Shown: in pieces, positions 1 to 64,000 of the stretch
Numbering within the stretch: the first letter of the stretch is position 1
Layout: the number at the start of each line of letters is the position of its first letter
Assembly (NCBI GenBank): GCA_039630245.1
Contig: JBCNVK010000004.1
Location: 5,403 to 69,402 of the forward strand
DNA from: Bacteroidia bacterium
Lineage (GTDB): Bacteria; Bacteroidota; Bacteroidia; SpSt-205
Length of the DNA stretch: 64,000 bases
Reading direction: 5' to 3'
Program-made: the position numbers and the translations under genes
Notes under the pieces: generated by a model
What the model saw: the letters and a program-made list of their open reading frames with translations, nothing else
What the model was told of the DNA's origin: nothing
The model's database searches: none

Positions 1-87
1 GGGCCGCCGCTTGGGCTTTTTGTATCCGCTGCAGCTCAGCTACCGCCGAAGGTGTAAGGTGGAGGCGCATAGCTACCCTTAACGCTT

Positions 88-3000
88 TTAGGGTCGTACC
101 AGAATAAAAGCCCCCCAGAAATAAGGGGCCGAGCGCTGCTCCCGCATGGCTTTCTGCGTATTCCAGAAGGCTTCCTCTAACGGTAATTTTTTGCGCAGCC
201 ATTCCTGGTAGAAGCGAATCATGAAGTCTCGCGTGGCCTCATCATCCACCTTCCATAGGCTTAGGAGGAGGTTCCGTGCCCCGGCTATGAGGAAGGCACG
301 CTGAAGCCCATAAACGCCTTCGCCATTTTGCACCTCACCGAGGCCAGTTTCACACGCTGAGAGGGCCACAAGTTCGGTATTTTGCAAGCGCAGGGAGATA
401 AGTTCGTAGGCGTTGGCAATTCCATCTCGGCTGACGTCGCTGCTTCCGTGCAGCATAGAGCGCCCCGACTCGGCCAGAAGTAGCGCCGAACGAAAGAGAG
501 GATTAGCCAAAGCACTACTCACCTGAATACCAACCAGCGCGCCGAGACGCTCATCATAAGGCAGGAAAAGCCCATGCGTGGCTATATGTAAAATGTAGGG
601 CGAGGTATATTGGTAGAGAAGCGGTTCGCTCGCCTGCCTTTCCAGATGAATCAGAGGGAGAATCCCTTCGCTGCGCAAAATGTCCTGAATCGCTTTGGCT
701 TCTTCGGCCGTACCAGGGAGGGGCGGTACGTAAACGCTGTCCTCAGGCATATCAGGCGCGAAAGTAGGATTAGCCAGGATGAGGGCCTTTCGCCCCTCCC
801 AGTTCCGAATAGGTGGGGCTGGCCGGAGAAGATTCGCCAGGCGCGTGTGATAGATGACCTGATATTTGTCGGCAAGGTAACCGCCTGTGGGCAGAGGCAA
901 AGTGGAGAGGTTAACCTGATTATAGACCCCATCGGCTGATACAAAGAGCTTTTGCACAGTAGGCGGAAGTACCTCAGCTACAGGAGCCCAAAAAGCCCTA
1001 TAGGAGATAGTGTCTTTTTCAAAGTTCAGTATGGATTGACTGTAGCGGAAAAAGGCGTAGGTTTCCATCCATCGGCCGCGTGGAAAACAGACTACCAGCG
1101 GTTCTTTAGCTTGGCGCGTAGTGATGATGGCATAATACAAAATGGAATCTGGGGCTAGAGGGCTGCGGAGACGCAACCAGTCCACGGCCGCCGCATCCGC
1201 TGGAAGGGCTTGACGAAGCTGCCTCCATTTAGCCTGAAAAAGGCGAATATCCCCGGCATACTGGGCGAGTTGCCTTTCCAGTTCATTCAGGCGGGCTTCC
1301 TCCTCAGCCAGATTAATGCCCATCGTACGCAGTTCCTCTGGGGAATAGGCGTAGAGGCGGGCCACGAATTCCTTTTGCTCCTGCCAGGCGTAGAAAGTAT
1401 GCTGCACCAAGGTATCGGGATGCGAAGCAAAGCGAGCCCGCAATTGAGCCGTCTCATTCAGAATAAAGGCCTTTGTAGCTAGATAGGTTTCATAGGCTTG
1501 TAGGCGGTCCGACTTGGTGCCTTGACTGAAGGCATAGGCGTAGTAGTGCTCCAGTACGCGGCGCACGCGCGCCCAGTAGCGGGCCTTTTCGCTTTCGCTG
1601 AAACCATTGAAGAGCTTATCCACCTGTTTGAGAATGAGAGAAGCGGCCTTTTTGTAGTTAGACTTAGCATCGGCGTAGCTTTGCGCCAGCCAGTGGAGAT
1701 CGGCCAGCTCAGCTAGGTAGAAGGGGTACTCGGGGTGCTGCGTGCCGTGAGCTTTGAGCCAAAGGTCAAGCCATTTACGGTATTCTCGGAGTGCGGTGAG
1801 GTGGTAGCCTTGGGCCCGATACAGGCGGGCTTGATAGAGGAAGGCCCGCAGACGATCTGGATGATACGCTGGCGCATCTACCTCTAAAATAGCGCGGGCG
1901 GCTGCGAGGCGCTCCTCAGCGCGGGCAAGGCTATCCAAGGCTAGCCAAGCCCCGCTCAGGTCCAGCGAAAGCGCCGCATATTCTAAAGGCGCGGAGTTCT
2001 GAGCTAGCTCGGCTATGGACGCACTGCGATGCAGGTGGTGCGTAGCGCTGTCCCGTTTGCCTTGAAGGAGGGCATTTTCGGCTAAAAGATAATGCGTGCG
2101 GGCAAGCGGAAGCGCTGGCTTGCTGCCGTAGAAGCTCTGTTGGGCTTGAAGGGCCTCTTGCAGGTAAGCCGCTTGGCGGTCATACCGGCCTAACGCCGCG
2201 GCGAGGCGTCCCGCCGCTAAAACCGCTTCCACATACCCCAGCGACGTCGGCCCCAAAAGCCGCTTATTGAGGTCCAAAGCCTTGCGAATAGTTTCTTCGG
2301 CCTTCGGGTAATCGCCCATTTCCAAATAGAATTCGCTAAGAGCGCTGTAGTAAGCTGCCGCTTCGGCATCCTCTCGAGCCCCTTGATAGAGCTTAGCCAA
2401 GCGGTTGTAGGTTTCTTTAGCCTGGGTGTAGCGACCAGTTTTCTGGTAGAGTATAGCTAAGCGCAGGAGGCTTAGACCTTCTTCGGTAGTTTCTTTGCTC
2501 TCTCGGCGCTGGAGGCTGCGCAGGCGCGTGGCACGCAGATAGTGACGCTCCGCTTCGCGAAATTGCCCCTTAAGCCGCGCCAAGTCCCCTAAAGCCTCCT
2601 CCAAGGTTATCTTTTCGCTTAGGTACGCATCGGGCAGGTGGCGGATAGGCTTATCTATAGCAAGGAGAAGTGTCTCCGCTGGCGCTGGCAAAAGTAGCGC
2701 TAAAGATACATTAGCCAGGGCTAGCGCCGTACGTAGGTAGGCAGGATTGGTCTGGGGTTTAGGGAGAAGCCGCTCATAGGCCGTCTTTTGGTAAATCAGG
2801 AGCGTTTCGGCCTGGGAGTAGTAGCCGCGGCGCAAGGTGTGCTGCGCCAAAACCTCCCACAGGCTAAAGGTACGCGGGCCTACAGGATCGCCCAGCGCAC
2901 TGAGGAGGCGCCGTACCTGAGCATAGGCCGAATCGGCCTGCTGCGGCCGAAAGAAGGCCAGATATGTCGTGCCCAATTCCGCCAGGCTGAGCGCCTGATC

Positions 3001-4122
3001 CAACGCAGGGGTAGGTAGGAATTCTTCGGCCCGAAGCACGCTCTGGGTAGCGTAGCCTAGAGCGATAGATTGTCGCCCCCTAAGGCGCCCCACCGCCGCT
3101 ACCTGACGCTGAAGCCGAAGAAGTAGAAGGCCCTGAGCCCCTTGAAGGCTAAGGCTTAGAAGATTTTCATATAGATTCTCACGGCGCGTAAGGCGGGTTA
3201 TATAACCCACATGTTCCAGACCTTCAATAGCTGGATAGGTAAGAGGAACCTTCCGGGCTTTATAGGCTCCTATAATAGAATTCATTTTGCGCAGGCGGCG
3301 CTCATAGCTGCGGCGGGAAGCGTGTTGAAACTCATCCAGTAGGAGGCGCGTCCGAGCCCGCAGGGCTAAATCCCGCCCCTTTTGAAAGGTGCGCCGGGCA
3401 AATCGACGGCTCTGGCTAAGGTATTTGCGGGCTTTTTGCCGATCACCCTGAAAGAAGGCCGCTTCCGCCAGTAGGTAGGCGTACTCGGATTGATAGCGGC
3501 GAAGGTGATTACTGGGAGGAAAGGGCGGAAAGGCGGCGGGAAGAGAATCCCAATATCCTCTTTCCCAAGCAAGCCAATACCCGAGGTAGGCAGCGCGAGC
3601 CTTTAGGTAGCCACCGTACGGGGGGGGGAAGCTCTCTAAGCCAGAGGAAGTGTTCAAATAAGTTTGCGCAGCGGACAGCTGGCCTAAGTGAAGGGCGTTT
3701 TCGGCCTGTTCTAAATTCAGCAGGGCTTTTTCCCAGGGCTGTTGGGTGTAGGGCTGAGCTTGGCGCAGCATTTCTTCGGATTCTTTGAGGCGGCCCAGCC
3801 CGCGCAGAATGCGGGCCCGCGTCCAGAAGTAGCGGAGCCGTAGCTCAGGTGTGGCTTCGCCGCGCGGGATGAAGCTAAACTGCTGAAGGAGCGATTCGGC
3901 CAGCGCATACTGATGGGCCTCAGCTAAAGCCAGTGCTTGGGCCACCCCGACCGCCCCATGAGCTTCTTCGGGCCTTAGGCCCTTCTTGAGCAGGCTTTTA
4001 TAAGCTGAAGCCGATTTTTTGGCAAAGGAACCTAGCTTGCCTTGAAAGTAGAGCGGTTCGTTGAGAAATCCTTGGGCGAAAAGGAGACTTAAGCCAAAGG
4101 CTAATCCAAATTTAGCCTTCAC
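88..4122 (-). CDS. Secreted TPR-repeat protein with a C-terminal CHAT (caspase-like) peptidase domain, 1344 aa. GTG start overlaps the rplS 3' end by 11 nt.
   Basis: N-terminal signal peptide [18 protein letters not shown]. Many TPR-like helical repeats follow. The C-terminus has the CHAT His/Cys dyad context (ILHIATHG ... [10 protein letters not shown]). Stop TAA at 88-90. Confidence 0.75.
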
Positions 4123-4471
4123 GACGCTTGAGCTTGAGGGCTTTACCTACCCGACCCCGCATGTAAAAGAGACGGGCTCGACGGGTGCGATTGGGCCGTA
4201 ATACTTCCACCTTCAGAAGAAAAGGAGAATGCAGCGGCACAATCCGTTCTACCCCTATCCCGCCGGATACCTTACGCACGGTTACGGTTTCGCTAATCCC
4301 TCTCCCTCGGCGCTGAATGACCATGCCCTCAAAAACCTGAATGCGTTCCTTGCCGCCTTCCACAATCCGAAGGTGTAGCCGAACCGTATCCCCAGCTCGG
4401 AAGGAGGGTAAATCAGCCTTATGGTAAGGCGCATTTATAAGGTACTCCACCTCCCGCAAAAGATGGCTCAT
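4112..4471 (-). CDS. rplS: 50S ribosomal protein L19
   Basis: The 119-aa translation shows the typical L19 core ([51 protein letters not shown]). Confidence 0.92.
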
Positions 4472-4475
4472 GCCG

Positions 4476-4483
4476 CAAAGGTA
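4476..4483 (-). promoter_or_regulatory. Bacteroidota sigma-A -7 element TACCTTTG, 4 nt upstream of the rplS ATG. It is embedded in a perfect 8-bp/4-nt-loop inverted repeat (4475-4494).
   Basis: Minus-strand read ...TACCTTTGcggcATG. The same motif-plus-spacer architecture recurs at many starts in this window. Confidence 0.6.
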
Positions 4484-4560
4484 TAAACCTTTGCCCTTCC
4501 CTCTGTCTGAAACCGACGGTTGGAATTATTTGACTGAAAGTAGCTATATTTGCCCGTGAT

Positions 4561-5403
4561 ATGAGCCAGACCACTACTTCTACCGTGACTTCTGGGGCAC
4601 CTCAGGTACGCTCAGCGGGTGCCGCCCTTAGAGAATTTTTCGCTACCATTGTAATAATTGTATGTATCACCATTGGCATTCTCATCTATGTTTTCATCTT
4701 GGGTAACCCCAACAATTTTGAGGGGGGCGATCCGCGGAATAACCCTCTACAGGGGAATTACTTAGGTATCGCTTACAAGGGCGGGGTGCTAGTTCCGATT
4801 GCTATAGGGCTTTTGCTTATTGCGATTACTATGTCTATAGAGCGAGCCATCACCCTAGCACGCGCAACAGGCAAGATGAGCATGGAAGCCTTTGTCCAGC
4901 AAATAGAATATCTTCTGGAGTATGACCGAATTGACGATGCGCTGGCCCTGTGCGACAAGCAGCGCGGCACCGTAGGCAACGTAGTGCGCGAAACCTTAGT
5001 GCGCCTCAAGCAGGTAAAAGACGACCCTAAAATGGATCGCGAGCAGAAAGTCGTAAGCATTCAGAAGGCCTTAGAGGAGTCGCTAGCGCTAGAGCTACCT
5101 ATGCTGGAAAAGCACATGACTATCATCGCAACGATTGTATCTATTGCCACTCTTATTGGTCTGATTGGTACGGTATTGGGTATGATTCGGGCCTTTGCGG
5201 CGCTGGCTACCTCGGGCGCACCCGACGCCGTTGCCCTCGCCACAGGGATTTCAGAAGCCTTGGTAAATACCGCGCTGGGCATTACCACTTCCACCATAGC
5301 GACAGTAATGTACAACTACTTTACCAGCCGAATAGATGACATTACTTATCGAATCGACGAAGCCGGTTATATTATCGTGCAGACCTTCCAAGCCAAAAAT
5401 TAG
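4561..5403 (+). CDS. exbB: MotA/TolQ/ExbB proton-channel protein (ExbB) with a long Bacteroidota-type N-terminal extension
   Basis: TM helices are present, and the C-terminal part matches the TolQ/ExbB family (GLIGTVLGMIRAF, ALVNTALGI). It is followed by two exbD genes and tonB. Confidence 0.85.
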   Translation: MSQTTTSTVTSGAPQVRSAGAALREFFATIVIIVCITIGILIYVFILGNPNNFEGGDPRNNPLQGNYLGIAYKGGVLVPIAIGLLLIAITMSIERAITLARATGKMSMEAFVQQIEYLLEYDRIDDALALCDKQRGTVGNVVRETLVRLKQVKDDPKMDREQKVVSIQKALEESLALELPMLEKHMTIIATIVSIATLIGLIGTVLGMIRAFAALATSGAPDAVALATGISEALVNTALGITTSTIATVMYNYFTSRIDDITYRIDEAGYIIVQTFQAKN

Positions 5404-5409
5404 GGGGTT

Positions 5410-6021
5410 ATGAGTAAATTCAAGGCTAAGAAGCAGAATATTGCGATAGACATGACCCCCATGGTGGATTTAGCCTTCTTGCTTATTACTTTCTTCATGC
5501 TTACGGTCAAGTTTCGTGCGCCAGAGGCGGTAGAGGTGGATTTGCCTTCCTCCATAGCCGATACGCCTCTGCCAGCGCAGGATATCCTCATGATTTCGGT
5601 CTCGGGGGATGGTCGGATATTTTTTGGGGTAGATAGCAAGCATGTACGGCTTGGAATTCTAGAGAAGATTAAGGAGCGGTATGGGTATAGCTTCAGTGAG
5701 GAGGAAATGCACCTTTTCTCTATCCTACCGGAAATCGGTGTGCCTTTTGAGCAGCTTAAGGGCTATTTGGCTTTACGGGAAGACGAGCGAAAGGCTATAG
5801 ACAAGCGAGCCTCTATACCCGTAGATAGCACAAATAACCAGCTCAAGCAGTGGATTCTTTTTGCGCGCTATAGCAATCCCAAGCTGCGGATAGTTATCCG
5901 AGCAGATGAACGGGCGCCCTACCCCGTCATCGCCCGCGTGATAGAGACGCTCAAGGAACAGAAGATACACCGATTTAATTTGATTACTACCTTTGAAGCG
6001 CGACCACAAAAAGTCTCTTAG
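5410..6021 (+). CDS. exbD: Biopolymer transport protein ExbD/TolR
   Basis: The N-terminus is DMTPMVDLAFLLITFFM, the ExbD signature. Confidence 0.85.
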   Translation: MSKFKAKKQNIAIDMTPMVDLAFLLITFFMLTVKFRAPEAVEVDLPSSIADTPLPAQDILMISVSGDGRIFFGVDSKHVRLGILEKIKERYGYSFSEEEMHLFSILPEIGVPFEQLKGYLALREDERKAIDKRASIPVDSTNNQLKQWILFARYSNPKLRIVIRADERAPYPVIARVIETLKEQKIHRFNLITTFEARPQKVS

Positions 6022-6024
6022 GGT

Positions 6025-6591
6025 ATGGCAGCGGAGGTAGGAGGTGATAGCGGGGCACCCAAAAAGGGCAAGAAGAAAGGGAAAGCCCGCAAGCCGCGTA
6101 AGCGCCCACGCATTGATATGACGCCCATGGTGGACTTGGGCTTCTTGCTGCTTACCTTCTTCGTGCTTACCACCACTATGTCTACCCCTAATACGATGCC
6201 TGTGGTAGTACCGCCTAAGATTACCGAGAAAGATGAGGTAGAACCGCCAAAGATTGCCGAGGGCAAGGTTATCACTTTGCTCGTAGGTCGAGGAAAAGTA
6301 TACCACTATACGGGCGTAGAAAAACCGGAACTCCATCAGACGGATTTCTCCTCTCAAGGCGGCATACGGCGGGTGCTTCTACAACGGCGTCAAGAAGTAG
6401 CCGCGCGCTACGGCAACCCCGACGAAATGATTGTCATAATCAAGATGCTGGACGAGGCGCAGTACAAGGACTTTGTGGATATCTTGGATGAGATGAATAT
6501 CATTCAGCAGCGCAAATATGCCTTGGTGGATATTACCAAGGAAGAAGTAGGAATGGTAGAGGATTACAAAAAGCAGATGAAATCCTCTTAG
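6025..6591 (+). CDS. exbD: Biopolymer transport protein ExbD/TolR (second copy, basic N-terminal tail)
   Basis: IDMTPMVDLGFLLLTFFVL motif. It is tandem with the first exbD. Confidence 0.85.
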   Translation: MAAEVGGDSGAPKKGKKKGKARKPRKRPRIDMTPMVDLGFLLLTFFVLTTTMSTPNTMPVVVPPKITEKDEVEPPKIAEGKVITLLVGRGKVYHYTGVEKPELHQTDFSSQGGIRRVLLQRRQEVAARYGNPDEMIVIIKMLDEAQYKDFVDILDEMNIIQQRKYALVDITKEEVGMVEDYKKQMKSS

Positions 6592-6594
6592 CCC

Positions 6595-7407
6595 ATGAAG
6601 GCGACGGTGTTCAATTGGGATGATCGGCTATTTGCGCATCGCAATAAGGAATACGGGGCTTACTTTCTGCGCAAAAACTATGTGCGCCATACCTTGGGGG
6701 CTTTGCTTATTGCAATCAGTGGCGTCGGTATAGGCATAGCCGTGCCCTTCGTAAAGGCCTATATAGAGGCAAAGCTCCATGGGCTCAAGCGGGAGAAGCG
6801 GCGCACGGTTATCACCGAGCTTATGGAGCCTCCTCCAATAGATAAGAAGAATGAGCCCCCACCACCTCCGATAGAGCAGCCTCCTCCTCCCCCCCAAAGG
6901 GCTCAAATTAAATTTGTACCCCCACAGGTAGTCAAAGAAGAAGAGGCGCGCAAAGAAGAAACTATCGCCAATATAGACACCCTAATGAAAGTAGACCCTG
7001 GCACCAAAGATGTACAAGGCGACCCCAACGCGATACCCGAAATAGGGGAAGTGGGTGGCACGGGCAATCAGCCCGTGGAAGTCGTAGAGAAAGAAGAGGA
7101 TCCAGACCCCACGGCTTTTGTAGCGGTTGAAAAGGAACCGCAGCCAGTAAATATGGACGATATTCGGCGTCGCATAGGCTATCCGCCCCTAGCCAAGGAA
7201 GCTGGTATACAGGGAAAGGTAATCGTGCGCGTTCTCGTAGGCAAAACCGGAAAGTATGAAAAGCACATGGTGTTACGCTCACCGCACAAAATACTCACAG
7301 AAGCGGTAGAGAAGGAGCTACCCAATCTGGAATTCACCCCGGGCATTCAAGCTGGCAAACCCATCAAAGTATGGGTTACCATTCCGTTTGACTTCCAGCT
7401 TAGATGA
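6595..7407 (+). CDS. tonB: Energy transducer TonB
   Basis: N-terminal TM anchor, a Pro-rich spacer (EPPPPPIEQPPPPP), and a C-terminal TonB domain (YPPLAKEAGIQGKVIVRVLV...GKPIKVWVTIPFDFQL). Confidence 0.88.
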   Translation: MKATVFNWDDRLFAHRNKEYGAYFLRKNYVRHTLGALLIAISGVGIGIAVPFVKAYIEAKLHGLKREKRRTVITELMEPPPIDKKNEPPPPPIEQPPPPPQRAQIKFVPPQVVKEEEARKEETIANIDTLMKVDPGTKDVQGDPNAIPEIGEVGGTGNQPVEVVEKEEDPDPTAFVAVEKEPQPVNMDDIRRRIGYPPLAKEAGIQGKVIVRVLVGKTGKYEKHMVLRSPHKILTEAVEKELPNLEFTPGIQAGKPIKVWVTIPFDFQLR

Positions 7408-7994
7408 GAGTTTCGCCCGGGCTCTTGGGGATTTTTTTTCTGTGGGGGTGTCGTTCTTCTGTTTCACCCGTTCCAAATCGGTCGGCGGATTCGCTGTATT
7501 CACCTGCGGCTGAGCCTTCCAAAGGGTTAGTAGAACGGATTGCCGATAGTTTAGAACAGCCCGAAAAAGAGTCCGCTCTCTCTTCACTGGCTTTGGCTGA
7601 GAGTACGTCTCGGGCTAAGCCAACGGCAGGCAGCCAGTTGCCTGCCCTCAAACGCGAGCCCTGGATGGATACCTTACTGGATTTGAGTCATGTACCGCCT
7701 CCTAATAGTGCGGTAGAATTAGAAGAGGAAGCTGTACCTCGTAACCTCTCGTCGGTAGAAATCCTCCTCAGCCATCGCCTGCGTCCCAAGGCCCCTCTGC
7801 GAGCTACCCTGCGCGCCTACGTAGGGGAAGAAGGGCGCGTGCGCCGCATCCAAATTTTAGAAACCAGCGACACCAACCTGCAAATACAGCATTTAGTGCC
7901 CCCCTTACTAGAACTGCAGTGCAGCCCCGCCACCAACCGGGGACGGAAGGTAGCCAGCTGGATTAAGGTTAAACTGCATATCAAGCCACTATGA
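7404..7994 (+). CDS. Putative lipoprotein with a TonB C-terminal-like domain (TonB2?). ATGA-coupled to tonB.
   Basis: Signal/lipobox LLGIFFLWGC. The C-terminal segment (GRKVASWIKVKL) weakly resembles a TonB C-terminal domain. The 4-nt start/stop overlap with the upstream gene supports a real gene. Confidence 0.4.
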   Translation: MRVSPGLLGIFFLWGCRSSVSPVPNRSADSLYSPAAEPSKGLVERIADSLEQPEKESALSSLALAESTSRAKPTAGSQLPALKREPWMDTLLDLSHVPPPNSAVELEEEAVPRNLSSVEILLSHRLRPKAPLRATLRAYVGEEGRVRRIQILETSDTNLQIQHLVPPLLELQCSPATNRGRKVASWIKVKLHIKPL

Positions 7995-8494
7995 AAATAC
8001 CTGCCGAAATCGTACAAAACCTCAACGAACAGCTCAACCGTGAGCTATACGCCCATTATCTGTATATCGTGATGGCGAGTTACTTTTTTGAACGCGAGCT
8101 AGCCGGCTTCGGCGCCTTCTTCCTCAAGCAGTCCGAAGAGGAACGGGAGCATGCCATGCGCCTCTTCCATTACCTCATGGAAAAAGGGGCCAACTTCAGT
8201 CCACTCCCTATTGAGATTCCGCCTAAGAATTATGACTCCCCCACGAGCTGTTTCCAACTAGCTTACGAATACGAGCAGAAAGTCACGCTGAGCTACTATA
8301 ATCTGCTCAAAAAGGCACGTGACCTAGGCGAGTATGACGTAGAGGAGTTTCTCTGGTGGTATATTCGGGAACAGCGTGAGGAAGAGGCCCTCATGCAATA
8401 CTGGCTTACGCGCACAGCTTTAGTGAAAGATAACCATGCTGGGCTTTTACTTTTGGATAAGGAGGCCCGCAAGCATGCCCGCAAGCGCGACTGA
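7991..8494 (+). CDS. ftn: Ferritin (non-heme, Ftn-like)
   Basis: Ferritin-like diiron motifs (ELYAHYLYIVMASYF ... EEEREHAMRLFHYL). ATGA-coupled to the upstream gene. Confidence 0.8.
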   Translation: MKIPAEIVQNLNEQLNRELYAHYLYIVMASYFFERELAGFGAFFLKQSEEEREHAMRLFHYLMEKGANFSPLPIEIPPKNYDSPTSCFQLAYEYEQKVTLSYYNLLKKARDLGEYDVEEFLWWYIREQREEEALMQYWLTRTALVKDNHAGLLLLDKEARKHARKRD

Positions 8495-9372
8495 TGCGGC
8501 GCGCGCGGCTGCTCCATAGCCCAGAAGTAGTAGAAATATTGAGCTTAGATACAGTTCAGGGGATAGCTACCATACGACGTCAGGGCTTTACCCAAAAGGT
8601 TCCCCTCAAGGATTTAGTATGGGAAGAGCCGCCTTTAGCCCCAGCTTCTGATGCAGGCAAAGCGCCTTTGGAGATTAGCTACCTCCAAATTTTCCCCCGA
8701 TTTGTTAGCGGCGAGGCCAGTCTTGAGATAGGCCATAGCGGGCCTTACTCGGCTTTTTATGTACTTTACTTTCGTCAGGGAACGGGCTTGTGGCAGGTTA
8801 TTTGGCAAGGCGTCCTTGCCACTGGGGAAATTTGTACGGAGGTTATTCGGCTTGCTGACTATCCACCCCCTTGGACGCTAAGGCTTCAGCGGGTGAGCTT
8901 ACCGGCGGCCGCCGTGCCCTATATAGACCCTCCTTTAGACCAAGTTTGGCATATACGCTATGCGGATCTTACCCGCGGCACCCCCTGGCAGGCTACTTTA
9001 GCTTCTCCCAAGCCGAGTCTCCCTTCTGCGCCGCTTCCCCTCCCTTCGCCTGAAGGCACCTCGCCCCACCCTGCCCTACCCAAGCTCACTCCAGCTGAAT
9101 TCATAGATTTACACATAGAAAAGTTAGCACCTCAGCTGAAAGAGGCTGAACCTGAAGTAATTTTTGCCTTTCAAGTGCGCTGCATGGAGAATTATCTGCA
9201 TGCATGCGCCCAAGATGGGCGCAGTTCTACTATAGTGATTCATGGGATTGGCCGAAAAAAACTTAGGGAAGCTCTCTTATGCCTTTGTGCGGAAAACGGC
9301 TGGACAGCAGAGCTTCTTCTTCTTCCTCCCTATAAAGGAGGGGCTACGCGGGTGCGTTTCGGGTCAGAATGA
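8494..9372 (+). CDS. Smr-domain protein (DUF2027-like N-terminal region plus C-terminal Smr)
   Basis: C-terminal Smr motif (FIDLHIEKL ... TIVIHGIGRKKLREAL). TGATG-type overlap with the ferritin gene. Confidence 0.65.
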   Translation: MRRARLLHSPEVVEILSLDTVQGIATIRRQGFTQKVPLKDLVWEEPPLAPASDAGKAPLEISYLQIFPRFVSGEASLEIGHSGPYSAFYVLYFRQGTGLWQVIWQGVLATGEICTEVIRLADYPPPWTLRLQRVSLPAAAVPYIDPPLDQVWHIRYADLTRGTPWQATLASPKPSLPSAPLPLPSPEGTSPHPALPKLTPAEFIDLHIEKLAPQLKEAEPEVIFAFQVRCMENYLHACAQDGRSSTIVIHGIGRKKLREALLCLCAENGWTAELLLLPPYKGGATRVRFGSE

Positions 9373-9601
9373 GGCGCTAAATAAGAGGCCCCTCTAGCCG
9401 CGTGGCTCGGTGGGGAGGCCTGTAGCTACTTTCCACTGCGAGGCACAAGGAAATCCTCTATATGGGTATTTTGTTGCCTTGAGTGTGGGTCGAGGAAGAA
9501 AACGGCGGCGTACTTTCAATATTCCCGAGGAGCTACAGGGTCTTTCGCCGCGCGTATTAGAGAACGGCACGGTAGACTTGGGCATACCTCGCGAAAAGCT
9601 T

Positions 9602-10228
9602 CTACATTTCTTGGAGCGGCTCCGTAGGGGGGAGGAAGGGGGATAGGTTTTCTATGGGCCCGCTGCCCCGCCGCAGAACGCGCAGGGCTCCTAGCCCTTC
9701 GCTCAGGTCTAAGACGGTGGTCTGATTAGGTGGTAGGGGGCCAGCATCGAGAACCTCATCCACCTGAGCCGCATAACTCGCCCACGACTCCAAAGGTACA
9801 CTGGCCGTAACGATAGGACAGCTTAGAGCCTCAAGCAAGGCCTCTACCACTGGATAAGCAGAGACGCGAAAGCCTATGGTTTTTCTATACCAGAGATGAC
9901 GGGGAATAGCTGGCCCAGCACGCAGGATGATGGTATAAGGACCGGGCCACAGCCGCCGCAGTAACCTATAGGTAGGCGTATCTACCCCCAGGGCATAGGT
10001 GCCTATTGCACTTACGCTGGGAAGGAATACGGAAAAGAGGCTTTTGTCGGGGCGTACCCCTTTGATGCGGCAGAGCCGTTCAAAGGCGGCTCTTTGTGAG
10101 ATAAGGCAGCCTATGGCATAGGTCGTATCCGTGGGGTAAAGTACGATTCCACCTCCTTCTAAGGCGCGCTGGGCACGCAGAATAGCGCGCTTGTGGGGTA
10201 TGCCCTCTCTAACCTCCCACCGGGCCAT
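9602..10228 (-). CDS. L-threonylcarbamoyladenylate synthase (Sua5/YwlC/YrdC family)
   Basis: YrdC fold motifs (GGIVLYPTDTTYAIGC; KGVRPDKSL). Confidence 0.8.
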   Translation of the reverse strand: MARWEVREGIPHKRAILRAQRALEGGGIVLYPTDTTYAIGCLISQRAAFERLCRIKGVRPDKSLFSVFLPSVSAIGTYALGVDTPTYRLLRRLWPGPYTIILRAGPAIPRHLWYRKTIGFRVSAYPVVEALLEALSCPIVTASVPLESWASYAAQVDEVLDAGPLPPNQTTVLDLSEGLGALRVLRRGSGPIENLSPFLPPTEPLQEM

Positions 10229-11010
10229 TAGAGCAGACCCAAGCGCTCCGCCAGCAGCTCAGCTATATCTTGGACGCGCACAGTGTCGTACTTCCCCGCA
10301 TGCTTTACCCCATCCGTAATCATCGTCATACAAAACGGGCAGCCTACGGCTATGCGCTGAGGTTGTAAGGCAAGCAGTTCTTCGGTGCGCTCAATATTGA
10401 TATCTTTTCGGCCGGGTTCAGGTTCTTTGAACATTTGGGCGCCGCCAGCCCCGCAGCACAGGGCAAAATCCCGATGGCGAGGCGGCTCCTGCAGTTCCAT
10501 ACCTGTATGGCGCAAGAGCTGGCGGGGGGCTTCGTACTCGCCATTGCCTCGGCCCAAGTAGCAAGGATCATGATATACGAGGCGGCCTTTTAGGTGCCCG
10601 TCCGCGGGCAAACGCAAACGCCCCTCGGCAATAAGCTTATAGAGGTACTGCGTATGATGCCACACCTCAAAATCTCCGCCCAGCAAGGGGTATTCGTTCT
10701 TGAGCGTGTTGAAGCAGTGGGGGCAGGTGGCTACTATGGTTTTTATCTCATAGGTCGTGAGTACCTGAATATTCTGTAGGGCTAGCATTTGGAAGAGGAA
10801 GTCGTTACCAGCCCGTTTGGCTGGGTCGCCAGTGCAGGATTCTTCGGTGCCTAAGATACCCCAGCGTACACCCGCAGCATCTAGGAGCCGTACAAAGGCC
10901 CGCGCCACGCGTTGGGCGCGATCATCAAAGCTAGCGGCGCAACCTACCCAATAGAGCACTTCTGGCTTTTCACCTGCTGCAGCCCAGACACTAAGCAGAC
11001 GTCCAGGCAT
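10228..11010 (-). CDS. Cysteine-rich CCG-domain Fe-S binding protein (HdrD/GlpC/LutA-like subunit)
   Basis: Two CCG-type Cys clusters (CPHCFNT ... CCGAGG ... CPFC). Confidence 0.65.
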   Translation of the reverse strand: MPGRLLSVWAAAGEKPEVLYWVGCAASFDDRAQRVARAFVRLLDAAGVRWGILGTEESCTGDPAKRAGNDFLFQMLALQNIQVLTTYEIKTIVATCPHCFNTLKNEYPLLGGDFEVWHHTQYLYKLIAEGRLRLPADGHLKGRLVYHDPCYLGRGNGEYEAPRQLLRHTGMELQEPPRHRDFALCCGAGGAQMFKEPEPGRKDINIERTEELLALQPQRIAVGCPFCMTMITDGVKHAGKYDTVRVQDIAELLAERLGLL

Positions 11011-11013
11011 AAC

Positions 11014-12321
11014 TTAGGCAGAAAGAAGGGGCTGGGCCCAGTTCGCCCTATCCGCCGCAGGTAAGGCCCAAGGCGAGCCGTTGTTCTCCAAATTCACGAA
11101 AAGGACATTTAGCGTTTCGGGGGCTTGGGCGGCTTCCATAGTCACATACTGGCGCAGAGCGAGAATAATCGCCAAAGGATTTATAAGCACGGGACAGGCC
11201 CGCACGCAGGCCCCACAGGTAGTGCAGGCCCATATCTCCTCAGGGGTAATGTAATCCCCCAGAAGGGCCTTACCGTCTGGCTCCCATTTGCCCGTGCGAT
11301 AGAGGGTGCGCTTGATTTCTTCTAGCCGATCGCGCGTATCCATGACAATTTTTCGGGGTGAGAGCTTTTTACCCGTGATATTCGCTGGGCATACCGCCGT
11401 ACAGCGCCCGCACTCTGTGCAGGTGTAGGCATCCAGCAGGCTCTTCCAAGGGAGGTCTGTAACATCCTTAGCCCCTAAGGTGCCATTTGCCTCGGCGGGC
11501 GCTTCGTTAGCCAGCCCCAGACTTTCTCGGACGATTGCGGTCACCTGCGGGAGGGAGTCTAATTTGCCTACCGGCTCCTCACGGGCATAATAGGTATTGG
11601 GAAAAGCCAAGAATATATGAAGGTGCTTAGAGAAGGGAATGTAATTTAGAAAGGCCAGAATGCCCAGAATGTGGGCCCACCAGGCGGCGCGTTCAATGAC
11701 TATGAGCGTATCATCGGAGAAAGCCGAAAAGAGAGGCGCAAGCCAGCGGCTAATTGGAAAGGTACCTGCCGACAGGTAGGGGCCTACCTGCCGGGCTTGC
11801 AAGAGCTGATCCGCTGCATTCATTACAAATAGGGCTACCACTAGCCCTATTTCCGTCCATAAGATTATGTTAGCGTCCAGGGGGGGCCACCCGCGCATCT
11901 CAGCTGTGTGGAAGCGCGGCACTTTAAGCACATTTCGGCGCCACAGAAAAATCACGGCCGCTAGGAAGACTAGCGCCATGAAGATTTCTGCAGCCACCGT
12001 CATAGCGTCATAAAAGACACCCAAGTAAGGGGCAAGAACCCGATGGGTGCCAGCAAGGCCATCCAGAATTATTTCAGCTACCTCTAAGTTTATCACAAAA
12101 AAACCTACATAAATCACCCAGTGCGCCGCAGCCGCCACGGGCTTATCTATCATGCGCTGTTGGAAAACCGCTACACGCAGCATGCGCAGCCAGCGCCGCA
12201 GCGGCGGATCCGCCGGCGTATATGGGCGCCCCAGCCGGATAGTCCGACTCAAGAGTCGTACGTGATAGACAAAAAGCCCTATGGCTAAAAAAAGGACTAG
12301 GGCAAAAATTATTTGGGCCAT
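11014..12321 (-). CDS. Membrane-anchored 4Fe-4S dicluster oxidoreductase subunit (NarI-like TM domain plus two ferredoxin motifs)
   Basis: The N-terminal half has multiple TM helices. The C-terminal half has two CxxCxxCxxxCP motifs (CTECGRCTAVCP, CTTCGACVRACP). Confidence 0.65.
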   Translation of the reverse strand: MAQIIFALVLFLAIGLFVYHVRLLSRTIRLGRPYTPADPPLRRWLRMLRVAVFQQRMIDKPVAAAAHWVIYVGFFVINLEVAEIILDGLAGTHRVLAPYLGVFYDAMTVAAEIFMALVFLAAVIFLWRRNVLKVPRFHTAEMRGWPPLDANIILWTEIGLVVALFVMNAADQLLQARQVGPYLSAGTFPISRWLAPLFSAFSDDTLIVIERAAWWAHILGILAFLNYIPFSKHLHIFLAFPNTYYAREEPVGKLDSLPQVTAIVRESLGLANEAPAEANGTLGAKDVTDLPWKSLLDAYTCTECGRCTAVCPANITGKKLSPRKIVMDTRDRLEEIKRTLYRTGKWEPDGKALLGDYITPEEIWACTTCGACVRACPVLINPLAIILALRQYVTMEAAQAPETLNVLFVNLENNGSPWALPAADRANWAQPLLSA

Positions 12322-12348
12322 CCGCTACCTAAACCTTTTTACCCCCCT

Positions 12349-12564
12349 TCATTCTTCCTCAAAGAGGAATTCCTCGCGGGAGGGATAGTCAGGCCAAATG
12401 TCTTCCATAGACTCGTAGAGGGTATCGTCATCGGGTAGCTCCCGCAAATTTTCCAGGACTTCTAAGGGCGCGCCGATCCGCTCGGCGTAGTCTATCAGTT
12501 CGTTTCGGGTAGCTGGCCACGGTGCATCCTCCAGATACGAGGCAAGCTCCAGCGTCCAGTACAT
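12349..12564 (-). CDS. Small acidic DUF2795-like protein. Start corrected to the internal Met (MYWTLEL...).
   Basis: About 71 aa from the corrected start. The TATATTTG promoter motif lies 9 nt upstream of this Met on the minus strand. The longer listed ORF would overlap the divergent rhomboid gene. Confidence 0.5.
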   Translation of the reverse strand: MYWTLELASYLEDAPWPATRNELIDYAERIGAPLEVLENLRELPDDDTLYESMEDIWPDYPSREEFLFEEE

Positions 12565-12586
12565 ACCAAAGGCAAATATACAGAAT

Positions 12587-13171
12587 TTGCCTGGGCTGAG
12601 TTGGTATTTTCGCGGCATGGGCCTTACCGAGGGGGTAATAGGCGCCTGTATCCTCCTCTCCTTTTGGGCATGGGCTCAGGAAGAGCCGGACACTTTATGG
12701 ATCAAATGGGGCCTCAGCCCGTATGCCGTATGGGACTATAGCGAATGGTACCGGCTCTTCACCTCCGTATTCTTTCACGACGGAATTCTACATCTTTTGG
12801 TAAATAGCCTCGTATTCTACTCTTTTGGGCGTCCCGTGGAGTTGTATTACGGCTGGAAGGTTTATCTGGCTCTTCTTATTACGGGCGCACTCGCAAGCGG
12901 GCTTCTGACGCTCTGGATGTACAAAAAGGACCCCCGCCACCTCAGCATAGGCCTCTCGGGGGTAGTAAATGCGGTCCTTTTTGCCTATATCCTCAATTAT
13001 CCCTGGGCCACGCTGCTCCTATTTGGTCTTCTACCTCTGCCCGCCTGGGTATTTGCGCTACTTTATGTGGGCTACAGCCTGTATGCGGCCCTTCAGGAGA
13101 GGAGCTTTGTGAATCACTGGGCCCACTTAGGAGGAGCTTTAGGCGGATTGGCCTTTGCCTATCTAGTCTAA
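12587..13171 (+). CDS. Rhomboid family intramembrane serine protease
   Basis: Six TM helices. Catalytic GxSG (GLSGVV) and His (AHLGGALGG) motifs are present. Confidence 0.75.
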   Translation: MPGLSWYFRGMGLTEGVIGACILLSFWAWAQEEPDTLWIKWGLSPYAVWDYSEWYRLFTSVFFHDGILHLLVNSLVFYSFGRPVELYYGWKVYLALLITGALASGLLTLWMYKKDPRHLSIGLSGVVNAVLFAYILNYPWATLLLFGLLPLPAWVFALLYVGYSLYAALQERSFVNHWAHLGGALGGLAFAYLV

Positions 13172-13771
13172 GTGCGATACACGCTTATACCTCCAGAGTT
13201 TTTCCTGCAGGATGTATGGACAGTGAGCCGAGCGCTACTGGGTAAAATCCTGATAGTAAGTTCGGCGGAGGGCGAAGTGGCGGTGCGCCTCACCGAGGTA
13301 GAGGCTTATGCGGGCGTTTCGGATCGGGCCTGCCATGCGTATGGCGGACGCTACACGGCCCGCACCGCCCCAATGTTCCAAATTGGTGGTACGCTCTACA
13401 TCTACAAATGCTATGGTCTGCACCACATGCTCAACCTGGTCACAGGCCCAGAAGGTGACCCCTGTGCCGTACTTATACGGGCTGGCGAACCTCTCTGGGG
13501 AATCCCCCTCATGCAGGCGCGGCGCAAGGTTAAGGACCTTTACCGCCTCACCGTCGGACCGGGGAATTTCACCCAAGCCCTGGGGATTCCTCTAAGCTGG
13601 TCTGGGCAAAGCCTTTTCGGCCACCCCGCCATAAGGCTGGTAGATGATGGATATGTGCCTTCGGAAATTGCTACTGGGCCACGCATCGGTGTGGCCTATG
13701 CTGGTCCGGATGCCCATCATCCTTGGCGCTACTGGATAAAGGACTCCCCCTTCGTATCGCGCCCTTCTTAG
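13172..13771 (+). CDS. mpg: DNA-3-methyladenine glycosylase (Mpg/AAG family)
   Basis: EVEAYAG ... DRACHAYGGRYTARTAPMF ... GTLYIYKCYGLHHMLNLV, the classic Mpg motif block. Confidence 0.85.
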   Translation: MRYTLIPPEFFLQDVWTVSRALLGKILIVSSAEGEVAVRLTEVEAYAGVSDRACHAYGGRYTARTAPMFQIGGTLYIYKCYGLHHMLNLVTGPEGDPCAVLIRAGEPLWGIPLMQARRKVKDLYRLTVGPGNFTQALGIPLSWSGQSLFGHPAIRLVDDGYVPSEIATGPRIGVAYAGPDAHHPWRYWIKDSPFVSRPS

Positions 13772-13778
13772 GCCTTTT

Positions 13779-13786
13779 TACCTTTG
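13779..13786 (+). promoter_or_regulatory. TACCTTTG -7 element, 4 nt upstream of the valS ATG
   Basis: TTTACCTTTGccttATG. Confidence 0.6.
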
Positions 13787-13790
13787 CCTT

Positions 13791-16400
13791 ATGGAGAAAA
13801 ACTATACGGCCTTGCCGGTGGAAGCTCGCTGGCAAGCCGTGTGGGAAAGTCATAACCTCTACCGAAGCCTTCCCGATAACCGGCCAGCCTACGCTATCGT
13901 TATGCCGCCTCCTAATGTAACCGGCATCCTTCACATAGGCCATGTACTCAACAATACCATCCAGGATGTGCTGGCGCGCTACTACCGCCTCAAGGGCTAC
14001 AACGTCTGCTGGGTACCCGGTACGGATCACGCCTCCATCGCCACCGAAGCTAAGGTAGTAGCTCGCCTGGCGCAGGCGGGCTTAGACAAGCGCCAGCTGG
14101 GCCGAGAAAAGTTTCTGGAAAAAGCCTGGGAATGGACGCATGAGCATGGACAGATCATCGTTACGCAGCTCAAACGCTTGGGCGTGAGCGCCGACTGGAG
14201 CCGCTACCGCTTCACCTTAGACCCGCCTCTCTACCGCGCCGTACTGATGGCTTTCGTGCGCCTCTACCACGATGGGCTAATCTACCGTGGCAAGCGCCTC
14301 ATCCACTGGGACCCTGTAGCCCTCACGGCCCTCTCCGATGAAGAAGTCCTTTACAAAGAGCGCTCGGATAACCTTTACTATGTGCGTTACCCTTTGGAAG
14401 GGGGAGGCTACCTCGTGGTAGCCACCGTACGCCCTGAAACTATCCTTGCGGATGTGGCGGTAGCGGTACATCCAGCCGATGAACGTTACCAAGGCCTTAT
14501 AGGCCGGCGTGTGCGAGTGCCCCTTACAGACCGCTGGGTACCTATTATCGCCGATGAGGCCGTCGATCCAGAATTTGGTACAGGCTGCCTGAAGGTTACC
14601 CCTGCCCATGACCCAAAGGACTATGAAATAGGCCAGCGTCATGGGCTTCCGATTATAGACATTTTCACACCTGAGGCCTACCTCTCTGAGGCAGCGGGTA
14701 GGTATGCGGGCCTTTCCCGTGAAGCCGCACGCACCCGGCTGGTAGAAGACTTAGCTCGGGAGGGCCTGCTGGAGAAAGTAGTCCCCTATACCCACAAAGT
14801 AGGCCATTCCGAGCGTACGGATGCAATTGTAGAGCCGCGCCTTTCCGAGCAGTGGTTTGTACGGATGAAGCCTTTAGCCGAGCTGGCTTTACGCGCTGTG
14901 GAAAAGGGCGAAATCACGCTTGTGCCCGATCGCTTCTTAGGCACTTACCAGCACTGGCTAGAGCATGTGCGCGACTGGTGTATCTCGCGCCAGCTCTGGT
15001 GGGGCCATCGTATCCCGGCTTGGTATGCGCCGGATGGGAAGGTATTCGTGGCGCTTACGGTGGAAGAGGCCCAGGCCCAAGCCCAAGCGGCTGGCTATGA
15101 CCCCACCACTCTTCGCCAAGACGAGGATGTCTTAGATACCTGGTTTTCCTCTTGGCTCTGGCCGCTCAGCGTGTTTGATTTCTTTGAAGACCCCAAAAAC
15201 CCCGATTTCGCCTACTACTATCCCACGCAGGTCCTCGTTACGGCGCCAGAGATCCTCTTCTTCTGGGTAGCGCGCATGATTATGGCGGGGTACTACTTTG
15301 CCGGGAGAAAGCCTTTCTCGGTAGTGTACCTTCACGGAATTGTACGCGATAGGCAGCGCCGCAAAATGAGCAAATCCTTGGGCAATTCGCCTGACCCACT
15401 GGAGCTTATGGACCGCTATGGTACGGATGCCCTACGGCTGGGCATCCTCCTAAGTGCCCCCGCGGGTAATGACCTTCTTTTTGACGAGAGCCTCTGCGAA
15501 CAGGGACGCAACTTCTGCAATAAGCTGTGGAATAGCTTTCGCCTGCTGGCGAGCTGGGGGGAAAAAGGCAGTGAAGACTCCCCCACCCCGCTTCAGCAAA
15601 TGGCTGTTGCTTGGTTTTCGGCGCGCCTGCGCCAGCTTCAGGGTCAGGTAGAGACGCTCTTAGCCAGCTACCGCTTCTATGAAGCGGCTCATGAGCTGTA
15701 CCACGGGATTTGGGAGGACTTTTGCAGCTGGTATTTGGAGGCCCTCAAGCCCGCTCCTCCGAAAAGCCTCTTAGCCGAAGTAGAAGCCCAGGCCCTTCGG
15801 CTTCTCCAGCTTCTTCACCCCTTCGTGCCTTTTATTACGGAGGAGCTATGGCACCAGCGCACGGGTGCACCTCCTGAGGAAAGTATCGGTTTCACCGCCC
15901 TACCCGCAGCCGAGCCGCTAACCCCAGAGGAAACGGCACTCCTTACGCAAGTAGCACACGCTCAGCGCGTAATTTCGCGCCTGCGCGGCCTGCGGCAAAC
16001 CTTTGGGCTCTCGGGCCCGCTTCAGGTAGCCGTGCAAACCCCTTCACCCCAACCGAATGCCCTCGTCGCTGAATGGGCCCACCATTTCCTGCCCATCCAG
16101 AGCTGGACGTATGTGGATAAGCCTCTCCCTCAAGCGCTGCGTTTCGTTCTCCAGCAGGAAGCCTACTACATCCGCCTAGAGGGGACGCCCACCGAATGGA
16201 CTACCCTCCGAGAAAAGCTTCAAAAAGAGCTGGCCCAAGTAGAAAATTTTCTCCGCACAATTGAGGCGAAACTTTCTAATCCGGCCTTCCTCAGCCGGGC
16301 AGCACCCGAAATCGTAGCACGCGAAGAGAAAAAGTATGCCGATGTGCGGGCGCGCCACCAGCTTTTGTTAGAGCAATTAGCCGTAATGGAAAGCCTATGA
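13791..16400 (+). CDS. valS: Valine--tRNA ligase
   Basis: Class-I HIGH (PPPNVTGILHIGH) and KMSKS (KMSKSLGN) motifs. 869 aa with a C-terminal coiled coil. Confidence 0.95.
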   Translation: MEKNYTALPVEARWQAVWESHNLYRSLPDNRPAYAIVMPPPNVTGILHIGHVLNNTIQDVLARYYRLKGYNVCWVPGTDHASIATEAKVVARLAQAGLDKRQLGREKFLEKAWEWTHEHGQIIVTQLKRLGVSADWSRYRFTLDPPLYRAVLMAFVRLYHDGLIYRGKRLIHWDPVALTALSDEEVLYKERSDNLYYVRYPLEGGGYLVVATVRPETILADVAVAVHPADERYQGLIGRRVRVPLTDRWVPIIADEAVDPEFGTGCLKVTPAHDPKDYEIGQRHGLPIIDIFTPEAYLSEAAGRYAGLSREAARTRLVEDLAREGLLEKVVPYTHKVGHSERTDAIVEPRLSEQWFVRMKPLAELALRAVEKGEITLVPDRFLGTYQHWLEHVRDWCISRQLWWGHRIPAWYAPDGKVFVALTVEEAQAQAQAAGYDPTTLRQDEDVLDTWFSSWLWPLSVFDFFEDPKNPDFAYYYPTQVLVTAPEILFFWVARMIMAGYYFAGRKPFSVVYLHGIVRDRQRRKMSKSLGNSPDPLELMDRYGTDALRLGILLSAPAGNDLLFDESLCEQGRNFCNKLWNSFRLLASWGEKGSEDSPTPLQQMAVAWFSARLRQLQGQVETLLASYRFYEAAHELYHGIWEDFCSWYLEALKPAPPKSLLAEVEAQALRLLQLLHPFVPFITEELWHQRTGAPPEESIGFTALPAAEPLTPEETALLTQVAHAQRVISRLRGLRQTFGLSGPLQVAVQTPSPQPNALVAEWAHHFLPIQSWTYVDKPLPQALRFVLQQEAYYIRLEGTPTEWTTLREKLQKELAQVENFLRTIEAKLSNPAFLSRAAPEIVAREEKKYADVRARHQLLLEQLAVMESL

Positions 16401-17602
16401 GCATTTTGCATGCGGCTACGGGCCTAGATTTAGACGATACGGCAGTAGGCTATGCCTATCGCTCTACGGCGGATTTACGGCTAGCGTATTGGCTTTTTCG
16501 GCTGCTGCGACTGGGATGGGTGGTGCGTTGGGCTAATTGGAGCGGCGCTAAAGCCCTAAGCTGGCGCCTGCCAGTAGAACCTCTGCTGCGTCAAACTCTC
16601 GGGCGACTCTTTTTGGGTGGTGAAACTCTGGAAGCCACGCTACCTATTCTAGCCAATCTCCGGCAGTTTGGCGTAGAGGCTATGCTAGACTTTGCCGTAG
16701 AGGCTGCCCAGACGGAAAAGGAAGCCGAAACCGCCTTCCAAGAGTATCAGAGGCTTTTGCGCTTTGCCAGCCAGCATCGGGAGCAGGTGCCTTTTGTGGC
16801 TATCAAGCTCACGGCCCTTGCCCCACCCTTACTCTTCCAAAAGCTCAGCCAGGAAGAACCTTTATCCCCTAATCTGGAAGCCTTTCTTGGGAAGCTGCAC
16901 GAGCGTTTGGAGGCGCTTTGCCAGCAGGCCACCACAGCGGGCATCGGCCTTATGATAGATGCCGAGGAAAGCTGGCTTCAGAACGCTATAGATACTATCG
17001 CCGAAACCTATATGGCCCGCTACAATACGCGGTTCCCATGGATTTACACTAGCGTTCAGATGTATCGCCGGGACCGTCTGGATTACCTCAAGGGCCTTTT
17101 GGCGCGAGCGGTAAATTACCTGCCTGGCATCAAGCTTGTGCGCGGCGCCTATGTGGAGAAAGAGCGGGCCCATGCGGCGGCCCACAATCAGCCTGACCCT
17201 ATCCACCCCACAAAAGCCGCCACCGATATAGCCTATGATGCAGCCCTGATGTACTGTTTAGAACGCCTAGACCGCCTAGGCCTCTGCGTAGCCACGCATA
17301 ACCGCCTTAGCTGCATGAAAGCCGCCCAGCACCTAATCCTAAAGAATTGGGACCGCAGACATCCCCATCTTTCTTTTTCTCAGCTTTATGGCATGGCGGA
17401 TCCGCTCTCATTTGGCCTGGCCAAAGGTGGCTTTCGGGTAATCAAGTATTTACCCTATGGACCTTTGCGGCAGGCTTTTCCCTACCTCGCTCGGCGTGCG
17501 GAGGAGAATTCCAGCCTCTCCGACCAAAGCGGCCGTGAGCTTCAGTGGATAGCGGCCGAATTGGAACGCCGCCGACAAACCGCTAAAAGACTTTCTCCTT
17601 GA
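16397..17602 (+). CDS. Proline dehydrogenase family protein
   Basis: ATGA-coupled to valS. TIM-barrel PRODH-type sequence (VEAMLDFAVEAAQ ... KLVRGAYVEKER). Confidence 0.7.
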   Translation: MSILHAATGLDLDDTAVGYAYRSTADLRLAYWLFRLLRLGWVVRWANWSGAKALSWRLPVEPLLRQTLGRLFLGGETLEATLPILANLRQFGVEAMLDFAVEAAQTEKEAETAFQEYQRLLRFASQHREQVPFVAIKLTALAPPLLFQKLSQEEPLSPNLEAFLGKLHERLEALCQQATTAGIGLMIDAEESWLQNAIDTIAETYMARYNTRFPWIYTSVQMYRRDRLDYLKGLLARAVNYLPGIKLVRGAYVEKERAHAAAHNQPDPIHPTKAATDIAYDAALMYCLERLDRLGLCVATHNRLSCMKAAQHLILKNWDRRHPHLSFSQLYGMADPLSFGLAKGGFRVIKYLPYGPLRQAFPYLARRAEENSSLSDQSGRELQWIAAELERRRQTAKRLSP

Positions 17603-17629
17603 AACGTTTCCCCGGCCTTCCTGGGGCCT

Positions 17630-19060
17630 TCAGCGGTCGTCGCGCGTAAAGCCTATCGTCTGGTCATCCCGAAAGATAAACGCCCCTCCGCTGCCAAAGC
17701 GCTGAAAGGCCTCGGTCTCGCCCGTAGCGGCTGCCCGCGCCCGCAAAAGAAAAGCCCGCCAATTCCGATTCTGAAGCTCCCCAATCTTATTGGAGTGAAG
17801 CAGCGGATATTCGCCCGTGATTAGGTCAGGATCGTAGAAAACAAAGATAACCGAGCCCTGCGCCCCAATCTGGTTATACACCCATATTTGGTAGGGGTAT
17901 TTGTCCGGCTCGTTGAAATAGAACTGCATGTCGTTGGGTGGGCCGTACTGAATGAATACCCGTCCGCGGTCGGTACGCCAGCCTGGACGGATAGAGGATT
18001 TGAAATGCTGCCGAGCATACTCAAAACGCTGCCGAAATTCTTGAAAGGAAATGCTACCTGGCCGCGCAGCCCGTTTCTTCCAAAAGGCTACAAAGTAGAC
18101 CTTCTTTTCGGCAAAGCTCTTTAGGGCTTTTTGGAAGCTGCGCTCGGTGGGCGTGGCTAAGTAATAGAGACCTTCTAAATACTCATCCAGCAGCTTTTCG
18201 GGAAAGCCATACTGGGTATCGTATTCGGCCTCGCTGGCTTGGGGCAGAGGCTCTCGGGTAGTGAAAAGGTGGAAACGGCGGTACCAGCTTGCAAGCACTT
18301 CACCCGTATTACGGCACAGCTCTATTTGCGTTAGGTAGATGCCAGAAGGCAGCTGAAGCACAGGAAGGTGAAAGCTAAAAGCCTCAAAGGGTCCAGGTCG
18401 GCGAGGTCGCCGCTGAAAGGTAAAACCCGGTACTTCCAAGCCAGTCTGGGCATCTATTAGACGCAATCGCAGATAGTAGGGCTCGCCGCCCGTCAGGCTA
18501 TCCACTCGGTAGATTTCCCCATATAACCGTAGCGTGTCGGGGTCGGTGAAAAACCCATTAGTTATCCACAGGTCTAAGGTCAGTCCGTGGCGCTCATACC
18601 CTTTAGCGGTGGAAGTCTGCCCCCCGCGCGCATACAGGAGATCGCTGTAGCAAAAGCCAGCTGACTTGGCTGGTACTTCAAACTGCGTAACCGCCTTAAC
18701 CTTCTGCGGACGCGGCTGCTGGTAGGGGTCCAGGCCTTCTACTTCTAAGGTATAGACCCCTTGAGGCAGGCGCAGCCGCCGCACATCCACATACAGCCGC
18801 TGGCGCTCCGGCGCCAGCGTATCTCGCACCGAGGGAAGAACGAAGCGAAATTTATCCGCATACACCGCCTCATCCAGCTGATTCTTGAGAAGGAGGAGAA
18901 AATCTACCTGAGCGCTGTAGCCGTCGCCTTGCGGCACGTAGCGGACGCTTGTAGCATCCACCCCTAAGAAAAGCTCCACATAGGGCTCTCCTTCTAAGGT
19001 AAAGAAGCGCACGGGCTCTATGTAAAAGAGAACCTGAAGCCAGAAGAGGGCCGCTAGCAT
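17630..19060 (-). CDS. GWxTD domain-containing protein
   Basis: Contains GWRTDRGRVFIQYGPPNDMQFY. The N-terminus is hydrophobic. Confidence 0.8.
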   Translation of the reverse strand: MLAALFWLQVLFYIEPVRFFTLEGEPYVELFLGVDATSVRYVPQGDGYSAQVDFLLLLKNQLDEAVYADKFRFVLPSVRDTLAPERQRLYVDVRRLRLPQGVYTLEVEGLDPYQQPRPQKVKAVTQFEVPAKSAGFCYSDLLYARGGQTSTAKGYERHGLTLDLWITNGFFTDPDTLRLYGEIYRVDSLTGGEPYYLRLRLIDAQTGLEVPGFTFQRRPRRPGPFEAFSFHLPVLQLPSGIYLTQIELCRNTGEVLASWYRRFHLFTTREPLPQASEAEYDTQYGFPEKLLDEYLEGLYYLATPTERSFQKALKSFAEKKVYFVAFWKKRAARPGSISFQEFRQRFEYARQHFKSSIRPGWRTDRGRVFIQYGPPNDMQFYFNEPDKYPYQIWVYNQIGAQGSVIFVFYDPDLITGEYPLLHSNKIGELQNRNWRAFLLRARAAATGETEAFQRFGSGGAFIFRDDQTIGFTRDDR

Positions 19061-19073
19061 CTAACAAAGATAC

Positions 19074-19910
19074 CTAACGGTTTGCTTTACGCCACAGCCA
19101 GAAGCCCAAGCCGAAGGTGAGGAGCCATACGCCCAATTCGGCCCAGCTCATAGTCGCACGCCAGCCGAGGAGGGCATGGAAAATTCCTCCCAACCAGCCT
19201 TTATGGTGTAGAAGAGGGTAGTAAAGCCCTTCGTGGAAAGTGTAAGTCCAGGCATGGGCCGCAGGAGGCGTGGAAGTGGGGGGGAAAAGCCTCCAAGCCT
19301 TAGCTTCCTCTAAGGCCTCGGCCCACGCCCAGCGGCTGGAAAGAAGCTCTAAAAGTTCATGGGCGCCGTAGGCGGCCATCCCCGCCGCCATAAGAAGCAG
19401 CAAAACCGAGGTAATACGGAAAAATGGCCGCAGAGGCACGCGCCGACCATAGAGGAAAAGGGAAAGGCCTAACAGTACCGCTACCAAAAGCCCAGCAATC
19501 CCGCCTACCCAGGAGAGACTTTGCTGCATTTGCCATAGGGCGCGCAGGAAAATCGCCGTCTCTAAGCCTTCTCGTAGCACGGCGAAGAGGCTGGTGCCGA
19601 AAAGGAGCCAGCCTTCCGTAACCTGAGCCGCCGTCTGCAGCTCTTGGCGAAGGGTACCACTGCGCCTCTGCATCCACACCACCATGGAAATAAGAAGTAC
19701 CGCCGCACTAAAGGAGAGGGCTATCTCCCACACCACGTGGGCAGAGGCTACTCTATGTAAGACCCAGGCTCCCGCTATACTCAATACGACCGCGCTACCC
19801 ACACCCGCCCATATAAAGCCGCGCAGCGCTGGCGCCGCATACCGAGCTAAGATGCCTACTACAAGCGCCGCCTCCAGCGTCTCGCGAAACGTCACAAACC
19901 CCTCACCCAT
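19074..19910 (-). CDS. FTR1-family high-affinity iron permease (EfeU-like)
   Basis: Two REGLE-type motifs (RETLEAAL; LREGLETAIFL) in a 7-TM protein. Confidence 0.75.
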   Translation of the reverse strand: MGEGFVTFRETLEAALVVGILARYAAPALRGFIWAGVGSAVVLSIAGAWVLHRVASAHVVWEIALSFSAAVLLISMVVWMQRRSGTLRQELQTAAQVTEGWLLFGTSLFAVLREGLETAIFLRALWQMQQSLSWVGGIAGLLVAVLLGLSLFLYGRRVPLRPFFRITSVLLLLMAAGMAAYGAHELLELLSSRWAWAEALEEAKAWRLFPPTSTPPAAHAWTYTFHEGLYYPLLHHKGWLGGIFHALLGWRATMSWAELGVWLLTFGLGFWLWRKANR

Positions 19911-19943
19911 CCAGCAAAGGTAGCTATTTGGAATGAATACAAA

Positions 19944-21992
19944 CTACGGCCTAGGGCCGATACGCTCCAGAAAACGCTCTATCTCTAAAAAGACCTGGTA
20001 GCGATACCCGCCCAGGCCGTGATTCTGGTTGGGGAAGATGCGCCATTCCACGGGGGCATCGGGCTGCGTGCGCCACAGCCGCTCTAAAAAGCGGTAGGTG
20101 TGCTGCACATGCACATTATCGTCAGCCTCGCCATGGATAAGAAGCAGAGGTAGGCGCAAGGACTTATCGGACGGGGGAAGGGCGGTGCGGAGATAGCCCT
20201 CGGGATTAGCGCTAAGAAGGTCCATGAAGCGTTCGGTATAGGCCGTGTCGTAGAGGCGCCAGTCGGTCACGGGAGCTACGGCTATCGCCGCACGCAAGCC
20301 TTCGGGCGCTAGGAAGGCCAGCCGTATCGCTAGGTAGCCGCCATAGCTCCAGCCAAAAGCCACTACCGGCCCGCCGTAAGGCCGGGACGTAAGCCAGCGA
20401 ACAAAGTCGGCCAGCTCCTGAGCTTCCGCCTCACCCAGCCGCCGGTAGGTAGCGAAGCGCTCCGCCGAATAGAGCGCCGTGCCTACCCCATCCATACAGG
20501 CCACCAAAAAGCCCTTTTGGACTAGGTAAGCGTACCAGGCGAGGTAAGTCCCGCCGAAGGCCTCCTTGACCTGCTGCGAACCTGGACCCCCATAAAAAGT
20601 AAGTAGAATTGGATGCGAGCGGGTGGAGTCCCACTGTTCGGGAATTACCAGATAGGCCCAGCGCCGTTTCCCCGCCGAAGTGGTAAACTCCATAAAACGC
20701 ACTTGAATGGGAAGCTTTTGGCGGCGCAGCTCCGCGTTTAGGTCTGGCAGAGGAAGGCGCTGCATGGGCTGCCGAGCGGCGCGCAGCTCCTCCTGCGGCG
20801 GCGTTAGGAAGGTACCATACCGCAAGTGGAGCACTTCCCCCATTAGCTCACCCTCGGCCCAGCCCTCTGGGGGCGTAAGCCACTCTACGCGCCCTTTAGG
20901 GAGATGCAGGTAGCCCACGCGCTGGTCCTTAGGCGTCTGCCCCGCCGCATGAAAGAATACCTTATCCCCCACAAACCCAATTAGGCTTCGCAGGCCGGCT
21001 ACGGTATAGGTGCCTAAGCGCCGGCCCTTATAGTCCAGCCGCCACAGCTCTACGGCCGGGCGTCCCGCCGCCCGATAAATTAGCTCTGGCCTGTCCTCGG
21101 CAAAAACTACAAGCTGCCGGTCATCCCACGAGAAATACCCCACCGTAGAATCAGAGAAAAAGGGGGCTATCCCCTCTTCTGGCGTGTAGCGGTAAAGTAC
21201 AAAGCGATTCTGGGCACGGACCAGATGGGTAAAGTAGAGCGCATCACCCATGGGGCTCCAGCTAAACCACGGTATGTAGCCTCCCGTGGTATCCTGCCAG
21301 AGGTACTCTAAGGTGCGAGTGGGAAGGTGAAGCAGGCATAGGGCCACTTTAGGGTTAGGCTCACCTACGCGCGGGTAGCTGATTTTCTGAAGGGCTGGGT
21401 AACCAGCGCCGTAAAATAGAAGCGGATAAGTAGGCAGCGCAGCCCCGTCTAGGAGCAGGAAGGCCACATAGGTGCCTGAGGGAGAAATCGCAAAGGCCTG
21501 TGTAAAGCTAAATTCCTCTTCGTATAGCCAGTCGGTTGTGCCGGCCTGTTTGGGAGCGGTGTAACGGGTGAGCGTATCCCAGGCTCCTTTGGTTAGGGTG
21601 TAGGCGTAGAGGTTATAGTCGTCGGCGGCGATGAGGGTGGCGCCATCTGGGGTAAAAGCGGCTTCCCGCCAGCGCTGGCCGGGTAAGCGGTAGGTTTGCT
21701 GGCCTTCCTGCCACACCAGCCTACCGGCGCTGGAGTGGCGAAAGCCGCGCTGAAGCTCCTCCCAGAAAAGCCAGCCGCGTCCAGCCGGATGGGGTAGCCA
21801 GCGATAGAGCGGCCGCGATCGGCCCAGCGTTTCCGGCCTGAGATTGGCGCCTACTTTTAGGAGCCAGCCGTCGGGCGCCTGCGCGTACCAGCCCCCCGAT
21901 CCCCGCACCCCCTCCCACTGCGCCGCATGATAGCCATACCGCTGCCAGATGCCTGCCAAATCCAAAACCTGAAGCCACCAGAAGCCCCACAT
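19944..21992 (-). CDS. S9-family serine peptidase (prolyl oligopeptidase/DPP-like) with an N-terminal beta-propeller
   Basis: Catalytic GWSYGGY nucleophile elbow. Asp/His are in the C-terminal alpha/beta-hydrolase domain (IHGEADDNVHVQH). Confidence 0.8.
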   Translation of the reverse strand: MWGFWWLQVLDLAGIWQRYGYHAAQWEGVRGSGGWYAQAPDGWLLKVGANLRPETLGRSRPLYRWLPHPAGRGWLFWEELQRGFRHSSAGRLVWQEGQQTYRLPGQRWREAAFTPDGATLIAADDYNLYAYTLTKGAWDTLTRYTAPKQAGTTDWLYEEEFSFTQAFAISPSGTYVAFLLLDGAALPTYPLLFYGAGYPALQKISYPRVGEPNPKVALCLLHLPTRTLEYLWQDTTGGYIPWFSWSPMGDALYFTHLVRAQNRFVLYRYTPEEGIAPFFSDSTVGYFSWDDRQLVVFAEDRPELIYRAAGRPAVELWRLDYKGRRLGTYTVAGLRSLIGFVGDKVFFHAAGQTPKDQRVGYLHLPKGRVEWLTPPEGWAEGELMGEVLHLRYGTFLTPPQEELRAARQPMQRLPLPDLNAELRRQKLPIQVRFMEFTTSAGKRRWAYLVIPEQWDSTRSHPILLTFYGGPGSQQVKEAFGGTYLAWYAYLVQKGFLVACMDGVGTALYSAERFATYRRLGEAEAQELADFVRWLTSRPYGGPVVAFGWSYGGYLAIRLAFLAPEGLRAAIAVAPVTDWRLYDTAYTERFMDLLSANPEGYLRTALPPSDKSLRLPLLLIHGEADDNVHVQHTYRFLERLWRTQPDAPVEWRIFPNQNHGLGGYRYQVFLEIERFLERIGPRP

Positions 21993-22100
21993 GCTCCAAA
22001 AGTACGGCTCAACCCCCTTTTTCCACAGCTTAAACCAGTTTTCCTAACCAATTCTGCCTACTTTCCTTGGCTGATGCGAAGTAGTTCATACCTTTGCTAA

Positions 22101-24131
22101 ATGCGAGGGATACAGGCGGCTGGGCTATTCTGCATGGGCCTCCTGCTGGCTCAGCAGCATCGTCCCGAGTCCGACTGCAGCGGCGCTATACGAATATGTC
22201 AGGATGTCTATTCCTACCCTGGCGGCATCCCCTCTTACGGCACGGTGCAGGAGATAACTCCAGGAGGTAGAGGCACCTGCCTCACCGGAGGAGAACACCA
22301 GACAGCCTGGTTCATTTTCACCGTCCAGCGGAGTGGGACGATGGGATTTGTTATCTGCCCTGCAGCGGCTTGGGGTGGACGCGACTATGATTTTGCCCTT
22401 TGGGATGTTACCGACCTTCCGAATCCTTGTAGTATCTTTCAGGGCTCGGGCAATCTTTCACTCCTTCCCATCCGGTGTAACTTCTCTGGCGACCAGGGTG
22501 AAACCTCCTGCTGCGGTGGCGTTACCTGTGCCAATCCAGGCCTTACGGGGCTAGATCATACTGATGTGGATCCCGGTCCTATTTCTATTCCCGCAGGTGG
22601 AGACCCCGTCATGCCTGGCCTACCGGTTCAGCGCGGGCGTACCTATCTGCTGCTCGTAGATAACTTCAGCAATAATAATGTCGGCTTCACGATAAGGTTT
22701 TATGGCACGGCGGAGTATATTGACAACCGACCGCCGCAGATGGACAGCGTGCTTTTCACCTGCAGCCCTCTCTATGAGAACCAGCTACCCCTGCTGGAGC
22801 GCTTCCGCGTCCGGTTCAATGAGGTGATAAACCCCACCACGGTAGCCCAAGATGGGAGTGATTTTAGGCTTTTAGAGGAAAGTACGGGTAATGTGATAAC
22901 TTTCACGCGTGCAGTGCCTATCAATCCGCCTCAGACCCGCTTCGTAGACCTTGTACCGGCTCAGCCGCTGCGGCCAGCCCAGCGCTATAAGCTTTTCATA
23001 AGCTATCAGGGACAGAATGCAAGTGATGGAAACACTATCATAGATGGCTGTGGTAATGCCATACCTCCTGGGGGTGGGACTACCGCAGGCGATACCTTAG
23101 AATTTGAGACGCCGGACACGATGGTGGTAGAAGTTACGACGCAGCCGCCGCGCTGCGCGCGCACGGCCACTGGCGTAATCCAAGTAAATGTAGGCGGAAG
23201 CAGTGGGCCGTACGAGTATGCCTTAGTGACAGGGAATAGCGGCGCGCCGCCGGCTACAGGTTGGGGGACTACCGCCAGCTGGAACGACCGTCCCGCGGGC
23301 ACTTACACGATATGGATACGCAATAGGTTTGGTTGCGTCCAGCGTCGCATAGTGGATCTGGCCGATCCCCAGCCCGTGCGCCTTACCGTGGTAGACTCGC
23401 AATATGTAGCCTGTGGCGGTGAGCCTATCGGCTTTGTGCGCAGCCGCGCCGAAGGTGGTGCACCCCCCTACTTCTATGGCCTTTCCTCTGCACCGGGGGA
23501 TACCATCTGGCAGCGCGACAGCCTCTTCCAGAATTTAGGCGCTGGGCAGTATCAGCTTTTTGCGCGCGACCAGTTTGGCTGCCTAAGCCGCCCCTATAGC
23601 TTCCGGGTGGATATTTACCCTTCCGTACGGCTTGTCTCGGTAGATGCGGACTCCGCCTACTGCAATGAAGCGGATGGTCGCCTGCGCGTAGAGGCTACAG
23701 GCGGCGTAGGCGCACCCTATACCTATACCCTGAATGGTATCTCTAATACTACAGGCGACTTTCCTGGTCTAGCCGCTGGCCGCTATCGCATCACTGTCCA
23801 GAGCGGCCCCTGCCAAGGCGATAGCCTCCTTGAAGTAGGACGCTTGCCCTGCATATTTATAAATGTTCCAACTGCCTTTACTCCTAATGGCGACGGAATC
23901 AATGACCAGTGGGTGATTAGGGGACGAGGCATTCAACGCATAGAAGCGACCGTATGGGACCGCTGGGGCAACCAAATCTGGAGTAATAACGGCGAAATGA
24001 CGCGCTTCTGGGATGGCACTACTAAGAGTGGCCAGCCTGTCCCAGAAGGCGTCTATACTTTCATCATACGTGTGGTGGATGTAAGAGGTCAAGAGACGAT
24101 TCGGACGGGCACGGTTACGGTTGTCCGTTAG
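22101..24131 (+). CDS. T9SS type-B C-terminal sorting domain (gliding-motility-associated CTD) surface protein
   Basis: Signal peptide. The C-terminal block is FTPNGDGINDQWVI ... the CHU_C/type-B CTD. Internal Ig/SprB-like repeats are also present. Confidence 0.8.
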   Translation: MRGIQAAGLFCMGLLLAQQHRPESDCSGAIRICQDVYSYPGGIPSYGTVQEITPGGRGTCLTGGEHQTAWFIFTVQRSGTMGFVICPAAAWGGRDYDFALWDVTDLPNPCSIFQGSGNLSLLPIRCNFSGDQGETSCCGGVTCANPGLTGLDHTDVDPGPISIPAGGDPVMPGLPVQRGRTYLLLVDNFSNNNVGFTIRFYGTAEYIDNRPPQMDSVLFTCSPLYENQLPLLERFRVRFNEVINPTTVAQDGSDFRLLEESTGNVITFTRAVPINPPQTRFVDLVPAQPLRPAQRYKLFISYQGQNASDGNTIIDGCGNAIPPGGGTTAGDTLEFETPDTMVVEVTTQPPRCARTATGVIQVNVGGSSGPYEYALVTGNSGAPPATGWGTTASWNDRPAGTYTIWIRNRFGCVQRRIVDLADPQPVRLTVVDSQYVACGGEPIGFVRSRAEGGAPPYFYGLSSAPGDTIWQRDSLFQNLGAGQYQLFARDQFGCLSRPYSFRVDIYPSVRLVSVDADSAYCNEADGRLRVEATGGVGAPYTYTLNGISNTTGDFPGLAAGRYRITVQSGPCQGDSLLEVGRLPCIFINVPTAFTPNGDGINDQWVIRGRGIQRIEATVWDRWGNQIWSNNGEMTRFWDGTTKSGQPVPEGVYTFIIRVVDVRGQETIRTGTVTVVR

Positions 24132-24151
24132 GCTTTCTACCTTTGCGGCCG

Positions 24152-24448
24152 ATGGCAGCACCAGCGAAAAAGAAAAAACGCACGCGCTCGCGCACGGCTC
24201 TAAGACGCCAGCGCAAAAGCGAGCGGCGCCGTCTGCGGAATTTAGCCTGGAAAGCCCGTTATAGGCAAGCCCTGCGAGCCCTGCGGAACGAAACCGACCC
24301 GGCACGCCTTCCCGAACGTCTGCGGGCGGTACATTCCGTTTTAGATCGCCTAGGGCGGCGACGCATCTTCCACCCGAATAAAGTCGGTCGGCTCAAAGCG
24401 CGGCTGGCCCGTTGGGTAGCGGCTCGCCTAAGCGGAAAGCCCTCCTAA
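24152..24448 (+). CDS. Small Arg/Lys-rich basic protein of unknown function (98 aa from the ATG). The listed TTG start at 24143 is unlikely.
   Basis: An exact TACCTTTG promoter motif sits at 24138-24145 with a 6-nt spacer to the ATG. The ORF fills the gap between the flanking genes and ends 3 nt before the POT transporter start. Confidence 0.45.
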   Translation: MAAPAKKKKRTRSRTALRRQRKSERRRLRNLAWKARYRQALRALRNETDPARLPERLRAVHSVLDRLGRRRIFHPNKVGRLKARLARWVAARLSGKPS

Positions 24449-24451
24449 AGC

Positions 24452-25912
24452 GTGGCTAAACCGCTACTGGGGCGACACCCGCCCGGCCTCTATGTGCTCT
24501 TTTTTTCTGAAATGTGGGAGCGGTTTAGCTACTATGGCATGCGGGCCATCTTGGTCTTGTACCTCACCCTTTACCTCCCCTATACCCGTCAGGCCGCCTT
24601 AGAGATCTATGGACTTTATACTGGGCTAGTTTATCTTACCCCGCTTCTGGGGGGCTTTTTGGCGGACCGCTGGCTGGGCTATCGGGGCACCGTCTTAGCG
24701 GGCGCTTTCCTCATGATGGTAGGCCACTTCGCCATGGCCTTCCCTAACCTCCTCTTTCCCGCCCTCGCCCTCCTCATTCTCGGAAATGGCCTCTTCAAGC
24801 CAAATATCTCTACAATTGTAGGATCTCTTTACCTTTTAGGCGATCCCCGGCGCGATGCGGCCTTTACCATTTTTTACATGGGCATCAACTTAGGCGCTTT
24901 TTTTTCGCCGCTGGTGTGCGGCACCCTAGCGGATAGGTTTACACCGCACTGGGGATTCGGGGCGGCTGGGGTTGGGATGCTGATTAGCCTAATAATCTTT
25001 TTAGGTGGCCTTCGCACCCTTCGGCCAGCCGTAGGGAGCTGGCAGCCGCTCAGCCAGTCAGAAATAGGTCGGATCGCCTTAGTTACGGTCCTCGGAATAG
25101 GCGTGGCATTTTCGGGGGGACTTTTGGCACCCGTTATAGGGCGCAGTTTTCTGTCCCTCCTCTATAAGTGGCTGGTTCTGAGTGCTTTGGCAGCTACCCT
25201 CCTCTACCTGAGCCTGCGGCTTCGACACCAAGCCGAATGGCAACGAACCGCCGCCATCCTCCTCTTAGCTGGCTTTACGGCTATTTTCTGGATGGGTTTT
25301 GAACAGGCCGGCGGCACCTTGAACCTTTTCGCCCAGGAAAAAACCCAGCGCGAATTTCACCTAGCTGGGCGGCACTGGGAATTTCCTGCGCCTTACTTTC
25401 AGTCGCTCAATCCCCTCTTGATATTCATTCTGGCGCCGCTCTTTTCTCTCTTGTGGGTGCGTTTAGCGGCTCAGGGCCGAGAACCTTCTACGCCTACCAA
25501 AATGGGCCTGGGTCTTTTGCTGCTTTCGGCGGGATTCTTAGTGATGAGCTTAGCCGAGTGGCGCGCGCACCTTACTAAGGTAAGCCCGCTCTGGCTAGTA
25601 GGCGTATACCTTCTCCATACGTTGGGGGAGCTGTGCCTCTCACCCGTAGGGCTGTCCATGGTCACGCGGGTAGCACCACCTGCAGTAGCTGCGCTTATGA
25701 TGGGGGTATGGTTTTTGGCTTCCTCATTTGGTAATTACATGGCCGGGGTTTCCGAGGAGGTTCTTCAGCGGCGGGCTTTACCTCTGTATCCCACACTTAT
25801 GGGGATAAGCGGAGGGGCTGGGCTGATGCTCCTACTGGGCGCGCGCTGGATTCATCGCTGGATGACGGCGCCCCTGCCTTCGCCCGAGCTTACTGCGCAC
25901 CAGAAAGAATAA
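24452..25912 (+). CDS. POT/PTR2 family proton-dependent oligopeptide transporter
   Basis: PTR2 signature at the N-terminus (FFSEMWERFSYYGMRAILVLYL) and 12-14 TM helices. Confidence 0.85.
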   Translation: MAKPLLGRHPPGLYVLFFSEMWERFSYYGMRAILVLYLTLYLPYTRQAALEIYGLYTGLVYLTPLLGGFLADRWLGYRGTVLAGAFLMMVGHFAMAFPNLLFPALALLILGNGLFKPNISTIVGSLYLLGDPRRDAAFTIFYMGINLGAFFSPLVCGTLADRFTPHWGFGAAGVGMLISLIIFLGGLRTLRPAVGSWQPLSQSEIGRIALVTVLGIGVAFSGGLLAPVIGRSFLSLLYKWLVLSALAATLLYLSLRLRHQAEWQRTAAILLLAGFTAIFWMGFEQAGGTLNLFAQEKTQREFHLAGRHWEFPAPYFQSLNPLLIFILAPLFSLLWVRLAAQGREPSTPTKMGLGLLLLSAGFLVMSLAEWRAHLTKVSPLWLVGVYLLHTLGELCLSPVGLSMVTRVAPPAVAALMMGVWFLASSFGNYMAGVSEEVLQRRALPLYPTLMGISGGAGLMLLLGARWIHRWMTAPLPSPELTAHQKE

Positions 25913-27145
25913 GCGACGGCCTTGGTAGCGCAGCGCATGGATAATCCGCTGCCCCAAAGGAAGGCGCTGCCGCAGCGGTAAGCGTATCCGAATAGTGGTG
26001 CCCTTTCCTACCTCACTCTGATAGACAAAGATTTCCCCACCATGATAGCTTTCAATTACCCGCCGGGCCAGCGCTAGACCTATGCCCCACCCGCGCGGCT
26101 TAGTGGAAAAACCGGGCCGAAAAATCTCCTCCCAATCGGCTGGGCTGATGCCCTTGCCCGTATCCTCCACATCCAGCCATACCTCTGTTTTCCGCACCTG
26201 TAGACGCAGGGTGATCTGGCCTTCCTCGGCGGGCGAAAGCGCATCCAGGCTATTGCGAAGGAGGTTTTCAATCACCCACTTAAGCAAAGTGGCGTTGAGC
26301 GGCAAGGCTGGCGAAAGGTCCTCGGGATAGATAAAGCTGATTTTTACGCTAGGCGGTACACGCAGGTGGTAGTAGGCCACTACTTCCTGGATGATAGGGA
26401 TAATCGGCTGGACTTGGAGGCGGGGAGCCACACCGATTTTAGCGAAGCGGTCCGCTACTTCTTCCAGACGGCGAAGGTCAGCCTCCATACGAGGTAAGAG
26501 CCGCGGAAGGTGGGAAGGCGTCTCCTTGATAAGCTCTATGGCCCCTACCAAGCCAGAGAGCGGCGTGCCCAGCTGATGGGCGGTCTCCCGGGCCAGGCCC
26601 ATCCAGAGCTTATCCTGCCGGTAGCGATAGGCTGTATAAAGGAAAGAAAGACCTATCACCGCCATAAGCACAATAAGAGCCGAACTTAGGGCGGGCATCC
26701 AGCGAATATGGCGCAGTAAAATCGGTTCGCCATAATAAATCTTCAGGCTGCGGCCGGGGGCATAGGGTACTTGGATAGGCGGAAAACGCACGGTATCCGC
26801 CCGCAGCACGCGCAGAAACCCCTCTATCCTTCTCTCCTCTGGAAAGGTCAAGCGCAGCTCGCGGAGATTGTGGCTAAGGACAGTACCCCGCCCATCCGTA
26901 AGGACCATCGGAATAAGAAACAACTGCGCCCTAGCTTGCCGGTCGGGGAAGATGTATTCCCAGAAAAATTCGCGCAGGCACTCTTGGGGTGCGCGCGAGG
27001 TATATTCCAAGGCACGGGCGTAGAAGCGCACGAGCGCAATCTGCTGCTCTAAAAGCCGCTGAGCTAGAACATGCGCATAGAAGGAGATACCCACAAGGAC
27101 TAAAAGCACGGCCGAAACCATTAGAAAAATCCAGCGCAGCCGCAT
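25832..27145 (-). CDS. Sensor histidine kinase (2 TM, periplasmic domain, HisKA plus HATPase_c)
   Basis: H-box (ETAHQLGTPLSGL) and G-box (GWGIGLALA) motifs. The C-terminus overlaps the convergent POT gene by 81 nt. Confidence 0.8.
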   Translation of the reverse strand: MRLRWIFLMVSAVLLVLVGISFYAHVLAQRLLEQQIALVRFYARALEYTSRAPQECLREFFWEYIFPDRQARAQLFLIPMVLTDGRGTVLSHNLRELRLTFPEERRIEGFLRVLRADTVRFPPIQVPYAPGRSLKIYYGEPILLRHIRWMPALSSALIVLMAVIGLSFLYTAYRYRQDKLWMGLARETAHQLGTPLSGLVGAIELIKETPSHLPRLLPRMEADLRRLEEVADRFAKIGVAPRLQVQPIIPIIQEVVAYYHLRVPPSVKISFIYPEDLSPALPLNATLLKWVIENLLRNSLDALSPAEEGQITLRLQVRKTEVWLDVEDTGKGISPADWEEIFRPGFSTKPRGWGIGLALARRVIESYHGGEIFVYQSEVGKGTTIRIRLPLRQRLPLGQRIIHALRYQGRRLFFLVRSKLGRRQGRRHPAMNPARAQ

Positions 27146-28150
27146 CTAATCCTCTAATTTGCACGGGTAAGGGGGGGGTGGCGCGTTGTTGAGACGCAGA
27201 AGATAACGGCTGCAGTCATCTATACGAAAAAACCGCCGGCTGGTAGCCACAGCGCCAAAAATCCCCAATCCATTGCGAATGTTGGTATATTCGGGCTTTA
27301 CGGTAGTAAAGTCTGTAGTGCCAGGGGAGTTAATGCGGATATAATTATAGAGCGGGGTATCTAAAGCCGTAACGGTGAGCGACCAAGCCTGGCTGAAGGG
27401 GCTTTCGTCATATACATATGGCTGGCTGAAAGGGTAGAGGTTGCTATATACGGTCCGTAGCAGCTGCTTTTCTCGGAGAGTGAAGACCTGAGCATTTTCC
27501 GCCCTTGCTGGTACTAAATAGGGGCCTATGGGAAGGGTGCGCCAGAGGGTATCTGAGCCTTGGAGGGTACCGTAGCGGAAAGTAAAGCCGATTTCGTAGC
27601 CCGCTGCGGCCGCAGGCGTACTACCTATCCGGGCAAAATACTGGATATCGTAGGGGCGCATTAGGTCTATTATGGGATAAGCCGGCTGGCCCTGAAATAA
27701 CGCTACGGTCTCAGGCCGGGCTATATACGGCGGCGCAGGTACGAGCGCCATGGCACTTACATTCAGGCTGGGATTCTCGGGTACATTTATGGTGAGGAAG
27801 TAGCGCTGGCGGGGCCGAGGACGCAAAAGCAGCCGATATACCACTTGGACGGGGTAAAACGGCTGATTGGGTATCTTCAGTACAGTCTCGGGCTGGGCTA
27901 GCCAGGTAGTGTTTCCATCCGAAAGGCGCACTTCCGCCTGCACGCTAAGGTCCGTACGCGCCGCATAAGCCATAGCATCCTCACGCGTTACGAAGAGGCG
28001 TCCCACTCGGATATACTGTGTGTCCCGGTCAGGATAGAGAATGCCATACACTACCAGCTGTTCCCGTGCCTGCGGCGCAATAAGCTCCACCTCCGTACGA
28101 CAACCTACCCCAAGAAATATGAGGCCAATTGCGTATTTTTGCTTCCGCAC
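27146..28150 (-). CDS. Lipoprotein of unknown function, immediately upstream of the histidine kinase with zero spacing (GTG start)
   Basis: Lipobox GLIFLGVGC. The stop codon abuts the kinase ATG. A TACATTTG promoter motif lies 5 nt upstream of the GTG. Confidence 0.55.
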   Translation of the reverse strand: MRKQKYAIGLIFLGVGCRTEVELIAPQAREQLVVYGILYPDRDTQYIRVGRLFVTREDAMAYAARTDLSVQAEVRLSDGNTTWLAQPETVLKIPNQPFYPVQVVYRLLLRPRPRQRYFLTINVPENPSLNVSAMALVPAPPYIARPETVALFQGQPAYPIIDLMRPYDIQYFARIGSTPAAAAGYEIGFTFRYGTLQGSDTLWRTLPIGPYLVPARAENAQVFTLREKQLLRTVYSNLYPFSQPYVYDESPFSQAWSLTVTALDTPLYNYIRINSPGTTDFTTVKPEYTNIRNGLGIFGAVATSRRFFRIDDCSRYLLRLNNAPPPPYPCKLED

Positions 28151-28158
28151 TTCTGCAA

Positions 28159-28749
28159 ATGTATCAGTCTAAAGGTATTTCCCTCACCCCGGCTCAGCAA
28201 AAGCTGATAGAGCTTTGGGGCAAGCTGGCCCATGCCTGGGGTGTAGGTCCTACTATGGCTCAGCTGTTTGCCCTTCTCTATGTCTATCCCGAACCTTTGG
28301 ACACCGACACGCTCATAGAAGTGCTCCAGATTAGCCGAGGGAATGTAAGCATAAACCTGCGCAAGCTTCTAGACTGGAAGCTCATTCATAAGATAGATCT
28401 TCCGAGTACACGGCGCGCGCTTTATACAGCCGAACGGGATATTTGGCTAATTGCGACACGGATCATTCAGAGGCGCTTAGAACGGGAAATCACGCCTATC
28501 CAGCATCTTCTCAAAGACCTTTTAGAAAACCAGGCGACTACGCTCGATGCCCACACTACCCATTCCCTCAGCCAGATGCTGGAAGTAGTGGAGGCGATTC
28601 ATTTAGTTACGCAGGTCGCTATACCTGTTCTCGTAACAAATGAACGGCAGCGTGTGGTGAATCTGCTTGCCCACTGGCAGCGCCGTTTCGGAAGAGAAAA
28701 AGGCAGTGGAAATAATACACCAGGACCAAACTCTGGCAGCTCTTTATAA
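28159..28749 (+). CDS. Winged-helix transcriptional regulator (MarR/GbsR-like). Start moved to ATG 28159.
   Basis: wHTH-like segment (MAQLFALLYVYPEPLDTDTLIEVLQISRGNVSINLRKL). The listed 28129 start is a TTG inside the divergent lipoprotein gene. Confidence 0.45.
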   Translation: MYQSKGISLTPAQQKLIELWGKLAHAWGVGPTMAQLFALLYVYPEPLDTDTLIEVLQISRGNVSINLRKLLDWKLIHKIDLPSTRRALYTAERDIWLIATRIIQRRLEREITPIQHLLKDLLENQATTLDAHTTHSLSQMLEVVEAIHLVTQVAIPVLVTNERQRVVNLLAHWQRRFGREKGSGNNTPGPNSGSSL

Positions 28750-29422
28750 GCCAGCAGGGGTGCCAGCTTTACCTGAGCGGCATTCCTCTTCCCAGATGGA
28801 TGTGCTTACGTGGGCGCGCCGGCACCTTCACCCAGAAGCTCGCCTCGTACACCGGCTGGATAAACCCACCTCAGGTATTCTCCTAGTGGCTTGGGATTCA
28901 GCTACTTTTTCCCACCTGTATGCGCAGTTTGCCGAGCATCGCGTGGAGAAGAAGTACTGGGCCCTTGTAGAAGGAGAACCGAATTTTGAGGGGGCCGAGC
29001 TATCAGCCCCCATAGCCGCAAGTCCCCCGCGCGTAGATCCCTACGCGGGCAAGCCAGCTCTTACTATTGCCCATACTATAGAAACTTTTCGCGGGTACGC
29101 GCTGGTAGCCTGTGTGCCTGTCACGGGAAGGATGCACCAAGTGCGCTTGCACCTGGCCCATTATGGCTTTCCCGTCGTAGGAGATACGGCCTATGGCGGT
29201 AAGCCGCTTTACCTCTCGGCTTTTCATCCTCGCTATAAGCCTTCGCACCGGCACCCTGAGCGTCCACTTCATCCAGAGACAGCTATCTTTCTGCATGCGG
29301 GCTACTTGGCTTTCCTACACCCTGTCCAGCAGAAGAAAATCTACCTAGAAGCGGCGCTACCGGAGTATTTTGTCATAGCGCTGCGGCAATTGCGCAAGTG
29401 GGCGGCTCGGGTGCGCCCCTAG
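28667..29422 (+). CDS. RluA-family pseudouridine synthase
   Basis: Catalytic motif HRLDKPTSGILLVA. The true start may be GTG 28706, which would reduce the overlap with the upstream gene. Confidence 0.8.
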   Translation: MPTGSAVSEEKKAVEIIHQDQTLAALYKPAGVPALPERHSSSQMDVLTWARRHLHPEARLVHRLDKPTSGILLVAWDSATFSHLYAQFAEHRVEKKYWALVEGEPNFEGAELSAPIAASPPRVDPYAGKPALTIAHTIETFRGYALVACVPVTGRMHQVRLHLAHYGFPVVGDTAYGGKPLYLSAFHPRYKPSHRHPERPLHPETAIFLHAGYLAFLHPVQQKKIYLEAALPEYFVIALRQLRKWAARVRP

Positions 29423-30252
29423 CGCCGCTTCGTGCCTGCAAGCCAAAATCGCTTTTCTACCCTACTCTCGGCAAGCTCCTCTACCGCATCAGGCAAAGCC
29501 GGATAAAAGTCTATCTGCGTAAGGCGCTCCACCGAATCTACCGATACCAGAAAGTCCGTAGGCGGCCGCTCGGAGGGCGCATGCGGCACAAGAAAGGCCA
29601 CCGCCTTAGTCTCATTCCCCGAGGCCGAATAGACTATTTTGTAAAAAGCACGGGGGATGCTCACCCGACTGGCGCCGATTTTCCCCTGAATTTGGTCCAA
29701 TACTGGCCCTGTATAGACTAGGAGGCGGCCTTTTTGCTTGGCCCACTCCCGCACGGTACGCTCCACCGCCTCCCAAATGCCGGCATTGAATTCGTGCAAT
29801 TGAGGGCTCATATTGGACAGGAAGAAGGTTTCGCTCATGCCGAGGGAGTCCCATTTGAAGTCACCGGCTGGCACGAGGTGGCCTCGGTCGTAACCCGAGC
29901 CACGGTAATCGGCCAGCTGAGCCGAGGCAGAAGCCACCTGAGGGTCTGGCCGAAAATCCTGCGTGCGCCGCACACGGCCAGCTTTCAGGCGCTGGCCCTC
30001 GAGTAAATGGACCGTCCAGCGCGGCTGCTCATGCTCCTCATCGTAGCAAAGCGCATAATACGCATGCACCACAATCTGACAGGCATGGGTACTGCGGGGA
30101 TAGTACATGCTTAGGGAGTCCTTGGGAGGCGGCGGCGAGGCAGCAGGCGGATTCGGAATTCGTGGCTCAGGCCCAGGGGGCAGTTTCTTCCACACCAGCC
30201 ACCCCGCTAGCCCCGCAAGCAAAAGCAGCAGCAGAAGGGAAAATGGGCGCAT
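29419..30252 (-). CDS. Secreted DNA/RNA non-specific endonuclease (Serratia NucA-like)
   Basis: Signal peptide and the active-site DRGHLVPAGD motif. Confidence 0.8.
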   Translation of the reverse strand: MRPFSLLLLLLLAGLAGWLVWKKLPPGPEPRIPNPPAASPPPPKDSLSMYYPRSTHACQIVVHAYYALCYDEEHEQPRWTVHLLEGQRLKAGRVRRTQDFRPDPQVASASAQLADYRGSGYDRGHLVPAGDFKWDSLGMSETFFLSNMSPQLHEFNAGIWEAVERTVREWAKQKGRLLVYTGPVLDQIQGKIGASRVSIPRAFYKIVYSASGNETKAVAFLVPHAPSERPPTDFLVSVDSVERLTQIDFYPALPDAVEELAESRVEKRFWLAGTKRR

Positions 30253-30266
30253 AGAATAAACTTACG

Positions 30267-30998
30267 CTACTCGCGCAATCCTACGGCACGCAGAAGCTGC
30301 GGCGCATGCTCCCGACTGCACATATACACGCTGCCCGTAGTCAGGAGCACTTTATAGCGGCCAGAGAGCCAAGGCAGTACCTCCCGAACTGCGTCTAGGT
30401 TGATGAGCGCATCGCGGGCAATCCGAAGGAAGGGGGGCTGCGGCAGCTTTTCGGCTAGCTCTTGGAGAGTGTAGGCTCGGGTGCTATGCCGCTGTCCATC
30501 CCGCACTTCTACGTACAAGGTGCGCTCCTCTATGCAGACGCCTACTATCTCCTGCACGTTGAGAATGATATGGCCTTCTCGTCGGGGCAGGGCTATCTTG
30601 CCAGTCGGGGTCAGGGTGTTTGGCCGTTCCATCAGTCGCTGAAAAGCTCGCTGCAGCGCCTGCCGCAGCCGTTCCAAGGAAAAAGGCTTGAGGAGGTAAT
30701 CTACGGCCCCCCCTTCAAACGCTTTGACCGCATGTTCGGCATAGGCGGTAGTGAAAATCACTACTGGCGGATTAGGCAGGCTCTGCGCCGCATGCATGAG
30801 AGAGATACCATCTAAGCCAGGCATTTCAATATCTAGAAGGACTATGTCCCAGGGCTGCTCTTGGAGGTAGCGCAGGGCGGCCTCCCCATCTGGGGCTTCG
30901 GTAACCGCTAGCTCGCCTATTTGGCTGAGGTAGCGCTGGAGGAGGCGGCGCGCCGGCGCCTCATCCTCTACGACAAGTACCCGATAAGGTTTCACCAC
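30267..30998 (-). CDS. LytTR-family two-component response regulator
   Basis: REC domain (VLVVEDE ... DIVLLDIEMPGLDG) plus a C-terminal LytTR DNA-binding domain. Confidence 0.85.
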   Translation of the reverse strand: MVKPYRVLVVEDEAPARRLLQRYLSQIGELAVTEAPDGEAALRYLQEQPWDIVLLDIEMPGLDGISLMHAAQSLPNPPVVIFTTAYAEHAVKAFEGGAVDYLLKPFSLERLRQALQRAFQRLMERPNTLTPTGKIALPRREGHIILNVQEIVGVCIEERTLYVEVRDGQRHSTRAYTLQELAEKLPQPPFLRIARDALINLDAVREVLPWLSGRYKVLLTTGSVYMCSREHAPQLLRAVGLRE

Positions 30999-31565
30999 CT
31001 ATAATATACCGATTTCGGCTGGAAATGCAACTCCCAAAAGCCAGCCGCTTGTTTCCCGAAAGATTAGTCGGATGCGGCGCTGAGCACCTGCGCGCGTGAA
31101 ATGTATCTCTTTGCCGGTGAAAAACATATCACGGCAAAATGATATGGAGTCAAATTCAGAGCTCAAAAGCTTGTAGGCGGCTTCTTTAGCACACCAGAAG
31201 TGCCATTCTGTAACATAAGGAGGGCTAAGTATTTGGCGTTCGTGGTATTCGGTAAAGTAGAGCCATACATGGGGGGGAAAGGGGCGTTTTCTTTCTAGGT
31301 CTAGAGCGATGGGGAAAGAAGCGCAAGCCGCAGCAGCCCAGGGAAAGCTGTGACTAAGCGAAAAGTTAGGCAAAGGGGGCAAAGCAGTGCGAGCGGCGCG
31401 AGCGGCCAAAGCTTCTAACCGGCGGCGCGCATGCGTAATCTGGCGCATCCGGCTAGCTTCGGCAGGGGATAAATCCGCTTTTTTCCACAGCACCTCCTCG
31501 CGCTCTGTAATTTCCCACACGGCCCAAAAGGCCTCATTATAGGCTTCCCGGTATCTTAAAGGCAT
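30999..31565 (-). CDS. 4'-phosphopantetheinyl transferase (Sfp/EntD-type)
   Basis: WxxKEAxxK motif (FWCAKEAAYK). The gene runs straight into the response-regulator gene. Confidence 0.65.
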   Translation of the reverse strand: MPLRYREAYNEAFWAVWEITEREEVLWKKADLSPAEASRMRQITHARRRLEALAARAARTALPPLPNFSLSHSFPWAAAACASFPIALDLERKRPFPPHVWLYFTEYHERQILSPPYVTEWHFWCAKEAAYKLLSSEFDSISFCRDMFFTGKEIHFTRAGAQRRIRLIFRETSGWLLGVAFPAEIGIL

Positions 31566-31992
31566 GGCGCAAAAGTGGCACTTTCTACTCAGTGCGCCCT
31601 TGGAAGCCTCGCAGAGGGCAGCCCTAGCTGAAGCTTTAAGGGCTCACCTTGCCGACTGGCGGGCCCATGGACGGCCCGTAAGCTACACCCTGGCTTTTCC
31701 ATATGGGTGGTTTATAGAGGTGGCGGTGGAGGACCCGCTGACGGGCTGCGCCATAGACGCACTTTTTCGGCGGGTGCAATCCGCCACGGCTGTAGTGGGG
31801 CTTAGCCTCTGCTCTAGCGAATGGGTACTGGTAGTAGATGGAGATAATACTTTTATAGAAAAATTTTACGAAATAGTAAAAAAGTATCGCCTAGGCCAGT
31901 GGCCTCCTGAGCGCAAAGTGGTGGAGGTTCGGCCGGAGGGGCTGCGGTGCTGTGCGCTAGAGGCCAGCTATCTTGCCATTCACCTTAGGTAA
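31564..31992 (+). CDS. Hypothetical protein (142 aa). Its start codon overlaps the divergent PPTase start (CATG).
   Basis: Clean ORF. TAATG-coupled to the downstream glycosyltransferase. Confidence 0.45.
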   Translation: MAQKWHFLLSAPLEASQRAALAEALRAHLADWRAHGRPVSYTLAFPYGWFIEVAVEDPLTGCAIDALFRRVQSATAVVGLSLCSSEWVLVVDGDNTFIEKFYEIVKKYRLGQWPPERKVVEVRPEGLRCCALEASYLAIHLR

Positions 31993-33158
31993 TGCGCTTG
32001 GCCGTAATAGGTCCGCCGCGGGATGTGCATCTACGCCGGTGGGGAGAGGCGCTTCGGGCGGCGGGAGCCGAGGTGCTTTTCGTAGGGGTGGAGAAAGCCC
32101 CACCCGACCTAATTCCCTACCACTGTATAGGCCCTCCCGTAGAAAAGCCCAGCTTCTGGACTTTTTGGCAGCGCCGTCGGGCGCTCAGGGCTTTCCTAGT
32201 AGCGCAGCGCGTGGATTTGGCCCATCCCATTCATCTTACACCTTCAGGGGTGTGGGTGTGGCTTAGTGGCTTCCGCCCTTACCTGCCTTATGTGATGGGA
32301 GCGGACGTACTGGAGTATGGGCCTAGGCGACCGGCCTTAGGACGCAGCTGGAGCCTCCAGAGTGTGTCGCCCTCCCCTCTCCTTTACCTGCGCACCTTCC
32401 TGCGCCGGAAACTTATGCCACCGCTTTTACGGGCTACGCTAAGGCAGAGCCTAGCGGTAGCAGCCGATAACTACGAGCTTAGTTTTACATGCAAATTTTT
32501 TGTAAAAAGAAAAAAAATTATTGAACTCCCAGCTGGTATACGGGTGGTGGAGGGGGCGGCGCCTGAGCGGCGCGGCATTCTAGTAGGGCGCGGGACTACT
32601 TCCCTATACCAAGCGGACATTATTCTGGAGGGGGTGCGTCGCTACCTAGCGGAGGGGGGACGGCAGCCTATCTACTGGCTCAGGGGCCTCTACCCGCCCC
32701 ATCCTACTCTCCTGCGCCAAATCCGTCAAATAAGCCAGAAGTACGAAAATAGGTTTTATTTTTTTGAAAACATACTATCGCCGGCACGCCTTTGGCAGCT
32801 TTGGCAAGAGGTGGCAGCCTTTATCTCAGCCCCTGTGTATGACGGCTACAGCTACGCCGTAGCGGAAGGGCGCCTAGCTGGAAGCCTGCCAATTGTGAAC
32901 GCTATACCCGCCCATCTGGAAATTCTGACCCACGGCTATAACGCTTACATTGTAGAGCCTTTTACGGCGGTGCGTTTGGCTCAAGCCCTCCATGAAGTGG
33001 AGGAATGGCTAGCCGGTCCGCCCTTTTGGGCGGGTCCTAACGCCGAATGGGTGCGACGCTTCTCCGACTTAGCCCAGTCGGCCCGCTGGTTTCTCAGCTT
33101 TGTCCAAGAGAATTTACTACCTTTGCACAGGAACGGCGGGTATAGCTCAGGTGGTTAG
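31992..33158 (+). CDS. Glycosyltransferase (GT4-like). The 3' end overlaps tRNA-His by 24 nt.
   Basis: GT-B fold features with an EX7E-like region (AEGRLAGSLPIVNAIPAHLEILTHGYNAYIVEP). Confidence 0.55.
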   Translation: MRLAVIGPPRDVHLRRWGEALRAAGAEVLFVGVEKAPPDLIPYHCIGPPVEKPSFWTFWQRRRALRAFLVAQRVDLAHPIHLTPSGVWVWLSGFRPYLPYVMGADVLEYGPRRPALGRSWSLQSVSPSPLLYLRTFLRRKLMPPLLRATLRQSLAVAADNYELSFTCKFFVKRKKIIELPAGIRVVEGAAPERRGILVGRGTTSLYQADIILEGVRRYLAEGGRQPIYWLRGLYPPHPTLLRQIRQISQKYENRFYFFENILSPARLWQLWQEVAAFISAPVYDGYSYAVAEGRLAGSLPIVNAIPAHLEILTHGYNAYIVEPFTAVRLAQALHEVEEWLAGPPFWAGPNAEWVRRFSDLAQSARWFLSFVQENLLPLHRNGGYSSGG

Positions 33159-33211
33159 AGCGTCTGACTGTGGCTCAGAAGGTCGTCGGTTCGAATCCGA
33201 CTGCCCGCCCA
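33135..33211 (+). tRNA. trnH: tRNA-His (anticodon GTG) with the encoded G-1
   Basis: Manual fold of the 7-bp acceptor GCGGGTA/TGCCCGC. D arm GCTC-AGGTGGTTA-GAGC. Anticodon stem TCTGA/TCAGA with loop CTGTGGC. T arm GTCGG-TTCGAAT-CCGAC. Discriminator C73 and an extra 5' G-1, diagnostic of tRNA-His. Confidence 0.93.
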
Positions 33212-33708
33212 TGGGGGCCCCCCTCAACCGCGTAGAAGCGGCAGGGCTTCACACCATAGATGTGACCCAGCTGCTCCCCCTACCCCCCATACGCCCGTTG
33301 GATTTAGCCCAGTTTCTGGAAGAAGGTTTGATTCTACGGGAAAAGGTCTTTCGTGCCGCTCTGGCCCAGCACGACTGGCAAACCTACCAGGATGCCCTTG
33401 TACCTATCTTCGTCAGTACAGAGGCTATAGTTCCGCCTTGGGGCTTTCTCCTTGTTGGGATGTACTTGGCCCCTTACGCCCGCTACTACGGCGTAGGCCC
33501 CCCCGAAGCCCTCATAGAGCGCTACCAGCTCCTCCAGCTCCAAGAGCTTCCCTTAGAACCCTTTCGGGATCAGAAAATCCTCCTCAAGGGCTGCGCTAAT
33601 CTGTCCCCGGCCGTTCTTACTGAATTTTTTCGGCGCGTGATGCCAGTGGCACGCCTGGTCTTCTACGGCGAAGCCTGCTCCAGCGTGCCTATTTACAAGC
33701 GTAAATAA
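33211..33708 (+). CDS. Hypothetical protein (165 aa). Its ATG overlaps the tRNA-His 3' CA.
   Basis: The ORF track's longer start (33100) would run through the tRNA. The first in-frame ATG after the tRNA body is 33211. Confidence 0.5.
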   Translation: MGAPLNRVEAAGLHTIDVTQLLPLPPIRPLDLAQFLEEGLILREKVFRAALAQHDWQTYQDALVPIFVSTEAIVPPWGFLLVGMYLAPYARYYGVGPPEALIERYQLLQLQELPLEPFRDQKILLKGCANLSPAVLTEFFRRVMPVARLVFYGEACSSVPIYKRK

Positions 33709-33722
33709 ACCACTTCAAACCT

Positions 33723-34271
33723 ATGGGGAAAACCTTGCGACTTTTTTTGGTAGGTCTGATTGCCGCTGCGGGCTGCTTGCGTGAGCGGCGAGAGGGCGAC
33801 GAAACCGTAGGCCATGGCACTGTAACTACCCTTGAGTTGGGCCTTGTGAAAGGAAATGACACGATTTGGGGGCGATACAAAGACCCCGATGGGTATGGAG
33901 GTCGCCGGCCCTCCGTAGATACGCTACGCCCAGCCCCAAACACCGAGTACAGCTACTTTATCCGTCTGCGTAATGAAAGCGGCAACCCTCCCGAAGACCT
34001 TACCCAAGCCATAATAGAAGGCCAGAAAGATTACCACCGTTTCTTTTTCCTTTTTGAGCCGGAGGCCCTTGCGCAGGTGACCCCTCAGGATCAGGACAGC
34101 CGAGGCAAGCCTATAGGAGCACGGGGGAAATGGGTGCAGGGCCCCTCTTCCATCCCTTCTGGCCGGGTTCGGATCGTTTTGCGGCATTATCTCAGCGCAG
34201 CGGATAAAGATTACGGCCTTGAGCGTGGGAATACCGACATAGACGCTGTCATTTCAGTAAAAGCCCTTTAG
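33723..34271 (+). CDS. Lipoprotein of unknown function
   Basis: Signal peptide with lipobox (LIAAAGC). Confidence 0.5.
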   Translation: MGKTLRLFLVGLIAAAGCLRERREGDETVGHGTVTTLELGLVKGNDTIWGRYKDPDGYGGRRPSVDTLRPAPNTEYSYFIRLRNESGNPPEDLTQAIIEGQKDYHRFFFLFEPEALAQVTPQDQDSRGKPIGARGKWVQGPSSIPSGRVRIVLRHYLSAADKDYGLERGNTDIDAVISVKAL

Positions 34272-34274
34272 GTC

Positions 34275-34652
34275 ATGAGCCTTTCTACCCAGCGACACCT
34301 TCGTTCGCATGGGCTGCGCTGCACGGAGCCGCGCCGCTGCATAGTAGAGGCCCTCCGCAGCGGCCCTAAAACGCATGCAGAGCTCCTATGCCTCACACGG
34401 TTAGATCGGGTAACCGTGTATCGCAACCTGGTTACCCTACAACGAGTAGGCCTTGTGTATCGGGTGTATTTTCCAGGAAAACCCTCTCTCTACGTACTTT
34501 GCCAGCAGGGGCAGGGTACCCATGCGCATTTTTTTTGCCAGAAGTGTCATAAGGCGTTTTGCCTCCCCTCGGAAGCCGTCCAGCTAACGGGGGTTTGGGC
34601 GGGCCGTACCGAGCGGATTATCCTATTCGGGCAGTGCCCGGAGTGCGGCTAA
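34275..34652 (+). CDS. Fur-family metalloregulator (Fur/Zur/PerR-like)
   Basis: LRSHGLRCTEPRRCIVEAL ... TVYRNLVTL ... HAHFFCQKCHK ... CPEC, i.e. Fur DNA-binding and metal-site Cys/His pattern. Confidence 0.65.
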   Translation: MSLSTQRHLRSHGLRCTEPRRCIVEALRSGPKTHAELLCLTRLDRVTVYRNLVTLQRVGLVYRVYFPGKPSLYVLCQQGQGTHAHFFCQKCHKAFCLPSEAVQLTGVWAGRTERIILFGQCPECG

Positions 34653-35933
34653 AGCCTCCGCTACGAGAAAGAGGCTACCCGTCACCAATATGCCAGCGTA
34701 CTTCTCTAAGGCGGCTCGGACAGCTACCTCCACCGAGGGGTACACGGCGCCTAGATAGCCTAGAGGTTCCGCAAGAGCCCTGAGCCGCTCAGGGGGTAAA
34801 GCGCGCGGCGTCTGAGCGGCCGTAAAAAATACCTCTCCTGGCCAACCGCCCAGCGCCTTTAGCGCCGCCTCTACGGCTTTTTCGCGCGAAAAGCCTAGTA
34901 CCAGCGCCTGCGGCTTCATCGGTACATGCGAAAGGAACTGCCGTAAAGCCCAGAAAGCCGATTCGTTATGGGCCACATCGAGGAGAATCCAACGGTCTTT
35001 CTTTCGCACCCACTGCCCACGGCCATACAGAGGGGCTTCTCGGGCTGCCTGGCGAATCCCTCGGCGTAAAGCCATATCGGAAATCCTCCATCCCATCAGA
35101 CGCAGTACCTCTACGACCTGAAGAACTGTGGCAAGGTTATAGCCCTGATAGTCCCCCGTAAGGTCGCATTCCCATAGCGTGCCTGCTTTAGGGTCTCGAA
35201 AGAGCCGATACAGCGCGGCGCCCGATTCTACCCACCCTTCGGCTAGCAGGGGATAAGGGGTGATATAAAGTGGGGCCTGCCTGAGGGCTGCGGCCCGCCG
35301 GCAAGCCGTCAGCGCCGCTGGGGGTAACTCTGGCCCCAACACTACCGGCCGAAAAGGCTTTATAATCCCTGCTTTCTGAGCCGCGATGGCCTCAAGGGAG
35401 TGGCCCAGCACCTCCATGTGGTCCCATCCAATGGAAGTGATGACCGACAGAAGCGGGGAAACGATATTCGTAGCATCCCAAGTGCCCCCTAAGCCTACCT
35501 CTACTACTGCAATATCCACTGCCGCCTCGGCAAACCAGGCAAGGCTCAGGCCAACCGTGACCTCAAAAAAGGAGAGATTTTCAGCAGTTATGAAGTTTGC
35601 CCACCGCTCCAGAAAGGCATCTACCCAAGCGGCGGGCGGCTCCGCCCCATTTACCCGAAGCCGCTCGGTGAAGGTGAAGAAATGCGGCGAGGTATGAAAG
35701 CCTACTTTATAGCCGGCCTGGCGCAGGATATTGGCCAGCAGGGCAGCGACGGAGCCCTTCCCATTCGTGCCCGCTATGTGGAGGATAGGGTAGCGGCGAT
35801 GGGGATGGCCAAGGGCGGCATCCCATTTCTCTATGAAGGCTAGGGTTGGGTGGAGCGCTTTTCGGCCAGCCTGCTCATAAGCCTGCAAGCGCTCATACAG
35901 CCAGGCCTGCCACTCCGCTAGGGTGCGTGGCAC
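34623..35933 (-). CDS. folC: Folylpolyglutamate synthase/dihydrofolate synthase (Mur ligase family)
   Basis: P-loop HIAGTNGKGS and Mur-ligase middle/C-terminal domains. GTG start. Confidence 0.8.
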   Translation of the reverse strand: MPRTLAEWQAWLYERLQAYEQAGRKALHPTLAFIEKWDAALGHPHRRYPILHIAGTNGKGSVAALLANILRQAGYKVGFHTSPHFFTFTERLRVNGAEPPAAWVDAFLERWANFITAENLSFFEVTVGLSLAWFAEAAVDIAVVEVGLGGTWDATNIVSPLLSVITSIGWDHMEVLGHSLEAIAAQKAGIIKPFRPVVLGPELPPAALTACRRAAALRQAPLYITPYPLLAEGWVESGAALYRLFRDPKAGTLWECDLTGDYQGYNLATVLQVVEVLRLMGWRISDMALRRGIRQAAREAPLYGRGQWVRKKDRWILLDVAHNESAFWALRQFLSHVPMKPQALVLGFSREKAVEAALKALGGWPGEVFFTAAQTPRALPPERLRALAEPLGYLGAVYPSVEVAVRAALEKYAGILVTGSLFLVAEALAALRALPE

Positions 35934-35966
35934 CCTGCGAAGGTAGAGAAAGGCTACCTTTGTGGC

Positions 35967-37655
35967 ATGGAGCTTTTCCTTTCAGCCGCACAACGAGCTG
36001 AGCTATGGACTAAGCACCAGCCCCGCCTTCTTGCTGCGCGCAAAGCTTGGCAGCAGCGCACCTTTTGGGCCGCCTACCCCGAAGACCCCAAAAGCTACCC
36101 TGAAACAGCGGCCGCTCAGGGCGAAGCCGACTTTCAAGCTCAACTCCAAAAGCCCTTCCAAAGGCTTCTGCAGGAAAGTTCTACTTGGCTTACCTCCGAT
36201 GAAGTTTCTCCCTATACGCAAGTGCCCTTAGGCATAAGCTACCCCCAACCTTCACCTGATCGCCTTATCCAAAAGGCTGAAGCCGCTTTAGCCGTATGGC
36301 GCTGGGTACCTTGGAATGAACGGCTAGGGGTTCTTATGGAAAGCTTAGAGCGATTTGCTGAGCGGTTCTTTGAGGTAGCGCACGCCACGCTTCACACGAC
36401 AGGGCAAGCCTGGATGATGGCCTTTCAGGCCTCTGGTCCCCATGCGGCAGACCGGGCCATGGAAGCCCTAGCCGTGGCCTACCACGAGCTAGAGGCCATT
36501 CCCCCCCACGTCCGATGGGAAAAAGAAGCTGGCCGCAGCCGCATCGTCATAGAGAAATACTTTTTCCCTCAGCCGGAGGGGATCTCGCTTCACATTGGTG
36601 TCTCTACTTTTCCGGTTTGGAATACTTTGCCGGGCCTTTATGCCAGCTTAGCGGTGGGCAGCCCGGTTATCCTTAAGCCGCATCCGCGCGCCATATACCC
36701 TATCGCTATTGTAGTAGCGGTGCTTCAGCAAACCTTTGCGGACTATGGTCTGCCGCCCGAGATCGTCCAGCTTGCTGTGGATACCGTGGCCGCCCCTATC
36801 ACGAAGCTGCTCGCCGAACACCCCGCCATACGAATTATAGATTACACGGGCGGGCCAGAATTTGGGGCCTACTTGGAAAGCCTTCCAGGTAAAATCACCT
36901 TTCTAGAAAAAGCCGGCGTAAATGGCGTGCTTTTAGAAAGCGTAACCGACCTAGAGGCCGTGGCAAAGAATATAGCCTTTTCAGCCAGCCTTTACAGCGG
37001 GCAGATGTGCACCGCTCCGCAAAATGTGTATATCCCCCGCACAGGTGTGCGAACGCCGCAAGGCGTAGTTTCGTATGAGACCGTTACGGAAACGCTGCAA
37101 AAGGCCGTAGACGATTTAGCCGGTCATCCTAAGGCTGCGCCAGCCATTTTGGGGGCTTTGCAAAATGCTGGGGTGGCGGAGCGCATTGCACGCCTAAGCC
37201 AGCAGGTGCAGGTGCGCCGGCCAGCGCAGGCTTACGCTCATCCGCAGTTTGCTCAGGCACGCACCCTTACGCCTTTAGTGGCTGAGGTGGCGCAGCCAGA
37301 GGCTCCCGCCGCTCTCCACGAGCACTTCGGCCCTCGGCTCCTCTTTATCCCTGTCCGCAGCGCCGAGGAAGGCGTAGAAGCGCTCTGCCAGCTGGCGCGC
37401 ACGAAAGGCATGCTGGCCTGTGCCCTCTACACAACCGACCCTAGCTTTCAGACCCGAGCGGTTCGCCAGCTTGCCGAGGCTGGCGTAGCCCCGAGCCTCA
37501 ACTTCCATGGCCAGGCCTTCATCAACCAGAGCGTAGCATTTTCGGATTTTCACGGGACGGGAGCTAACCCAGCTGGTAACGCCTCCTTCACTGATACCAG
37601 CTTTATTGTCAAGCGCTTCCGCTGGCTGCAGGTGCGCCACTGCCTGGCCGGTTAG
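35967..37655 (+). CDS. Aldehyde dehydrogenase family protein (PaaN/PaaZ-like)
   Basis: ALDH catalytic Cys context (GQMCTAPQNVYIP). About 560 aa, as in PaaN-type enzymes. Confidence 0.55.
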   Translation: MELFLSAAQRAELWTKHQPRLLAARKAWQQRTFWAAYPEDPKSYPETAAAQGEADFQAQLQKPFQRLLQESSTWLTSDEVSPYTQVPLGISYPQPSPDRLIQKAEAALAVWRWVPWNERLGVLMESLERFAERFFEVAHATLHTTGQAWMMAFQASGPHAADRAMEALAVAYHELEAIPPHVRWEKEAGRSRIVIEKYFFPQPEGISLHIGVSTFPVWNTLPGLYASLAVGSPVILKPHPRAIYPIAIVVAVLQQTFADYGLPPEIVQLAVDTVAAPITKLLAEHPAIRIIDYTGGPEFGAYLESLPGKITFLEKAGVNGVLLESVTDLEAVAKNIAFSASLYSGQMCTAPQNVYIPRTGVRTPQGVVSYETVTETLQKAVDDLAGHPKAAPAILGALQNAGVAERIARLSQQVQVRRPAQAYAHPQFAQARTLTPLVAEVAQPEAPAALHEHFGPRLLFIPVRSAEEGVEALCQLARTKGMLACALYTTDPSFQTRAVRQLAEAGVAPSLNFHGQAFINQSVAFSDFHGTGANPAGNASFTDTSFIVKRFRWLQVRHCLAG

Positions 37656-38756
37656 CTATACGGCGAAGCGGAAATAAATAATATCCCCATCCTGCACGAT
37701 GTAATCTTTGCCTTCTAGGCGGCGTTTGCCAGCCGCTTGGGCCCCCATCTCACCTCCATAGGCAACGAAATCGGCGAAGGCTGTTACTTCCGCCCGAATG
37801 AAGCCCTGTTCCATATCCGAGTGGATACGGCCGGCAGCTTGAGGGGCCCGCGAACCCTGCGGTAAGGTCCAGGCACGGATTTCCTTAGGCCCTACGGTAA
37901 AGAACGTAATAAGCCCCAGCAATTTATAGGCTGCGCGTATAAGCTGATTTAGCGCAGGTTCCCTAAGGCCGTACAGGCGGAGGAATTCGGTTCTTTCTTC
38001 AGGGGGGAGCTGAGCTATCTGCGCCTCTAAGGCTGCGCACAGGGTGAGCGCAGGGGCGCCTTCGGCTGCGGCGAGGGCAGCCACCGCCTCGCTGAATGCA
38101 TTTCCCTCAGGCAAACTGGCCTCAGCTACATTCGCTACATACAGCACCGGCTTAAGGGTAAGGAATTGGAAAGGGGCTAAGAGGCTCCGCTCCTCTGCGT
38201 CTAAGGGAAGTGTGCGAAGGGGCCGGGCTGCTTGAAGATGGGCTTCGGCGCGCTGGAGAAGCTCCCAGCGCTTTACCTCCTCAGGGGAGGCCTGAAGGCG
38301 AGCCACCTTCTCGGCCTTTTGAAGGGCTCGCTGAAGCGTCTCTAGATCCTTGAGCTGAAGTTCTAAATCCACTATTTCTTTATCGCGCACAGGGTCTGGC
38401 GCACCCTCTACATGGATAATCTCAGGATCCTCAAAGCAACGGAGCACATGGATAATAGCATCTACCGTGCGGATGTGCGCCAGAAACTGATTGCCTAAAC
38501 CAGCTCCAGCGTGGGCGCCCCGAACTAGCCCTGCAATATCTACTATGGTGAGGCTTGCTGGGGTAACCTTCTGCGTGGGCACTAAAGCAGCCAGCTGGTC
38601 TAGCCGTGGATCTGGCACGGGTACAATGGCCCGATTAGGTTCTACTGTGCAGAAGGGGAAATTAGCTGCAGCGGCTAGCGCACTGCCAGCCAGCGCATTG
38701 AATAGGGTGGATTTTCCTACGTTTGGCAGGCCTACTATTCCACAGGCTAAGCCCAT
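37656..38756 (-). CDS. ychF: Ribosome-binding ATPase YchF (Obg-family GTPase)
   Basis: N-terminal [19 protein letters not shown] and C-terminal TGS domain. Start trimmed to the conserved Met (366 aa). Confidence 0.9.
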
Positions 38757-38776
38757 GCGGGCAAATTTGGCGGCTC

Positions 38777-39244
38777 TTATTGGACGATGAGGGGGACGCG
38801 CGGACCATTTGGGAGGAAGCCATGCTTGCGCGACCAAAACCCAAATTGCACCCAGTAACGACCCTTTCGGTTAGGGGCCACCACAAAAACCCCCTGGACA
38901 TACTGGCGCGGCAAATCTCGCTCCCAGTTGTTGAAGGGATAGTGCTGCATAACTTTCCGGCCTGCCTTGTCATAAATTTCATAGCTCACGCCTACTGCTA
39001 CCGAGTCGGTACTTAGGGAGGGAAGGCGTGCGGCGTAATCCTGAAAGATATAGACCTCGGCTACGGTATAGCCATTACTCCAGCCAGCTTGTCGCGAAAC
39101 CCGCAGGAGGGTGTCTTTGGGCCAGAGGCGTAGCTTGCCAGCCTCTAGGGCCCGATAGACTACGGAAGTTTGAGGATGCGTAAGGATTTGGTAAGGCCCT
39201 TCAGGTACGCGAAAGTAGCGCGGGTTGAGCTGCCTAAATTGCAC
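38777..39244 (-). CDS. Hypothetical protein (155 aa)
   Basis: Clean ORF in an operon between the membrane protein and ychF. Confidence 0.4.
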   Translation of the reverse strand: MQFRQLNPRYFRVPEGPYQILTHPQTSVVYRALEAGKLRLWPKDTLLRVSRQAGWSNGYTVAEVYIFQDYAARLPSLSTDSVAVGVSYEIYDKAGRKVMQHYPFNNWERDLPRQYVQGVFVVAPNRKGRYWVQFGFWSRKHGFLPNGPRVPLIVQ

Positions 39245-39246
39245 CT

Positions 39247-40644
39247 CTATAGAACGTAGGCATGCTGCGTGGCCTGCGCCAGCGAATCCAAGTAGGCCAT
39301 GTCCCCTACAAGGGTAAAAAGCGCCGTACTATCTCGGCCTAAGCTGGCGGCATAAAGGAGGCTACTCATAGGCCAGGCGTAGGCGGTCCACACGTAGTAG
39401 TTGAATTCGGGTGTTAGACTAGCAAAATGAAGTATGGCCTTGAATTCGCCCTCTTGGCGGCAGCTTTCTACCAGACGGCGGGTATGCCCTAGGCTTAGCT
39501 CGAGCGTGCGTGCGGAATAGCCAATCCGAAGCGCATTTTCCATTATCAGGCCTGCGGCTAAGAGGCTTCCTACTATTTTTTCGCTGGGCCTTTTCAGCCA
39601 GGCGAGGCCCGTGAAGGTGCCTACGCCGAGGGGGACGATTACGCCGAGCCCATAAAACTCCATGGCGGCGGGATGTTCGCCCTGCCAGAGGTAAATGGTG
39701 AGGTATAGCGCCGCTGCTAGGCTTGCGCTCACCACCGCTAAGAGGAGGCCCACCCCGCTCCAGCCATAACCTATGGGAAGGTAAAACCCTACTAGAGCTG
39801 TAACCATCAAGGTAAAGGGGTGATGGAAGGGGTAGAAATTCTTAAGATAGATACCCATGCGTGAGGCCCCAAAGCCTTGGCTGAAGAGTGTGCGAAGCTT
39901 AGTCAGGAGCTCACTCAGCGGCACGGCCTTCGTAGCTTCATAGCCGGTCAGAAATACAAAGTACTTCAGAGCGACTAAGGTGAGGCTCAAGCCTACTAGG
40001 CTAGCGCTGAGCCAGAGGTCTTTTCGGCGGCTGAGAAAAAAGACCAGCAAAGCTCCTTCTAAAAGTACAAAACCGCTTATAGGGTGCGCAAAGAAGAGCC
40101 CAGCGATGGCTAAGCTAAGCCCCAGCGCTAAGTAAAAGTAGCGCACACGTGAGGTCCTTTGAAGGGCCATAAGCCAAATCGCCGTACTACTCCCAGCTAA
40201 AGAGAGAGCCAGCGTAGCGGAATTTGTACTGTAAAACACATCGCGCGAAAGAAGATACGGTAGAGTAGGCAGAAAAGCCAGGCATTTTTCTTCCAAAGCA
40301 TCCGCCAGTCTATACACCACTATGAATCCCAAGAGCCCGACCAGAAGGTAGCCCAAGGAAAATAGAGCTAAGACGGCGTGGAAAGGCAGGCCCAGCTTTA
40401 CGCCTAGCCAGGTAGGGCCATGCGCTAGAAGATGCGCATACCGCTGGTGGTAAATAGCTATATCTCCTAACCCTACAAGGCGATAAAAAAGGTAAGCCCA
40501 GTCGTACCAAAAGGCCCTTTCCTGAGCAAAGACCAGAGAAAGAAGGGCAAAATAGATCCATACTCCCCAGCCTAGGTGCAGGAGAAATTTCTGAAAAATC
40601 CTACTCAGATCTTCTTGGGCTGGTGCAGAAAGGGGGAATCGCAT
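39247..40644 (-). CDS. Polytopic membrane protein (possible GT39/83-like glycosyltransferase or DUF2079). Start moved to ATG 40644.
   Basis: About 12 TM helices. A TATCTTTG motif lies 6 nt upstream of the ATG on the minus strand. Confidence 0.5.
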   Translation of the reverse strand: MRFPLSAPAQEDLSRIFQKFLLHLGWGVWIYFALLSLVFAQERAFWYDWAYLFYRLVGLGDIAIYHQRYAHLLAHGPTWLGVKLGLPFHAVLALFSLGYLLVGLLGFIVVYRLADALEEKCLAFLPTLPYLLSRDVFYSTNSATLALSLAGSSTAIWLMALQRTSRVRYFYLALGLSLAIAGLFFAHPISGFVLLEGALLVFFLSRRKDLWLSASLVGLSLTLVALKYFVFLTGYEATKAVPLSELLTKLRTLFSQGFGASRMGIYLKNFYPFHHPFTLMVTALVGFYLPIGYGWSGVGLLLAVVSASLAAALYLTIYLWQGEHPAAMEFYGLGVIVPLGVGTFTGLAWLKRPSEKIVGSLLAAGLIMENALRIGYSARTLELSLGHTRRLVESCRQEGEFKAILHFASLTPEFNYYVWTAYAWPMSSLLYAASLGRDSTALFTLVGDMAYLDSLAQATQHAYVL

Positions 40645-40701
40645 CGCCGCCAAAGATAGCGGGAAGCTATAAGGGATAGGCGTTTCACCGTATTTTTGGC
40701 C

Positions 40702-43700
40702 ATGCGCCGGCTTTTATATGGTCTGGCGGGAGGGCTGGGAATTCTCCTTCTACTGGCCCTGGTTATACCCTTTTTCCTGCGCGATAAGGTGGATGCGCTC
40801 CTGAAAGCCCAGATAAATAAAAGTCTCAACGCCGTAGTAGATTACAATCGGCTGAGCCTTTCTTTCTTTCGGCACTTTCCAGCCCTTACTCTACGGCTAG
40901 AGGGGCTTAGAGTCGTCAATAAAGCTCCTTTTACCGGAGATACGCTGCTGGCCTGTGAGGCCCTTGACGTGGGAGTGAATGTGTGGAAGGCTCTGAAAGG
41001 GGAGGTAGAAGTTACGCGGTTTTACCTTATTCGGCCGCGCATACTTGCTCAGGTACGCCGCGATGGTCAGGCCAGCTGGGCGATTACCTTGCCCGATACG
41101 ACGGCTGCGCCAAAGGCCGCTGAGCCAGCTGATACAGGCGCTTTTCGCCTAGCGCTTCATCGCTATGTCATTCAGGACGGCTGGGTGGCTTACCATGACT
41201 CCGCCGCAGGCCTCTTTGCCCGACTGGAAGGCCTCACCCACACGGGCCAAGGCGACTTCAGCCAAAAGGAATTACAGCTGGAAACCGACACGCGCATTGC
41301 GCGCACTTTCTTCACTATGGGCGAGACAAGCTATCTCACAGGCCAAACGCTGGCGGCAGGCATAGATTTAGACATAGACTTTCCGAATGCCCGCTACACC
41401 CTTCGACGAGGCCTAGTGCAGCTAAATGACCTCAGGCTGGAGCTTAGCGGTAAGATCAGCCGGCCTGATACCCTCACTACCCTATTGGACTTGCGCTTTG
41501 CGGCGCCGAAAGCCTCCCTAAAGGAGCTTCTCTCACTCATACCTGCCGTTTTTCGGAAGGGTTATGAGAGCCTTTCCACGGAAGGCGCTTTGACGCTGGA
41601 GGGGTATGTACAAGGGGAGCTACGGGATTCCCTTTTGCCGGCTTTCGGGCTTTCCTTGCGTGTGGAAAAAGGCAAGGTAATCTACAAAGACCTACCTAAG
41701 CCGCTGGAGGATGTGGAAATACGCCTCAAGGTGGAAAATCCCGCCTCTACCTTGGAAAGCCTACAGGTAGCCTTAGACACTTTTCACCTACGCGCAGGGA
41801 GTACACGGCTTAGCCTACGCTACCGTAGCCGAGGCTTACGCACCCTCAATCTAGAAGCTATCGCCACGGGCCAAGGTAATTTAGCCGACTTTGCCAGCGC
41901 TCTGCCTTTGGGCTACGAATTGCGCGGAAACTTTGACTTAGGCCTGAATATCCAAGGCACCTATGCCAAAAATCGCCTCCCGGCTATTGCGGGCCGCTTC
42001 AGCCTGCAAGAGGGGTATGTCAAAGCTGCAGCTTTTCCTACGGCCGCCGAAAATATCGCCATAGAGTTTGCGGCGGAAAGTCCTGATGCCTCACCGGCCC
42101 GCACCACAGCCACCCTACGGCGCCTCTATGCCGTAGTCGCAGGCGAACCCATAGAAGCCAACCTCAGCGTACAGAATTTAGAGGCCCTCAATTACCAAGC
42201 CGAAATAAAAGCCCGGGCGGACTTGGAGAAGCTGGCGCACCTTTTACCCTTGGACAGCACCCAGCTGGCGGGTAAAGTGGCGCTGCAGCTCAGTACGCGT
42301 GGCAGCCGTGAGGCCTTAGAAAAGCACGATTACACCCGCCTGCCTACTCAGGGGTCTCTGGCGATTCAAAATTTAGCCTACCGCAGTCCGGCTCTGCCCC
42401 AAGGCCTAAATATCCAGCAGGCCAATTTTAGCTTCACGCCGCGGTATGCAGAACTGCAAGGCTACAAAGGGACCATAGGAAACTCGGATATTGCGCTGGA
42501 TGGCCGCCTAGAAAACTACCTAGGCTACCTCCTAAAAGATGAGAAGATCATAGGCCAGCTCAGCCTGAGAAGTAATCATCTGGACCTCAACCAGTGGGTT
42601 TCCAAAGAGCCTGCGCCCCAGCCCCAGCAGCCAGCCGACACCAGCGCGCCCTTAGAAGTAGTAGTGCTTCCCGCCAATATTGACTTCACCTTTGAGGCCC
42701 AGATAGGCGAAATGCTGTATGAAAAAATGCGGTTTCGGAACGCGCGCGGGCGCATTATTCTGCGTGACCAGGCACTGAAATTAGAAGGTTTTGAAATGGA
42801 AGGCTTTGGGGGTAAGTTTGCGCTGGAGGGCAAATATATCGCCCCGGATAAGCAAAATGCCCGCTGGGACATGGGATTTGAACTGCGTGGCGTACAGGTA
42901 GAGGAGGTAGTGCCCCATTTTCCTACTATCCAGAAGCTAAGCCCGATTGTAAAGCGTACCCGAGGTCAAGTTAGCCTTTCGCTTAAGGCAGCCAGTGCTT
43001 TGAAGCCTGACCTTACGCCCGATTTAGCGACGCTCTCGGGAAGCGGTTTAGTGGAGGTTTTACAAGCCACTGTAGAGGGTTCTACAGCCCTCTCGGCCTT
43101 TTCGGCCGCGGCTAAGTTGCCGGCTCTCACGCCCATGCAGCTGAGTAACACCCGCATTCGCTTCCAGCTGCGTAATGGCGAGCTTTTGGTAGAGCCTTTT
43201 ACCGTAGCCGCTGGCCAATACAAGCTGGAAGTAGGCGGCGTAACCCGCTTAGACCAAACGATAGACTATGTGATGGGGCTGGAAGTGCCGGCGAGCTGGG
43301 CGCAAGGTGCGCTTCAAGCCCTAGGCCTGCCCTTAGCCGAGGGAACTACCGTGCGGCTTTTGGCGGATGTAGGCGGTAGCGTAACTCAGCCGAAAGTAAA
43401 AGGCATTCGGCCCGCCCAAGGGCGCGGCGGGGGCGTTTCCGAAGCCGCTACGGCACGCTTAGAAGCCGAAAAGCAGCGTTTGGAAGCCGAGCTGCGTGCG
43501 CGAGAGGATAGCCTACGCCGAGCCTTAGAGCAAAAGCAGCGCGAGGAGGCCGAGCGGCTGCGTCGTGAGGCGGAAGAGCGTGCCCGTCAGGAGCAAGAGC
43601 GCCTCCGCCGCGAAGCCGAAGAGCGCGCCCGCCAAGAGCAAGAACGCCTCCAACGCGAGGCCGAAGAACGCGCCCGCCAGCTGGAGGAGGAAAAACGCAA

Positions 43701-43743
43701 AAAGGAAGAAGAGCTGCGCCGGCACCTTCCCTTCGGTCGCTGA
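40702..43743 (+). CDS. AsmA-family outer-membrane assembly/lipid-transport-like protein with a C-terminal EAEERARQEQERLRR coiled-coil repeat
   Basis: N-terminal TM anchor, a long beta-rich AsmA/DUF748-like body, and a C-terminal charged repeat. Start ATG 40702 is preceded by a TATTTTTG motif. Confidence 0.6.
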   Translation: MRRLLYGLAGGLGILLLLALVIPFFLRDKVDALLKAQINKSLNAVVDYNRLSLSFFRHFPALTLRLEGLRVVNKAPFTGDTLLACEALDVGVNVWKALKGEVEVTRFYLIRPRILAQVRRDGQASWAITLPDTTAAPKAAEPADTGAFRLALHRYVIQDGWVAYHDSAAGLFARLEGLTHTGQGDFSQKELQLETDTRIARTFFTMGETSYLTGQTLAAGIDLDIDFPNARYTLRRGLVQLNDLRLELSGKISRPDTLTTLLDLRFAAPKASLKELLSLIPAVFRKGYESLSTEGALTLEGYVQGELRDSLLPAFGLSLRVEKGKVIYKDLPKPLEDVEIRLKVENPASTLESLQVALDTFHLRAGSTRLSLRYRSRGLRTLNLEAIATGQGNLADFASALPLGYELRGNFDLGLNIQGTYAKNRLPAIAGRFSLQEGYVKAAAFPTAAENIAIEFAAESPDASPARTTATLRRLYAVVAGEPIEANLSVQNLEALNYQAEIKARADLEKLAHLLPLDSTQLAGKVALQLSTRGSREALEKHDYTRLPTQGSLAIQNLAYRSPALPQGLNIQQANFSFTPRYAELQGYKGTIGNSDIALDGRLENYLGYLLKDEKIIGQLSLRSNHLDLNQWVSKEPAPQPQQPADTSAPLEVVVLPANIDFTFEAQIGEMLYEKMRFRNARGRIILRDQALKLEGFEMEGFGGKFALEGKYIAPDKQNARWDMGFELRGVQVEEVVPHFPTIQKLSPIVKRTRGQVSLSLKAASALKPDLTPDLATLSGSGLVEVLQATVEGSTALSAFSAAAKLPALTPMQLSNTRIRFQLRNGELLVEPFTVAAGQYKLEVGGVTRLDQTIDYVMGLEVPASWAQGALQALGLPLAEGTTVRLLADVGGSVTQPKVKGIRPAQGRGGGVSEAATARLEAEKQRLEAELRAREDSLRRALEQKQREEAERLRREAEERARQEQERLRREAEERARQEQERLQREAEERARQLEEEKRKKEEELRRHLPFGR
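43564..43680 (+). repeat. About 2.6 imperfect tandem copies of a 45-bp unit inside the AsmA-family gene (encodes EAEERARQEQERLRR)
   Basis: The units at 43564-43608, 43609-43653 and 43654-43680 differ mostly at synonymous positions. Confidence 0.7.
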
Positions 43744-44033
43744 TGGCTATCTGGCGATGGGTGGAGCTTCCCATCCGAACTGAAAGCGTGGAGTTTGTAC
43801 AGGGCCTTCTGGCCCAGCATGCACCCAAGGTACGGGCCTTTCCAGGCTGCCAAGCCCTTCACCTCTACGCCGGCGAGGGCCCTACCTTTTACTCCTTCAG
43901 CCAGTGGGCTACCTCCACCGATTTAGAAACTTACCGCCAGAGCTCCCTCTTTCGGACTTTTTGGGAGCAGCTCCGACCGCATTTTCGGGCGCAGCCGCGT
44001 GCCTTTAGCCTCACCCTTCTTGCCAGCTACTGA
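43743..44033 (+). CDS. ABM (antibiotic biosynthesis monooxygenase / Dabb, IsdG-like fold) family protein, 96 aa
   Basis: ABM pattern (VRAFPGCQALHLYAGEGPTFYSFSQWATSTDLETYRQS). TGATG-coupled on both sides. Confidence 0.6.
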   Translation: MAIWRWVELPIRTESVEFVQGLLAQHAPKVRAFPGCQALHLYAGEGPTFYSFSQWATSTDLETYRQSSLFRTFWEQLRPHFRAQPRAFSLTLLASY

Positions 44034-45124
44034 TGCCCTGGCGCCTCTACCGTCGGCCCATCTTAGCGAACTACTACCTAACCTACCGCTGTAATGCTGC
44101 CTGCTCCTTCTGCAATATCTGGCAGAAGCCATCCCCTTACGCCGATGTACCTACGGTACTTGAAAACCTGCGCGCCCTGCGCCGGCTGGGCGTGCGGATT
44201 ATTGACTTTACCGGTGGGGAGCCGCTCCTTCACAGAGCTCTTCCCCTTTTCTTAGAGGCGGCTCAGCGCTTAGGCTTCCTTACCACCGTAACGACCAACG
44301 GCCTCCTCTACCCCAAGCGAGCCCGAGAGCTCCAAGGGAAGGTAGACCTTCTCCATTTCTCTCTGGATGCCGCCACACCCGCAGGCCATAATACCCTGCG
44401 CGGGGGCGTACCTTGCTTTGAATTCATCCAAGAAAGCCTGAAAATAGCCCAAAAGCTTGGTGAAAAGCCTGACATCCTATTCACCGTTTCTAACGAAAAT
44501 TGGCAGGACATAGAGGAAGTCTATGCCAGATTTGTGCGGCCTTACGGGCTTATCCTGATACTCAATCCTATTTTTGCTTACAGCGAGGTTGGCACAAATA
44601 GCCTTTCGCCTGAGGTGGTGGCATTTCTCCGCCAGTGGGCGCGCAAGAAAGCCGACGTCTACCTGAATGAAGCCTTTCTACGGCTGCGTGCGGCTGGGGG
44701 GAATAGCCCCTACCGGCCCGTATGCCGAGCCAGCTCCGTGGCCGTAGTAATTTCGCCCGACAATCAGCTACTGCTGCCCTGCTACCATGCGCAGGAACGC
44801 GGCTATGCCTTCCCTATAAACGGCCAGCTCGAGAAGCTCTACTACAGTCCGCCTGTTCAGCACCTGCGGGCTTTAGAGGGGCGATTTAGCTTTTGCCAGG
44901 GATGTGCTATCAATTGCTATATGGAGCCCAGCTTTGCGGTAGAGCTAAACTCTTACTTTTGGGCTTCGCTACCCAGTACGCTGCGGTACATGCGCCGCAA
45001 ATGGGGTGTCGCAGGCGTACTACGGCTTTGGTGGCGCGTGACTTTCCCGCCTGGCTGGCGCTCAGCGGATAAGCTGGAAACGCTCACCCAAATAAACCCG
45101 CCGCACCTCGGGGTCCTGCGCTAA
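44033..45124 (+). CDS. Radical SAM protein with a C-terminal Cys cluster (SPASM/twitch-like)
   Basis: CxxxCxxC ([10 protein letters not shown]), [10 protein letters not shown] glycine-rich SAM motif, and C-terminal FCQGCAINC. Confidence 0.75.
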
Positions 45125-45790
45125 GGCTTCGGCGGCACCCTCGCGCAGGATCCGACCCCCATGGAGAAGGTAGGCCCGCTGCGTAATGCTCAAGGTCTCA
45201 TGCACATTATGGTCGGTGATAAGAATGCCTATGCCCCGTTGAGCCAGACGCACAATAATCCCCTGTATCTCTTCCACAGCAATCGGGTCTACGCCCGCGA
45301 AGGGCTCATCCAAAAGCAGGAAACGCGGTTCTACGGCCAGAGCGCGCGCAATTTCGGTTCGGCGGCGCTCTCCCCCCGAAAGCTGCTGGCCTAGCGAATG
45401 CCGCACCCGCTGCAGGCTAAACTCCTCCAAAAGCGCCTCTATACGCTCCCGAATCTGCTTTCGGCTTAGCCCCGGACGCAGCTCAAGCACCGTGCGCAGA
45501 TTATCCTCTACGCTCATGCGCCGAAATACCGAAGCCTCCTGCGGCAGGTAGCCGATGCCCATTTGGGCCCGCTTGTACATAGGTAGGTGGGTAATGCGCT
45601 CCGCCCCTAAATAAATCTCGCCCGCATCCGGCCGAATAAAGCCCACAATCATGTAGAAGGTCGTAGTTTTTCCTGCGCCATTGGGGCCCAGCAGCCCCAC
45701 GATTTCCCCGGGCGCCAGCTGAAGGGAGACCTGATCCACTACCTTGCGCTTGCCATAAGTTTTCTGGAGGTTCTCAGCGCGCAGAAGCAT
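45062..45790 (-). CDS. lptB: LPS export ABC transporter ATP-binding protein
   Basis: Walker [10 protein letters not shown], signature LSGGERRR, Walker [12 protein letters not shown]. Start set to the ATG preceded by TATTTTTG. Confidence 0.85.
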
Positions 45791-45824
45791 GTGCAAAAAT
45801 AGGCGCAGAGGACCTGGGGTAGGC

Positions 45825-45832
45825 TACCTTTG
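45825..45832 (+). promoter_or_regulatory. TACCTTTG -7 element, 4 nt upstream of the carB GTG. The divergent lptB element TATTTTTG (minus strand, plus-strand 45794-45801) is 3 nt upstream of its ATG.
   Basis: A 46-bp divergent intergenic region holds both motifs. Confidence 0.55.
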
Positions 45833-45836
45833 TAGC

Positions 45837-48653
45837 GTGGCACACCTCCTCATCTTAGGCAGCGGGCCTATTGTAATCGGGCAGGCGGCGGAGTTTGACT
45901 ATTCGGGCTCGCAGGCGGCTCGGGCCCTGCGCGCTGAGGGCTATACGGTTCATCTCCTCAATTCCAACCCTGCCACGATTATGACGGATCCGATTACGGC
46001 TGACTATGTGCATCTACTTCCGCTCACGCCAGAGAGCGTGGAGGCTATTCTTCAACGCTACCCCATAGAGGCGGTGCTCCCTACGATGGGCGGGCAGACA
46101 GCCCTCAATCTCGCCATGGAATGCGCCCGATTAGGTCTGTGGGAGCGGTACGGGGTGCGGGTAATAGGGGCTTCCCTGCTCGCCATAGAGGTAGCCGAAG
46201 ACAGGGAGAAGTTCCGGCAGTGGGGTGAGAGTTTAGGCCTTCCCATGCTGCCATCAGGCATAGCTCGCTCCTATTTAGAGGCTAAGGATCTGGCTCAGCG
46301 CATAGGGTATCCCGTAGTACTGCGACCTTCCTTCACCTTAGGGGGCGCTGGGGCCCAAATCGTCCATAACAAAAGCGAGCTGGAGCGCGCCATCGGCCGC
46401 GCGCTGGCTCTCAGCCCCATCCATGAAGTGCTTGTAGAAAAAAGCGTAGCCGGCTGGAAGGAATTTGAGCTTGAGGTCATGCGCGATAAAGATGGCAACT
46501 TCATCGTGGTCTGTACGATAGAAAACCTTGATCCCATGGGCATCCATACGGGCGACTCCATAACGGTGGCGCCAGCGCTTACTCTCCCCGACTACCTCAT
46601 GCAGCGCATGCGGAACTACGCTAAAAAGCTCTTGGGCTCTTTTCCAGATTTTGCCGGCGGCTGTAATGTGCAATTCGCCCTCAGCCCCCACTCGGATGAG
46701 CTATGCGTGATAGAAATCAATCCGCGCGTGTCCCGCTCTTCGGCCCTGGCCTCAAAGGCTACGGGCTACCCTATTGCGCGCATTGCGGCCCTCTTGGCCG
46801 TAGGTAAGCGGCTGGACGAAATCACCAATCCCATCACGGGCACTACTTCGGCCTTTTTTGAGCCCAGCCTGGATTATGTGGTGGTCAAGGTGCCCCGCTG
46901 GAATTTTGACAAGTTTCCGGGGGCTAATCGCCAGCTTGGAATGCAAATGCGCAGCGTCGGCGAAGCGATGGGGATTGGACGTTCCTTCATAGAGGCCTTG
47001 CAAAAGGCCATTCAGTCCTTAGAGCTGCGGCGGAATGGACTGGGCGCCGATGGCCGCGAGGTACAGGACTTGGGTCAGCTTCTGCATAGCTTAGAGCACC
47101 CTTCCTGGCACCGCATCTTCCATATCCACGATGCGATTTTGGCCGGCATCCCCATCCGCACTATTCATAAGCTTACGGGCATAGATGAATGGTTCCTTCA
47201 TGAAATTCAGGCGCTTGTGGATCTAGAGCGGGAGCTAAGCCAGCACACTCTGGAAACTCTTACACCGGAGCTTCTCTGGAGGGCTAAGCAAATGGGCCTC
47301 GGGGATCGGCAAATTGCCCACCTGGTCCAAGCCTTAGAAAGCCAGGTTTATGCCCTACGGCAGAAATGGGGGATACGGCGCGTCTACAAGCGCGTGGACA
47401 CCTGTGCGGCGGAGTTTGAGGCCCAAACGCCCTACTACTACTCCACCTTTGAGCCCCAAGGGGAGGATGAGGGGGTTACCTTCCCCGCCGCCGATGTAGG
47501 CAAGCCGCGCCTTCTTATCCTGGGCTCAGGCCCCAACCGAATCGGCCAAGGCATAGAATTTGACTACTGCTGCGTACACGGCGCCTTAGCCGCCCGGCAG
47601 CTAGGCTATGAAGCCCTCATGCTCAACTGCAACCCCGAAACCGTCTCCACCGACCCCGACATTTCGGACCGGCTCTACTTTGAGCCCGTCTTTTGGGAGC
47701 ACGTGTATGAGGTCATAGTGCGGGAAAAGCCAATAGGCGTAGTGGTTCAACTGGGCGGCCAGACACCTCTCAAACTGGCTGAAAAGCTTCACCGCTATGG
47801 CATCCCCCTTATTGGAACCTCGTACGAAAGCATTGATATCTCCGAGGACCGAGGAAAATTCTCAGAGCTCTTAAGGGATTTAGGCATTCCCTATCCGCCT
47901 TTTGGTGTAGTGCGCAGCCCAGACGAGGCTTTAGCGCTGGCCGAAAAGCTCGGCTACCCCGTCTTAGTACGCCCCAGCTACGTACTGGGTGGGCAGCATA
48001 TGCGCATCGTGGTTGATGAAGAGGAGCTAGTAGAACAAATCGTGGCCATCCTCCGCAATATGCCGGGCAACCGCATTCTGATAGATCGCTTTCTGTATGG
48101 GGCTATTGAGGCTGAGCTGGATGCTCTTTCCGATGGGGAAGCTATAGGCGTGATGGGGATTATGGAGCACATTGAGCCGGTGGGGGTGCATTCGGGCGAC
48201 TCTACGGCGGTGCTGCCGCCCTTCTCCCTTTCGCCCGAGAAGCAGGCCATAATGCGCCATTATGCCGAGCAGATCGCCCGCGCGCTGAGTGTCAAGGGCT
48301 TCCTAAATGTCCAGTATGCCATCCACGAGGATACGGTCTATGTGATAGAAGCGAATCTACGCGCCTCTCGCACCGTACCTTTTCTCTGCAAGGCCCAGGA
48401 TAAGCCTTTCGTTCAGTGGGCCATGGAAATCCTTCTGGGACGCAAGCGGATAGAGGATTTCAACTTTCCCGGCCCACGTCGCCGCTATGCCCTCAAGCTG
48501 CCTGTGTTTTCGTTTGAGCGCTTCCCGGAGGTAGAGAAAACGCTAGGCCCTGAGATGCGCTCTACGGGGGAGGAGATTCGCTTCATAGAAGGGCTGGACG
48601 ATCCGCTCTTTCAAAAGCTCTATGCGCAGCGCAGCCTTTACCTGAGCCGATAG
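45837..48653 (+). CDS. carB: Carbamoyl-phosphate synthase large subunit, short form lacking the C-terminal MGS-like domain. GTG start.
   Basis: Two ATP-grasp halves (ILGSGPIVIGQAAEFDYSGSQA ... ILGSGPNRIGQGIEFDYCCVH). The ORF-track N-terminal extension overlaps lptB and is spurious. Confidence 0.9.
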   Translation: MAHLLILGSGPIVIGQAAEFDYSGSQAARALRAEGYTVHLLNSNPATIMTDPITADYVHLLPLTPESVEAILQRYPIEAVLPTMGGQTALNLAMECARLGLWERYGVRVIGASLLAIEVAEDREKFRQWGESLGLPMLPSGIARSYLEAKDLAQRIGYPVVLRPSFTLGGAGAQIVHNKSELERAIGRALALSPIHEVLVEKSVAGWKEFELEVMRDKDGNFIVVCTIENLDPMGIHTGDSITVAPALTLPDYLMQRMRNYAKKLLGSFPDFAGGCNVQFALSPHSDELCVIEINPRVSRSSALASKATGYPIARIAALLAVGKRLDEITNPITGTTSAFFEPSLDYVVVKVPRWNFDKFPGANRQLGMQMRSVGEAMGIGRSFIEALQKAIQSLELRRNGLGADGREVQDLGQLLHSLEHPSWHRIFHIHDAILAGIPIRTIHKLTGIDEWFLHEIQALVDLERELSQHTLETLTPELLWRAKQMGLGDRQIAHLVQALESQVYALRQKWGIRRVYKRVDTCAAEFEAQTPYYYSTFEPQGEDEGVTFPAADVGKPRLLILGSGPNRIGQGIEFDYCCVHGALAARQLGYEALMLNCNPETVSTDPDISDRLYFEPVFWEHVYEVIVREKPIGVVVQLGGQTPLKLAEKLHRYGIPLIGTSYESIDISEDRGKFSELLRDLGIPYPPFGVVRSPDEALALAEKLGYPVLVRPSYVLGGQHMRIVVDEEELVEQIVAILRNMPGNRILIDRFLYGAIEAELDALSDGEAIGVMGIMEHIEPVGVHSGDSTAVLPPFSLSPEKQAIMRHYAEQIARALSVKGFLNVQYAIHEDTVYVIEANLRASRTVPFLCKAQDKPFVQWAMEILLGRKRIEDFNFPGPRRRYALKLPVFSFERFPEVEKTLGPEMRSTGEEIRFIEGLDDPLFQKLYAQRSLYLSR

Positions 48654-48658
48654 ATAGG

Positions 48659-49657
48659 CTATAGGTTCCAGGTATAGGCTATGAGTTGCCACCCGCGGGC
48701 GGCCCGCCGAAGCTCTTTAGGGGAAAGCGTGGGGATAGCGGTGGGCAGCTGGGGAATTTGCCAAAGGCAGGCCCACCACCCCGCGAGGAGAAAGTTTTCC
48801 GCCCGATGAATCCAAGTAAAGAAGGCCGGTAGGCGTTGGGGCGAGGGCCGGAAAGGGCGGCTGAGAAAATCCTGAGCGGCTTGGTAGGTAGCGTAGGGCA
48901 GTCCCGTCTCTATCCAGAGTTCTAATCCTTTCGCAAAAGGCACCCATTGCGCCTGGCAGGCTATTTGACGCTCGGCGCAGAGATAGTGTAGGAGGGCGTC
49001 GGCCTGCTGCCACAAGGCGGCCCAGGCGGCCAGAGAAGGAGAGCCGTTCAGCTGCCAGCGTATATACACCACCCCGGGCCCTTGATGGGCAGGCGAAGAA
49101 AGCGTAGGAGGCGGTTGCGGAGGCCAATACGCCTCTGAGACGCTGCCCGCCACTACCTCCCGCCCCAAATGCAAAAGCGGCATGGGGATTTTTCCCCGCA
49201 GCACCCCTCCTACCCCCCCAGCCTGCCAGTAGCGCGTAAAGTACTGCGTGAGCGCCAAAGGCGATAAATCCACTGGCAGAGTATCCTCGTAGGCTACTTG
49301 GAAGCTGCGGCTGAGTTCTGGCGGATTTTCTACTAGGGGTATAGCATTCTGCTGGAGGCGCTGCGGAAAGCGCTGAATAGCCCCGCGTAGAACATGGAAA
49401 AAAGTAAAAAGGCCTTCGGGTGTAGCTTCGCCTTCAACGCAAAACCACTGGCCGCGGCGCCGAAACCTATACCGCACCCCGTGGGTATAGGCCACCTGAC
49501 GCAGGAGCGAATCCGCAAAAAGGCCCTCCGCTACCGTGCGCGCTACGGCTTCCCCACGCCCACGTTCTAATGGGTGAAAAAGAAGCCACTGGATATAGCC
49601 CGTTTCCTGAGTATAGGCGCAGAGGGCTTGGGCCCACAAGCCTAACAGCTGAAACAT
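48659..49657 (-). CDS. Hypothetical Trp/Arg/Leu-rich protein (332 aa)
   Basis: Long clean ORF with host-like codon usage. It overlaps the upstream gene's end by 16 nt. Confidence 0.45.
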   Translation of the reverse strand: MFQLLGLWAQALCAYTQETGYIQWLLFHPLERGRGEAVARTVAEGLFADSLLRQVAYTHGVRYRFRRRGQWFCVEGEATPEGLFTFFHVLRGAIQRFPQRLQQNAIPLVENPPELSRSFQVAYEDTLPVDLSPLALTQYFTRYWQAGGVGGVLRGKIPMPLLHLGREVVAGSVSEAYWPPQPPPTLSSPAHQGPGVVYIRWQLNGSPSLAAWAALWQQADALLHYLCAERQIACQAQWVPFAKGLELWIETGLPYATYQAAQDFLSRPFRPSPQRLPAFFTWIHRAENFLLAGWWACLWQIPQLPTAIPTLSPKELRRAARGWQLIAYTWNL

Positions 49658-51087
49658 CGGAAGCGAATAGCTTTTGGGGGAAAACCCGCCGGCAAAGGGC
49701 GCAGATAGATCTCAAGGGCTTCAGGCGGAATCTGGTGGGTCTGGATGAGTTCCAGCCGAAGCTGGTGAAGATACTGGGTAAGGCGTTTGCGCTCGCGTGC
49801 CGTGCGATAGTACGCGCTAAGCTCGCAGGGTCGGCTGCAGCCTGGCTTCCAGAAAAGCCGAAAGGCAGCAGCCCATTCCCCTAAAGGCGGTAGGCCTGGC
49901 CCTGTCCAAAGAAAATCAGGCACCGCTACGGCCGGCGGGCGCGCCGGAGGCGGTGCAAAAACCACCGTATCTGAAGCTAAGCTTTCATTTCCCATCCATA
50001 TTCCCCGAGCCCTGAAAGGCCAGCCGCTCTGCCAGACCTGCGCCGGCAGACTATCACTGAGCCCCAGCGTATCCCCCATCAGCACTGGCGTGATCCAAAG
50101 ATCAGGATATTCCTCGGGATGGGCGCACACCTTGCGAAAAAAGAGCTCAAATGCCGCTTGCCATGCTCGCGCTTCTAAGGAGTCTTGCGCTGCAAGTGTG
50201 CTCAGGCGCCGAAGGAAAGCGTAGCTGCGTCCATCTACGCGCGCCTGAAGCAGCAGGTGCGTCCTGCCTTTTAGCTGCATGGACCATTGCAGGGGGGGAG
50301 CCTCGCGCTGCCACCGGCTGAGGAAAGCCTCCCGAAAAGCCAGCCGTTCCTTCCAACTCAGGGGCCCTTCCACAGCAAGCCCTACATAACCTGGATAGGC
50401 CCAGAGATTTTGTATCAGCGTATCCGGGAGGGGAGGCGTAACGAGGGAAGGAAGCGAGTCACTCACCGACTTAAGAGATATTTTCAACGGGAGGCGGCCG
50501 ATTTGGAATTTTTCCCGAAAGGATAAGCCGCCCCCAAAAATAATATGCAAGGATTCTGGTGCTAGGTAGCGCTGGATGTAGGCTAGGGCTTGCGGCCAGT
50601 CTAGGCTGGGCGGAAGGAGGGGACGACCTCGCAAAAGCCATTCCACTTCTTGCCTTAGGGAGAAGCCGATCCAGGCCTTGGCAGCCCGCTGGCGCAGGCG
50701 CTGCCAGGCCAGGCTATCCTGAAGGGGGAGAGCCCGCAAAGCGGCATAAAGCCAGCCTACCGCTTCCACCGCCATACTGCGCGGTACCGTCAGGCATACC
50801 GCCGCCCCCTCTGGCATACTCCAAAGGCTCAAATGCCCGCCTAGGCTTCCAAGCTGACGACGAAGCGCCGCTGAGGAAGGATTTATCGTGTCCTCCTGCG
50901 CTACTAAGAAGGCTACGATGCGCCCCAGCTCTTGATACGCTGGGGGGTGGCGCCACGCCAAAGCTACCCAGAGCAAAGGACGCTTACTGCCCAGCTCAGG
51001 AAACGTGACTAAGCGCGGCTTTCCACTCTGTAGGTCAATAACTTGACCGTAAATAAGCCCTAAGAGCCCCCAGAGGGAGGTACCCAT
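49642..51087 (-). CDS. Hypothetical Trp-rich protein (481 aa)
   Basis: Long clean ORF. It overlaps the ppx/gppA 3' end by 28 nt. Confidence 0.45.
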   Translation of the reverse strand: MGTSLWGLLGLIYGQVIDLQSGKPRLVTFPELGSKRPLLWVALAWRHPPAYQELGRIVAFLVAQEDTINPSSAALRRQLGSLGGHLSLWSMPEGAAVCLTVPRSMAVEAVGWLYAALRALPLQDSLAWQRLRQRAAKAWIGFSLRQEVEWLLRGRPLLPPSLDWPQALAYIQRYLAPESLHIIFGGGLSFREKFQIGRLPLKISLKSVSDSLPSLVTPPLPDTLIQNLWAYPGYVGLAVEGPLSWKERLAFREAFLSRWQREAPPLQWSMQLKGRTHLLLQARVDGRSYAFLRRLSTLAAQDSLEARAWQAAFELFFRKVCAHPEEYPDLWITPVLMGDTLGLSDSLPAQVWQSGWPFRARGIWMGNESLASDTVVFAPPPARPPAVAVPDFLWTGPGLPPLGEWAAAFRLFWKPGCSRPCELSAYYRTARERKRLTQYLHQLRLELIQTHQIPPEALEIYLRPLPAGFPPKAIRFRCFSC

Positions 51088-52631
51088 GCGAGCCGAAGCT
51101 GGAGCCGACGACCATAGCTGCGCTCAAAAAAGTCTTCCACCTCAGCGTATATGGAACTCAAAAAGCGCGTCGCACCGGCCTCCGTGGTATCTACGATAAG
51201 CTCAACCTGCTTATCATTCCAACTGCACCGCACCCCAAGGGGGTCGTGGCGCAGGTATTTAGCCAGTTGATCGGCCAGCCGCACAAGCGGCGCTAAAAGG
51301 CCCACCAGTTTTTTCTGAGCTCGGGGCAGCGTAGCATAATGAAAGTGCTCAGAAGAGGGAAGGCTCTTGCGATGGTAGCGCACGAGGTTAGCCATAAGGA
51401 GCAGCTCCTCCTGCGTAAAGCCGGGCATAGGCGTATTGAGGAGAATGTAGAGCCCATGCTTGTGATGACCGCTGGGGTTTATGAAGTGGCCAATATCGTG
51501 GAGGTAAGCCGCATAGGCCACCCATTCTTTTTCCTGCTTGCTAAGGTGGTGGAGGGGCGCCAGAAGGTCAAAAAGCTTCTCGGCCCAGCGGCGCGTTTGC
51601 TGGGCATGTAGAAGGGAAAGCTGGTACTTCTGGGCCAAAGCGCTTATGGTACGCTCCCGAAGCGGCTGTACGGTCAGGCCGGGTAAGTTAAAAAGGCGTC
51701 CCGCATACTCATACACTAGCCCTTCCCGCAAGGCATACTCGCTAATCGTAATGGTCTGAATAGGAAAAAGCTGGAGCACTTCATAGACGAGCGCGGCGCC
51801 ATAGGGCATGTAGGGGGCGCGTTCAGCCTGCATCCCCTTAAGACGCACTCGGTCTACAAGGGGCAGCGTAGTAAGCTTCTGGTAAACGGGATAAAAGACC
51901 ATAGGGCTGAAGCGATAGCCATGCAGGGCCGGCTCCCCCGAGTCTCCATTGCTGCTGTAGGCTACCAAGCGCCCCAGGGTCTTGAAAGTGCCAGCCGTAC
52001 CGATGAGGTGACGCACCCGCAGCGTTTCTACCGCTTCACGCAGCGGCTCTAAGGTAGTACGAATGTACCGATGCAGGGCCTGTAGCTGGGCCGGCGAAAG
52101 GGGATCAGGTTCAGGAAACTGGCGCTGAAGTACACTTACTCCCAGCGGAAAGCTATGGAGATAAAGGATTTCTCCCTTTTGGCCCCAGATGAACTCCACC
52201 GATCCGCCCCCGATGTCCATGACTAAGTAGGGCTCCTCAGGCAGAGGCAGACCATGCCGCACCCCTAAATGAATCAGGCGGGCTTCTTCTACACCCGAAA
52301 GGATGCGCACTTCTACACCCAGTTCGTGGCGGATAGTTTCTTGAAGCAAAGCGGCATTCTGGGCAAGGCGGAAGGCCTCCGTCGCACAGGCTAAAAAGAC
52401 CTCTGCGCCGTGTTGGCGGGCCTCTTCCACCAGAGAGCGCAGCACCTCTACGGCCCGCTGCATACCCAAGTCAGAAAAAGCCGGCGGGGAGCCTTCCAGC
52501 TCCCGACCTAAGAAGACAAACTCCCGGCGGCGGCGCTCTAAATATACCTCTTGCTGCGCCATGTCCAGCCGGGCCAGCAAAAGATGGAAGGAATTCGTCC
52601 CTAAATCTAAAGCGGCGATACGTTTATGCAT
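51060..52631 (-). CDS. Ppx/GppA-family exopolyphosphatase / pppGpp phosphohydrolase with a C-terminal HD domain
   Basis: N-terminal ALDLGTNSFHLLLA actin-like ATPase fold. The C-terminal HD motif is LHDIGHFI. Confidence 0.8.
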   Translation of the reverse strand: MHKRIAALDLGTNSFHLLLARLDMAQQEVYLERRRREFVFLGRELEGSPPAFSDLGMQRAVEVLRSLVEEARQHGAEVFLACATEAFRLAQNAALLQETIRHELGVEVRILSGVEEARLIHLGVRHGLPLPEEPYLVMDIGGGSVEFIWGQKGEILYLHSFPLGVSVLQRQFPEPDPLSPAQLQALHRYIRTTLEPLREAVETLRVRHLIGTAGTFKTLGRLVAYSSNGDSGEPALHGYRFSPMVFYPVYQKLTTLPLVDRVRLKGMQAERAPYMPYGAALVYEVLQLFPIQTITISEYALREGLVYEYAGRLFNLPGLTVQPLRERTISALAQKYQLSLLHAQQTRRWAEKLFDLLAPLHHLSKQEKEWVAYAAYLHDIGHFINPSGHHKHGLYILLNTPMPGFTQEELLLMANLVRYHRKSLPSSEHFHYATLPRAQKKLVGLLAPLVRLADQLAKYLRHDPLGVRCSWNDKQVELIVDTTEAGATRFLSSIYAEVEDFFERSYGRRLQLRLAWVPPSGGS

Positions 52632-53175
52632 ATTTGCCCTCTAAAAGAGCCTGAAGGTACGCTAAGGCCTCTGGGGCTTCATCAAAATGCAGCTCCTGAG
52701 TTATGCGCTGAATTTCCCGCCGCTCCTCTCCCGAAATAAGCTCAGGGACAGCCCCTGCCCCAGCCTCTATCCGCCGCAAACGCAGAAGTAGATTCTTGAC
52801 AATATCCCCCGTACTGGCAGCCGCCGTGGCGTAAAGAAACTCCGCCTGCTCCTTGTACATTTCCGGGTTTTCCTGAAGAAAGGCATACAGCACTTTCATG
52901 AAGCGCTCTCGCCAGAAAGCCGCATCTATGGCGAGATAGCGAAGCTCAGCCCGCCAATCCAACTCCGTAGGCGATACCGATTCGTGGCGGCAAAGGAAAG
53001 CGACAATCTCATCCAGCCGATGCACCTCCGACGTATCGGTAAAGCCGTCCGCCTGCGCTACCAGCACGGCGGGAAATACCCGCAGAAGAATTTCAAATGC
53101 CTTTCGGTCTATCTGCATGCGGCGCTCACGCTGGTAATCGCTCCACAGAGCGTCGCACAGTTCGGCATATCCCAT
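52624..53175 (-). CDS. Hypothetical protein (183 aa, TerB/DjlA-N-like helical protein?)
   Basis: Clean ORF between lepA and ppx with 4- and 8-nt overlaps. Confidence 0.4.
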   Translation of the reverse strand: MGYAELCDALWSDYQRERRMQIDRKAFEILLRVFPAVLVAQADGFTDTSEVHRLDEIVAFLCRHESVSPTELDWRAELRYLAIDAAFWRERFMKVLYAFLQENPEMYKEQAEFLYATAAASTGDIVKNLLLRLRRIEAGAGAVPELISGEERREIQRITQELHFDEAPEALAYLQALLEGKYA

Positions 53176-53177
53176 GG

Positions 53178-54959
53178 CTAATCTAATTTCAATACGGCTA
53201 TGAAGGCCTCCTGCGGCACCTCTACCGACCCCACCTGACGCATGCGCTTTTTGCCTTCCTTCTGACGCTCCAGAAGTTTGCGCTTACGCGTGATGTCTCC
53301 ACCGTAGCACTTAGCCGTGACGTCCTTGCGCAGCGCCCGAAGGGTCTCCCGCGCAATCACCCGTCCATAAATAGCCGCCTGGATAGCTACCTCAAACTGC
53401 TGGCGCGGAATAAGCTCCTTGAGCTTCTGGCACAGCCGCCGACCCCAATCGTAGGCCTTGTCCCGGTGAATAATGCAGCTTAGCGCATCCACTCGCTCGC
53501 CATTCAAAAGAATGTCCATCCGAACCAGATCACTCGGCCTATAGCCAATAACCTCATAGTCCAGCGAGGCATACCCGCGCGAGAGCGACTTGAGCCGATC
53601 ATAGAAGTCAAAAATGATTTCAGCCAAAGGCATCTCAAATACCAGCTCCACCCGATTAGAGGCTAAGTAGGTTTGACTTTTGAAAATGCCTCGCCGACCG
53701 ATGCACAGCTCCATTAGAGGCCCTATGAAAGCGGCATCCGTAATAATCTGGGCCCGCACATACGGCTCTTCTAAATGGTCCAGCTTAGCCGGATCGGGGA
53801 GCTGAGCGGGATTGATGACTACGACCTTCTCGCCAGTGCGCAGGTAGGCGTGGTAAGGCACATTTGGCACCGTAGCCACCACTTCCATCCCAAACTCGCG
53901 CGCTAAGCGCTCCTGCACAATCTCCATGTGCAGAAGGCCTAAGAATCCCACCCGAAAGCCAAACCCCAGCGCAGCCGACGTCTCAGGCTCAAATCGGATG
54001 GCCGCATCATTGAGCCGCAGCTTCTCCAGCGCCTCCCGCAAGTCTTCAAACTGGTCTGCCTGTACTGGATAAAAGCCCGCAAATACCATTGGCTTCATTT
54101 CTCGAAAGCCCTTCAGCGGCTCTCGTGCAGGCCGTGAGGCGTCCGTAATCGTATCCCCTACCTTGATTTCCTGGATGTTTTTTATCCCAGCAATCACATA
54201 CCCCACCGAACCGCAGGGGATGAACGGCTGGAGCTGGCGCTGCGGCCTGAAGACGCCCACTTCTTCTACCACGTACTCCGCACCCGTAGCCATGAGCCTA
54301 ATCCGCATGCCCGGCTGCAAGACCCCTTCCTTGACGCGCACATACGCTACCGCTCCGCGATACGGATCAAACTGCGAGTCAAAAATAAGCGCCCGCAGGC
54401 TCTCCTGGGACTTATCCGCTGGCGGCGGGATGCGTGTCAAAATCGCCTTCAAAATCTCTTCTACCCCAATCCCCATTTTAGCGCTGGCGTAGATTACCTC
54501 CTCAGGGCGACAGCCTAGCAGTTCTACTAAATGCTCGCGCACCGCCTCCGGACGCGCCGCCGGCAGGTCAATCTTATTGATCACGGGAATAATCTCTAAA
54601 TCCTGCTCAATGGCCAGATAGAGGTTAGCTAGGGTTTGGGCCTGTACGCCCTGCGTGGCATCTACGACTAAAAGCGCGCCTTCGCAAGCCGCAATCGCCC
54701 GCGAAACCTCATAGGAAAAATCCACATGGCCCGGGGTATCTATGAGATTTAGGGTGTAGCCTTGATAGTGCATTTGGACCGGGTGGCTCTTGATAGTGAT
54801 GCCCTTTTCCCGTTCTAAGTCCATGCTATCCAGCACTTGCTCCATCATCTGGCGTGGGGGAATCGTAGCCGTAGCCTCTAATAGACGATCGGCTAAGGTG
54901 CTCTTGCCATGGTCTATGTGGGCAATAATGCAAAAATTCCGAATGGTCTCTGCCCCCAT
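53178..54959 (-). CDS. lepA: Elongation factor 4 (LepA)
   Basis: [23 protein letters not shown]1 motif, DTPGHVDF, and the LepA C-terminal domain. Confidence 0.95.
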
Positions 54960-54983
54960 GGGTCAAGCAAAGATAAGGACATG

Positions 54984-56060
54984 CTAGGAGTAAGTGCGCC
55001 CTTTCCAGCTAAAGGAAGGGCGAATAAGAGCAATAAGAGCCACGCTGGTCATATAGACTGGATAGACGAGAGCCGTAAAGAGCCAAGCCTTCCAGTGAGG
55101 CAAAGGGCTGCGCATCTGACCAAAACTTCGGTAGGCTATCCAGACCTGCCCAGCACTTAGGCTGAGCCAAGCTAAAACGGCGGGAAGGGGATATAGGAAG
55201 AGGCCAAGGAGCAATCCCATTTGGGCTAGGGCTACCAGACGCAGGCCCCAAGGCGTCCAGAAGGTGGGGTACATCCGCCGCTTGGAAAGCCAGCGCAGAC
55301 GCTGATGAAGTAGAGCCGACCAAGTAGGCATAGGCCTAGTGGTAACAACAGCCGGGCTGAAAGCAAGGGCTTTTTTCCCGTAATGGAGGCAAATGCGCTG
55401 TACGAGAAGGTCGTCATCGCCGCTTGGGGAAGCGTGAGCCGGGCCCCATCCGCCCACGGCTTCAAACGCTGCGCGGCGATAGGCTAAAAGCGCGCCATTC
55501 GCCGTAATAGGCTCGCCGCGCTGCCAACTGCCTGCTGTAAGCCCCATCAGCCCCGCCAGCTCAATCCGCTGAAGCTCCCCCAACCACCCCCCCACCGGCC
55601 TAAGCCGAACCCACCCCCCCACCACCTGCACGGCCGAATCCCCGAAATACGCCACTATCTTAGCCAAGGTATCTGGCTCATGCTCCGTATCCGCATCGGT
55701 TGTAAGAATAATATCCGCCGTCGTGCGACTAATTGCATGGCGAAGTGCGGCCTTCTTGCCTTTTTCGGTAGGCGGGAGCTGGCAGGGATAGATAAAGGCG
55801 TAGCGGGCTGCCCACGCACAGGCTACCAGCCAGGTATCGTCCTCGCTATGATCATCTACAATCCAGATTTCGTCGGGGAGGCGGCTCTGACGAAGCAGGC
55901 TAGCCAGGCACAGGGGTAAGTTCAAGGCCTCATTCCGAGCCGGGATAACTACCGCTACGCGCAAGGCCGCTGGAGAAGGCGCCGCCCGAAGGCGCCAGCG
56001 CCCCCACCGCCACAAAAGATACCCATAGCCGCCCCACATTAGGAGGAGCAGGTAGAGCAT
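54984..56060 (-). CDS. Family-2 glycosyltransferase (membrane)
   Basis: VVIPARNEALNL ... DAD motif (TDADTEH) ... C-terminal TM helices. Confidence 0.75.
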   Translation of the reverse strand: MLYLLLLMWGGYGYLLWRWGRWRLRAAPSPAALRVAVVIPARNEALNLPLCLASLLRQSRLPDEIWIVDDHSEDDTWLVACAWAARYAFIYPCQLPPTEKGKKAALRHAISRTTADIILTTDADTEHEPDTLAKIVAYFGDSAVQVVGGWVRLRPVGGWLGELQRIELAGLMGLTAGSWQRGEPITANGALLAYRRAAFEAVGGWGPAHASPSGDDDLLVQRICLHYGKKALAFSPAVVTTRPMPTWSALLHQRLRWLSKRRMYPTFWTPWGLRLVALAQMGLLLGLFLYPLPAVLAWLSLSAGQVWIAYRSFGQMRSPLPHWKAWLFTALVYPVYMTSVALIALIRPSFSWKGRTYS

Positions 56061-56065
56061 TTTTG

Positions 56066-56073
56066 TACCTTTG
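56066..56073 (+). promoter_or_regulatory. TACCTTTG -7 element, 5 nt upstream of the bifunctional-nuclease ATG. It is half of the palindrome TACCTTTG-N9-CAAAGGTA (56066-56090).
   Basis: TACCTTTGaactaATGgCAAAGGTA. The downstream half, read on the minus strand, is a second TACCTTTG pointing toward the divergent GT2 gene. Confidence 0.55.
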
Positions 56074-56078
56074 AACTA

Positions 56079-56666
56079 ATGGCAAAGGTAGAAATGGAGG
56101 TTGTGGGCCTCCACCGCTCGCCTACGGAGTCTTACAATGCCTTCATTCTGGTGCTTAAGGAGCGCTACGGCGCGCGCCGCCTACCCATCGTCATCGGTCT
56201 GCCCGAGGCCCACGCTATCAATATCCACATGGAAAAAATCCAGCACCCCCGCCCACTTACCCATGACCTTTTTGTGAATGTGATGAACGAACTGAACGTG
56301 CGCCTTTTAGAGGTAGTTATTCACAAGCTGCAGGACTCTACTTTTTTCGCCTACCTTCTCTTGGAAAATAGCGAGGGCCAAATAGTGGAGGTAGATTGCC
56401 GGCCGAGTGATGGTGTAGCTTTGGCGCTGCGGGCCCGGGCTGCCATTTTCTGTGAAGAGGAAGTGCTTCAGAAAGCCGGTCAGCCTGGCCCAGAGGAAGA
56501 AGAAGAGTCGCCGTCCACTCGCCGTGCGCCGCGCAGCGTATCCGCCTTGCGTGAAGAGCTACAAAGGCAGCTGGAAGAGGCCCTGGCCCGAGAAGATTAC
56601 GAAAAAGCCGCAGAAATTCGAGACAAGCTCAAAAAGCTAGGCTTGGGCGGTTCAGAGTCCACCTGA
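56079..56666 (+). CDS. Bifunctional nuclease (DUF151) family protein with a C-terminal UVR motif
   Basis: DUF151 core (AFILVLKE ... RPSDGVALALR) and a UvrB/C-like EDYEKAAEIRDKLKKL. Confidence 0.7.
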   Translation: MAKVEMEVVGLHRSPTESYNAFILVLKERYGARRLPIVIGLPEAHAINIHMEKIQHPRPLTHDLFVNVMNELNVRLLEVVIHKLQDSTFFAYLLLENSEGQIVEVDCRPSDGVALALRARAAIFCEEEVLQKAGQPGPEEEEESPSTRRAPRSVSALREELQRQLEEALAREDYEKAAEIRDKLKKLGLGGSEST

Positions 56667-57940
56667 TGCAGGCGCTCTTAGGTATCCCAATTCTGCTGGC
56701 GCTGGCATGGCTTTTCGCCGAGCGGCGCCAGCCTATCATGTACCGCGTGCTGATTGGGGGCCTCTTCCTTCAAGCCGTAGTGGGCCTACTTATCCTCCGT
56801 GTGCCTGGTACCCATGAAGCTTTCAAATGGCTCAGTCGGGCCTTCGTCAAACTGCTGGACTTCTCCCACGAAGGCTCTCTCTTTCTCTTTGGCAACCTCG
56901 TAAAACCCGAATACGCCCAGACCTTCGGCTACATATTTGTCCTGCAAGTACTCCCAACTGTAGTATTTTTTGCGGCGCTGACTTCGGCCCTCTATCACTT
57001 AGGGGTGCTTCAGCGGGTAGTCCAGGCCGTGGCCTGGGTCATGCGGCGTACCTTAGGCACCTCAGGCCCCGAGAGCCTCTGCGTAGCGTCCAATATTTTC
57101 CTTGGGCAAACCGAAGCGCCACTGCTTATTCGGCCATTTTTAGCGGACCTTTCGCGTTCGGAGCTCTTAGCTGTGATGGTAGGCGGCATGGCCACCTTAG
57201 CGGGTGGGGTTTTGGCGGCCTATGTGGGCTTCTTAGGCGGGCAAGACCCAAGCCTGCGCCAGCAGTACGCCCTCCACCTCCTCACAGCCTCGGTTATGAA
57301 TGCCCCAGCAGCTCTGATTTTCGCCAAGCTTCTTCTACCCGAAACCGATAAGAGCGTACTGAGTAAGCCCCTACAGGTACCACCCTCAGTTCGCGCAGCC
57401 AATCTCTTAGAAGCCCTTGCGCAAGGGGCTGCCGACGGCGTGCGCCTAGCAGCCAATATCGCCGCCATGCTCCTGGCCTTTATCGCTACGATTGCCCTGC
57501 TGAATTACCTCCTTCACAAGCTGGGTGCTTGGCTTCACTTAAACCCCTGGATAGTCCGCAGCTCGGCCGGCGTGTATTCAGGGCTTTCTTTGGAATGGCT
57601 ATTAGGGCAGGCTTTCCGCCCGATTGCTTGGCTGGTAGGCGTAGACTGGCAAGAAAGCCTAAGCGTAGGCGCCCTCATAGGCCAAAAAGTAGTCATAAAC
57701 GAGTTTATCGCCTACACTCGTTTGGCCTCTATGCCTGCGCTAAGCGAAAAGGCACGCATTTTGGCTACGTATGCGCTAAGCGGTTTTGCTAATTTCAGCT
57801 CTATAGCCATTCAGCTGGGCGGGATTGGCACCCTTGTGCCGCACCGGCGCGGCGAGCTGGCCGAATTAGGCCTGCGGGCCGTGCTGGGAGGCACGCTGGC
57901 CTCACTTCTTTCTGCGGCCTGGGCTAGCCTTTTTATATGA
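56666..57940 (+). CDS. NupC/CNT-family concentrative nucleoside transporter
   Basis: CNT N-terminal and C-terminal domains (LFLFGNLV ... GFANFSSIAIQLGGIG). Confidence 0.8.
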   Translation: MQALLGIPILLALAWLFAERRQPIMYRVLIGGLFLQAVVGLLILRVPGTHEAFKWLSRAFVKLLDFSHEGSLFLFGNLVKPEYAQTFGYIFVLQVLPTVVFFAALTSALYHLGVLQRVVQAVAWVMRRTLGTSGPESLCVASNIFLGQTEAPLLIRPFLADLSRSELLAVMVGGMATLAGGVLAAYVGFLGGQDPSLRQQYALHLLTASVMNAPAALIFAKLLLPETDKSVLSKPLQVPPSVRAANLLEALAQGAADGVRLAANIAAMLLAFIATIALLNYLLHKLGAWLHLNPWIVRSSAGVYSGLSLEWLLGQAFRPIAWLVGVDWQESLSVGALIGQKVVINEFIAYTRLASMPALSEKARILATYALSGFANFSSIAIQLGGIGTLVPHRRGELAELGLRAVLGGTLASLLSAAWASLFI

Positions 57941-57967
57941 GGCTCATGTACACTACCTTTGCGCCGT

Positions 57968-58132
57968 ATGGCCCGTAAGCCTGACAAGCGCGTCTATGTG
58001 CGACTTAACCGAGCGCGCAAACGAATCCAACGCTGCCGCGTCTGGTCGCCCATCCGAAGCCCGAGAGCAAATGCCCTCCAAGAAGCCAACCTTAAGCTCC
58101 TGAACACCCTGAAGCAATCGCTCCAGCAATGA
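57968..58132 (+). CDS. Small highly basic protein, 54 aa (MARKPDKRVYVRLNRARKRIQRC...). Not in the ORF track. ATGA-coupled to the downstream oxidoreductase.
   Basis: An exact TACCTTTG motif at 57954-57961 lies 6 nt upstream of the ATG. The reading frame ends in a TGA overlapping the next gene's ATG. Confidence 0.4.
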   Translation: MARKPDKRVYVRLNRARKRIQRCRVWSPIRSPRANALQEANLKLLNTLKQSLQQ

Positions 58133-59061
58133 GTCGACGGGTCCGCGTGGGACTCGTCGGCCTGGGCCACATGGGCCGCCTCCACCTAAAACACCTATTG
58201 GAGCTACCCCTCGCTGAAGTAGTGGCGCTTTTAGACACCGACCCGGCGGTGCAGCAGGACCTTCAGGCCCAGGGCTTGCCGGTAGTACCCTCCTACGAGG
58301 CCCTCTTAGAGGCTAGCGAGGCGGTAATTATTGCTTCCCCTACTCCTACGCACGCGGCCTACGCCGAAGCAGCTCTGCGGGCCCGACGCCATGTACTGAT
58401 TGAGAAGCCCGTTACTACAAGCTTAGAGGCCCTTGAGCGCCTCCTTACCCTTCAAGACGAAGCCGGCGTGGTAGCCTTAGTAGGACACATAGAGCGTTTC
58501 AATCCGGCCTTTCAAGCCCTGTGGCCCCTCCGCCAGCAGTTTCATCACTTTACCTTTGAGCGCCTAGCGCCCTGGAGCCCCCGCGGCAGTGAGGTCTCCG
58601 TGGTACTGGACCTGTTAGTGCATGATTTAGACCTTTTTTGGGCCCTTACAGAGGGCTGCGTAGCGGATCTGAGGACGGTGGCCTACCGCACTTTCACCGA
58701 AAAGGCCGATACGGTACAAGTCTGGATAGACCTCGTAGATGGACGCGGCGCAAGCTTTAGTATAAGTCGGAATGCGCCTTATCGTCAGCGGCGCCTCTTA
58801 GCCCATGGCCCAACCCTCTGGGCCGAGGCGAACCTCCTCACACGCACCGTACAACTTTGGGATATTACCTCAAATCCACCCCAGCCTTTACCCCTCACCG
58901 TCCCCTCTTCCGATGCCTTACAGGCAGAGCTGGAACACTTTTTGCTGGCGATTACGGAGGGTTTCTCTTCCCCCCTGTCCTTGGAACATGTATATGGTGT
59001 CATGCTGTGGGCGTGGAAAGTGGAGGCTTTGGCTGAGCAGCGCTTGGTATTTGCTCCTTAG
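58129..59061 (+). CDS. Gfo/Idh/MocA-family NAD(P)-dependent oxidoreductase
   Basis: Rossmann N-terminus VRVGLVGLGHMGRLH and a C-terminal Gfo/Idh/MocA domain. Confidence 0.75.
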   Translation: MSRRVRVGLVGLGHMGRLHLKHLLELPLAEVVALLDTDPAVQQDLQAQGLPVVPSYEALLEASEAVIIASPTPTHAAYAEAALRARRHVLIEKPVTTSLEALERLLTLQDEAGVVALVGHIERFNPAFQALWPLRQQFHHFTFERLAPWSPRGSEVSVVLDLLVHDLDLFWALTEGCVADLRTVAYRTFTEKADTVQVWIDLVDGRGASFSISRNAPYRQRRLLAHGPTLWAEANLLTRTVQLWDITSNPPQPLPLTVPSSDALQAELEHFLLAITEGFSSPLSLEHVYGVMLWAWKVEALAEQRLVFAP

Positions 59062-59875
59062 CTGCTCCTCGCCTAAAGCTCTACCCCCCGCCTACCTCCA
59101 GCTAGACTCGGCGCGCGTAGTTTTAGAGCGTGACACACTCCAAATAGAAGCCCCGATAGATGCGTGGGTTTATCCGCAAGGGCGCTTCCTGAGCGTAGTG
59201 GAACCGGGCGAATACCTTCCGATTGTGCCTGCTACGCAACAGCCTATTCTCTTGGCCGGGGGCGTGCGCGTGAATGGCCTCGGTGCGGTGCGCCGGCCTT
59301 ACCCCTTCTGGCAATTTGACACCTTACCCTATCCCTTAGCCCCTGAACAAACCTACACCTACCGACCTACCTACACCTATTTCCCCGATACCCTTTTAGA
59401 ATACCTTCTTCGGGAAGATTTTGAGAGTCCTCAGATGGCACTCCGGGTGCTACCGGGAGAGCCGCCGGGGCGTGCTACGCTGCGCCGATTACCAAACCAC
59501 CCCCGGCGCGGCTTCTGGGCCGCTGAAATTAGCCTACCTCCAGCCACTACTTTCCAGGCTGAAGCCGCTACACCCTTTGAGTTTCCTAAAAACGAACTCT
59601 GGGCCGAAATCTCCCTTCGCGGCGACCGAAACCTGGGAGTGGGCCTCACCGTAGAAAACCGCCAAACTGGAGCCGTAATAGAGCGGCAGGTACAGCTTAT
59701 CCTCCGTCCGCCGGATGTGGGATGGGGCACATTTTACATTGACCTTTTGCCTTGGCTTCGTCAGAAAGGCACGTTGTACCGCTACCGTCTCTACCTTACA
59801 AGCCAAAGCGATAGCACGCGCCCCGCTACCCTTTACTTAGACGACCTGCGCCTAATAACCTTCCGGTCCAGATGA
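58994..59875 (+). CDS. Putative lipoprotein of unknown function. Start uncertain: the ORF-track start at 58805 lies inside the upstream gene.
   Basis: An internal Met is followed by a signal/lipobox-like LWLSSAWYLLLSCSS. ATGA-coupled to the downstream sugar transferase. Confidence 0.35.
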   Translation: MVSCCGRGKWRLWLSSAWYLLLSCSSPKALPPAYLQLDSARVVLERDTLQIEAPIDAWVYPQGRFLSVVEPGEYLPIVPATQQPILLAGGVRVNGLGAVRRPYPFWQFDTLPYPLAPEQTYTYRPTYTYFPDTLLEYLLREDFESPQMALRVLPGEPPGRATLRRLPNHPRRGFWAAEISLPPATTFQAEAATPFEFPKNELWAEISLRGDRNLGVGLTVENRQTGAVIERQVQLILRPPDVGWGTFYIDLLPWLRQKGTLYRYRLYLTSQSDSTRPATLYLDDLRLITFRSR

Positions 59876-61275
59876 GGCGGCAGCTGTTAGGCCTCTTCTT
59901 TGCGGTGACGGATTTCCTTCTAGCGTATGCAGGGTGGGTAGCTTTTTATTGGATACGACGCTTTTACCTCTACAACGACCCAGCCACTACCGGCACGCTA
60001 TGGGAGTACCTTTGGGCCCCCCTTTTAGTAGCCTCTTACTGGGTGGTGTTGTATGGGCTGCAGGGAAGCTATAGCGATCCCATCCGCCAATCTATCCTCC
60101 GCGAGCTTTTCGCTCGGGCTTGGATTACAGCCTTGGGAAGTTTGGCCTTATTTTTTCTGGCCTTTTTAGATGACCCTATCCCAAACTACAAGGCCTACCG
60201 ACTGGCTTTGGGTGGTTATTTAGGGCTGCAATGGGGCTGTAGCTGGCTGGCCCTTCTGCTTCTCCGCTTAGGGCTGATTCATGTGCTGCGGCGGCGTCTT
60301 TTCTACTTTCCTACGGTAATTGTAGGAAATGGGCCGCGCGCCCTTCAGCTTATAAAGGAGCTTACCACACATGGAAAAGAGCTGGGCTACGACCTGATAG
60401 GCTATATAACCCCTTCAGCGAATAGCCCAAATCTACTCCAAGGAAAGGCCAAAAAACTAGGCACCATTGAGGATATGGAGCGTATCTTACAGCAGCGCCA
60501 GCCGCACTATCTCATCCTCGCTACCGAACCGCAGGACGAGCACATTTTACCCCACGTCTTAGCTCAAGTAAATGGCTATCCAGTGGAGGTATATCTCGTA
60601 CCGGCTCTGCGGGACGTATTAGCTGGTGGGGTACGGTTAGGAAGTCCTATAGAGATTCCGCTGGTAGCGGTCTCGCCTGGCCCGCCCTCACCGTGGTATG
60701 AGGTCATAAAGCGGGGGATGGACATAGTTTTTTCCATTCTAGCGCTTATTTTCTTAGCGCCGGTTATGGCTATTATTGCGGTGCTGGTGCGGCTTTCCTC
60801 GCCAGGGCCTATTATTTTTCGGCAGGAGCGGATTGGCAAGCATGGGCGGCCATTCATTATGTATAAGTTCCGTACCATGTACCAGGATGCGGAAAAGGAT
60901 GGGCCGGCGCTTAGTCGGGCGGGCGATCCGCGAATTACCCCGATCGGACGCTGGCTGCGTAAAATGCGCCTGGATGAGCTACCGCAATTCTGGAACGTCC
61001 TGAAGGGGGAGATGAGCCTCGTCGGTCCTCGGCCTGAGCGCCAGTACTATATCCAACAAATCGTAGCCCGCGCGCCCGAGTACAAGCAGCTCCTCAAAAT
61101 CCGCCCGGGCATCACCAGCCTCGGGATGGTCCAATACGGCTACGCCTCCTCGGTGGAGGAGATGATAGAGCGCATGCGGTACGACCTTATCTACCTCGCC
61201 AACCGCTCACTGCTTCTGGACATAAAGATTCTCTTCTACACGATCCTGCGCGTACTGCAGGCGCGCGGAAAGTAG
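59872..61275 (+). CDS. Polyprenyl-phosphate sugar phosphotransferase (WbaP/bacterial sugar transferase family)
   Basis: N-terminal TM helices and a C-terminal bacterial sugar transferase domain ([24 protein letters not shown]). Confidence 0.85.
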
Positions 61276-61288
61276 TACCTTTGCACCT

Positions 61289-61540
61289 GTGAAAAAAGGG
61301 ATTCATCCAGAGTATCGCTTAGTCGTTTTCAAGGACGCTTCGGCGGATTTTGCCTTCCTTACGCGCTCCTGCGTCCGCACGAAGGAGACCATTGTATGGG
61401 AGGATGGAAAGGAGTACCCTTTGGTCAAGCTGGAAATCTCCAGCGCTTCGCATCCGTTCTTTACGGGTAAGCAGAAGTTTGTAGATACGGCGCGGCGCGT
61501 GGATAAGTTTATGGCGCGTTACGCGAAAAAGTCTAAGTAG
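61289..61540 (+). CDS. rpmE: 50S ribosomal protein L31, type B (no zinc-ribbon Cys)
   Basis: [16 protein letters not shown] ... [23 protein letters not shown] start 5 nt after a TACCTTTG motif. Confidence 0.9.
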
Positions 61541-61550
61541 CCCCTCTCAA

Positions 61551-63812
61551 GTGCCCACGATTGGGCCCGGGTTGTATCTTAAGAGGGTGCCGATCGTTGG
61601 AAAGCTTACATTTACGGAAGAGGAGAAGCGGCATATTCTAAGAGCCTACAGGCGCCTTTTGCGGGCGTGTGCGGAATTTTTAGACCGTCCAGGCAAAGGG
61701 GAGCTGCGGCGCGCCTTCCGGCTTGCGCTGGAGCGCCATGGCGATATGCGACGGCGCACGGGTGAGCCCTACATCCTGCACCCGCTCGCTGTAGCCCACA
61801 TCCTCGTAAAAGAAATCGGCCTCAAGGATAAAGGGGCGGTCATAGCGGCCTTGTTGCACGATCTGGTAGAGGATACGGATACCTCCCTTGAGCTGATTAC
61901 CCAAGAGTTTGGCCCTACGATAGCGCGCCTTGTAGAGGCTCTGACGAAGATTCAGCGAGTACGCAGCCCCCTTGACTCCGAGCAGGCCGAAACCTTTCGC
62001 AAAATTCTTCTTACCATGGCCGATGACATTCGCGTGGCCCTCATCAAGCTAGCCGACCGCCTACATAATCTGCGCACACTTCAGGGCCTCCACCCCGACA
62101 AGCAGGCGAAAATCTTAGCCGAAACCGAATATATCTACATACCGATAGCGCACCGCTTGGGACTGTATGAAATCCGCAGCGAAATGGAGGATATCATCCT
62201 ACAGCTGCGTGAACCTGAGGCCTATCAGGAAATTGCCCAGAAGCTCCAGGAAACGGCGCGGGAGCGGGAGAAGTACATTCAGCGGTTTATTCAGCCGATA
62301 GAGCAGCGCCTGCGAGCCGAGCTAGCCGTACCTTACAAAATAGAAAGCCGTGTCAAAAGCATCAGCTCTATTTATCAGAAAATGAAGCGGCAGGGGGTGC
62401 GCTTTGAAGAGGTTTATGATATTTTTGCCGTGCGTTTGATTTTAGATTCGCCCCTTGAGACAGAGAAGGCGGACTGCTGGCGGGCCTATTCCATCATTAC
62501 TAGTCTATACCGACCTAATCTAAATAGGCTGCGCGACTGGATATCCCAGCCCAAACCCACGGGGTACGAGGCCCTACATGTTACGGTCATGGGGCCAGAG
62601 GGGAAGTGGGTGGAAGTGCAGATTCGCTCGCGCCGTATGCACGAGGCGGCGGAATACGGGATCGTGGCGCACTGGCGCTACAAACAAGTCCAAAATGGCC
62701 GCTCCACTCCTCGCTCGGACGAAGCCTTAGAAGCCTGGCTCAACCGTATCCGAAGCCTACTGGAAAATCCCGAGCTTTCCAGCATAGACCTTCTGAGCGA
62801 ACTTCATCCCGACATCACCCACGAGGAGGTGTACGTATTTACGCCGAAAGGGGACCTCAAGGTGCTGCCTGCGGGGGCTACGGTGCTGGATTTTGCTTAT
62901 GAAATCCATTCGGAGATTGGCCGTCATGCCATAGCGGCTAAAGTAAATGGCAAGCCAGTTCTTTTGAATTATGTGCTGCAAAATGCCGATCAGGTGGAGG
63001 TTATTACAAGCGAGCGAGCGGAACCTACGGAAGAGCAGCTGACCTTTGTACGCACAGGGCGGGCCCGCCTCAAGATTCGGGAATACCTCAAGCAGCAGCG
63101 CCGCCAAGCAATTGAGAAGGGACGAGAAATTTTTGAGTGGCGTTTACGGCATTTGGGCCTGCGGGCCGACGACCCTATCATTCGGGAGCTTCTGTGGTAC
63201 CTGCGCTTACCCTCTCTAGAAGAGCTGTGGTACCGCTTGGGTACGCATGGGCTAGACCTAGCGCGCGTGCAAGAATTCATCCGGCTCAAAAGGCTGGCGC
63301 AGGGCACAAGTATCGTAGACCAGCTCTCTCAGCAGTTAGGCTTGCTCAGTGGCGCTCCCGAAGTAGGCCTAGAGGAAGAGCCGCATACCTATGCTACCTG
63401 CTGCTACCCTGTGCCTTTTGACTCCGTTATGGGGTACGTAAGTGCGGAGGGCTTGGTGATTCATCGCACGACCTGCAAGGAGATTCACCGGCTACTTTCC
63501 TTAGATAGCAGCAAGGTTCGCCCTTTACGCTGGACCGCCACGCCGCGCAAAACCTTCCTCGCCGCTCTCCTTCTAGAGGGGGAGGACCGCCAAGGAATGC
63601 TCTTAGATATTGTCAAGGTAATCTCGCTGCGCAAACGCAAAAATATCCGCTCTATCCGCATAGAGGGTAAGGCTTCTTACTTTCAAGGCATAATGGAGCT
63701 GTATGTGTATAATGAGCAGGAGCTGATAGGAATTATGCGGGCCCTTTCAGAGGTGCGCGGCCTTCTGCGGGTACAACGCTACCAAGCCGGCCTAAACGGC
63801 CAAAACTTATAA
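61551..63812 (+). CDS. Bifunctional (p)ppGpp synthetase/hydrolase, RelA/SpoT family
   Basis: HD hydrolase domain (HPLAVAHIL ... LHDLVEDT), synthetase domain (RVKSISSIYQKM), and TGS/ACT C-terminal domains. Confidence 0.92.
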   Translation: MPTIGPGLYLKRVPIVGKLTFTEEEKRHILRAYRRLLRACAEFLDRPGKGELRRAFRLALERHGDMRRRTGEPYILHPLAVAHILVKEIGLKDKGAVIAALLHDLVEDTDTSLELITQEFGPTIARLVEALTKIQRVRSPLDSEQAETFRKILLTMADDIRVALIKLADRLHNLRTLQGLHPDKQAKILAETEYIYIPIAHRLGLYEIRSEMEDIILQLREPEAYQEIAQKLQETAREREKYIQRFIQPIEQRLRAELAVPYKIESRVKSISSIYQKMKRQGVRFEEVYDIFAVRLILDSPLETEKADCWRAYSIITSLYRPNLNRLRDWISQPKPTGYEALHVTVMGPEGKWVEVQIRSRRMHEAAEYGIVAHWRYKQVQNGRSTPRSDEALEAWLNRIRSLLENPELSSIDLLSELHPDITHEEVYVFTPKGDLKVLPAGATVLDFAYEIHSEIGRHAIAAKVNGKPVLLNYVLQNADQVEVITSERAEPTEEQLTFVRTGRARLKIREYLKQQRRQAIEKGREIFEWRLRHLGLRADDPIIRELLWYLRLPSLEELWYRLGTHGLDLARVQEFIRLKRLAQGTSIVDQLSQQLGLLSGAPEVGLEEEPHTYATCCYPVPFDSVMGYVSAEGLVIHRTTCKEIHRLLSLDSSKVRPLRWTATPRKTFLAALLLEGEDRQGMLLDIVKVISLRKRKNIRSIRIEGKASYFQGIMELYVYNEQELIGIMRALSEVRGLLRVQRYQAGLNGQNL

Positions 63813-63825
63813 CCCATGCAGGCCG

Positions 63826-64000
63826 TTTTGCTAGATAGTCTTATTCGGACGCTGGCCTATTTTGTTCTGCACGGCAGCTTCTCAGCTAAAGAAGAAGCGG
63901 TTTTGCGCCAGCTTCTCTTAGAGCTTGGGGTAGATCCGCAGCAGGAGCTGAGTCGGCTCCAGCGGTATTTAGCCACTCCTTCGCAGCTGCGGCCGGAGTT
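63826..64000 (+). CDS. Partial ORF, hypothetical, running off the window end
   Basis: An ATG 14 nt after the relA/spoT stop, with open frame to the window end (MQAVLLDSLIRTLAYFVLHGSF...). Confidence 0.3.

Follow-up and report, generated by a model that had tools for sequence, protein, structure and literature searches.

A TPR-CHAT protein with a predicted export signal encoded directly behind rplS in uncultured Bacteroidia

Why should a large caspase-like protein be encoded immediately behind the gene for ribosomal protein L19, and does a homopolymer inside its reading frame act as a switch? Both questions are raised by a 64,000-nucleotide stretch of DNA from a Bacteroidia bacterium (contig JBCNVK010000004.1; hereafter the window), the minus strand of which carries rplS followed by a TPR-CHAT gene. 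With good confidence, the gene is taken to be driven by the rplS promoter and its product to be exported and a likely latent cysteine protease, with no role for the homopolymer.

Gene order and transcription at the rplS junction

The TPR-CHAT gene lies at positions 88..4122 (minus strand), starts at the GTG at 4122-4120 and encodes 1344 residues (NCBI MEN2992729.1, "CHAT domain-containing protein"). It shares an 11-nt overlap, GTGAAGGCTAA (4112..4122, minus strand), with rplS (4112..4471, minus strand; ribosomal protein L19, 119 aa; Pfam Ribosomal_L19 PF01245, E = 2.3e-41). The GTG that starts CHAT and the TAA that ends rplS both lie within this overlap, which is a candidate site of translational coupling. 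It is unchanged in the sister genome L003 (90.5% nucleotide identity), and in the other orthologues the CHAT gene begins with an ATG 3-12 nt past the rplS stop. A frameshift fusion of L19 with the CHAT protein was ruled out, as in most orthologues the CHAT frame meets stop codons at the junction or close to it. Against L003, dN/dS was 0.066 for the whole TPR-CHAT gene (0.12 over codons 1-60, 0.038 in the CHAT part) and 0.032 for rplS, and all recovered TPR-CHAT alleles were in frame and 1344 aa long. The ORF is a genuine gene under strong purifying selection along its length.

Orthologues were gathered by a genome scan with L19 and an exhaustive HMMER search; a word-indexed protein search gave only homologues at ≤37% identity besides a sister at 94%, and a profile search with the orthologue alignment gave nothing further. 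The CHAT stop codon is separated by 17 nt (71-87) from the 5' end of a gene for an A-type Fe-S carrier (1..70, minus strand; 107 aa, cut at the window edge, residues 1-23 recognised by tblastn), which is complete in L001 at 11223-11546 (NCBIfam TIGR00049, E = 1.1e-28) and is followed by rpsF-rpsR-rplI. The order rplS-CHAT-FeS-rpsF-rpsR-rplI was found in ten genomes or assemblies (window/L001, L003-L009 and L088/L089), across which CHAT identity ranges from 38 to 94% and the rplS-CHAT junction measures -11 to +12 nt throughout. L088/L089, in which L19 is at 67.5% identity, retain the block within different flanks; upstream of rplS stands a divergent exbB in the clade and nadE in L088. In other Bacteroidota (L010, L012 and L039) trmD lies directly upstream of rplS, and the rpsP-rimM-trmD-rplS arrangement has been lost in this clade of uncultured Bacteroidia. 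Compared with that classical operon, the rplS gene is the same, whereas here it has a leaderless-type promoter of its own and the CHAT gene comes next. The CHAT gene has no neighbouring defence or sensor partner, and PADLOC returned weak TPR matches only. The first-pass annotation had described a 1344-aa ORF with a GTG start overlapping rplS by 11 nt, separation of rplS from its usual trmD partners and the lack of an adjacent sensor; the re-derived coordinates agree, the other two points hold, and the linkage to rplS, which it had proposed to check in orthologues, proved conserved. The adjacency could itself be an inherited order rather than a selected linkage.

A sigma-70 scan between rplS and the ORF found no promoter; as the sigma-70 consensus is unsuited to Bacteroidota, the scan was repeated with the Bacteroidota -7 consensus TAnnTTTG. 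In this phylum the -7 box spans -12 to -5, and transcription starts 4-5 nt after its G (PMC6847099). The motif is enriched in the window (52 observed versus 26.8 ± 4.6) and stands 3-6 nt ahead of the start codon of 13 ORFs of at least 100 aa, versus 0.03 expected. One such putative sigma-A -7 box, TACCTTTG (4476..4483, minus strand), lies 4 nt upstream of the rplS ATG, and the rplS mRNA would therefore be leaderless. The motif is found 4-5 nt before the rplS ATG in L001, L003-L009 and L088, and all genomes also have it ahead of rpsF, at 4-9 nt from the ATG. Model Bacteroidota seldom have leaderless mRNAs; in this lineage they are implied by -7 boxes that directly adjoin start codons, which should be useful for annotating operons in such MAGs.

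Between rplS and the CHAT gene, no TAnnTTTG box is conserved among the genomes compared, no terminator-like site occurs at the junction, and the last 150 nt of rplS vary at third codon positions in the ordinary way, without any additional conserved block. A match to the motif, TAAATTTG (4107..4114, minus strand), covers the rplS stop codon and CHAT codons 3-6, downstream of the GTG start. Acting as an internal promoter, it would leave codon 60 as the next in-frame start, and the product would lack the signal peptide. It was rejected as a chance match because only the window and L003 have it, L004-L009 do not, and purifying selection acts on codons 1-60. Together with the conserved, coupling-compatible spacing, these observations suggest that TACCTTTG is the promoter of an rplS-CHAT(-Fe-S) unit and that the CHAT gene appears to be transcribed from it. 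The position of the Fe-S gene as third cistron is less certain because this gene has a -7 box of its own in L088 and because invariant Tyr-Phe-Trp codons make a box ~50 nt before it in L008 and L009. In the window clade it has no conserved promoter box and therefore needs read-through, so that the transcript probably extends into it, and rpsF-rpsR-rplI would start from their own -7 box.

Internal promoters are common, and the CHAT gene could instead be expressed from one inside rplS, for example of an ECF sigma factor, in which case its position would be an accident without co-expression. Homologues at 33-36% identity are indeed stand-alone genes elsewhere, and both promoter scans see housekeeping-type promoters only. 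Such an arrangement is nonetheless judged unlikely, given a junction of ≤12 nt that has persisted in all ten genomes or assemblies despite CHAT identity down to 38% and rearranged flanks, the lack of any conserved non-coding-like block near the rplS 3' end, and a downstream Fe-S gene that in the window clade likewise depends on read-through. The preferred reading is thus transcription from the rplS promoter; the earlier proposals that no promoter intervenes and that the two genes are co-expressed agree with this prediction, which draws on the tight junction and the missing box in the genomes compared.

Domains, catalytic residues and export signal

The CHAT domain (aa 1041-1342; 97..1002, minus strand) was recognised by Pfam PF12770 with E = 4.5e-59 and 200.7 bits against a gathering cut-off of 24, over profile positions 8-287 of 289. 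Because a PDB sequence search with the protein returned TPR proteins only (e.g. kinesin light chain), a fold search was used for this part. The AlphaFold2 (AF2) model of aa 830-1344 (pLDDT 89.5, pTM 0.92) has a caspase-like alpha/beta fold, matched in Foldseek by Csx29 (E = 1e-14), DdvA (4e-10), separase, SAVED-CHAT, gingipain R, MALT1 and caspase-11. The HIATH motif (574..588, minus strand; HIATHG is codons 1179-1184) contributes His1179 (586-588) and His1183 (574-576), and Cys1257 of SACETG (352..354, minus strand) is, from its conservation, the predicted catalytic nucleophile. All three residues are invariant in eight orthologues; among 50 homologues Cys1257 and His1179 are invariant and His1183 is at least 90% conserved. 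His1183 stands before Gly, like the catalytic His of caspases, and it is by this analogy that we infer it to be the catalytic His. The profile score and the conserved His...Cys dyad place the domain in clan CD, and by analogy the protein is probably an active-type cysteine protease.

A non-catalytic TPR scaffold with a CHAT pseudo-protease has a precedent in DdvA, a protein with a periplasmic CHAT domain whose active site is "incomplete" and for which no proteolysis is reported (PMC11506125). For the window protein this is very improbable: the motifs around the three residues are as invariant as the residues themselves, and CHAT is the most conserved region of the protein (62-69% identity versus 47-54% overall), with the low dN/dS given above. 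An active-type protease is therefore retained as the preferred reading.

Ahead of the CHAT part, aa ~22-828 (1639..4059, minus strand) form an all-alpha TPR-like solenoid of ~40 helices according to AF2, Foldseek and Pfam, although TPRs recognisable by Pfam (TPR_12, TPR_MalT and related families) are confined to aa 494-706 (2005-2643). The model of the solenoid (pLDDT 89.1, pTM 0.85) matched Ctr9, Ski3, IFT-A, the helical region of separase, OGT and TPR subunits of the APC/C.

The first 16 residues (4075..4122, minus strand) constitute a predicted Sec/SPI signal peptide with putative cleavage before Gln17, following the Q-rule of Bacteroidetes signal peptides (PMC5837995, PMC10653852). By inspection, the N-terminus has the tripartite form, with a basic n-region, an 11-residue hydrophobic core preceded by just 4 residues, and Ala-Gln, residue 16 being followed by QG; residues 1-20 of the AF2 model have low pLDDT. 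The same pattern of basic, hydrophobic and small residues and then Gln recurs at the N-termini of nine orthologues, Gln17 is invariant in an alignment of eight sequences (A1), and in P0096/L088 a Gln likewise comes after the hydrophobic core. More widely, 132 of the 150 best homologues have a hydrophobic N-terminus, followed by [AGSC]Q in 120 of the 132. The protein is accordingly predicted, from its sequence, to be Sec-exported and periplasmic. The hydrophobic segment could also be an uncleaved anchor, with the bulk of the protein periplasmic even so. The C-terminal beta-sandwich domain of T9SS cargo is absent, the protein ending with the last CHAT strand (aa 1339-1343). The signal peptide, the long TPR arrays and the C-terminal CHAT domain with a His/Cys dyad, first noticed by eye in the translation, are all upheld by these profiles, models and alignments.

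Since Csx29 chains (E ~1e-14) and SAVED-CHAT match the model best in structure, the protein might be a cytoplasmic defence or abortive-infection effector akin to craspase Csx29, SAVED-CHAT or gasdermin-activating CHAT proteases. The conserved export signal with Gln at +1 speaks against a cytoplasmic effector, as do the weakness of the PADLOC matches and their restriction to the TPR region. The neighbouring genes, moreover, serve ribosomal and Fe-S housekeeping, none of them being a cas, CD-NTase or gasdermin gene, and the locus is core-genome-like and syntenic across the clade, so that this alternative is held to be highly unlikely beside an exported protease.

The G9 run

The G9 homopolymer (3620..3628, plus strand) reads as C9 on the coding strand, within TTC CCC CCC CCG for Phe-Pro-Pro-Pro (aa 165-168). 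The first-pass annotation had rightly called it the longest homopolymer of the window and had seen in it a potential slipped-strand contingency switch, turning the protease gene off and on, and its place early in the ORF (codon 165) would suit that purpose. By chance, however, 0.45-0.71 runs of at least nine are expected in 64 kb for G alone, and ~1.0-1.7 for G or C. The closest orthologue, in L003, has TTT CCC CCG CCT at this site, so that the tract is broken by synonymous changes to C5-G-C2, and the other six orthologues in the eight-sequence alignment lack Pro-Pro-Pro there. Among the orthologues compared, C9 is confined to the window genome; a Logan contig from SRR28200751 likewise has C9 and possibly represents the same data as the MAG. 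The tract is thus not maintained in orthologues or strains, as would be expected of a phase-variable gene, every recovered allele is full length, and the dN/dS of the gene speaks against frequent inactivation. A switch is scarcely credible on these grounds. Phase variation would have been the more striking claim had it held, and it is unsupported; as far as the aligned sequences tell, the run is a chance synonymous by-product of codon choice for Phe-Pro-Pro-Pro, without a regulatory role.

Proposed role and comparison with known systems

In the proposed mechanism, a leaderless rplS mRNA would start from TACCTTTG, with CHAT transcribed from the same promoter and translated from the GTG overlapping the rplS stop, via termination-reinitiation or coupling and presumably at a rate below that of L19. 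Dependence on the rplS promoter would by implication make expression constitutive and link it to the activity of that promoter. Removal of the signal peptide before Gln17 would leave a mature protein of ~150 kDa in three parts: a TPR superhelix of ~800 aa, then a helical/pseudo-caspase region, and lastly the active-type caspase fold with His1183 and Cys1257. If separase, craspase Csx29 and DdvA are a guide, this would most likely be a latent cysteine protease, the dyad of which may be aligned only once the TPR region has bound a protein ligand or substrate, and its targets would be envelope proteins.

If rplS-promoter dependence has lasted through substantial divergence, it implies a constitutive, housekeeping-like pattern, and a role in defence or stress only becomes less likely, at least for this branch. 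A more far-reaching, tentative and somewhat doubtful proposal is that the second place on a leaderless rplS mRNA has become fixed for a periplasmic TPR-CHAT protease, which would be a constitutive, growth-rate-coupled housekeeping factor of the envelope rather than an effector of stress or defence, and might for example process exported proteins or control their quality. If true, a housekeeping role would be proposed for the first time for an exported CHAT protease of prokaryotes, and a non-ribosomal envelope enzyme would be tied to ribosomal-protein expression. Among the large uncharacterised proteins of Bacteroidota, exported TPR-CHAT proteins rank with the most numerous; the literature search turned up no functional study of an exported CHAT protein from Bacteroidota, and DdvA, the only periplasmic TPR-CHAT with a solved structure, acts in signalling.

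Csx29 of the type III-E CRISPR craspase (PDB 8EEY, 7Y9X, 8D9F) is the best structural match to aa 830-1344 (E 1e-14 to 1e-10) and shares the TPR region and a CHAT fold with a His/Cys dyad. Csx29 itself is cytoplasmic and RNA-activated, binds Cas7-11 and is encoded beside cas7-11/gRAMP and a CRISPR array, whereas the window protein has an export signal, a TPR region ~4x longer and only 14-16% identity, and its gene neighbours are rplS, the Fe-S carrier gene, rpsF, rpsR, rplI and exbB. DdvA, the only solved extracytoplasmic TPR-CHAT, has the same scaffold-TPR-CHAT order and a resting-state His/Cys dyad. It differs in its N-terminal zinc anti-sigma domain, TM helix and cognate ECF sigma gene and in its control over a defence island; in the window protein there is just the predicted signal peptide of 16 residues, and no sigma factor gene was found among the called genes of the examined loci and flanks. 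Separase (clan CD, C50) was matched by both halves of the model and likewise begins with a long helical/TPR-like region, after which come a pseudo-protease domain and an active caspase-like one; it is eukaryotic, nuclear/cytoplasmic and regulated by securin and phosphorylation, with ~10% identity.

The closest comparison is with other exported Bacteroidota TPR-CHAT proteins, which share the signal peptide with Gln at +1, the TPR array, the C-terminal CHAT and a length of ~900-1450 aa, at 27-36% identity over aa ~510-1343. NCBIfam and PADLOC offered no informative family for the protein, and the exhaustive search returned 8857 cluster representatives at E ≤ 1e-30, by which it is an ordinary member of a very large Bacteroidota family. 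The earlier description of a giant secreted TPR-CHAT protein was therefore accurate as to architecture, which is the standard one for this family rather than an unusual one. The sampled paralogues (P0097-P0099, P0002, P0006 and P0008) occur in stand-alone or signalling contexts and not beside rplS; unlike them, the orthogroup of the window protein is fixed within a string of ribosomal-protein genes. What is unusual, and conserved, is this ribosomal operon setting of an otherwise known kind of protein.

The TPR-CHAT protein and its family

The TPR-CHAT ORF of 1344 aa (88–4122, minus strand) begins with a GTG within the final codons of rplS (4112–4471, minus strand; Pfam Ribosomal_L19, E = 2.3e-41), with which it shares 11 nt, GTGAAGGCTAA. 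The CHAT domain claimed in the first-pass annotation was borne out by a Pfam match to PF12770 over residues 1041–1342 (E = 4.5e-59), and TPR families were matched over residues 494–706. The HIATHG and SACETG motifs were also found where they had been placed, with His1183 at 574–576 and Cys1257 at 352–354. His1179, His1183, and Cys1257 are invariant in 8 of 8 orthologues; the same is true of His1179 and Cys1257 across 50 homologues compared, in which conservation of His1183 is at least 90%. An identical protein sequence has already been deposited (NCBI MEN2992729.1, "MAG: CHAT domain-containing protein [Bacteroidia bacterium]").

Residues 145–1344 were used as the query in an exhaustive HMMER search, which returned 50152 cluster representatives at E ≤ 1e-10, of which 8857 were retained at E ≤ 1e-30. 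The majority of the best 150 homologues are 900–1450 aa long, with ∼30% identity across the C-terminal ∼830 aa. Of these 150, 132 have a hydrophobic N-terminus, which in 120 of the 132 is followed by a small residue and Gln, the "Q-rule" signature of Bacteroidetes signal-peptidase-I substrates (PMC5837995, PMC10653852). The N-terminus of the window protein comprises 16 residues before a predicted cleavage site, |QG, and Gln17 is invariant across the orthologue alignment. The window protein ends with the final strand of its CHAT fold and hence has no T9SS CTD. Taken together, the Q-rule N-terminus common in the family, the invariant Gln17, and the absence of this CTD mark the window protein, as judged by sequence, as a typical representative of a very large exported Bacteroidota TPR-CHAT family whose location is probably periplasmic. 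No study of the function of this family came up in literature searches.

The G9 homopolymer at 3620–3628 (C9 on the coding strand) forms part of TTC CCC CCC CCG, encoding Phe-Pro-Pro-Pro at residues 165–168, and had been proposed as a slipped-strand switch. It is indeed the longest homopolymer in the window but is not notable as such, because between ∼1.0 (iid) and 1.7 (first-order Markov) G or C runs of at least 9 nt are expected in 64 kb of this composition, and a single one is therefore unremarkable. The sister genome (L002/L003) reads TTT CCC CCG CCT at this site, with a longest C run of 5, and encodes the same FPPPY in a gene of 90.5% nucleotide and 94% amino acid identity. Pro-Pro-Pro is not conserved in the 6 more distant orthologues of the alignment, in which GESY, QTPLLPY, QEPY, and similar sequences are aligned. 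With orthologues lacking the tract, a point that the first-pass annotation had itself named as counting against it, the proposed switch is not supported. All recovered alleles are in frame and 1344 aa long, and comparison of the two close alleles gave a dN/dS of 0.066 over the entire gene, with values of 0.084 in codons 1–180 and 0.038 in the CHAT part. The ORF is a gene under selection, with a TPR solenoid and CHAT fold, an invariant dyad, and a conserved export-type N-terminus.

Gene order around rplS

A genome scan with L19 identified seven related species-level MAGs (L003–L009; L19 identity 78–97%), all of which share the gene order divergent exbB | rplS–TPR-CHAT–A-type Fe-S carrier–rpsF–rpsR–rplI. 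Their CHAT proteins are full length and 47–55% identical to the window protein (94% in L003), with the L005 contig ending inside the CHAT gene. One more homologue, P0096, came from the exhaustive search (40% identity over the stretches matched there, 38% by tblastn), and its genome (L088/L089; L19 67.5% identical) contains the same six genes contiguously within flanks unlike those of the window clade, namely nadE upstream and pdxA and pepA downstream. The rplS linkage, the conservation of which had been left to be checked, is thus kept in all of these genomes. No rplS was found near the next homologues, P0097–P0099 (33–36% identity), or near the more distant P0002, P0006, and P0008.

At 73 further L19 loci (L19 identity ≤62%), neither a CHAT, an Fe-S, nor an rpsF gene was found in the vicinity, and trmD lies directly upstream of rplS in 3 of them, all from Bacteroidota. 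The classical (rpsP-rimM-)trmD-rplS order was confirmed by Pfam in these more distant Bacteroidota (L039 6163–8369, L012 4075–6356, and L010 6263–7902), with L039 retaining rpsP-rimM-trmD-rplS. Since other Bacteroidota keep the classical order, comparison of gene orders marks the window-clade rplS locus as a derived, clade-specific rearrangement that has been long maintained. The sole unusual aspect of the window gene is this conserved second-cistron place behind rplS within a string of ribosomal protein genes.

Two distant homologues have other surroundings. In TARA marine contigs (L083 6001–12939), the genes after P0006 encode an MtxA-like protein and a CHASE2-guanylate cyclase, which looks like a signalling setting quite different from that of the window. 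P0008 (L087 4472–11885) adjoins a second CHAT protein and a CATASP-domain protein in a multi-CHAT cluster, preceded by two TPR-only genes.

Promoter boxes and predicted transcription units

The −7 box of the Bacteroidota housekeeping sigma factor, TAnnTTTG, lies at −12 to −5, with transcription starting 4–5 nt past the G (PMC6847099, PMC9723704). The window contains 52 copies against 26.8 ± 4.6 expected, an approximately twofold excess. Thirteen copies lie 3–6 nt (mostly 4 nt) 5′ of the ATG or GTG of ORFs of at least 100 aa, where 0.03 would be expected: seven on the minus strand (4483, 19072, 19922, 22004, 28163, 40658, and 45801) and six on the plus strand (13779, 22089, 35955, 40691, 45825, and 56066), including the back-to-back divergent pairs 22004/22089, 40658/40691, and 45801/45825. 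Such start-adjacent boxes at 13 long ORFs imply that leaderless mRNAs would be numerous in this organism; figures for Flavobacterium models are ∼5% leaderless, or 13% with leaders of ≤10 nt (PMC9723704, PMC6847099). A tRNA at 33136–33209 (plus strand), the sole Rfam match, has TACCTTTG 10 nt upstream (33118–33125), consistent with the motif being a working promoter in this genome.

The rplS start region reads TACCTTTG-cggc-ATG, and a box at 4–5 nt spacing is present in 9 of 9 other loci. A box also precedes the ATG of rpsF by 4–9 nt in all loci including L088 (11552–11566 in L001, the fuller locus of the window genome, with equivalent sites in L003–L009 and L088). At this distance, a structured 5′ leader like the S6:S18-binding one known for rpsF in other bacteria would not fit. 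No conserved box was found before CHAT, rpsR, or rplI in the loci compared, in agreement with the earlier statement that no promoter motif intervenes ahead of the ORF, nor before the Fe-S gene within the window clade. Boxes conserved across this tightly linked string are thus confined to rplS and rpsF. The rplS–CHAT junction measures −11 nt with a GTG start in the window and L003 and +3 to +12 nt with an ATG start in the other loci; no terminator-like site was found there, and in the final 150 nt of rplS third positions vary as in ordinary coding sequence, without any additional conserved block. A match to TAAATTTG at 4107–4114, made up of the rplS stop and the codons that follow, was rejected as a promoter and ascribed to chance: it is located 3′ of the GTG, is restricted to the window and L003, and its use would leave out codons 1–60, yet purifying selection acts on these codons.

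From these arrangements, we infer the co-transcribed units [rplS–CHAT–(Fe-S carrier)] and [rpsF–rpsR–rplI]. Promoter supply for the Fe-S gene seems to differ among lineages, since in L088 this gene has a separate box within a 68-nt spacer and boxes occur within coding sequence in two other genomes. There (L008 7553–7560 and L009 12383–12390), the invariant Tyr-Phe-Trp codons near the CHAT C-terminus (TAT/TAC TTT TGG) spell TAnnTTTG ∼50 nt 5′ of the Fe-S carrier gene. In the window, a terminator-like hairpin at 109–130 (minus strand; GGCCCCTTATTTCTGGGGGGCT then TTTATTCTGG) lies inside the final 15 CHAT codons, at the invariant PYFWGAF motif. This hairpin could reduce the transcription that reaches the Fe-S carrier gene, or could be a mere product of codon constraint. 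Divergent from rplS, an exbB-exbD-exbD-tonB cluster (4561–7407, plus strand) is followed by a 196-aa ORF and a ferritin gene, joined by 4-nt overlaps. A TATATTTG box lies 8 nt 5′ of the exbB ATG, and the 89-nt rplS/exbB spacer (4472–4560) thus holds two divergent promoters.

Proposed role and likeness to known systems

The first transcribed nucleotide would be the A of the rplS ATG, making the mRNA leaderless, and ribosomes ending rplS would reinitiate at the overlapping GTG, or nearby ATG, of the CHAT gene. The product would be exported by Sec and cut before Gln17. Expression of the Fe-S carrier gene in the window clade apparently relies on transcripts that run through the 4-kb CHAT gene, which is therefore probably transcribed constitutively. 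This is more in keeping with a housekeeping function in the envelope than with an induced defence function. PADLOC returned no defence-system match beyond weak TPR matches. A growth-rate-coupled housekeeping periplasmic caspase-like protease is a more speculative assignment, and one that we consider unlikely.

Residues 1–829 and 830–1344 were modelled separately with AlphaFold. The first model (pLDDT 89.1) is all-alpha with ∼40 helices, is disordered only at residues 1–20, and is similar to long TPR superhelices such as those of Ctr9, Ski3, IFT-A, the separase helical region, OGT, and APC/C subunits. The second (pLDDT 89.5, pTM 0.92) matches Csx29, the TPR-CHAT protein of type III-E craspase (E ∼ 1e-14), and the periplasmic TPR-CHAT module of the anti-sigma factor DdvA (E = 4e-10), as well as separases, SAVED-CHAT, gingipain R, MALT1, and caspase-11. 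The window protein agreed with the CHAT/clan CD family in all sequence and structure tests.

By analogy, the periplasmic product is probably a latent cysteine protease gated by protein binding to its TPR region. Separase and craspase, the activity of which is gated by protein binding, provide a model for this region, and a parallel is found in DdvA, for which such gating is a proposal (PMC11506125). Craspase Csx29 has cas neighbours, whereas the window protein has none and carries an export signal. DdvA-type anti-sigma factors have an anti-sigma domain, a TM helix, and an ECF sigma gene, all of which the window protein lacks. In its working, the window protein would be most like a soluble version of the DdvA periplasmic module or a bacterial separase-like protease.

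Follow-up and report, generated by a model that had tools for sequence, protein, structure and literature searches.

The window analysed here, a stretch of 64,000 nt, belongs to a member of the Bacteroidota: its ValRS is 66-73% identical to those of 'Bacteroidia bacterium' MAGs, and T9SS CHU_C/SprB and GWxTD domains are encoded within it. Across the window the octamer TAnnTTTG sits a few nucleotides upstream of start codons. Exact copies adjoin the starts of 19 protein-coding genes, near-matches precede five others (rhomboid, folC, ychF, PPT and endonuclease) with spacers of 4-5 nt, one exact copy lies before tRNA-His, and two genes have a box somewhat farther upstream. An earlier note on this DNA had listed the 19 sites, and all of them are indeed present next to the ATG or GTG of real genes; its coordinates hold for 18, the DUF2795 box lying at 12573-12580 and not at 12574-12581. 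The near-matches that it had named at rhomboid, folC and ychF are there as well, 4-5 nt from the start, and PPT and the endonuclease add two. The features are as follows, with spacers counted from the G of the box to the start codon.

4469-4483, minus strand: rplS (L19 by profile); TACCTTTG at 4476-4483, spacer cggc (4 nt), ATG 4471-4469
4545-4563, plus strand: exbB; TATATTTG at 4545-4552, 8-nt spacer, ATG 4561, predicted leader of about 4 nt
12562-12580, minus strand: DUF2795 gene; TATATTTG, 8-nt spacer, ATG 12564
12605-12619, plus strand: rhomboid gene; near-match TATTTTCG, 4-nt spacer, ATG 12617
13779-13793, plus strand: valS; TACCTTTG, spacer cctt (4 nt), ATG 13791
19058-19072, minus strand: GWxTD gene; TATCTTTG, 4-nt spacer, ATG 19060, 13 nt past the FTR1 stop
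19908-19922, minus strand: FTR1 iron permease; TACCTTTG, spacer ctgg (4 nt), ATG 19910
21990-22004, minus strand: S9 peptidase; TACTTTTG, 4-nt spacer, ATG 21992
22089-22103, plus strand: T9SS-secreted protein (SprB repeat, CHU_C domain); TACCTTTG, 4-nt spacer, ATG 22101
24138-24154, plus strand: ribosomal protein bS20 (Pfam Ribosomal_S20p); TACCTTTG, 6-nt spacer, ATG 24152
28134-28161, plus strand: MarR-family gene; TATTTTTG 17 nt before ATG 28159, candidate exception, predicted to have a leader of about 13 nt
28148-28163, minus strand: DUF4249 lipoprotein; TACATTTG, 5-nt spacer, GTG 28150
30250-30264, minus strand: non-specific endonuclease; near-match TAAGTTTA, 4-nt spacer, ATG 30252
31563-31577, minus strand: phosphopantetheinyl transferase (PPT); near-match CACTTTTG, 4-nt spacer, ATG 31565
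33118-33210, plus strand: tRNA-His promoter; TACCTTTG at 33118-33125, 9 nt before G-1 (33135), tRNA at 33136-33210
35931-35945, minus strand: folC; near-match TACCTTCG, 4-nt spacer, GTG 35933
35955-35969, plus strand: aldehyde dehydrogenase (ALDH, PaaN-like); TACCTTTG, spacer tggc (4 nt), ATG 35967
38754-38769, minus strand: ychF; near-match CAAATTTG, 5-nt spacer, ATG 38756
40642-40658, minus strand: membrane protein; TATCTTTG, 6-nt spacer, ATG 40644, mechanically listed TTG 40653 inside the box
40691-40704, plus strand: AsmA-family gene; TATTTTTG, 3-nt spacer, ATG 40702, mechanically listed TTG 40696 inside the box
45788-45801, minus strand: lptB; TATTTTTG, 3-nt spacer, ATG 45790
45825-45839, plus strand: carB; TACCTTTG, spacer tagc (4 nt), GTG 45837, not the upstream ATG 45789
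54957-54975, minus strand: lepA; TATCTTTG, 8-nt spacer, ATG 54959, predicted leader of about 4 nt
56058-56090, minus strand: GT2 glycosyltransferase; TACCTTTG at 56083-56090, 22 nt before ATG 56060, candidate leadered exception
56066-56081, plus strand: bifunctional nuclease (BFN + UVR domains); TACCTTTG, 5-nt spacer, ATG 56079
57954-57970, plus strand: 54-aa ORF; TACCTTTG, 6-nt spacer, ATG 57968
61276-61291, plus strand: rpmE (type B L31); TACCTTTG adjoining the stop of the upstream gene, 5-nt spacer, GTG 61289

The octamer is both more frequent than base composition predicts and sharply positioned. The window holds 52 exact sites, counting both strands, vs 26.8 ± 4.6 expected from dinucleotide shuffles (maximum 37; none of 100 shuffles reached 52). 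Among ATGs that begin ORFs of 50 codons or more, 2, 7, 1, 3, 0 and 3 fall at offsets 3 to 8 after the motif, and about 0.2 per offset at 9-40. For ATG or GTG opening ORFs of at least 60 codons, 19 lie at offsets 3-8 vs 4.05 expected from offsets 9-45 (Poisson P = 6e-8). The genome has a GC content of 56%. Ten of the 19 start-adjacent boxes read TACCTTTG, and the distance from their G to the start is most often 4 nt (rplS, valS, GWxTD, FTR1, S9, T9SS, ALDH and carB), otherwise 3 nt (AsmA and lptB), 5 nt (BFN nuclease, rpmE and DUF4249 lipoprotein), 6 nt (bS20, membrane protein and 54-aa ORF) or 8 nt (exbB, DUF2795 and lepA). The short and recurrent 4-nt spacing described earlier is therefore real, with a true range of 3-8 nt in place of 3-9 nt. 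Pooling the window with its relatives gives 67 box-start pairs, whose spacers are 4 nt (32), 5 nt (11), 6 nt (10), 3 nt (6), 8 nt (6) and 7 nt (2), so that 88% fall within 3-6 nt and the mode is 4 nt. Of the 19 boxes, seven closely follow a same-strand gene, at 13-33 nt, and could be internal promoters over read-through transcripts.

Judged from the encoded proteins, the genes do begin at the start codons next to the boxes. Alignments of full-length NCBIfam profiles run from the first profile positions at the box-adjacent starts of valS (profile position 1 on residue 1-2), lepA (LepA profile position 2 on residue 5), lptB (LptB profile position 2 on residue 3), rpmE (L31 type B profile 1-79 on residues 1-79) and ychF (YchF profile 1-368 on residues 1-366). 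Position 8-9 of the CarB profile falls on residue 3 of carB, which fits GTG 45837. Among the Pfam matches, residue 2 of the DUF2795 protein falls on profile position 1, residue 3 of FTR1 on position 4 and residue 4 of AsmA on position 5. The TTG codons given as "starts" of AsmA, lptB, bS20 and the membrane protein in a mechanical ORF list are the TTG within the box itself. The start corrections that had been proposed against that list are supported, except that for carB the list gave ATG 45789, where a TTG had been stated; the gene called an Arg-rich ORF at that time does have its box, and encodes bS20. The 67 starts comprise 57 ATG and 10 GTG, both purine-first, as a transcription start would be; TTG does not occur among them because only ATG or GTG was searched for when the pairs were collected. 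Gene finders that favour the longest ORF will mis-call starts here, taking a TTG inside the box or, for carB, an upstream ATG, and the box could serve to correct start calls and to predict operons in related MAGs.

The octamer is the same as the -7 element of the Bacteroidota sigma-A promoter (Bfr type, -7 TAnnTTTG / -33 TTTG; B. fragilis, F. johnsoniae, F. psychrophilum and B. thetaiotaomicron), and the host is of the same phylum. The likeness includes the preference for TAHHTTTG, the refined F. johnsoniae consensus (PMC6847099), as CC and TC predominate at the variable positions, with G in just 5 and 3 of the 67 cases. The earlier assignment of TAnnTTTG to this element is borne out by the identity of the octamer, by the rarity of G at its variable positions and by its absence before coupled genes and presence before tRNAs (below). 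The boxes of F. johnsoniae (PMC6847099) and F. psychrophilum (PMC9723704) both span -12 to -5, with the G at -5, and in F. johnsoniae transcription begins 4-5 nt beyond the box (PMC6847099). A G at -5 combined with the modal 4-nt spacer would put +1 on the A of the ATG, and spacers of 7-8 nt (exbB, DUF2795 and lepA) would give leaders of 3-4 nt, so these transcripts would not be strictly leaderless. We consider it very likely, with the transcription start extrapolated from Flavobacterium and Bacteroides, that the TAnnTTTG sites are sigma-A -7 boxes so near the starts that most first-cistron mRNAs are leaderless. The earlier claim of mostly leaderless transcripts is supported in this sense, the start being placed by the position of the box in mapped species.

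This arrangement differs from that of the Bacteroidota in which transcription starts have been mapped. There the median leader that follows the box is 23-32 nt long (PMC7366714, PMC9723704, PMC6847099), and short or absent leaders make up 3.7% in B. thetaiotaomicron (UTR <10 nt; PMC7366714), 5.5% in F. psychrophilum (PMC9723704) and about 13% in F. johnsoniae (10 nt or less; PMC6847099). Here, in contrast, about half or more of the transcription-unit heads have a box 3-8 nt from the start, and a -33 element is not detectable: across the 67 aligned promoters TTG (12%) and TTTG (4%) at -40 to -31 are not enriched vs neighbouring windows. In F. johnsoniae and B. thetaiotaomicron, too, the -33 element is weak, and for F. 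johnsoniae it is reported as not evident (PMC6847099, PMC7366714). Promoters of this type go with a Bfr-type RpoD that lacks region 1.1; the window does not contain rpoD.

The octamer might instead be a non-Shine-Dalgarno translation-initiation signal, of the kind assigned as the ribosome-binding site of GeneMarkS-2 group B, carried by leadered mRNAs that start farther upstream. Most Bacteroidetes are classed with such a motif near their starts, about 90% of the FCB group falling in group B (PMC6028130), the seven boxes that closely follow a same-strand gene could sit on read-through RNA, and no -33 element is seen. However, the group B motif also precedes internal genes (PMC6028130), whereas here, with genes called without regard to the motif, neither the box nor a 5-of-6 match occurs at any of 55 tightly coupled genes (those at most 8 nt from, or overlapping, the upstream same-strand gene), an absence that could partly reflect coding constraint on the upstream gene. 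Of the 111 uncoupled genes, 58 have an exact box, 43 at the called start and 15 at an in-frame start at most 40 codons downstream; in a control region inside genes it was found in 1 of 166. The box also precedes two tRNA genes, which are untranslated, namely tRNA-His in the window and tRNA-Ser in relative L006, where the mature 5′ end lies exactly 4 nt past the box. (An Rfam search of the window and three relatives found no structured RNA other than tRNA-His.) The divergent pairs folC/ALDH, lptB/carB and membrane protein (40644)/AsmA have starts only 33-57 nt apart (33 nt for folC/ALDH), which leaves no room for another promoter, and in the rplS-exbB spacer no sigma-70-type promoter was found, the only two weak matches both lying inside exbB. 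The variable positions of the motif, besides avoiding G as in the mapped sigma-A -7 box (PMC6847099), exclude pairing with one fixed rRNA sequence, and in outgroup Bacteroidota the valS box lies 9-36 nt upstream of the start, as a promoter would. Together these observations support the conclusion that the box behaves as a promoter and not as a ribosome-binding site, and make the translation-signal explanation quite improbable.

Comparison with related genomes indicates that the tight spacing is a property of the lineage. The relatives closest to this organism are MAGs that carry the label 'Bacteroidia bacterium', and many of their isolate names point to hot-spring projects. In all ten lineage members valS is preceded by TA(C/A)CTTTG followed by 4-5 nt and ATG. 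The rplS box and its 4-nt spacer are kept in three metagenome relatives (L082, L083 and L084), and the exbB box TATATTTG is kept at 7-8 nt in three relatives; across four genomes, conservation within the rplS/exbB spacer is limited to the two boxes and the start codons, the flanking DNA having diverged. The comparison at the valS loci found only valS and its coupled downstream gene to be syntenic, and so gave no promoter comparison for the other 25 window genes. Counting all boxes, 80 of 185 (43%) adjoin a start in the lineage vs 30 of 524 (6%) in other Bacteroidota (odds ratio 12.5, P = 1e-29). Hot-spring Chitinophagales MAGs among the outgroup (L016 and L025) show a few short spacers, in numbers too small to call. 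We strongly infer leaderlessness in this lineage.

Should the boxes be promoters but the true starts lie at downstream codons, or should transcription begin at a different offset from the box, the mRNAs would have ordinary leaders. The start codons are predictions, the box-to-start offset of transcription is taken from other species, and the spacers do vary between 3 and 8 nt. Against this, the profiles for valS, lepA, lptB, rpmE and ychF align from their first positions and those for DUF2795, FTR1 and AsmA from residues 2-4, the N-terminal peptides MESRY... (valS) and MSHLLRE... (rplS) are conserved in relatives from the first codon, and the sharp 4-nt mode matches the 4-5 nt offset of F. johnsoniae (PMC6847099). 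We regard ordinary leaders of this origin as very improbable. Finally, we rejected a chance or compositional artefact, i.e. AT-rich octamers that stand out between the genes of a genome with 56% GC. Intergenic DNA does have a higher AT content than coding DNA, and the octamer is a short motif with degenerate positions. However, it occurs at about twice the shuffled expectation (a count no shuffle reached), its offsets peak sharply at 4 nt when set against neighbouring offsets, it is conserved at orthologous genes while the flanks diverge, and it is lineage-specific.

If the boxes are start-proximal promoters as we propose, RNA polymerase would initiate on, or at most about 4 nt from, the A/G of the ATG/GTG, and first cistrons would be leaderless mRNAs on which the ribosome recognises a 5′-terminal AUG or GUG. 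Downstream cistrons would be translated by termination-reinitiation at stop/start junctions, which are found at -4, -1 and 0-3 nt, and a gene separated from the one upstream by more than about 8 nt would carry its own box. No Shine-Dalgarno sequence would be used anywhere: we found no Shine-Dalgarno 5-mer upstream of any of 166 genes, coupled or uncoupled, and Shine-Dalgarno-like 4-mers/5-mers gave no signal upstream of either class, being rarer there than inside genes. The earlier note had offered leaderlessness as the reason why Shine-Dalgarno sequences are not seen, which holds in part only, because the whole phylum has lost them, leadered species included (PMC6847099, PMC3155529), and the loss here extends to operon-internal genes that are not leaderless. 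Taken as a whole, the data make it likely that this is a deep uncultured Bacteroidia lineage nearly without 5′ UTRs, in which more than half of the transcription units start on the start codon from a -7-box-only promoter 4 nt upstream, the rest are served by stop-start reinitiation, and at least one tRNA is transcribed from its mature 5′ end. Bacteroidota ribosomes are not known to translate leaderless mRNA efficiently.

The predicted organisation resembles GeneMarkS-2 group C (Actinobacteria and Deinococcus-Thermus, including M. tuberculosis and Deinococcus deserti), in which a box at a fixed short distance precedes first genes and is absent before internal genes, as it is here. In that group, too, a large share of the transcription units is affected, with published predictions of 25-50% and a figure of 167 of 262 for D. 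deserti (PMC6028130). However, group C has a Pribnow-type TANNNT 6-8 nt from the start and keeps Shine-Dalgarno sequences on leadered and internal genes, whereas in the present lineage the 8-nt Bacteroidota element takes that place, at 4 nt from the start, and no Shine-Dalgarno signal was found before internal genes. Archaeal group D (Haloferax and Saccharolobus) is similar in its dominant leaderless first cistrons, few or absent Shine-Dalgarno sequences and tight stop-start coupling, and differs in having a TATA/BRE promoter about 26 nt upstream and other transcription and translation machinery. F. johnsoniae, of the same phylum and likewise without Shine-Dalgarno sequences, initiates on leadered mRNAs through A-rich 'Kozak-like' positions with the anti-Shine-Dalgarno sequestered by bS21, bS18 and bS6, a mechanism that needs an unstructured A-rich leader, whereas most first cistrons here are predicted to have no leader. 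An earlier survey detected leaderless genes in 1 of 37 Bacteroidetes/Chlorobi genomes, at 2.4% (PMC3160421), and in the open-access literature we found no report of a leaderless-dominant Bacteroidota lineage.

Bacteroidota initiate without Shine-Dalgarno pairing; a leaderless explanation for this was tested and rejected in F. johnsoniae, and leaders are the rule in F. psychrophilum and B. thetaiotaomicron. The present lineage appears to have gone leaderless, and would offer a within-phylum contrast between leadered A-rich and leaderless initiation. If confirmed, it would be the first lineage of the FCB superphylum reported to be predominantly leaderless, a natural system in which to ask how anti-Shine-Dalgarno-sequestered Bacteroidota ribosomes initiate on a bare 5′-AUG, and a case for how and why leaders are lost, for which high GC, thermophily and genome compaction may be candidate reasons.

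At about a quarter of the uncoupled window genes no adjacent box can be recognised, and at two the box stands 17-22 nt upstream of the start; the GT2 box (56083-56090, minus strand) falls within the opening codons of BFN, the divergent gene. The 54-aa ORF has no Pfam match in a profile search, and its stop overlaps the ATG of the next gene at 58129 (ATGA). The PPT start codon (31565, minus strand) likewise overlaps ATG 31564 (plus strand) of a divergent ORF.

The exact box TAnnTTTG occurs 52 times on the two strands of the window (56% GC), compared to 26.8 ± 4.6 expected from dinucleotide shuffles, none of which matched this count. All 19 sites listed in the earlier note were found, the sole slip being the coordinates of the DUF2795 box, which lies at 12573-12580 instead of 12574-12581. 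Position relative to the start codon is the decisive feature of these boxes. An ATG opening an ORF of ≥50 codons follows the 52 sites at offsets of 3, 4, 5, 6 and 8 nt in 2, 7, 1, 3 and 3 cases, vs ∼0.2 per offset over 9-40 nt after the box, and with GTG added offsets 3-8 give 19 matches vs 4.05 expected (P = 6e-8). Five more genes (rhomboid, folC, ychF, phosphopantetheinyl transferase and an endonuclease) have a 5-of-6 match 4-5 nt before the start.

The box-adjacent codon is supported as the start for ValRS, LepA, LptB, L31 and YchF, where position 1-2 of the NCBIfam full-length models aligns with residues 1-5; for CarB the model fits GTG 45837 and not the upstream ATG 45789. Pfam matches for DUF2795, FTR1 and AsmA have residue 2-4 as the first one aligned. 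For AsmA, LptB, bS20 and the membrane protein, the TTG ‘starts’ of the mechanical ORF list are the TTG within the box. The gene names proposed earlier were confirmed, and the ‘Arg-rich ORF’ encodes ribosomal protein bS20 (24152-24448, plus strand). bS20, rpmE, rplS, valS and lepA are predicted to be leaderless; the L31 encoded by rpmE (61289-61540, plus strand) is of the zinc-independent type B.

In Bacteroidota, TAnnTTTG is known as the –7 element of promoters served by the housekeeping sigma factor. Its residues in F. johnsoniae are T-12, A-11, T-8, T-7, T-6 and G-5, with transcription starting 4-5 nt past the box and both variable positions avoiding G (PMC6847099), and in F. psychrophilum the box spans –12 to –5 (PMC9723704). 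Among 67 box-start pairs from the window and its relatives, gathered as ATG- or GTG-initiated ORFs, G occupies the two variable positions in 5 and 3 cases only, and the spacer is 4 nt in 32 pairs, 5 in 11, 6 in 10, 3 in 6, 8 in 6 and 7 in 2. We infer that a 4 nt spacer would place +1 on the A of the ATG; where the spacer is 7-8 nt, a leader of 3-4 nt is predicted. Start codons in this ATG/GTG-only collection (57 ATG, 10 GTG) are all purine-initial, fitting the expectation for a transcription start. No –33 TTG/TTTG element was detectable in the 67 aligned pairs, as was likewise the case in F. johnsoniae (PMC6847099, PMC7366714).

If the box were instead a non-SD ribosome binding site of the type that characterizes GeneMarkS-2 group B genomes, it would also be expected before internal genes (PMC6028130). 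Gene calls blind to the motif (coding score plus the most upstream ATG/GTG) gave 166 genes across the window plus ten loci from relatives. Neither an exact nor a 5-of-6 box precedes any of the 55 coupled genes, i.e. those overlapping or ≤8 nt from an upstream same-strand gene. Conversely, the called start is preceded by an exact box in 43 of 111 uncoupled genes, and in 15 more the box precedes an in-frame start ≤40 codons downstream of the called one; the control region, codons 60-99, contains a box in 1/166 genes. The window's tRNA-His has a box 9 nt ahead of G-1. The ribosome binding site reading does not fit this distribution, whereas the restriction to uncoupled and tRNA genes, together with the tight divergent spacers, fits a promoter. 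No sigma-70-type promoter was found in the rplS-exbB spacer. Within the window about a quarter of uncoupled genes lack an adjacent box, and seven boxes sit just downstream of same-strand genes, where they may be internal promoters on top of read-through transcription. In one relative, tRNA-Ser(cga) (L006:7861-7975, minus strand) has TACCTTTG upstream, exactly 4 nt (cgat) from GGAGAG at the mature 5′ end; transcription is predicted to begin at this end, so that RNase P would have no 5′ leader to remove.

None of the 166 genes has a Shine-Dalgarno 5-mer within 20 nt upstream of its start. Leaderless starts, to which this had been attributed, would account for it only in part, as the absence is phylum-wide and extends to internal genes in the lineage. 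Same-strand junction distances fall mainly at –4 (13 cases), –1 (9) and 0 to 3 nt (15), with a gap at 4-8 nt, and at junctions ≥9 nt the downstream gene mostly has its own box. Under the proposed scheme first cistrons would be leaderless mRNAs, tightly abutting cistrons would be translated by termination-reinitiation, and each remaining gene would have its own promoter.

A ValRS search returned ten MAG loci labelled ‘Bacteroidia bacterium’ with 66-73% identity (KatS3mg025/026, SKYB116, SKYB95, SKYG57, DT_Bin_51 and others) and all other matches at ≤52%, a gap indicating that the window and these relatives are a deep uncultured lineage. The KatS3mg and SKY isolate names are those of hot-spring metagenome projects. 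For RplS of the window, a single Logan contig was the sole place of occurrence. At valS, all ten members carry TA(C/A)CTTTG separated from the ATG by 4 nt (by 5 nt in one); the nearest box to valS in other Bacteroidota is 9-36 nt upstream. A second, independent sample, an rplS search of metagenomes, yielded three relatives (77-85% identity), all of which keep TACCTTTG + 4 nt + ATG at rplS and TATATTTG 7-8 nt from the start of the divergent exbB, conservation in the spacer alignment being limited to the two boxes and the start codons. Start-abutting boxes amount to 80/185 in the pooled lineage (64-kb window plus ∼190 kb from relatives), 30/524 in other Bacteroidota and Balneolales loci (632 kb; lineage enrichment over these: odds ratio 12.5, P = 1e-29) and 7/370 in other FCB and related phyla. 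Two hot-spring Chitinophagales MAGs (SKYG18 and SKYG5; L016 and L025, 9950-10010 in each; 51-55% GC) have TATTTTTG 9 nt before the valS ATG and a few other short spacers; in this small sample of two they may reflect other thermophilic Bacteroidota converging in part on short leaders.

Genomes rich in leaderless transcripts are familiar from Actinobacteria, Deinococcus-Thermus and Archaea (PMC6028130, PMC3160421), and the prior picture of Bacteroidota is SD-less yet leadered (PMC7366714, PMC9723704, PMC6847099). 5′ UTRs <10 nt make up 3.7% in B. thetaiotaomicron (PMC7366714), 5.5% are leaderless in F. psychrophilum (PMC9723704), and 87% of F. johnsoniae leaders are >10 nt, leaderlessness being explicitly rejected by the authors as the cause of the missing Shine-Dalgarno (PMC6847099). 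GeneMarkS-2 assigns 90% of Bacteroidetes/Chlorobi to group B (PMC6028130), and an earlier survey found leaderless genes in 1/37 of their genomes, at 2.4% (PMC3160421). Our search of open-access literature turned up no Bacteroidota lineage described as leaderless-dominant. The proposed architecture is that already known from other phyla, but built on the Bacteroidota –7 box with 4 nt spacing and in a phylum in which it had been regarded as rare.

Divergent spacers of 33-57 nt hold two back-to-back boxes and nothing besides:

35931-35969, both strands: folC/ALDH divergent pair, 33 nt between, two –7 boxes 9 nt apart
45788-45839, both strands: lptB/carB divergent pair, 46 nt between
40642-40704, both strands: membrane protein/AsmA divergent pair, 57 nt between

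In such close pairs the DNA upstream of each promoter is the neighbour's coding sequence, which suggests that the divergent promoters interfere with each other. The phosphopantetheinyl transferase (minus strand) and ORF 31564 (plus strand) have overlapping start codons in a common CATG (31563-31566).

Two window genes, MarR and GT2, have a box 17-22 nt upstream. At 56066-56090 two copies of TACCTTTG, one per strand, form an inverted repeat with a 9 nt gap; the minus-strand copy is within the first codons of the bifunctional nuclease (ATG GCA AAG GTA). This copy is also 22 nt upstream of ATG 56060, the start of the GT2 glycosyltransferase gene, which is thereby a candidate leadered exception. 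Further exact copies of TACCTTTG are inside coding regions:

5988-5995, plus strand: 29 nt before the exbD2 start
58551-58558, plus strand: no obvious start downstream
60007-60014, plus strand: no obvious start downstream
9791-9798, minus strand: no obvious start downstream

The first could be an internal, leadered promoter of exbD2. A 1344-aa TPR/CHAT-domain protein (88-4122, minus strand, GTG 4122) appears to be co-transcribed with rplS, because there is an 11 nt overlap with the rplS stop and no separate box; it is an unusual operon partner for L19. Finally, a 54-aa basic ORF (57968-58132, plus strand, MARKPDKR...) without a Pfam match has its own box with a 6 nt spacer, its stop overlaps the ATG of the next gene (ATGA), and it possibly encodes a genuine small protein at the head of a four-gene operon.

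Follow-up and report, generated by a model that had tools for sequence, protein, structure and literature searches.

A predicted bS20 ribosomal protein gene with a putative Bacteroidota -7 promoter box against its start codon and a conserved POT transporter gene downstream

A very basic protein of 98 residues, encoded directly upstream of a POT-family peptide transporter gene in a genome of the Bacteroidota, is ribosomal protein bS20 as judged from its sequence, and its gene is rpsT. In the 64-kb stretch of DNA analysed here (hereafter the window), the rpsT start codon lies against what reads as a -7 box of the housekeeping sigma factor of this phylum. It is very probable, in our estimate, that these elements belong to one arrangement, in which rpsT is expressed from the Bacteroidota -7 box as a leaderless or near-leaderless mRNA that would also carry the POT gene, the translation of the second gene being coupled to that of the first. 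The protein itself is already known. It is a universal ribosomal protein, and it is correctly named by annotation pipelines in related metagenome-assembled genomes (MAGs).

Results

Locus anatomy

The features of the locus are listed in Table 1. On the forward strand the order is ...GTCCGTTAGGCTTTC-TACCTTTG-CGGCCG-ATGGCAGCACCAGCGAAAAAGAAAAAACGC..., and the layout given in the original prediction is present in the sequence, namely TACCTTTG at 24138-24145, a 6-nt spacer, an ATG at 24152, and an ORF that ends (TAA, 24446-24448) 3 nt before the start of the POT gene (GTG, 24452). The DNA is 56% G+C and contains spurious long ORFs on both strands, for example at 23769-24305 on the minus strand.

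Table 1. Features of the rpsT-POT locus, in window coordinates.
Feature	Position	Strand	Basis
-7 promoter box TACCTTTG (putative)	24138-24145	+	Exact match to TAnnTTTG/TAHHTTTG
G+C-rich 6-nt spacer CGGCCG, with predicted transcription start site (24150-24152) inside or adjoining	24146-24151	+	Published box-to-start-site spacing
rpsT (predicted ribosomal protein bS20), 98 aa plus TAA stop at 24446-24448	24152-24448	+	PF01649, TIGR00029, predicted fold, dN/dS
rpsT-POT junction AGC, 3 nt	24449-24451	+	Sequence, ORF list
POT/PTR2 proton-coupled oligopeptide transporter, 486 aa, GTG start, putative second cistron	24452-25912	+	PF00854, TIGR00924
CHU_C/SprB type IX-secreted protein gene, upstream neighbour	22101-24131	+	Ends 6 nt ahead of TACCTTTG

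Two further observations concern this region. A terminator-like hairpin with a T-run is found on the minus strand at 24179-24196, inside rpsT. It is built from a Lys-codon A-run (AAAAAGAAAAAA) beside the Arg/Thr/Ser codons CGCACGCGCTCGCGCACG, and is probably incidental to the coding sequence; in the mRNA it would read as an A-rich tract and then a G+C hairpin, between 16 and 45 nt from the 5′ end. At the other end of the locus, the POT gene (plus strand, end 25912) and a convergent HisKA/HATPase sensor kinase gene (minus strand, end 25832) overlap at their 3′ ends by 81 nt (25832-25912). This overlap, unusually long for a convergent pair, is also present in the independent gene calls on the public contig (L001).

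Identity of the protein as bS20

The predicted product begins MAAPAKKKKRTRSRTALRRQRK and contains 25 Arg and 9 Lys residues, which at 34.7% of the chain agrees with the original description of an extremely basic 98-residue protein of about one third Arg and Lys; its pI is about 12. bS20, a very basic protein of three helices, joins the 30S subunit early in assembly by binding the 5′ domain and helix 44 of 16S rRNA, and richness in Arg and Lys is normal for ribosomal proteins that bind rRNA. Both the size of the product and its basicity fit this family (about 80-105 aa, very basic).

The product matches the Pfam family PF01649 at 52.9 bits, against a gathering cut-off of 29.5, and the NCBIfam equivalog TIGR00029 at 48.7 bits, against a cut-off of 33. 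A search of all PDB sequences returned 19 distinct significant matches, all of them bS20. The top match is 7jil_y, the bS20 of the F. johnsoniae 70S ribosome (E 6e-11), in which residues 13-90 of the query align with residues 4-81 of the 83-residue chain. Twenty homologues were collected from a large protein database, and all carry PF01649; 19 of them are 63-77% identical to the query and 99-101 aa long, and those that have a name, mostly from MAGs labelled “Bacteroidia bacterium,” are called 30S ribosomal protein S20. Across the homologue alignment the N-terminus MAAP(A/Q)KKKK is conserved and 21 columns are invariant. The same start, ATG 24152, was also chosen by an independent gene call on this contig in the public assembly. 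Membership of the 30S subunit is predicted from sequence and model.

An AlphaFold2 model, for which the input was an alignment with 13 homologues, has a mean pLDDT of 90.1 and contains three helices (residues 14-46, 53-69, and 75-94), so that the S20 three-helix bundle is predicted with high confidence. When the model was compared with the PDB by Foldseek, the best 50 matches were bS20 chains of solved ribosomes, without exception, the first being that of P. gingivalis (9i5v_d; rmsd 1.3 Å over 74 columns, target-normalised TM 0.86). The predicted bundle speaks against the earlier statement that the protein has no hydrophobic core signature. The suggestion of a ribosome-associated small protein was right in kind but missed the bS20 identity to which the PF01649, TIGR00029, PDB, and Foldseek matches all point.

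In its profile matches, which span nearly the full domain, and in its three-helix bundle and basicity, the predicted protein resembles bS20 from F. johnsoniae (7JIL chain y), P. gingivalis (9I5V chain d), and T. thermophilus (1FJG chain T), and the (I/F)HxNK...R.K motif in helix 3 is common to the family and the rpsT product. Its length of 98 aa falls inside the range of bS20 in solved structures (77-106 aa). The F. johnsoniae protein, of 83 aa, is shorter at both ends: the window protein extends beyond it by about 9-10 Lys-rich residues at the N-terminus (MAAPAKKKK) and by about 8 residues at the C-terminus. The N-terminal extension lies within known variation, since T. thermophilus bS20 (106 aa) is similar, its residue 3 aligning to query residue 7.

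These additions to the two ends of the protein could be taken as a mark of an S20-like paralogue that binds nucleic acid or regulates outside the ribosome, in a genome that encodes its true ribosomal S20 elsewhere. The patterns used to scan genomes were, moreover, specific to this S20 subfamily. We nevertheless regard a paralogue as very unlikely. The protein passes a profile of equivalog level, its orthologues, where NCBI records name them, are called 30S ribosomal protein S20, a comparable N-terminal extension is present in T. thermophilus bS20 from solved ribosomes, and the scan with subfamily-specific patterns found one locus per clade genome. Strong purifying selection and a strong consensus promoter, both described below, also fit a core ribosomal protein.

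Purifying selection and the reading frame

To the rpsT sequence of the window we aligned, by codon, those of 13 species-level genomes of the clade (14 sequences, 91 pairs). Against the closest genome (L008, MAG SKYB87; 96% protein identity) dN/dS is 0.033, with dN of 0.022 and dS of 0.65. For remoter genomes dS approaches or exceeds saturation, and those comparisons that still allow a dN/dS value give 0.06-0.19. The median pN/pS over the 91 pairs rises from 0.27 in frame to 1.25 and 1.88 when the frame is shifted, and the variable columns number 62, 42, and 93 at the three codon positions. The frame is open, at 96-102 aa, in 14 of 14 genomes, each of which has 1-8 stops in each of the other two frames. 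rpsT is under strong purifying selection.

The original prediction had named conservation of the amino-acid sequence in relatives as the check that would separate a protein from a long 5′ UTR. Frame and protein sequence are kept, at dN/dS of 0.03-0.19, which excludes the 5′-UTR outcome. An untranslated 5′ leader of the POT mRNA containing a chance frame might be entertained in DNA of this G+C content, with its spurious long ORFs on both strands, but the stops in the alternative frames of all 14 genomes, the codon-position periodicity of the variation, and the significant family matches leave this reading with a negligible probability. Conservation of the frame, the amino-acid sequence, and dN/dS together refute both the 5′-UTR and the chance-ORF interpretations.

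A regulatory leader peptide, or uORF, controlling POT was another function offered for the ORF, and its position immediately upstream of the transporter gene, with a 3-nt gap, would suit such a role. At 98 aa, however, the product far exceeds known leader peptides and belongs to a universal family with a defined fold; conservation of the amino-acid sequence extends over its full length, with 21 invariant columns, and neither an attenuator nor a terminator follows the ORF, whose junction with POT is only 3 nt. The leader-peptide proposal is refuted by membership of the bS20 family and by the selection acting on the sequence (dN/dS 0.03-0.19), and we hold it to be exceedingly improbable. Rfam models, run over the full window, matched neither a ribosomal-protein leader nor any other RNA element near rpsT; their sole match is a tRNA at 33136-33209.

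The listed ORF begins, as the original prediction pointed out, at a TTG within the promoter motif (24143). This codon was rejected as the start, as the two codons between TTG and ATG are not conserved while MAAP is conserved. Because the TTG is inside the -7 box, upstream of any start from it, it would not be part of a transcript made from the rpsT promoter.

The promoter at rpsT

By its sequence, TACCTTTG at 24138-24145 is a -7 box of the Bacteroidota housekeeping sigma factor (sigma-A, sigma-ABfr). In F. johnsoniae the invariant positions of the -7 element are T-12, A-11, T-8, T-7, T-6, and G-5, and G is avoided at both variable positions (PMC6847099). Set beside the sigma-ABfr promoter pattern (-33 TTTG/-7 TAnnTTTG), the rpsT box is a perfect match with no G at the variable positions (TAHHTTTG). 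It differs from the sigma-ABfr promoters that have been studied in that the box abuts the start codon and there is no clear -33 element: a TTTG or TTG is expected about 19 nt upstream of the box, and the sole TTG there is at 24121-24123, 14 nt away. The -33 element is also weak in the F. johnsoniae transcriptome data (PMC6847099). A scan for sigma-70 promoters gave nothing relevant on the plus strand, as expected for Bacteroidota.

The exact box is strongly enriched in the window, where TACCTTTG occurs 16 times compared with 1.74 +/- 1.21 in shuffled sequences (an excess of about 9-fold), and the general form TAnnTTTG occurs 52 times compared with 26.8 +/- 4.6. A TAnnTTTG box (in TACC, TATC, or TAAC variants) is found at the orthologous position in all 14 clade genomes, followed in every one by a G+C-rich spacer of exactly 6 nt and then by ATGGCAGCACC. 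The spacer itself varies (CGGCCG, CGCCCC, CCGCCC, CGGGCT, CGCTTC, CGGCTC, CCGACG, CGCCTC, CCCGCC, CGGCCT). The DNA farther upstream of the box is unrelated among the 14 loci, and the upstream neighbour differs as well: most relatives have a divergently oriented RNase E/G gene there, and the window and SKYB87 have the CHU_C gene. This retention of box, spacer, and ATG in all 14 genomes, against changing upstream sequence and a changing neighbour, makes a good comparative case that rpsT has a functional promoter of its own, and the promoter and ATG start put forward originally gain support from all 14 related genomes.

In most relatives (L002-L006), a second -7 box on the opposite strand (CAAAGGTA) lies about 30-60 nt upstream of rpsT and about 24 nt from the rpsT box. 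This box stands 8 nt before the start of the divergent RNase E/G gene, forming a compact back-to-back promoter pair. In the window and in SKYB87 the pair is replaced by the 3′ end of the CHU_C/SprB gene.

Probable promoters of F. johnsoniae have 4-5 nt between the box and the transcription start site (PMC6847099), and the F. psychrophilum box is likewise placed at -12 to -5 (PMC9723704). Spacing of this kind places the predicted start of rpsT transcription at 24150-24151, which would give a leader of 1-2 nt; should RNA polymerase prefer the only nearby purine, the start would fall on 24152, the A of the ATG. With the box occupying -12 to -5, the rpsT mRNA would be leaderless or nearly so (0-2 nt). 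The rpsT spacer of 6 nt, against a mode of 4 nt elsewhere in the window, suggests that this mRNA may carry a leader of 1-2 nt instead of being strictly leaderless. The invariant length of the spacer could reflect conservation of such a leader or of a shifted start site, and a discriminator-like role for it is speculation.

The promoter had been called stand-alone, which is loosely correct, but the box begins only 6 nt past the stop codon of the upstream gene, and its layout is the general gene-start design of this organism, described below. Read-through transcripts into rpsT are possible in the window genome, since the CHU_C gene ends so close to the box, without a terminator.

Linkage of rpsT and POT

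The product of the downstream gene matches TIGR00924 at 347.8 bits (cut-off 130.2), with residues 8-471 on model positions 7-475, and PF00854 at 207.8 bits. The start of the TIGR00924 alignment at residue 8 and model position 7 indicates that GTG 24452 is the real POT start.

A scan of the genome contigs with a single S20 sequence gave no matches, and a scan with the S20 alignment gave 36 loci. POT lies directly downstream of rpsT in all 14 clade genomes and in none of the 22 remoter S20 loci in which rpsT could be located (labelled WOR-3, Thermotogota, Patescibacteria, and others). In 13 of the 14 clade genomes the first usable POT start falls within -4 to +9 nt of the rpsT stop, the exception being L019, at 21 nt; the two genes are 3 nt apart in the window and share an ATGA overlap in L020. 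The POT start codon is GTG or TTG in 12 of the 14.

Between the rpsT ATG and the POT start, an exact -7 box is found in none of the 14 loci, and in the window there is no box with one mismatch either. There is no Shine-Dalgarno-like element before the POT start in the window and none that is conserved over the 14 loci, the predicted anti-Shine-Dalgarno duplex energies before POT being mostly weaker than -4 kcal/mol. A terminator scan found no terminator-like site on the plus strand at the junction. POT thus lacks a promoter box, a separating terminator, and a Shine-Dalgarno sequence of its own, so that the rpsT promoter is the most likely source of its transcription, and its translation is most likely coupled to that of rpsT. 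A single transcript from this promoter would cover both genes, and ribosomes terminating on rpsT would re-initiate a few nucleotides downstream at the POT GTG. The co-transcription suggested originally on the strength of the 3-nt gap is supported by conservation of the gene pair in all 14 genomes.

The two genes could instead be adjacent but separately expressed, POT being served by a non-consensus promoter inside rpsT or by an alternative sigma factor, and their close spacing being a matter of genome compaction. In a few relatives there are indeed -7-like boxes with one mismatch inside rpsT, the gap in L019 is 21 nt, and rpsT of E. coli is monocistronic (PMC10931766). We think separate expression unlikely, given the lack of an exact box before POT in any of the 14 loci and of a one-mismatch box in the window, the junction without a terminator, and the maintenance of 13 of 14 junctions at -4 to +9 nt despite saturated synonymous sites and differing upstream neighbours. 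A shared, translationally coupled transcript remains the preferred reading.

Past POT, relatives carry, among others, genes for arginase, an M1 aminopeptidase, and a member of the asparaginase family, and a DPP-IV-type S9 peptidase gene is found nearby in the window. Together these genes give the neighbourhood a flavour of peptide utilisation. No relevant report of an rpsT-POT operon came from a literature search.

The same protein in E. coli is encoded by an rpsT that, as here, lies apart from the large ribosomal-protein clusters and has its own promoter. E. coli rpsT is monocistronic and leadered, with a UUG start thought to allow autoregulation (PMC10931766). Here, by comparison, the start codon is AUG, the leader would be no longer than 2 nt, and a transporter gene follows 3 nt after. 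The 5′ leader implicated in autoregulation in E. coli (PMC10931766) would have no counterpart in this organism.

Boxes next to start codons across the window

A -7 box 3-8 nt before an in-frame start codon is found for 17 of the 56 putative genes of the window, where fewer than one would be expected at a motif density of 4e-4 per nt. The spacers are of 3 nt (two genes), 4 nt (eight), 5 nt (two), 6 nt (two), and 8 nt (three). Box-start sites are found on the plus strand at, for example, 13779-13793, 22089-22103, 35955-35969, and 45825-45839, and on the minus strand at 4469-4483, 19058-19072, 19908-19922, and 21990-22004. Among the genes with this layout, the N-terminus is pinned by Pfam matches in those for ValRS (start 13791), L19 (4471, minus strand), CarB (45837, a GTG), and LepA (54959, minus strand). 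A spacer of 4 nt would put +1 on the A of the ATG, so that truly leaderless mRNAs are predicted for such genes.

The possibility that a G+C-rich spacer of 6 nt is a hallmark of translation genes was considered and rejected, L19 and ValRS having spacers of 4 nt and LepA one of 8 nt. One other such spacer occurs in the window, before the start at 40644 on the minus strand, whose protein has no Pfam match. This gene is a member of a divergent pair (39247-40702) in which each gene has a -7 box against its start: the 465-aa protein without a Pfam match (ATG 40644, minus strand) has the 6-nt spacer GCGGCG, like rpsT, and an AsmA-like protein of 1013 aa (ATG 40702, plus strand) has a spacer of 3 nt. 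Ahead of the tRNA at 33136-33209 (plus strand) there is a copy of TACCTTTG (33118-33125), 10 nt from the mature 5′ end, so that RNase P would have a very short 5′ leader to remove.

Leaderless mRNAs with the same fixed, short distance between box and start at the first genes of operons, and without Shine-Dalgarno sequences, are known from Actinobacteria and Deinococcus-Thermus (group C of GeneMarkS-2). The box found here, however, is the Bacteroidota TAnnTTTG and not the Pribnow TANNNT of group C. In the Bacteroidota, published transcriptomes report few leaderless mRNAs: 3.7% of 5′ UTRs are shorter than 10 nt in B. thetaiotaomicron (published transcriptome), 5.5% are leaderless in F. psychrophilum (PMC9723704), and 87% of leaders exceed 10 nt in F. 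johnsoniae (PMC6847099). In these three species most transcripts carry about 20-30 nt of leader, and those with a very short leader or none amount to about 4-6%. [quoted passage not shown] Set against these reports, the organism of the window looks leaderless-rich and atypical for its phylum. The pattern occurs in about 6 of 46 genes in the 6-kb loci of the clade, rpsT excluded, compared with 7 of 140 in unrelated loci, a sample too small and noisy to support a claim of leaderless expression for the whole clade.

The distant S20 genes of a further group of MAGs (loci L021-L040 and L044, with the labels WOR-3, Caldipriscus, and “Thermotogota”) have a TATAAT or TAAAAT box 7-8 nt before the ATG. 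The start codon of the next gene touches or overlaps the S20 stop codon (TGATG); in L044, the sole locus of the group for which genes have been called, that next gene is NifU-like. An rpsT that is the first cistron of a tight operon of leaderless type thus appears to recur in an unrelated lineage. The “Thermotogota” labels of some of these MAGs may be wrong, as their S20 proteins resemble those of WOR-3.

Discussion

A wider interpretation can be offered tentatively, and we consider it possible but doubtful in its entirety: rpsT-POT would be a conserved, coupled bicistron of leaderless type, its 6-nt spacer might act as a discriminator, and the lineage as a whole would be rich in leaderless mRNAs. 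If so, the coupled bicistron would hard-wire peptide import to ribosome synthesis. An extended G+C-rich discriminator is a feature of the rRNA promoters of E. coli, and a discriminator-like spacer could place the operon under growth-rate or stringent control. The same interpretation would make this a lineage of Bacteroidota in which leaderless mRNAs are common and not rare.

A ribosomal-protein gene in a tight bicistron with a nutrient transporter gene is a modest curiosity. The protein being a known one, the remaining value of the locus is in its gene-expression architecture, as a clean example, conserved in 14 genomes, of a putative -7 box set against a start codon. If transcript mapping confirms the predicted starts, there would be a leaderless-rich lineage within a phylum regarded as leadered but lacking Shine-Dalgarno sequences, and the rpsT-POT pair, if confirmed, would provide a simple system for the study of Shine-Dalgarno-independent re-initiation.

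Follow-up and report, generated by a model that had tools for sequence, protein, structure and literature searches.

A tRNA-His gene abutting the DUF2480 start codon in a group of Bacteroidia: a probable mRNA 5' end set by tRNA processing

Introduction

In mitochondria, the tRNA punctuation model of Ojala, Montoya and Attardi holds that RNase P and RNase Z (ELAC2) excise tRNAs from polycistronic transcripts and thereby release leaderless mRNAs. Mixed tRNA-mRNA operons also exist in bacteria, an example being thrU-tyrU-glyT-thrT-tufB of Escherichia coli. It is still debated whether bacteria physiologically translate leaderless mRNAs that arise by processing.

Primary leaderless mRNAs have been described in Actinobacteria, Deinococcus-Thermus and archaea (PMC4633059, PMC4007540, PMC6028130). 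Leaderless mRNAs are reported to be rare in Bacteroidota, at 3.7-5.5% in two species, while in a third species 13% of leaders measure 10 nt or less (PMC7366714, PMC9723704, PMC6847099).

Here we analyze a tRNA-His gene embedded in a row of protein-coding genes in a Bacteroidia bacterium. The window, that is, the whole stretch of DNA analyzed, is 64,000 nucleotides long. Other members of a group of Bacteroidia, for which metagenome assemblies are the main source, share the arrangement of tRNA-His and DUF2480 found there. Excision of the tRNA probably creates an mRNA that begins almost exactly at the start codon of DUF2480, as in mitochondria.

Results

The tRNA-His gene and its 3' end

The locus comprises the following features:

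31564-31992, + strand: 142-aa ORF, first gene of the upstream glycosyltransferase (GT) unit and outside the conserved tRNA module; no Pfam match
31992-33158, + strand: 388-aa GT-B/GT4-like ORF, with its stop codon TAG (33156-33158) in the tRNA D-loop
33108-33117, + strand: A-rich tract AGAGAATTTA, immediately preceding the -7 box
33118-33125, + strand: sigma-A (sigma-ABfr-type) -7 box TACCTTTG, inside GT codons 376-378
33130-33134, + strand: predicted transcription start (G at 33130 or 33131) and 4-5 nt pre-tRNA 5' leader
33135-33209, + strand: tRNA-His(GTG), with an encoded G-1 (33135) paired with C73 (33209); CCA not encoded
33210, + strand: spacer C between C73 and the start codon; an RNase Z-type cut is predicted between 33209 and 33210
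33211-33708, + strand: 165-aa DUF2480 protein, encoded by the first cistron of the tRNA-headed operon; near-leaderless translation predicted
33723-34271, + strand: 182-aa putative lipoprotein (MGKTLRLFLVGLIAAAGC...), a conserved downstream partner; no Pfam match
34275-34652, + strand: Fur-family regulator, 125 aa (PF01475, E 6e-11), last gene of the operon

This gene order had been reported in a preliminary description of the DNA, and it holds: the 142-aa ORF, the GT-like gene, the tRNA and the DUF2480, lipoprotein and Fur-like genes all lie on the plus strand with gaps of at most 14 nt. The 3' end of the Fur-like gene overlaps a convergent folC-like gene by 30 nt.

The tRNA-His(GTG) with its encoded G-1 is real, as judged from ARAGORN, the RF00005 score and covariation. 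ARAGORN and Rfam both recover it, the former as the only tRNA in the window (33136-33210, anticodon gtg) and the latter as an RF00005 match at 33136-33209 with 69.1 bits against a gathering score of 29. Read from the sequence, the acceptor stem has 8 bp, with G-1 at 33135 opposite the discriminator C73 at 33209, next to the G1-C72 pair (33136/33208). The cloverleaf consensus over seven relatives contains 22 pairs, five of them compensatory and none broken by substitution, so that the tRNA itself carries compensatory changes between loci. Two rows of this covariation alignment end one base short, at the G-1:C73 pair, which is retained in all five relatives whose aligned stretch reaches that column.

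The downstream ATG had been said to use the A of the tRNA 3' CA. The ATG is indeed at 33211-33213, but the 3' end reads C73-C-A(TG), and positions 74-76 (CCA) are not encoded in register. Only in seven relatives, those with CCGCC-CC-ATG, does the ATG begin with a true A76. Since the base following C74 varies between close relatives (none, T or C), there is no selection for CCA at the DNA level. A tRNA-Asn at locus L102, the other of the two clade tRNA genes seen in all, likewise lacks CCA, and its next gene is on the opposite strand. At the seven loci with an encoded CCA, one transcript cannot give both an intact tRNA 3' end and the AUG, a conflict avoidable only if cleavage occurs upstream of A76.

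The glycosyltransferase overlap

The GT ORF overlaps the tRNA by 24 nt, as first described. Its frame has no in-frame stop before the TAG, which lies in the D-loop context GGT TAG AGC. Two of the three reading frames that lead into this tRNA hit a stop within 24 nt, and the overlap is therefore unremarkable in itself. Homology with GT orthologues ends at residue 375 (nt 33116), 19 nt before G-1. The last 13 residues (LPLHRNGGYSSGG, 33117-33155) are unconserved and are encoded by the tRNA promoter and the 5' part of the tRNA. The suggestion that orthologous GT proteins might end before the tRNA is thus borne out for the homology, which stops at 33116, but not for the ORF, which has no stop there and still enters the tRNA. 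The window protein itself scores 20.8 and 17.2 bits against Glycos_transf_1 and Glyco_trans_1_4, below the cut-offs of 27 and 26.4, whereas its orthologues (52-58% identity) carry PF00534, PF13692 and PF13477. The 142-aa ORF was found in the window and at locus L081 only.

Genome rearrangement and compaction brought about the overlap as a side effect, and the D-loop merely supplies the stop codon. We considered whether termination at the GT stop (33158) could be coupled to initiation at the ATG, 52 nt further on, and rejected the idea: it is implausible across a folded tRNA, and it is inapplicable to loci whose upstream gene ends before the promoter.

A Bacteroidota-type promoter motif precedes the tRNA

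The preliminary description saw no promoter-like motif before the tRNA because the sigma-70 consensus does not apply to Bacteroidota; our own sigma-70 scan of positions 30800-35000 also returned nothing relevant. A consensus Bacteroidota -7 box does occur at 33118-33125. This perfect box (TACCTTTG) lies 9 nt before G-1, and all 21 loci (the window and 20 related ones) have TAYYTTTG at 8-9 nt upstream of G-1. Across the window the -7 motif is enriched, with 52 occurrences against 26.8 expected, a count reached in none of 100 shuffles. Conservation between loci starts only at the A-tract and the -7 box. At the position of the tract the aligned relatives have a conserved A-run (AAAAAGTC / AAAAACTTTG), and AT-rich motifs around -18 have been reported for Bacteroidota promoters (PMC6847099).

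The -7 box covers positions -12 to -5, and transcription begins 4-5 nt beyond its G (PMC6847099); most loci have a purine as the fifth nucleotide past the box. A -33 TTTG at the canonical spacing, about 19-21 nt upstream of the -7 box, is not conserved among the relatives: the TTTG at 33099-33102 in the window is only 15 nt from the box and is not shared by them. F. johnsoniae likewise has a weak -33 element or none (PMC6847099).

A separate DUF2480 promoter inside the tRNA was considered and rejected: between 33126 and the ATG at 33211 there is no TAnnTTTG, and DUF2480 thus lacks a box of its own. An intrinsic-terminator scan found no terminator-like site between 31564 and 33135. Read-through from the GT operon is for this reason very likely to occur as well, in which case the tRNA promoter would not be the sole source of transcripts.

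The DUF2480 start codon

The protein encoded after the tRNA is a full-length match to DUF2480 (PF10652; E 4.8e-45, 153.8 bits against a gathering score of 25; residues 5-164 on profile positions 4-165 of 165). Its ATG (33211-33213) lies one base past C73; the N-terminus aligns with 28 homologues, and across the phylum homologues begin at the residue that this ATG encodes. The next in-frame candidate, a GTG at codon 17, would delete the conserved N6, V8 and L13. The preliminary description had left room for a mis-drawn GT 3' end or downstream start. Neither boundary moves: the GT frame has no stop before 33156 and the DUF2480 start fits both the homologues and the Pfam profile. Nor does the downstream ORF begin well after the tRNA; its start abuts it.

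There is no Shine-Dalgarno sequence or A-rich leader before this ATG. The preceding 75 nt are tRNA, the last 14 reading CCGACTGCCCGCCC, whereas the ATG of the lipoprotein gene (33723) is preceded by A-rich sequence. Folding of the predicted transcript (33130-33290) gave the acceptor and T arms with an overall z-score of -0.58, and the pairing around the AUG depended on how the fragment was cut, which makes it uninformative. Gene callers mis-annotate this junction in practice: among the top 31 DUF2480 database entries, seven carry an N-terminal extension that is translated tRNA T-arm (MAQKVVGSNPTTRP-), and the calls for two unrelated genes upstream run into the tRNA.

The tRNA-DUF2480 module is conserved while its upstream neighbor varies

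Close relatives were obtained by exact-protein look-ups and a DNA-pattern scan of metagenomes, and the resulting loci are partly redundant. A DUF2480 profile scan of a genome collection gave 80 loci, almost all distant (34-44% identity); none of the 80 has a tRNA within 4 kb of DUF2480, and they serve as a negative control.

The unit -7 box, 8 or 9 nt, tRNA-His, 1 or 2 nt, DUF2480 start recurs in 20 related loci, among which DUF2480 identity falls to about 52%. The spacer between tRNA and ATG is 1 nt in two loci (the window and L081) and 2 nt in 19. Given such conservation in 20 other loci, the abutting start codon is not due to chance. The upstream neighbor is of six unrelated kinds (GT, RimM, Methyltransf_21, Bax1-I, glutamine synthetase III or SDH_beta). 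Its stop lies 0-33 nt from the tRNA in most loci, with gaps of 320 nt in L086 and 118 nt in L101. The downstream block is conserved, either as DUF2480-(Band7)-lipoprotein-Fur or as DUF2480-TonB-receptor, and the lipoprotein gene is syntenic in L081-L084, L087 and L101. The row of six genes had been taken for one unit, a view that these loci do not support: only tRNA-His, DUF2480 and the downstream genes stay together. As the unit recurs in 20 loci with six upstream genes, the tRNA belongs with the downstream operon. The linkage is nonetheless dispensable, since DUF2480 stands without the tRNA in L001 (69% identity), which belongs to the clade.

Promoter boxes next to start codons are common in the clade

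Elsewhere in the window the geometry is TAHHTTTG-N4-ATG. In the clade, 47%, 59% and 53% of TAHHTTTG boxes have an ORF of at least 80 aa starting 2-9 nt after them (mode 4). The same geometry holds for 10% of boxes in 79 of the distant Bacteroidota loci, the profile-scan loci reused as a contrast set, and for 5.6% at random positions; loci that share genes with the window are non-independent samples in this statistic. The window genes with this arrangement are genuine; they include valS, rpsT, rpmE, rplS, lepA and FTR1, and their N-termini match the starts of the Pfam profiles. Because about half of the -7 boxes sit 2-9 nt before a start codon, leaderless mRNAs look like the norm in this clade.

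Discussion

Neither a terminator nor a promoter fits into the 1-2 nt that precede DUF2480, and the tRNA must therefore share a transcript with protein-coding RNA. The earlier proposal that the tRNA is released from a polycistronic mRNA stands to that extent, but the tRNA has its own -7 box in all 21 loci. Our preferred reading, which we consider probable, is that the tRNA and DUF2480-lipoprotein-Fur are co-transcribed and that RNase P and RNase Z-type cuts release the tRNA and an mRNA with a leader of 1-2 nt, which would make the locus a bacterial analogue of mitochondrial punctuation. The tRNA-His gene would head its own transcription unit: the sigma-A promoter with TACCTTTG in the last GT codons would start transcription about 4-5 nt before G-1, and RNA polymerase would pass through the tRNA into the DUF2480, lipoprotein and Fur-like genes. 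RNase P would trim the short leader and retain G-1. An RNase Z-type cut after C73 would then free the tRNA, to which CCA would be expected to be added post-transcriptionally, given that it is not encoded. The same cut would yield a 5'-monophosphate mRNA starting with C-AUG (CU-AUG or CC-AUG in relatives). Since most clade promoters appear to start transcripts on the start codon or a few bases away from it, this near-leaderless mRNA would be a normal substrate for translation, and the GC-rich, structured precursor a poor one. A Pfam scan of the other ORFs in the window found no genes for RNase Z, the RNase P protein or the CCA-adding enzyme. A 5'-monophosphate trailer may also be degraded rapidly instead of being translated.

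A stronger version goes further: the clade would have largely switched to leaderless expression, tRNA-His would act as a removable 5' cap, and the RNase Z cut would be obligatory for a translatable DUF2480-lipoprotein-Fur mRNA. We hold this only tentatively, at slightly worse than even chances.

Several other readings start from the same evidence. Transcription from the tRNA promoter could be accepted while the tight junction is ascribed to compaction only, with no role in releasing a leaderless mRNA; DUF2480 would then be translated by ordinary internal initiation on a precursor left unprocessed or processed in another way, or the tRNA would serve mainly as a structured 5' end that confers stability. 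The clade genomes are very compact, as the short distances from most upstream stops to the tRNA illustrate, and translation evidently needs no nearby 5' end for intra-operon genes such as those of the lipoprotein and the Fur-like regulator. A neutral process nevertheless fails to explain an invariant 1-2 nt spacer over 21 loci with about 50% protein divergence, when the other side of the tRNA tolerates the long gaps of L086 and L101. Moreover, the 20 nt before the ATG form a GC-rich acceptor/T stem, unlike the A-rich unstructured stretch favored in Bacteroidota (PMC6847099), and we regard compaction without processing as unlikely. The preliminary description put forward a promoterless tRNA excised from a 142aa-GT-tRNA-DUF2480-lipoprotein-Fur mRNA, which would couple tRNA supply to the operon. 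The single strand, the overlapping or near-zero junctions throughout and the read-through transcripts made probable by the lack of a terminator-like site between GT and tRNA speak for it. It is rendered improbable by a -7 box that keeps a fixed distance in every one of the 21 loci, within coding and intergenic upstream DNA alike, and by six kinds of upstream gene, one of them 320 nt away in L086. The supply of tRNA-His is also unlikely to hang on a glycosyltransferase operon, and an RNase P cut would remove the GT stop codon.

One might also suppose that tRNA maturation and mRNA function exclude each other, so that the downstream RNA would be mostly a discarded trailer and DUF2480-Fur weakly or incidentally expressed. 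In its favor, seven loci have an encoded A76 that doubles as the first base of the ATG, exonucleolytic trimming of the 3' end would remove the start codon, and 5'-monophosphate RNAs are preferred decay substrates. This idea appears very improbable when set against conserved, intact ORFs for DUF2480 and its partners that have no alternative promoter box, a start codon held at 1-2 nt in all loci, and a variable spacer base which indicates that an encoded CCA is not under selection. Finally, the contact could be an annotation artefact, with the true genes not touching the tRNA. The end of GT homology 19 nt before G-1 and seven demonstrably mis-called DUF2480 database entries lend this some color, but the GT frame runs without a stop up to 33156, the DUF2480 ATG fits the first residue of its homologues with Pfam profile position 4 at residue 5, and the GTG start at codon 17 costs conserved residues (N6, V8, L13); we give an artefact almost no credence.

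Returning to co-transcription followed by cleavage on both sides of the tRNA, its truth would mean a natural bacterial leaderless mRNA generated by RNA processing and not by transcription initiation, at a junction that is fixed by evolution and easily tested. A Fur-family regulator and an Fe-S-associated protein would be tied to the promoter of a tRNA-His gene that may be the only one in the genome. Should the removable-cap version hold, the precursor of an iron- or Fe-S-related operon would be untranslatable, the leaderless mRNA made by processing would be a physiological one, and the locus would give bacteria a natural counterpart of the tRNA punctuation seen in mitochondria. The clade would also represent a Bacteroidota lineage with apparently leaderless ribosomal-protein, valS, lepA and many other genes, contrary to the picture from Bacteroides and Flavobacterium (3.7-13% leaderless or short-leadered). 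A literature search found no published bacterial tRNA abutting a leaderless ORF; most subscription journals lay outside its coverage, so absence is unproven.

The locus can be placed among the described systems as follows. Its promoter resembles Bacteroidota sigma-A promoters (-33 TTTG / -7 TAnnTTTG) in its perfect, conserved -7 box and the A-rich tract upstream, and differs from them in having no conserved -33 TTTG at the canonical spacing and in lying inside the preceding coding sequence. With primary leaderless mRNAs it shares a start codon at or within a few nucleotides of the predicted 5' end, and the rest of the window shares with them a promoter box at a short fixed distance from the ATG; their 5' ends, however, arise by initiation and carry a triphosphate, whereas that of DUF2480 would be processed and carry a monophosphate. 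As in the E. coli tufB operon, tRNA gene and protein gene would be co-transcribed, with the tRNA at the 5' end, and separated by processing, but tufB is set off by roughly 100 bases and has a Shine-Dalgarno leader, where this locus has 1-2 nt and no ribosome-binding leader.

The mitochondrial system offers a further comparison. There too the tRNA abuts the start codon (0-3 nt between them, 1-2 nt here), its excision sets the mRNA 5' end, as it would here, and translation is adapted to 5'-terminal start codons, as it apparently is in this clade; an upstream ORF, here GT, would likewise lose its 3' end to RNase P. Unlike in mitochondria, the tRNA has its own promoter directly upstream and there is no polyadenylation to complete stop codons. 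The present case, as predicted from sequence, concerns one junction in a free-living bacterium, whereas mitochondrial punctuation is a genome-wide system.

Results

A tRNA-His gene abuts the DUF2480 start codon

The tRNA-His(GTG) is the sole tRNA that ARAGORN finds in the 64-kb window, and it scores 69.1 bits against the Rfam tRNA model (gathering score 29). Read directly from the sequence, its acceptor stem contains G1-C72 (33136/33208), and G-1 is encoded at 33135, facing the discriminator C73 at 33209. An encoded G-1 opposite C73 is the signature of bacterial tRNA-His, and the identification made in the preliminary description is thus confirmed. Across relatives, five stem pairs show compensatory change, and substitutions have broken no pair. 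ORF and Pfam reading likewise bears out the six-gene row on one strand that had been described.

Features around the tRNA (plus strand)
ATG at 31564, 142-aa ORF
31992-33158, 388-aa glycosyltransferase-like ORF
33118-33125, -7 promoter box TACCTTTG
33136-33210, tRNA-His(GTG)
33211-34652, DUF2480 gene (165 aa, ATG at 33211), 182-aa putative lipoprotein gene and Fur-like gene

C73 is directly followed by C-A-T-G, so that CCA is not encoded in register and a single base separates the tRNA from the ATG. The start codon at 33211-33213 does abut the tRNA, as had been noted, but it does not use the A of a 3' CA. The DUF2480 ORF matches PF10652 over its full length (E 4.8e-45, profile positions 4-165 of 165 from residue 5), and its N-terminal residues line up with those of 28 phylum-wide homologues.

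On the other side, the glycosyltransferase-like ORF has, as previously reported, no in-frame stop before the TAG at 33156-33158 in the tRNA D-loop, and therefore overlaps the tRNA by 24 nt. Seventeen orthologues align as far as ...FVQENL (residue 375, nt 33116), beyond which their tails are unconserved and 0-20 residues long; the window protein ends in a 13-residue tail, LPLHRNGGYSSGG, whose codons come from the -7 box (cta cct ttg = LPL) and the 5' portion of the tRNA. Conservation thus stops before the tRNA, exactly where its promoter starts, although the window ORF still runs to 33158. Two of the three frames in which an ORF could enter the tRNA reach a stop within 24 nt, and a Methyltransf_21 ORF unrelated to the glycosyltransferase ends at the same TAG in two relatives; the D-loop TAG merely supplies a stop. 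A terminator scan found no terminator-like site between the glycosyltransferase gene and the tRNA, which makes read-through transcripts likely. RNase P cutting of such RNA would, we infer, strip the last eight glycosyltransferase codons and the stop, at a cost.

Further upstream (31540-31600), the 142-aa ORF (plus, ATG 31564) and an ACPS-family gene (minus, ATG 31565) diverge from start codons that overlap by 2 nt and share the palindrome CATG. A near-consensus box lies 4 nt before each start, TATCTTAA (plus, 142-aa ORF) and CACTTTTG (minus, ACPS-family gene), within the first codons of the opposite gene, which suggests face-to-face overlapping leaderless promoters.

A Bacteroidota-type promoter precedes the tRNA

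DUF2480 is a Bacteroidota family, and the top homologues of both the DUF2480 and glycosyltransferase proteins come from 'Bacteroidia bacterium' MAGs. In this phylum sigma-A recognizes a -7 element, TAnnTTTG, instead of -35/-10 boxes; it spans -12 to -5, and transcription starts 4-5 nt past its G (PMC6847099, PMC7366714, PMC9723704). The window holds 52 such motifs against 26.8 expected, a count reached in none of 100 shuffles. One of them, TACCTTTG at 33118-33125, lies 9 nt 5' of G-1. The earlier claim that the tRNA is not preceded by any promoter-like motif is thus wrong for Bacteroidota; a scan with the sigma-70 consensus, which is not the motif of this phylum, missed the box.

Two further pairs of boxes serve divergent genes: TACCTTTG-N9-CAAAGGTA at 56066-56090, where opposite-strand boxes stand back to back as a 25-nt inverted repeat, and TATTTTTG (minus) with TACCTTTG (plus) at 45794-45832, back to back and 24 nt apart. 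In the related locus L102, a tRNA-Asn(GTT) (815-900), CCA-less like tRNA-His, follows TATCTTTG by just 4 nt, which places the predicted transcription start on the mature 5' end. This single example is predicted to be a "leaderless tRNA", for which RNase P cleavage would be unnecessary; the tRNA-His has 8-9 nt.

The promoter, tRNA-His and DUF2480 form a conserved unit

Nine related loci (L081-L087, L101, L102) were obtained by exact-protein look-ups of DUF2480 homologues (59-92% identity), and eleven more (L088-L098) by a DNA-pattern scan of metagenomes; among the latter is a divergent subgroup, with a DUF2480 similar to homologues ~52% identical to the window protein. In every one, tRNA-His(GTG) immediately precedes the DUF2480 start codon, which is GTG in three loci and ATG in all others. 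C73 is separated from the start by C in two loci (window, L081), by CT in 12 and by CC in seven. TAYYTTTG, preceded by an A-rich tract, lies 8-9 nt before G-1 in every locus, and sequences 5' of this tract are unrelated in alignment. The upstream gene is glycosyltransferase-like solely in the window and L081; elsewhere it encodes RimM (L082), Methyltransf_21 (L083, L087), Bax1-I (L084, L085, L102), glutamine synthetase III (L086, 320 nt away) or an SDH_beta-domain protein (L101). Constant promoter, tRNA and DUF2480 alongside varying upstream genes argue that the conserved unit is the promoter, tRNA-His and DUF2480 operon, an arrangement specific to the clade by this comparison, and that the upstream gene is incidental. 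No tRNA was found near DUF2480 in 81 loci of other Bacteroidota (34-44% identity), and in the clade member L001 (69% identity) DUF2480 overlaps folE instead of having tRNA-His before its start.

Within the clade, (Band7)-lipoprotein-Fur-like genes or a TonB-dependent receptor gene lie downstream of DUF2480. In Flavobacteriia (L099, L100) it is the last gene of the suf Fe-S assembly cluster, SufBD-SufS-SufE-FeS_assembly_P-DUF2480. The DUF2480 protein has two invariant cysteines, C128 and C156; no PDB entry is a significant neighbour of its AlphaFold model (pLDDT 89.8). The Fur-like gene (plus) and a convergent folC-like Mur-ligase gene (minus) share 30 nt at their 3' ends (34623-34652), another sign of extreme compaction, and no terminator-like structure lies between them.

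The clade appears rich in leaderless genes

The start codon of an ORF of at least 80 aa lies 2-9 nt past 19 of the 52 TAnnTTTG motifs in the window, compared with 5.6% of random positions. With the stricter motif TAHHTTTG, used for comparison between locus sets, such starts follow 47% of boxes in the window, 59% in L081-L087, 53% in L088-L098 and 10% in 79 distant Bacteroidota loci. Spacing in the clade peaks sharply at 4 nt, so that the predicted transcription start falls on the A of ATG; in distant loci it is mostly 10-40 nt. A Pfam scan covered the 18 window candidates of the TAHHTTTG subset. About 17 are genuine genes with a box 2-8 nt (mode 4) before the start, and N-termini match Pfam profile starts for valS, rpsT, rpmE, rplS, lepA, carB, FTR1, an aldehyde dehydrogenase and others. 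The spacing is 5-6 nt (implied leader 1-2 nt) in five of the 18. One candidate, at 62430, was a false positive inside a RelA/SpoT ORF.

Leaderless candidates with a TAHHTTTG box before the start
4471-4483, minus strand, rplS
13779-13793, valS
19910-19922, minus strand
24138-24154, rpsT
35955-35969
54959-54975, minus strand, lepA
61276-61291, rpmE

From this geometry and the genuine genes behind it, a large share of the clade's operons appears to be expressed as leaderless mRNAs. Leaderless mRNAs are reported to be rare in Bacteroidota (PMC9723704, PMC7366714, PMC6847099). A 1344-aa ORF on the minus strand (88-4122), with TPR repeats and a C-terminal CHAT protease domain (PF12770, E 4.5e-59), shares 11 nt with the rplS gene.

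Discussion

The locus is best described as a putative tRNA-headed operon whose first ORF is placed to become a leaderless mRNA when the tRNA is excised, conserved in a Bacteroidia clade in which leaderless genes look unusually common. Transcription would begin 4-5 nt 5' of G-1, at ~33130. One RNA would carry tRNA-His and DUF2480-lipoprotein-Fur, because there is no space for a terminator or promoter between tRNA and DUF2480; the motif scan of the window found no -7 box within the tRNA. RNase P would take off the short 5' leader, and an RNase Z-type endonuclease would cleave 3' of C73, as is expected for tRNA precursors without CCA. The CCA-adding enzyme would finish the tRNA; position 75 is absent, T or C among close relatives, which argues against selection for CCA in the DNA itself. 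The remaining 5'-monophosphate trailer would be a near-leaderless DUF2480 mRNA, and an mRNA starting C-AUG or CU-AUG would be a normal template against such a leaderless-rich background. In the unprocessed precursor the AUG lies against the GC-rich 8-bp acceptor helix, without the A-rich, unstructured upstream context used in Bacteroidota initiation (PMC6847099), and processing should therefore switch translation on. We infer every step from the transcription start onward and consider the whole scheme probable.

Compaction alone could account for the junction, with co-transcription but no part for leaderless release. We think this unlikely, as the spacer is invariant at 1-2 nt although the opposite side of the tRNA accommodates 118-320 nt. 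The promoter-less polycistron first proposed is more doubtful still: read-through probably contributes, but the conserved -7 box and the varying upstream genes contradict it, and the earlier interpretation is supported only in part. That the tRNA matures at the expense of the mRNA seems to us quite improbable. Least credible is the earlier suggestion that the glycosyltransferase end and the DUF2480 start were mis-drawn, since both boundaries hold in the window. Public gene calls nonetheless mis-handle this junction. Seven database DUF2480 entries (P0002, P0007, P0009, P0016, P0017, P0021 and P0026; 179-184 aa) begin with an extra N-terminal stretch, MAQKVVGSNPTTRP-, produced by translating the T-arm and acceptor of the tRNA, and the Methyltransf_21 genes of L083 (4084-4989) and L087 (2132-2989) are called into the tRNA to the D-loop TAG.

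A tRNA-headed operon of this kind is moderately surprising and cheap to test; its support so far is comparative sequence evidence. No bacterial tRNA abutting a leaderless ORF came to light in the literature searched; coverage being incomplete, this is suggestive. In classical bacterial tRNA-mRNA operons such as thrU-tufB the genes are co-transcribed, as proposed here, but the spacer is long and bears a Shine-Dalgarno sequence. Actinobacteria and Deinococcus translate primary leaderless mRNAs in the mode proposed for DUF2480, but the 5' ends of those mRNAs have a different origin. Among known systems, mitochondrial tRNA punctuation comes nearest: there, RNase P and RNase Z cut out the tRNAs, and the mRNAs that remain have leaders of 0-3 nt. 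The likeness is one of geometry, which the junction matches, and we class the locus as an analogue rather than a member. The proposed operon is a variant that would combine known tRNA-mRNA co-transcription, tRNA punctuation and leaderless translation.
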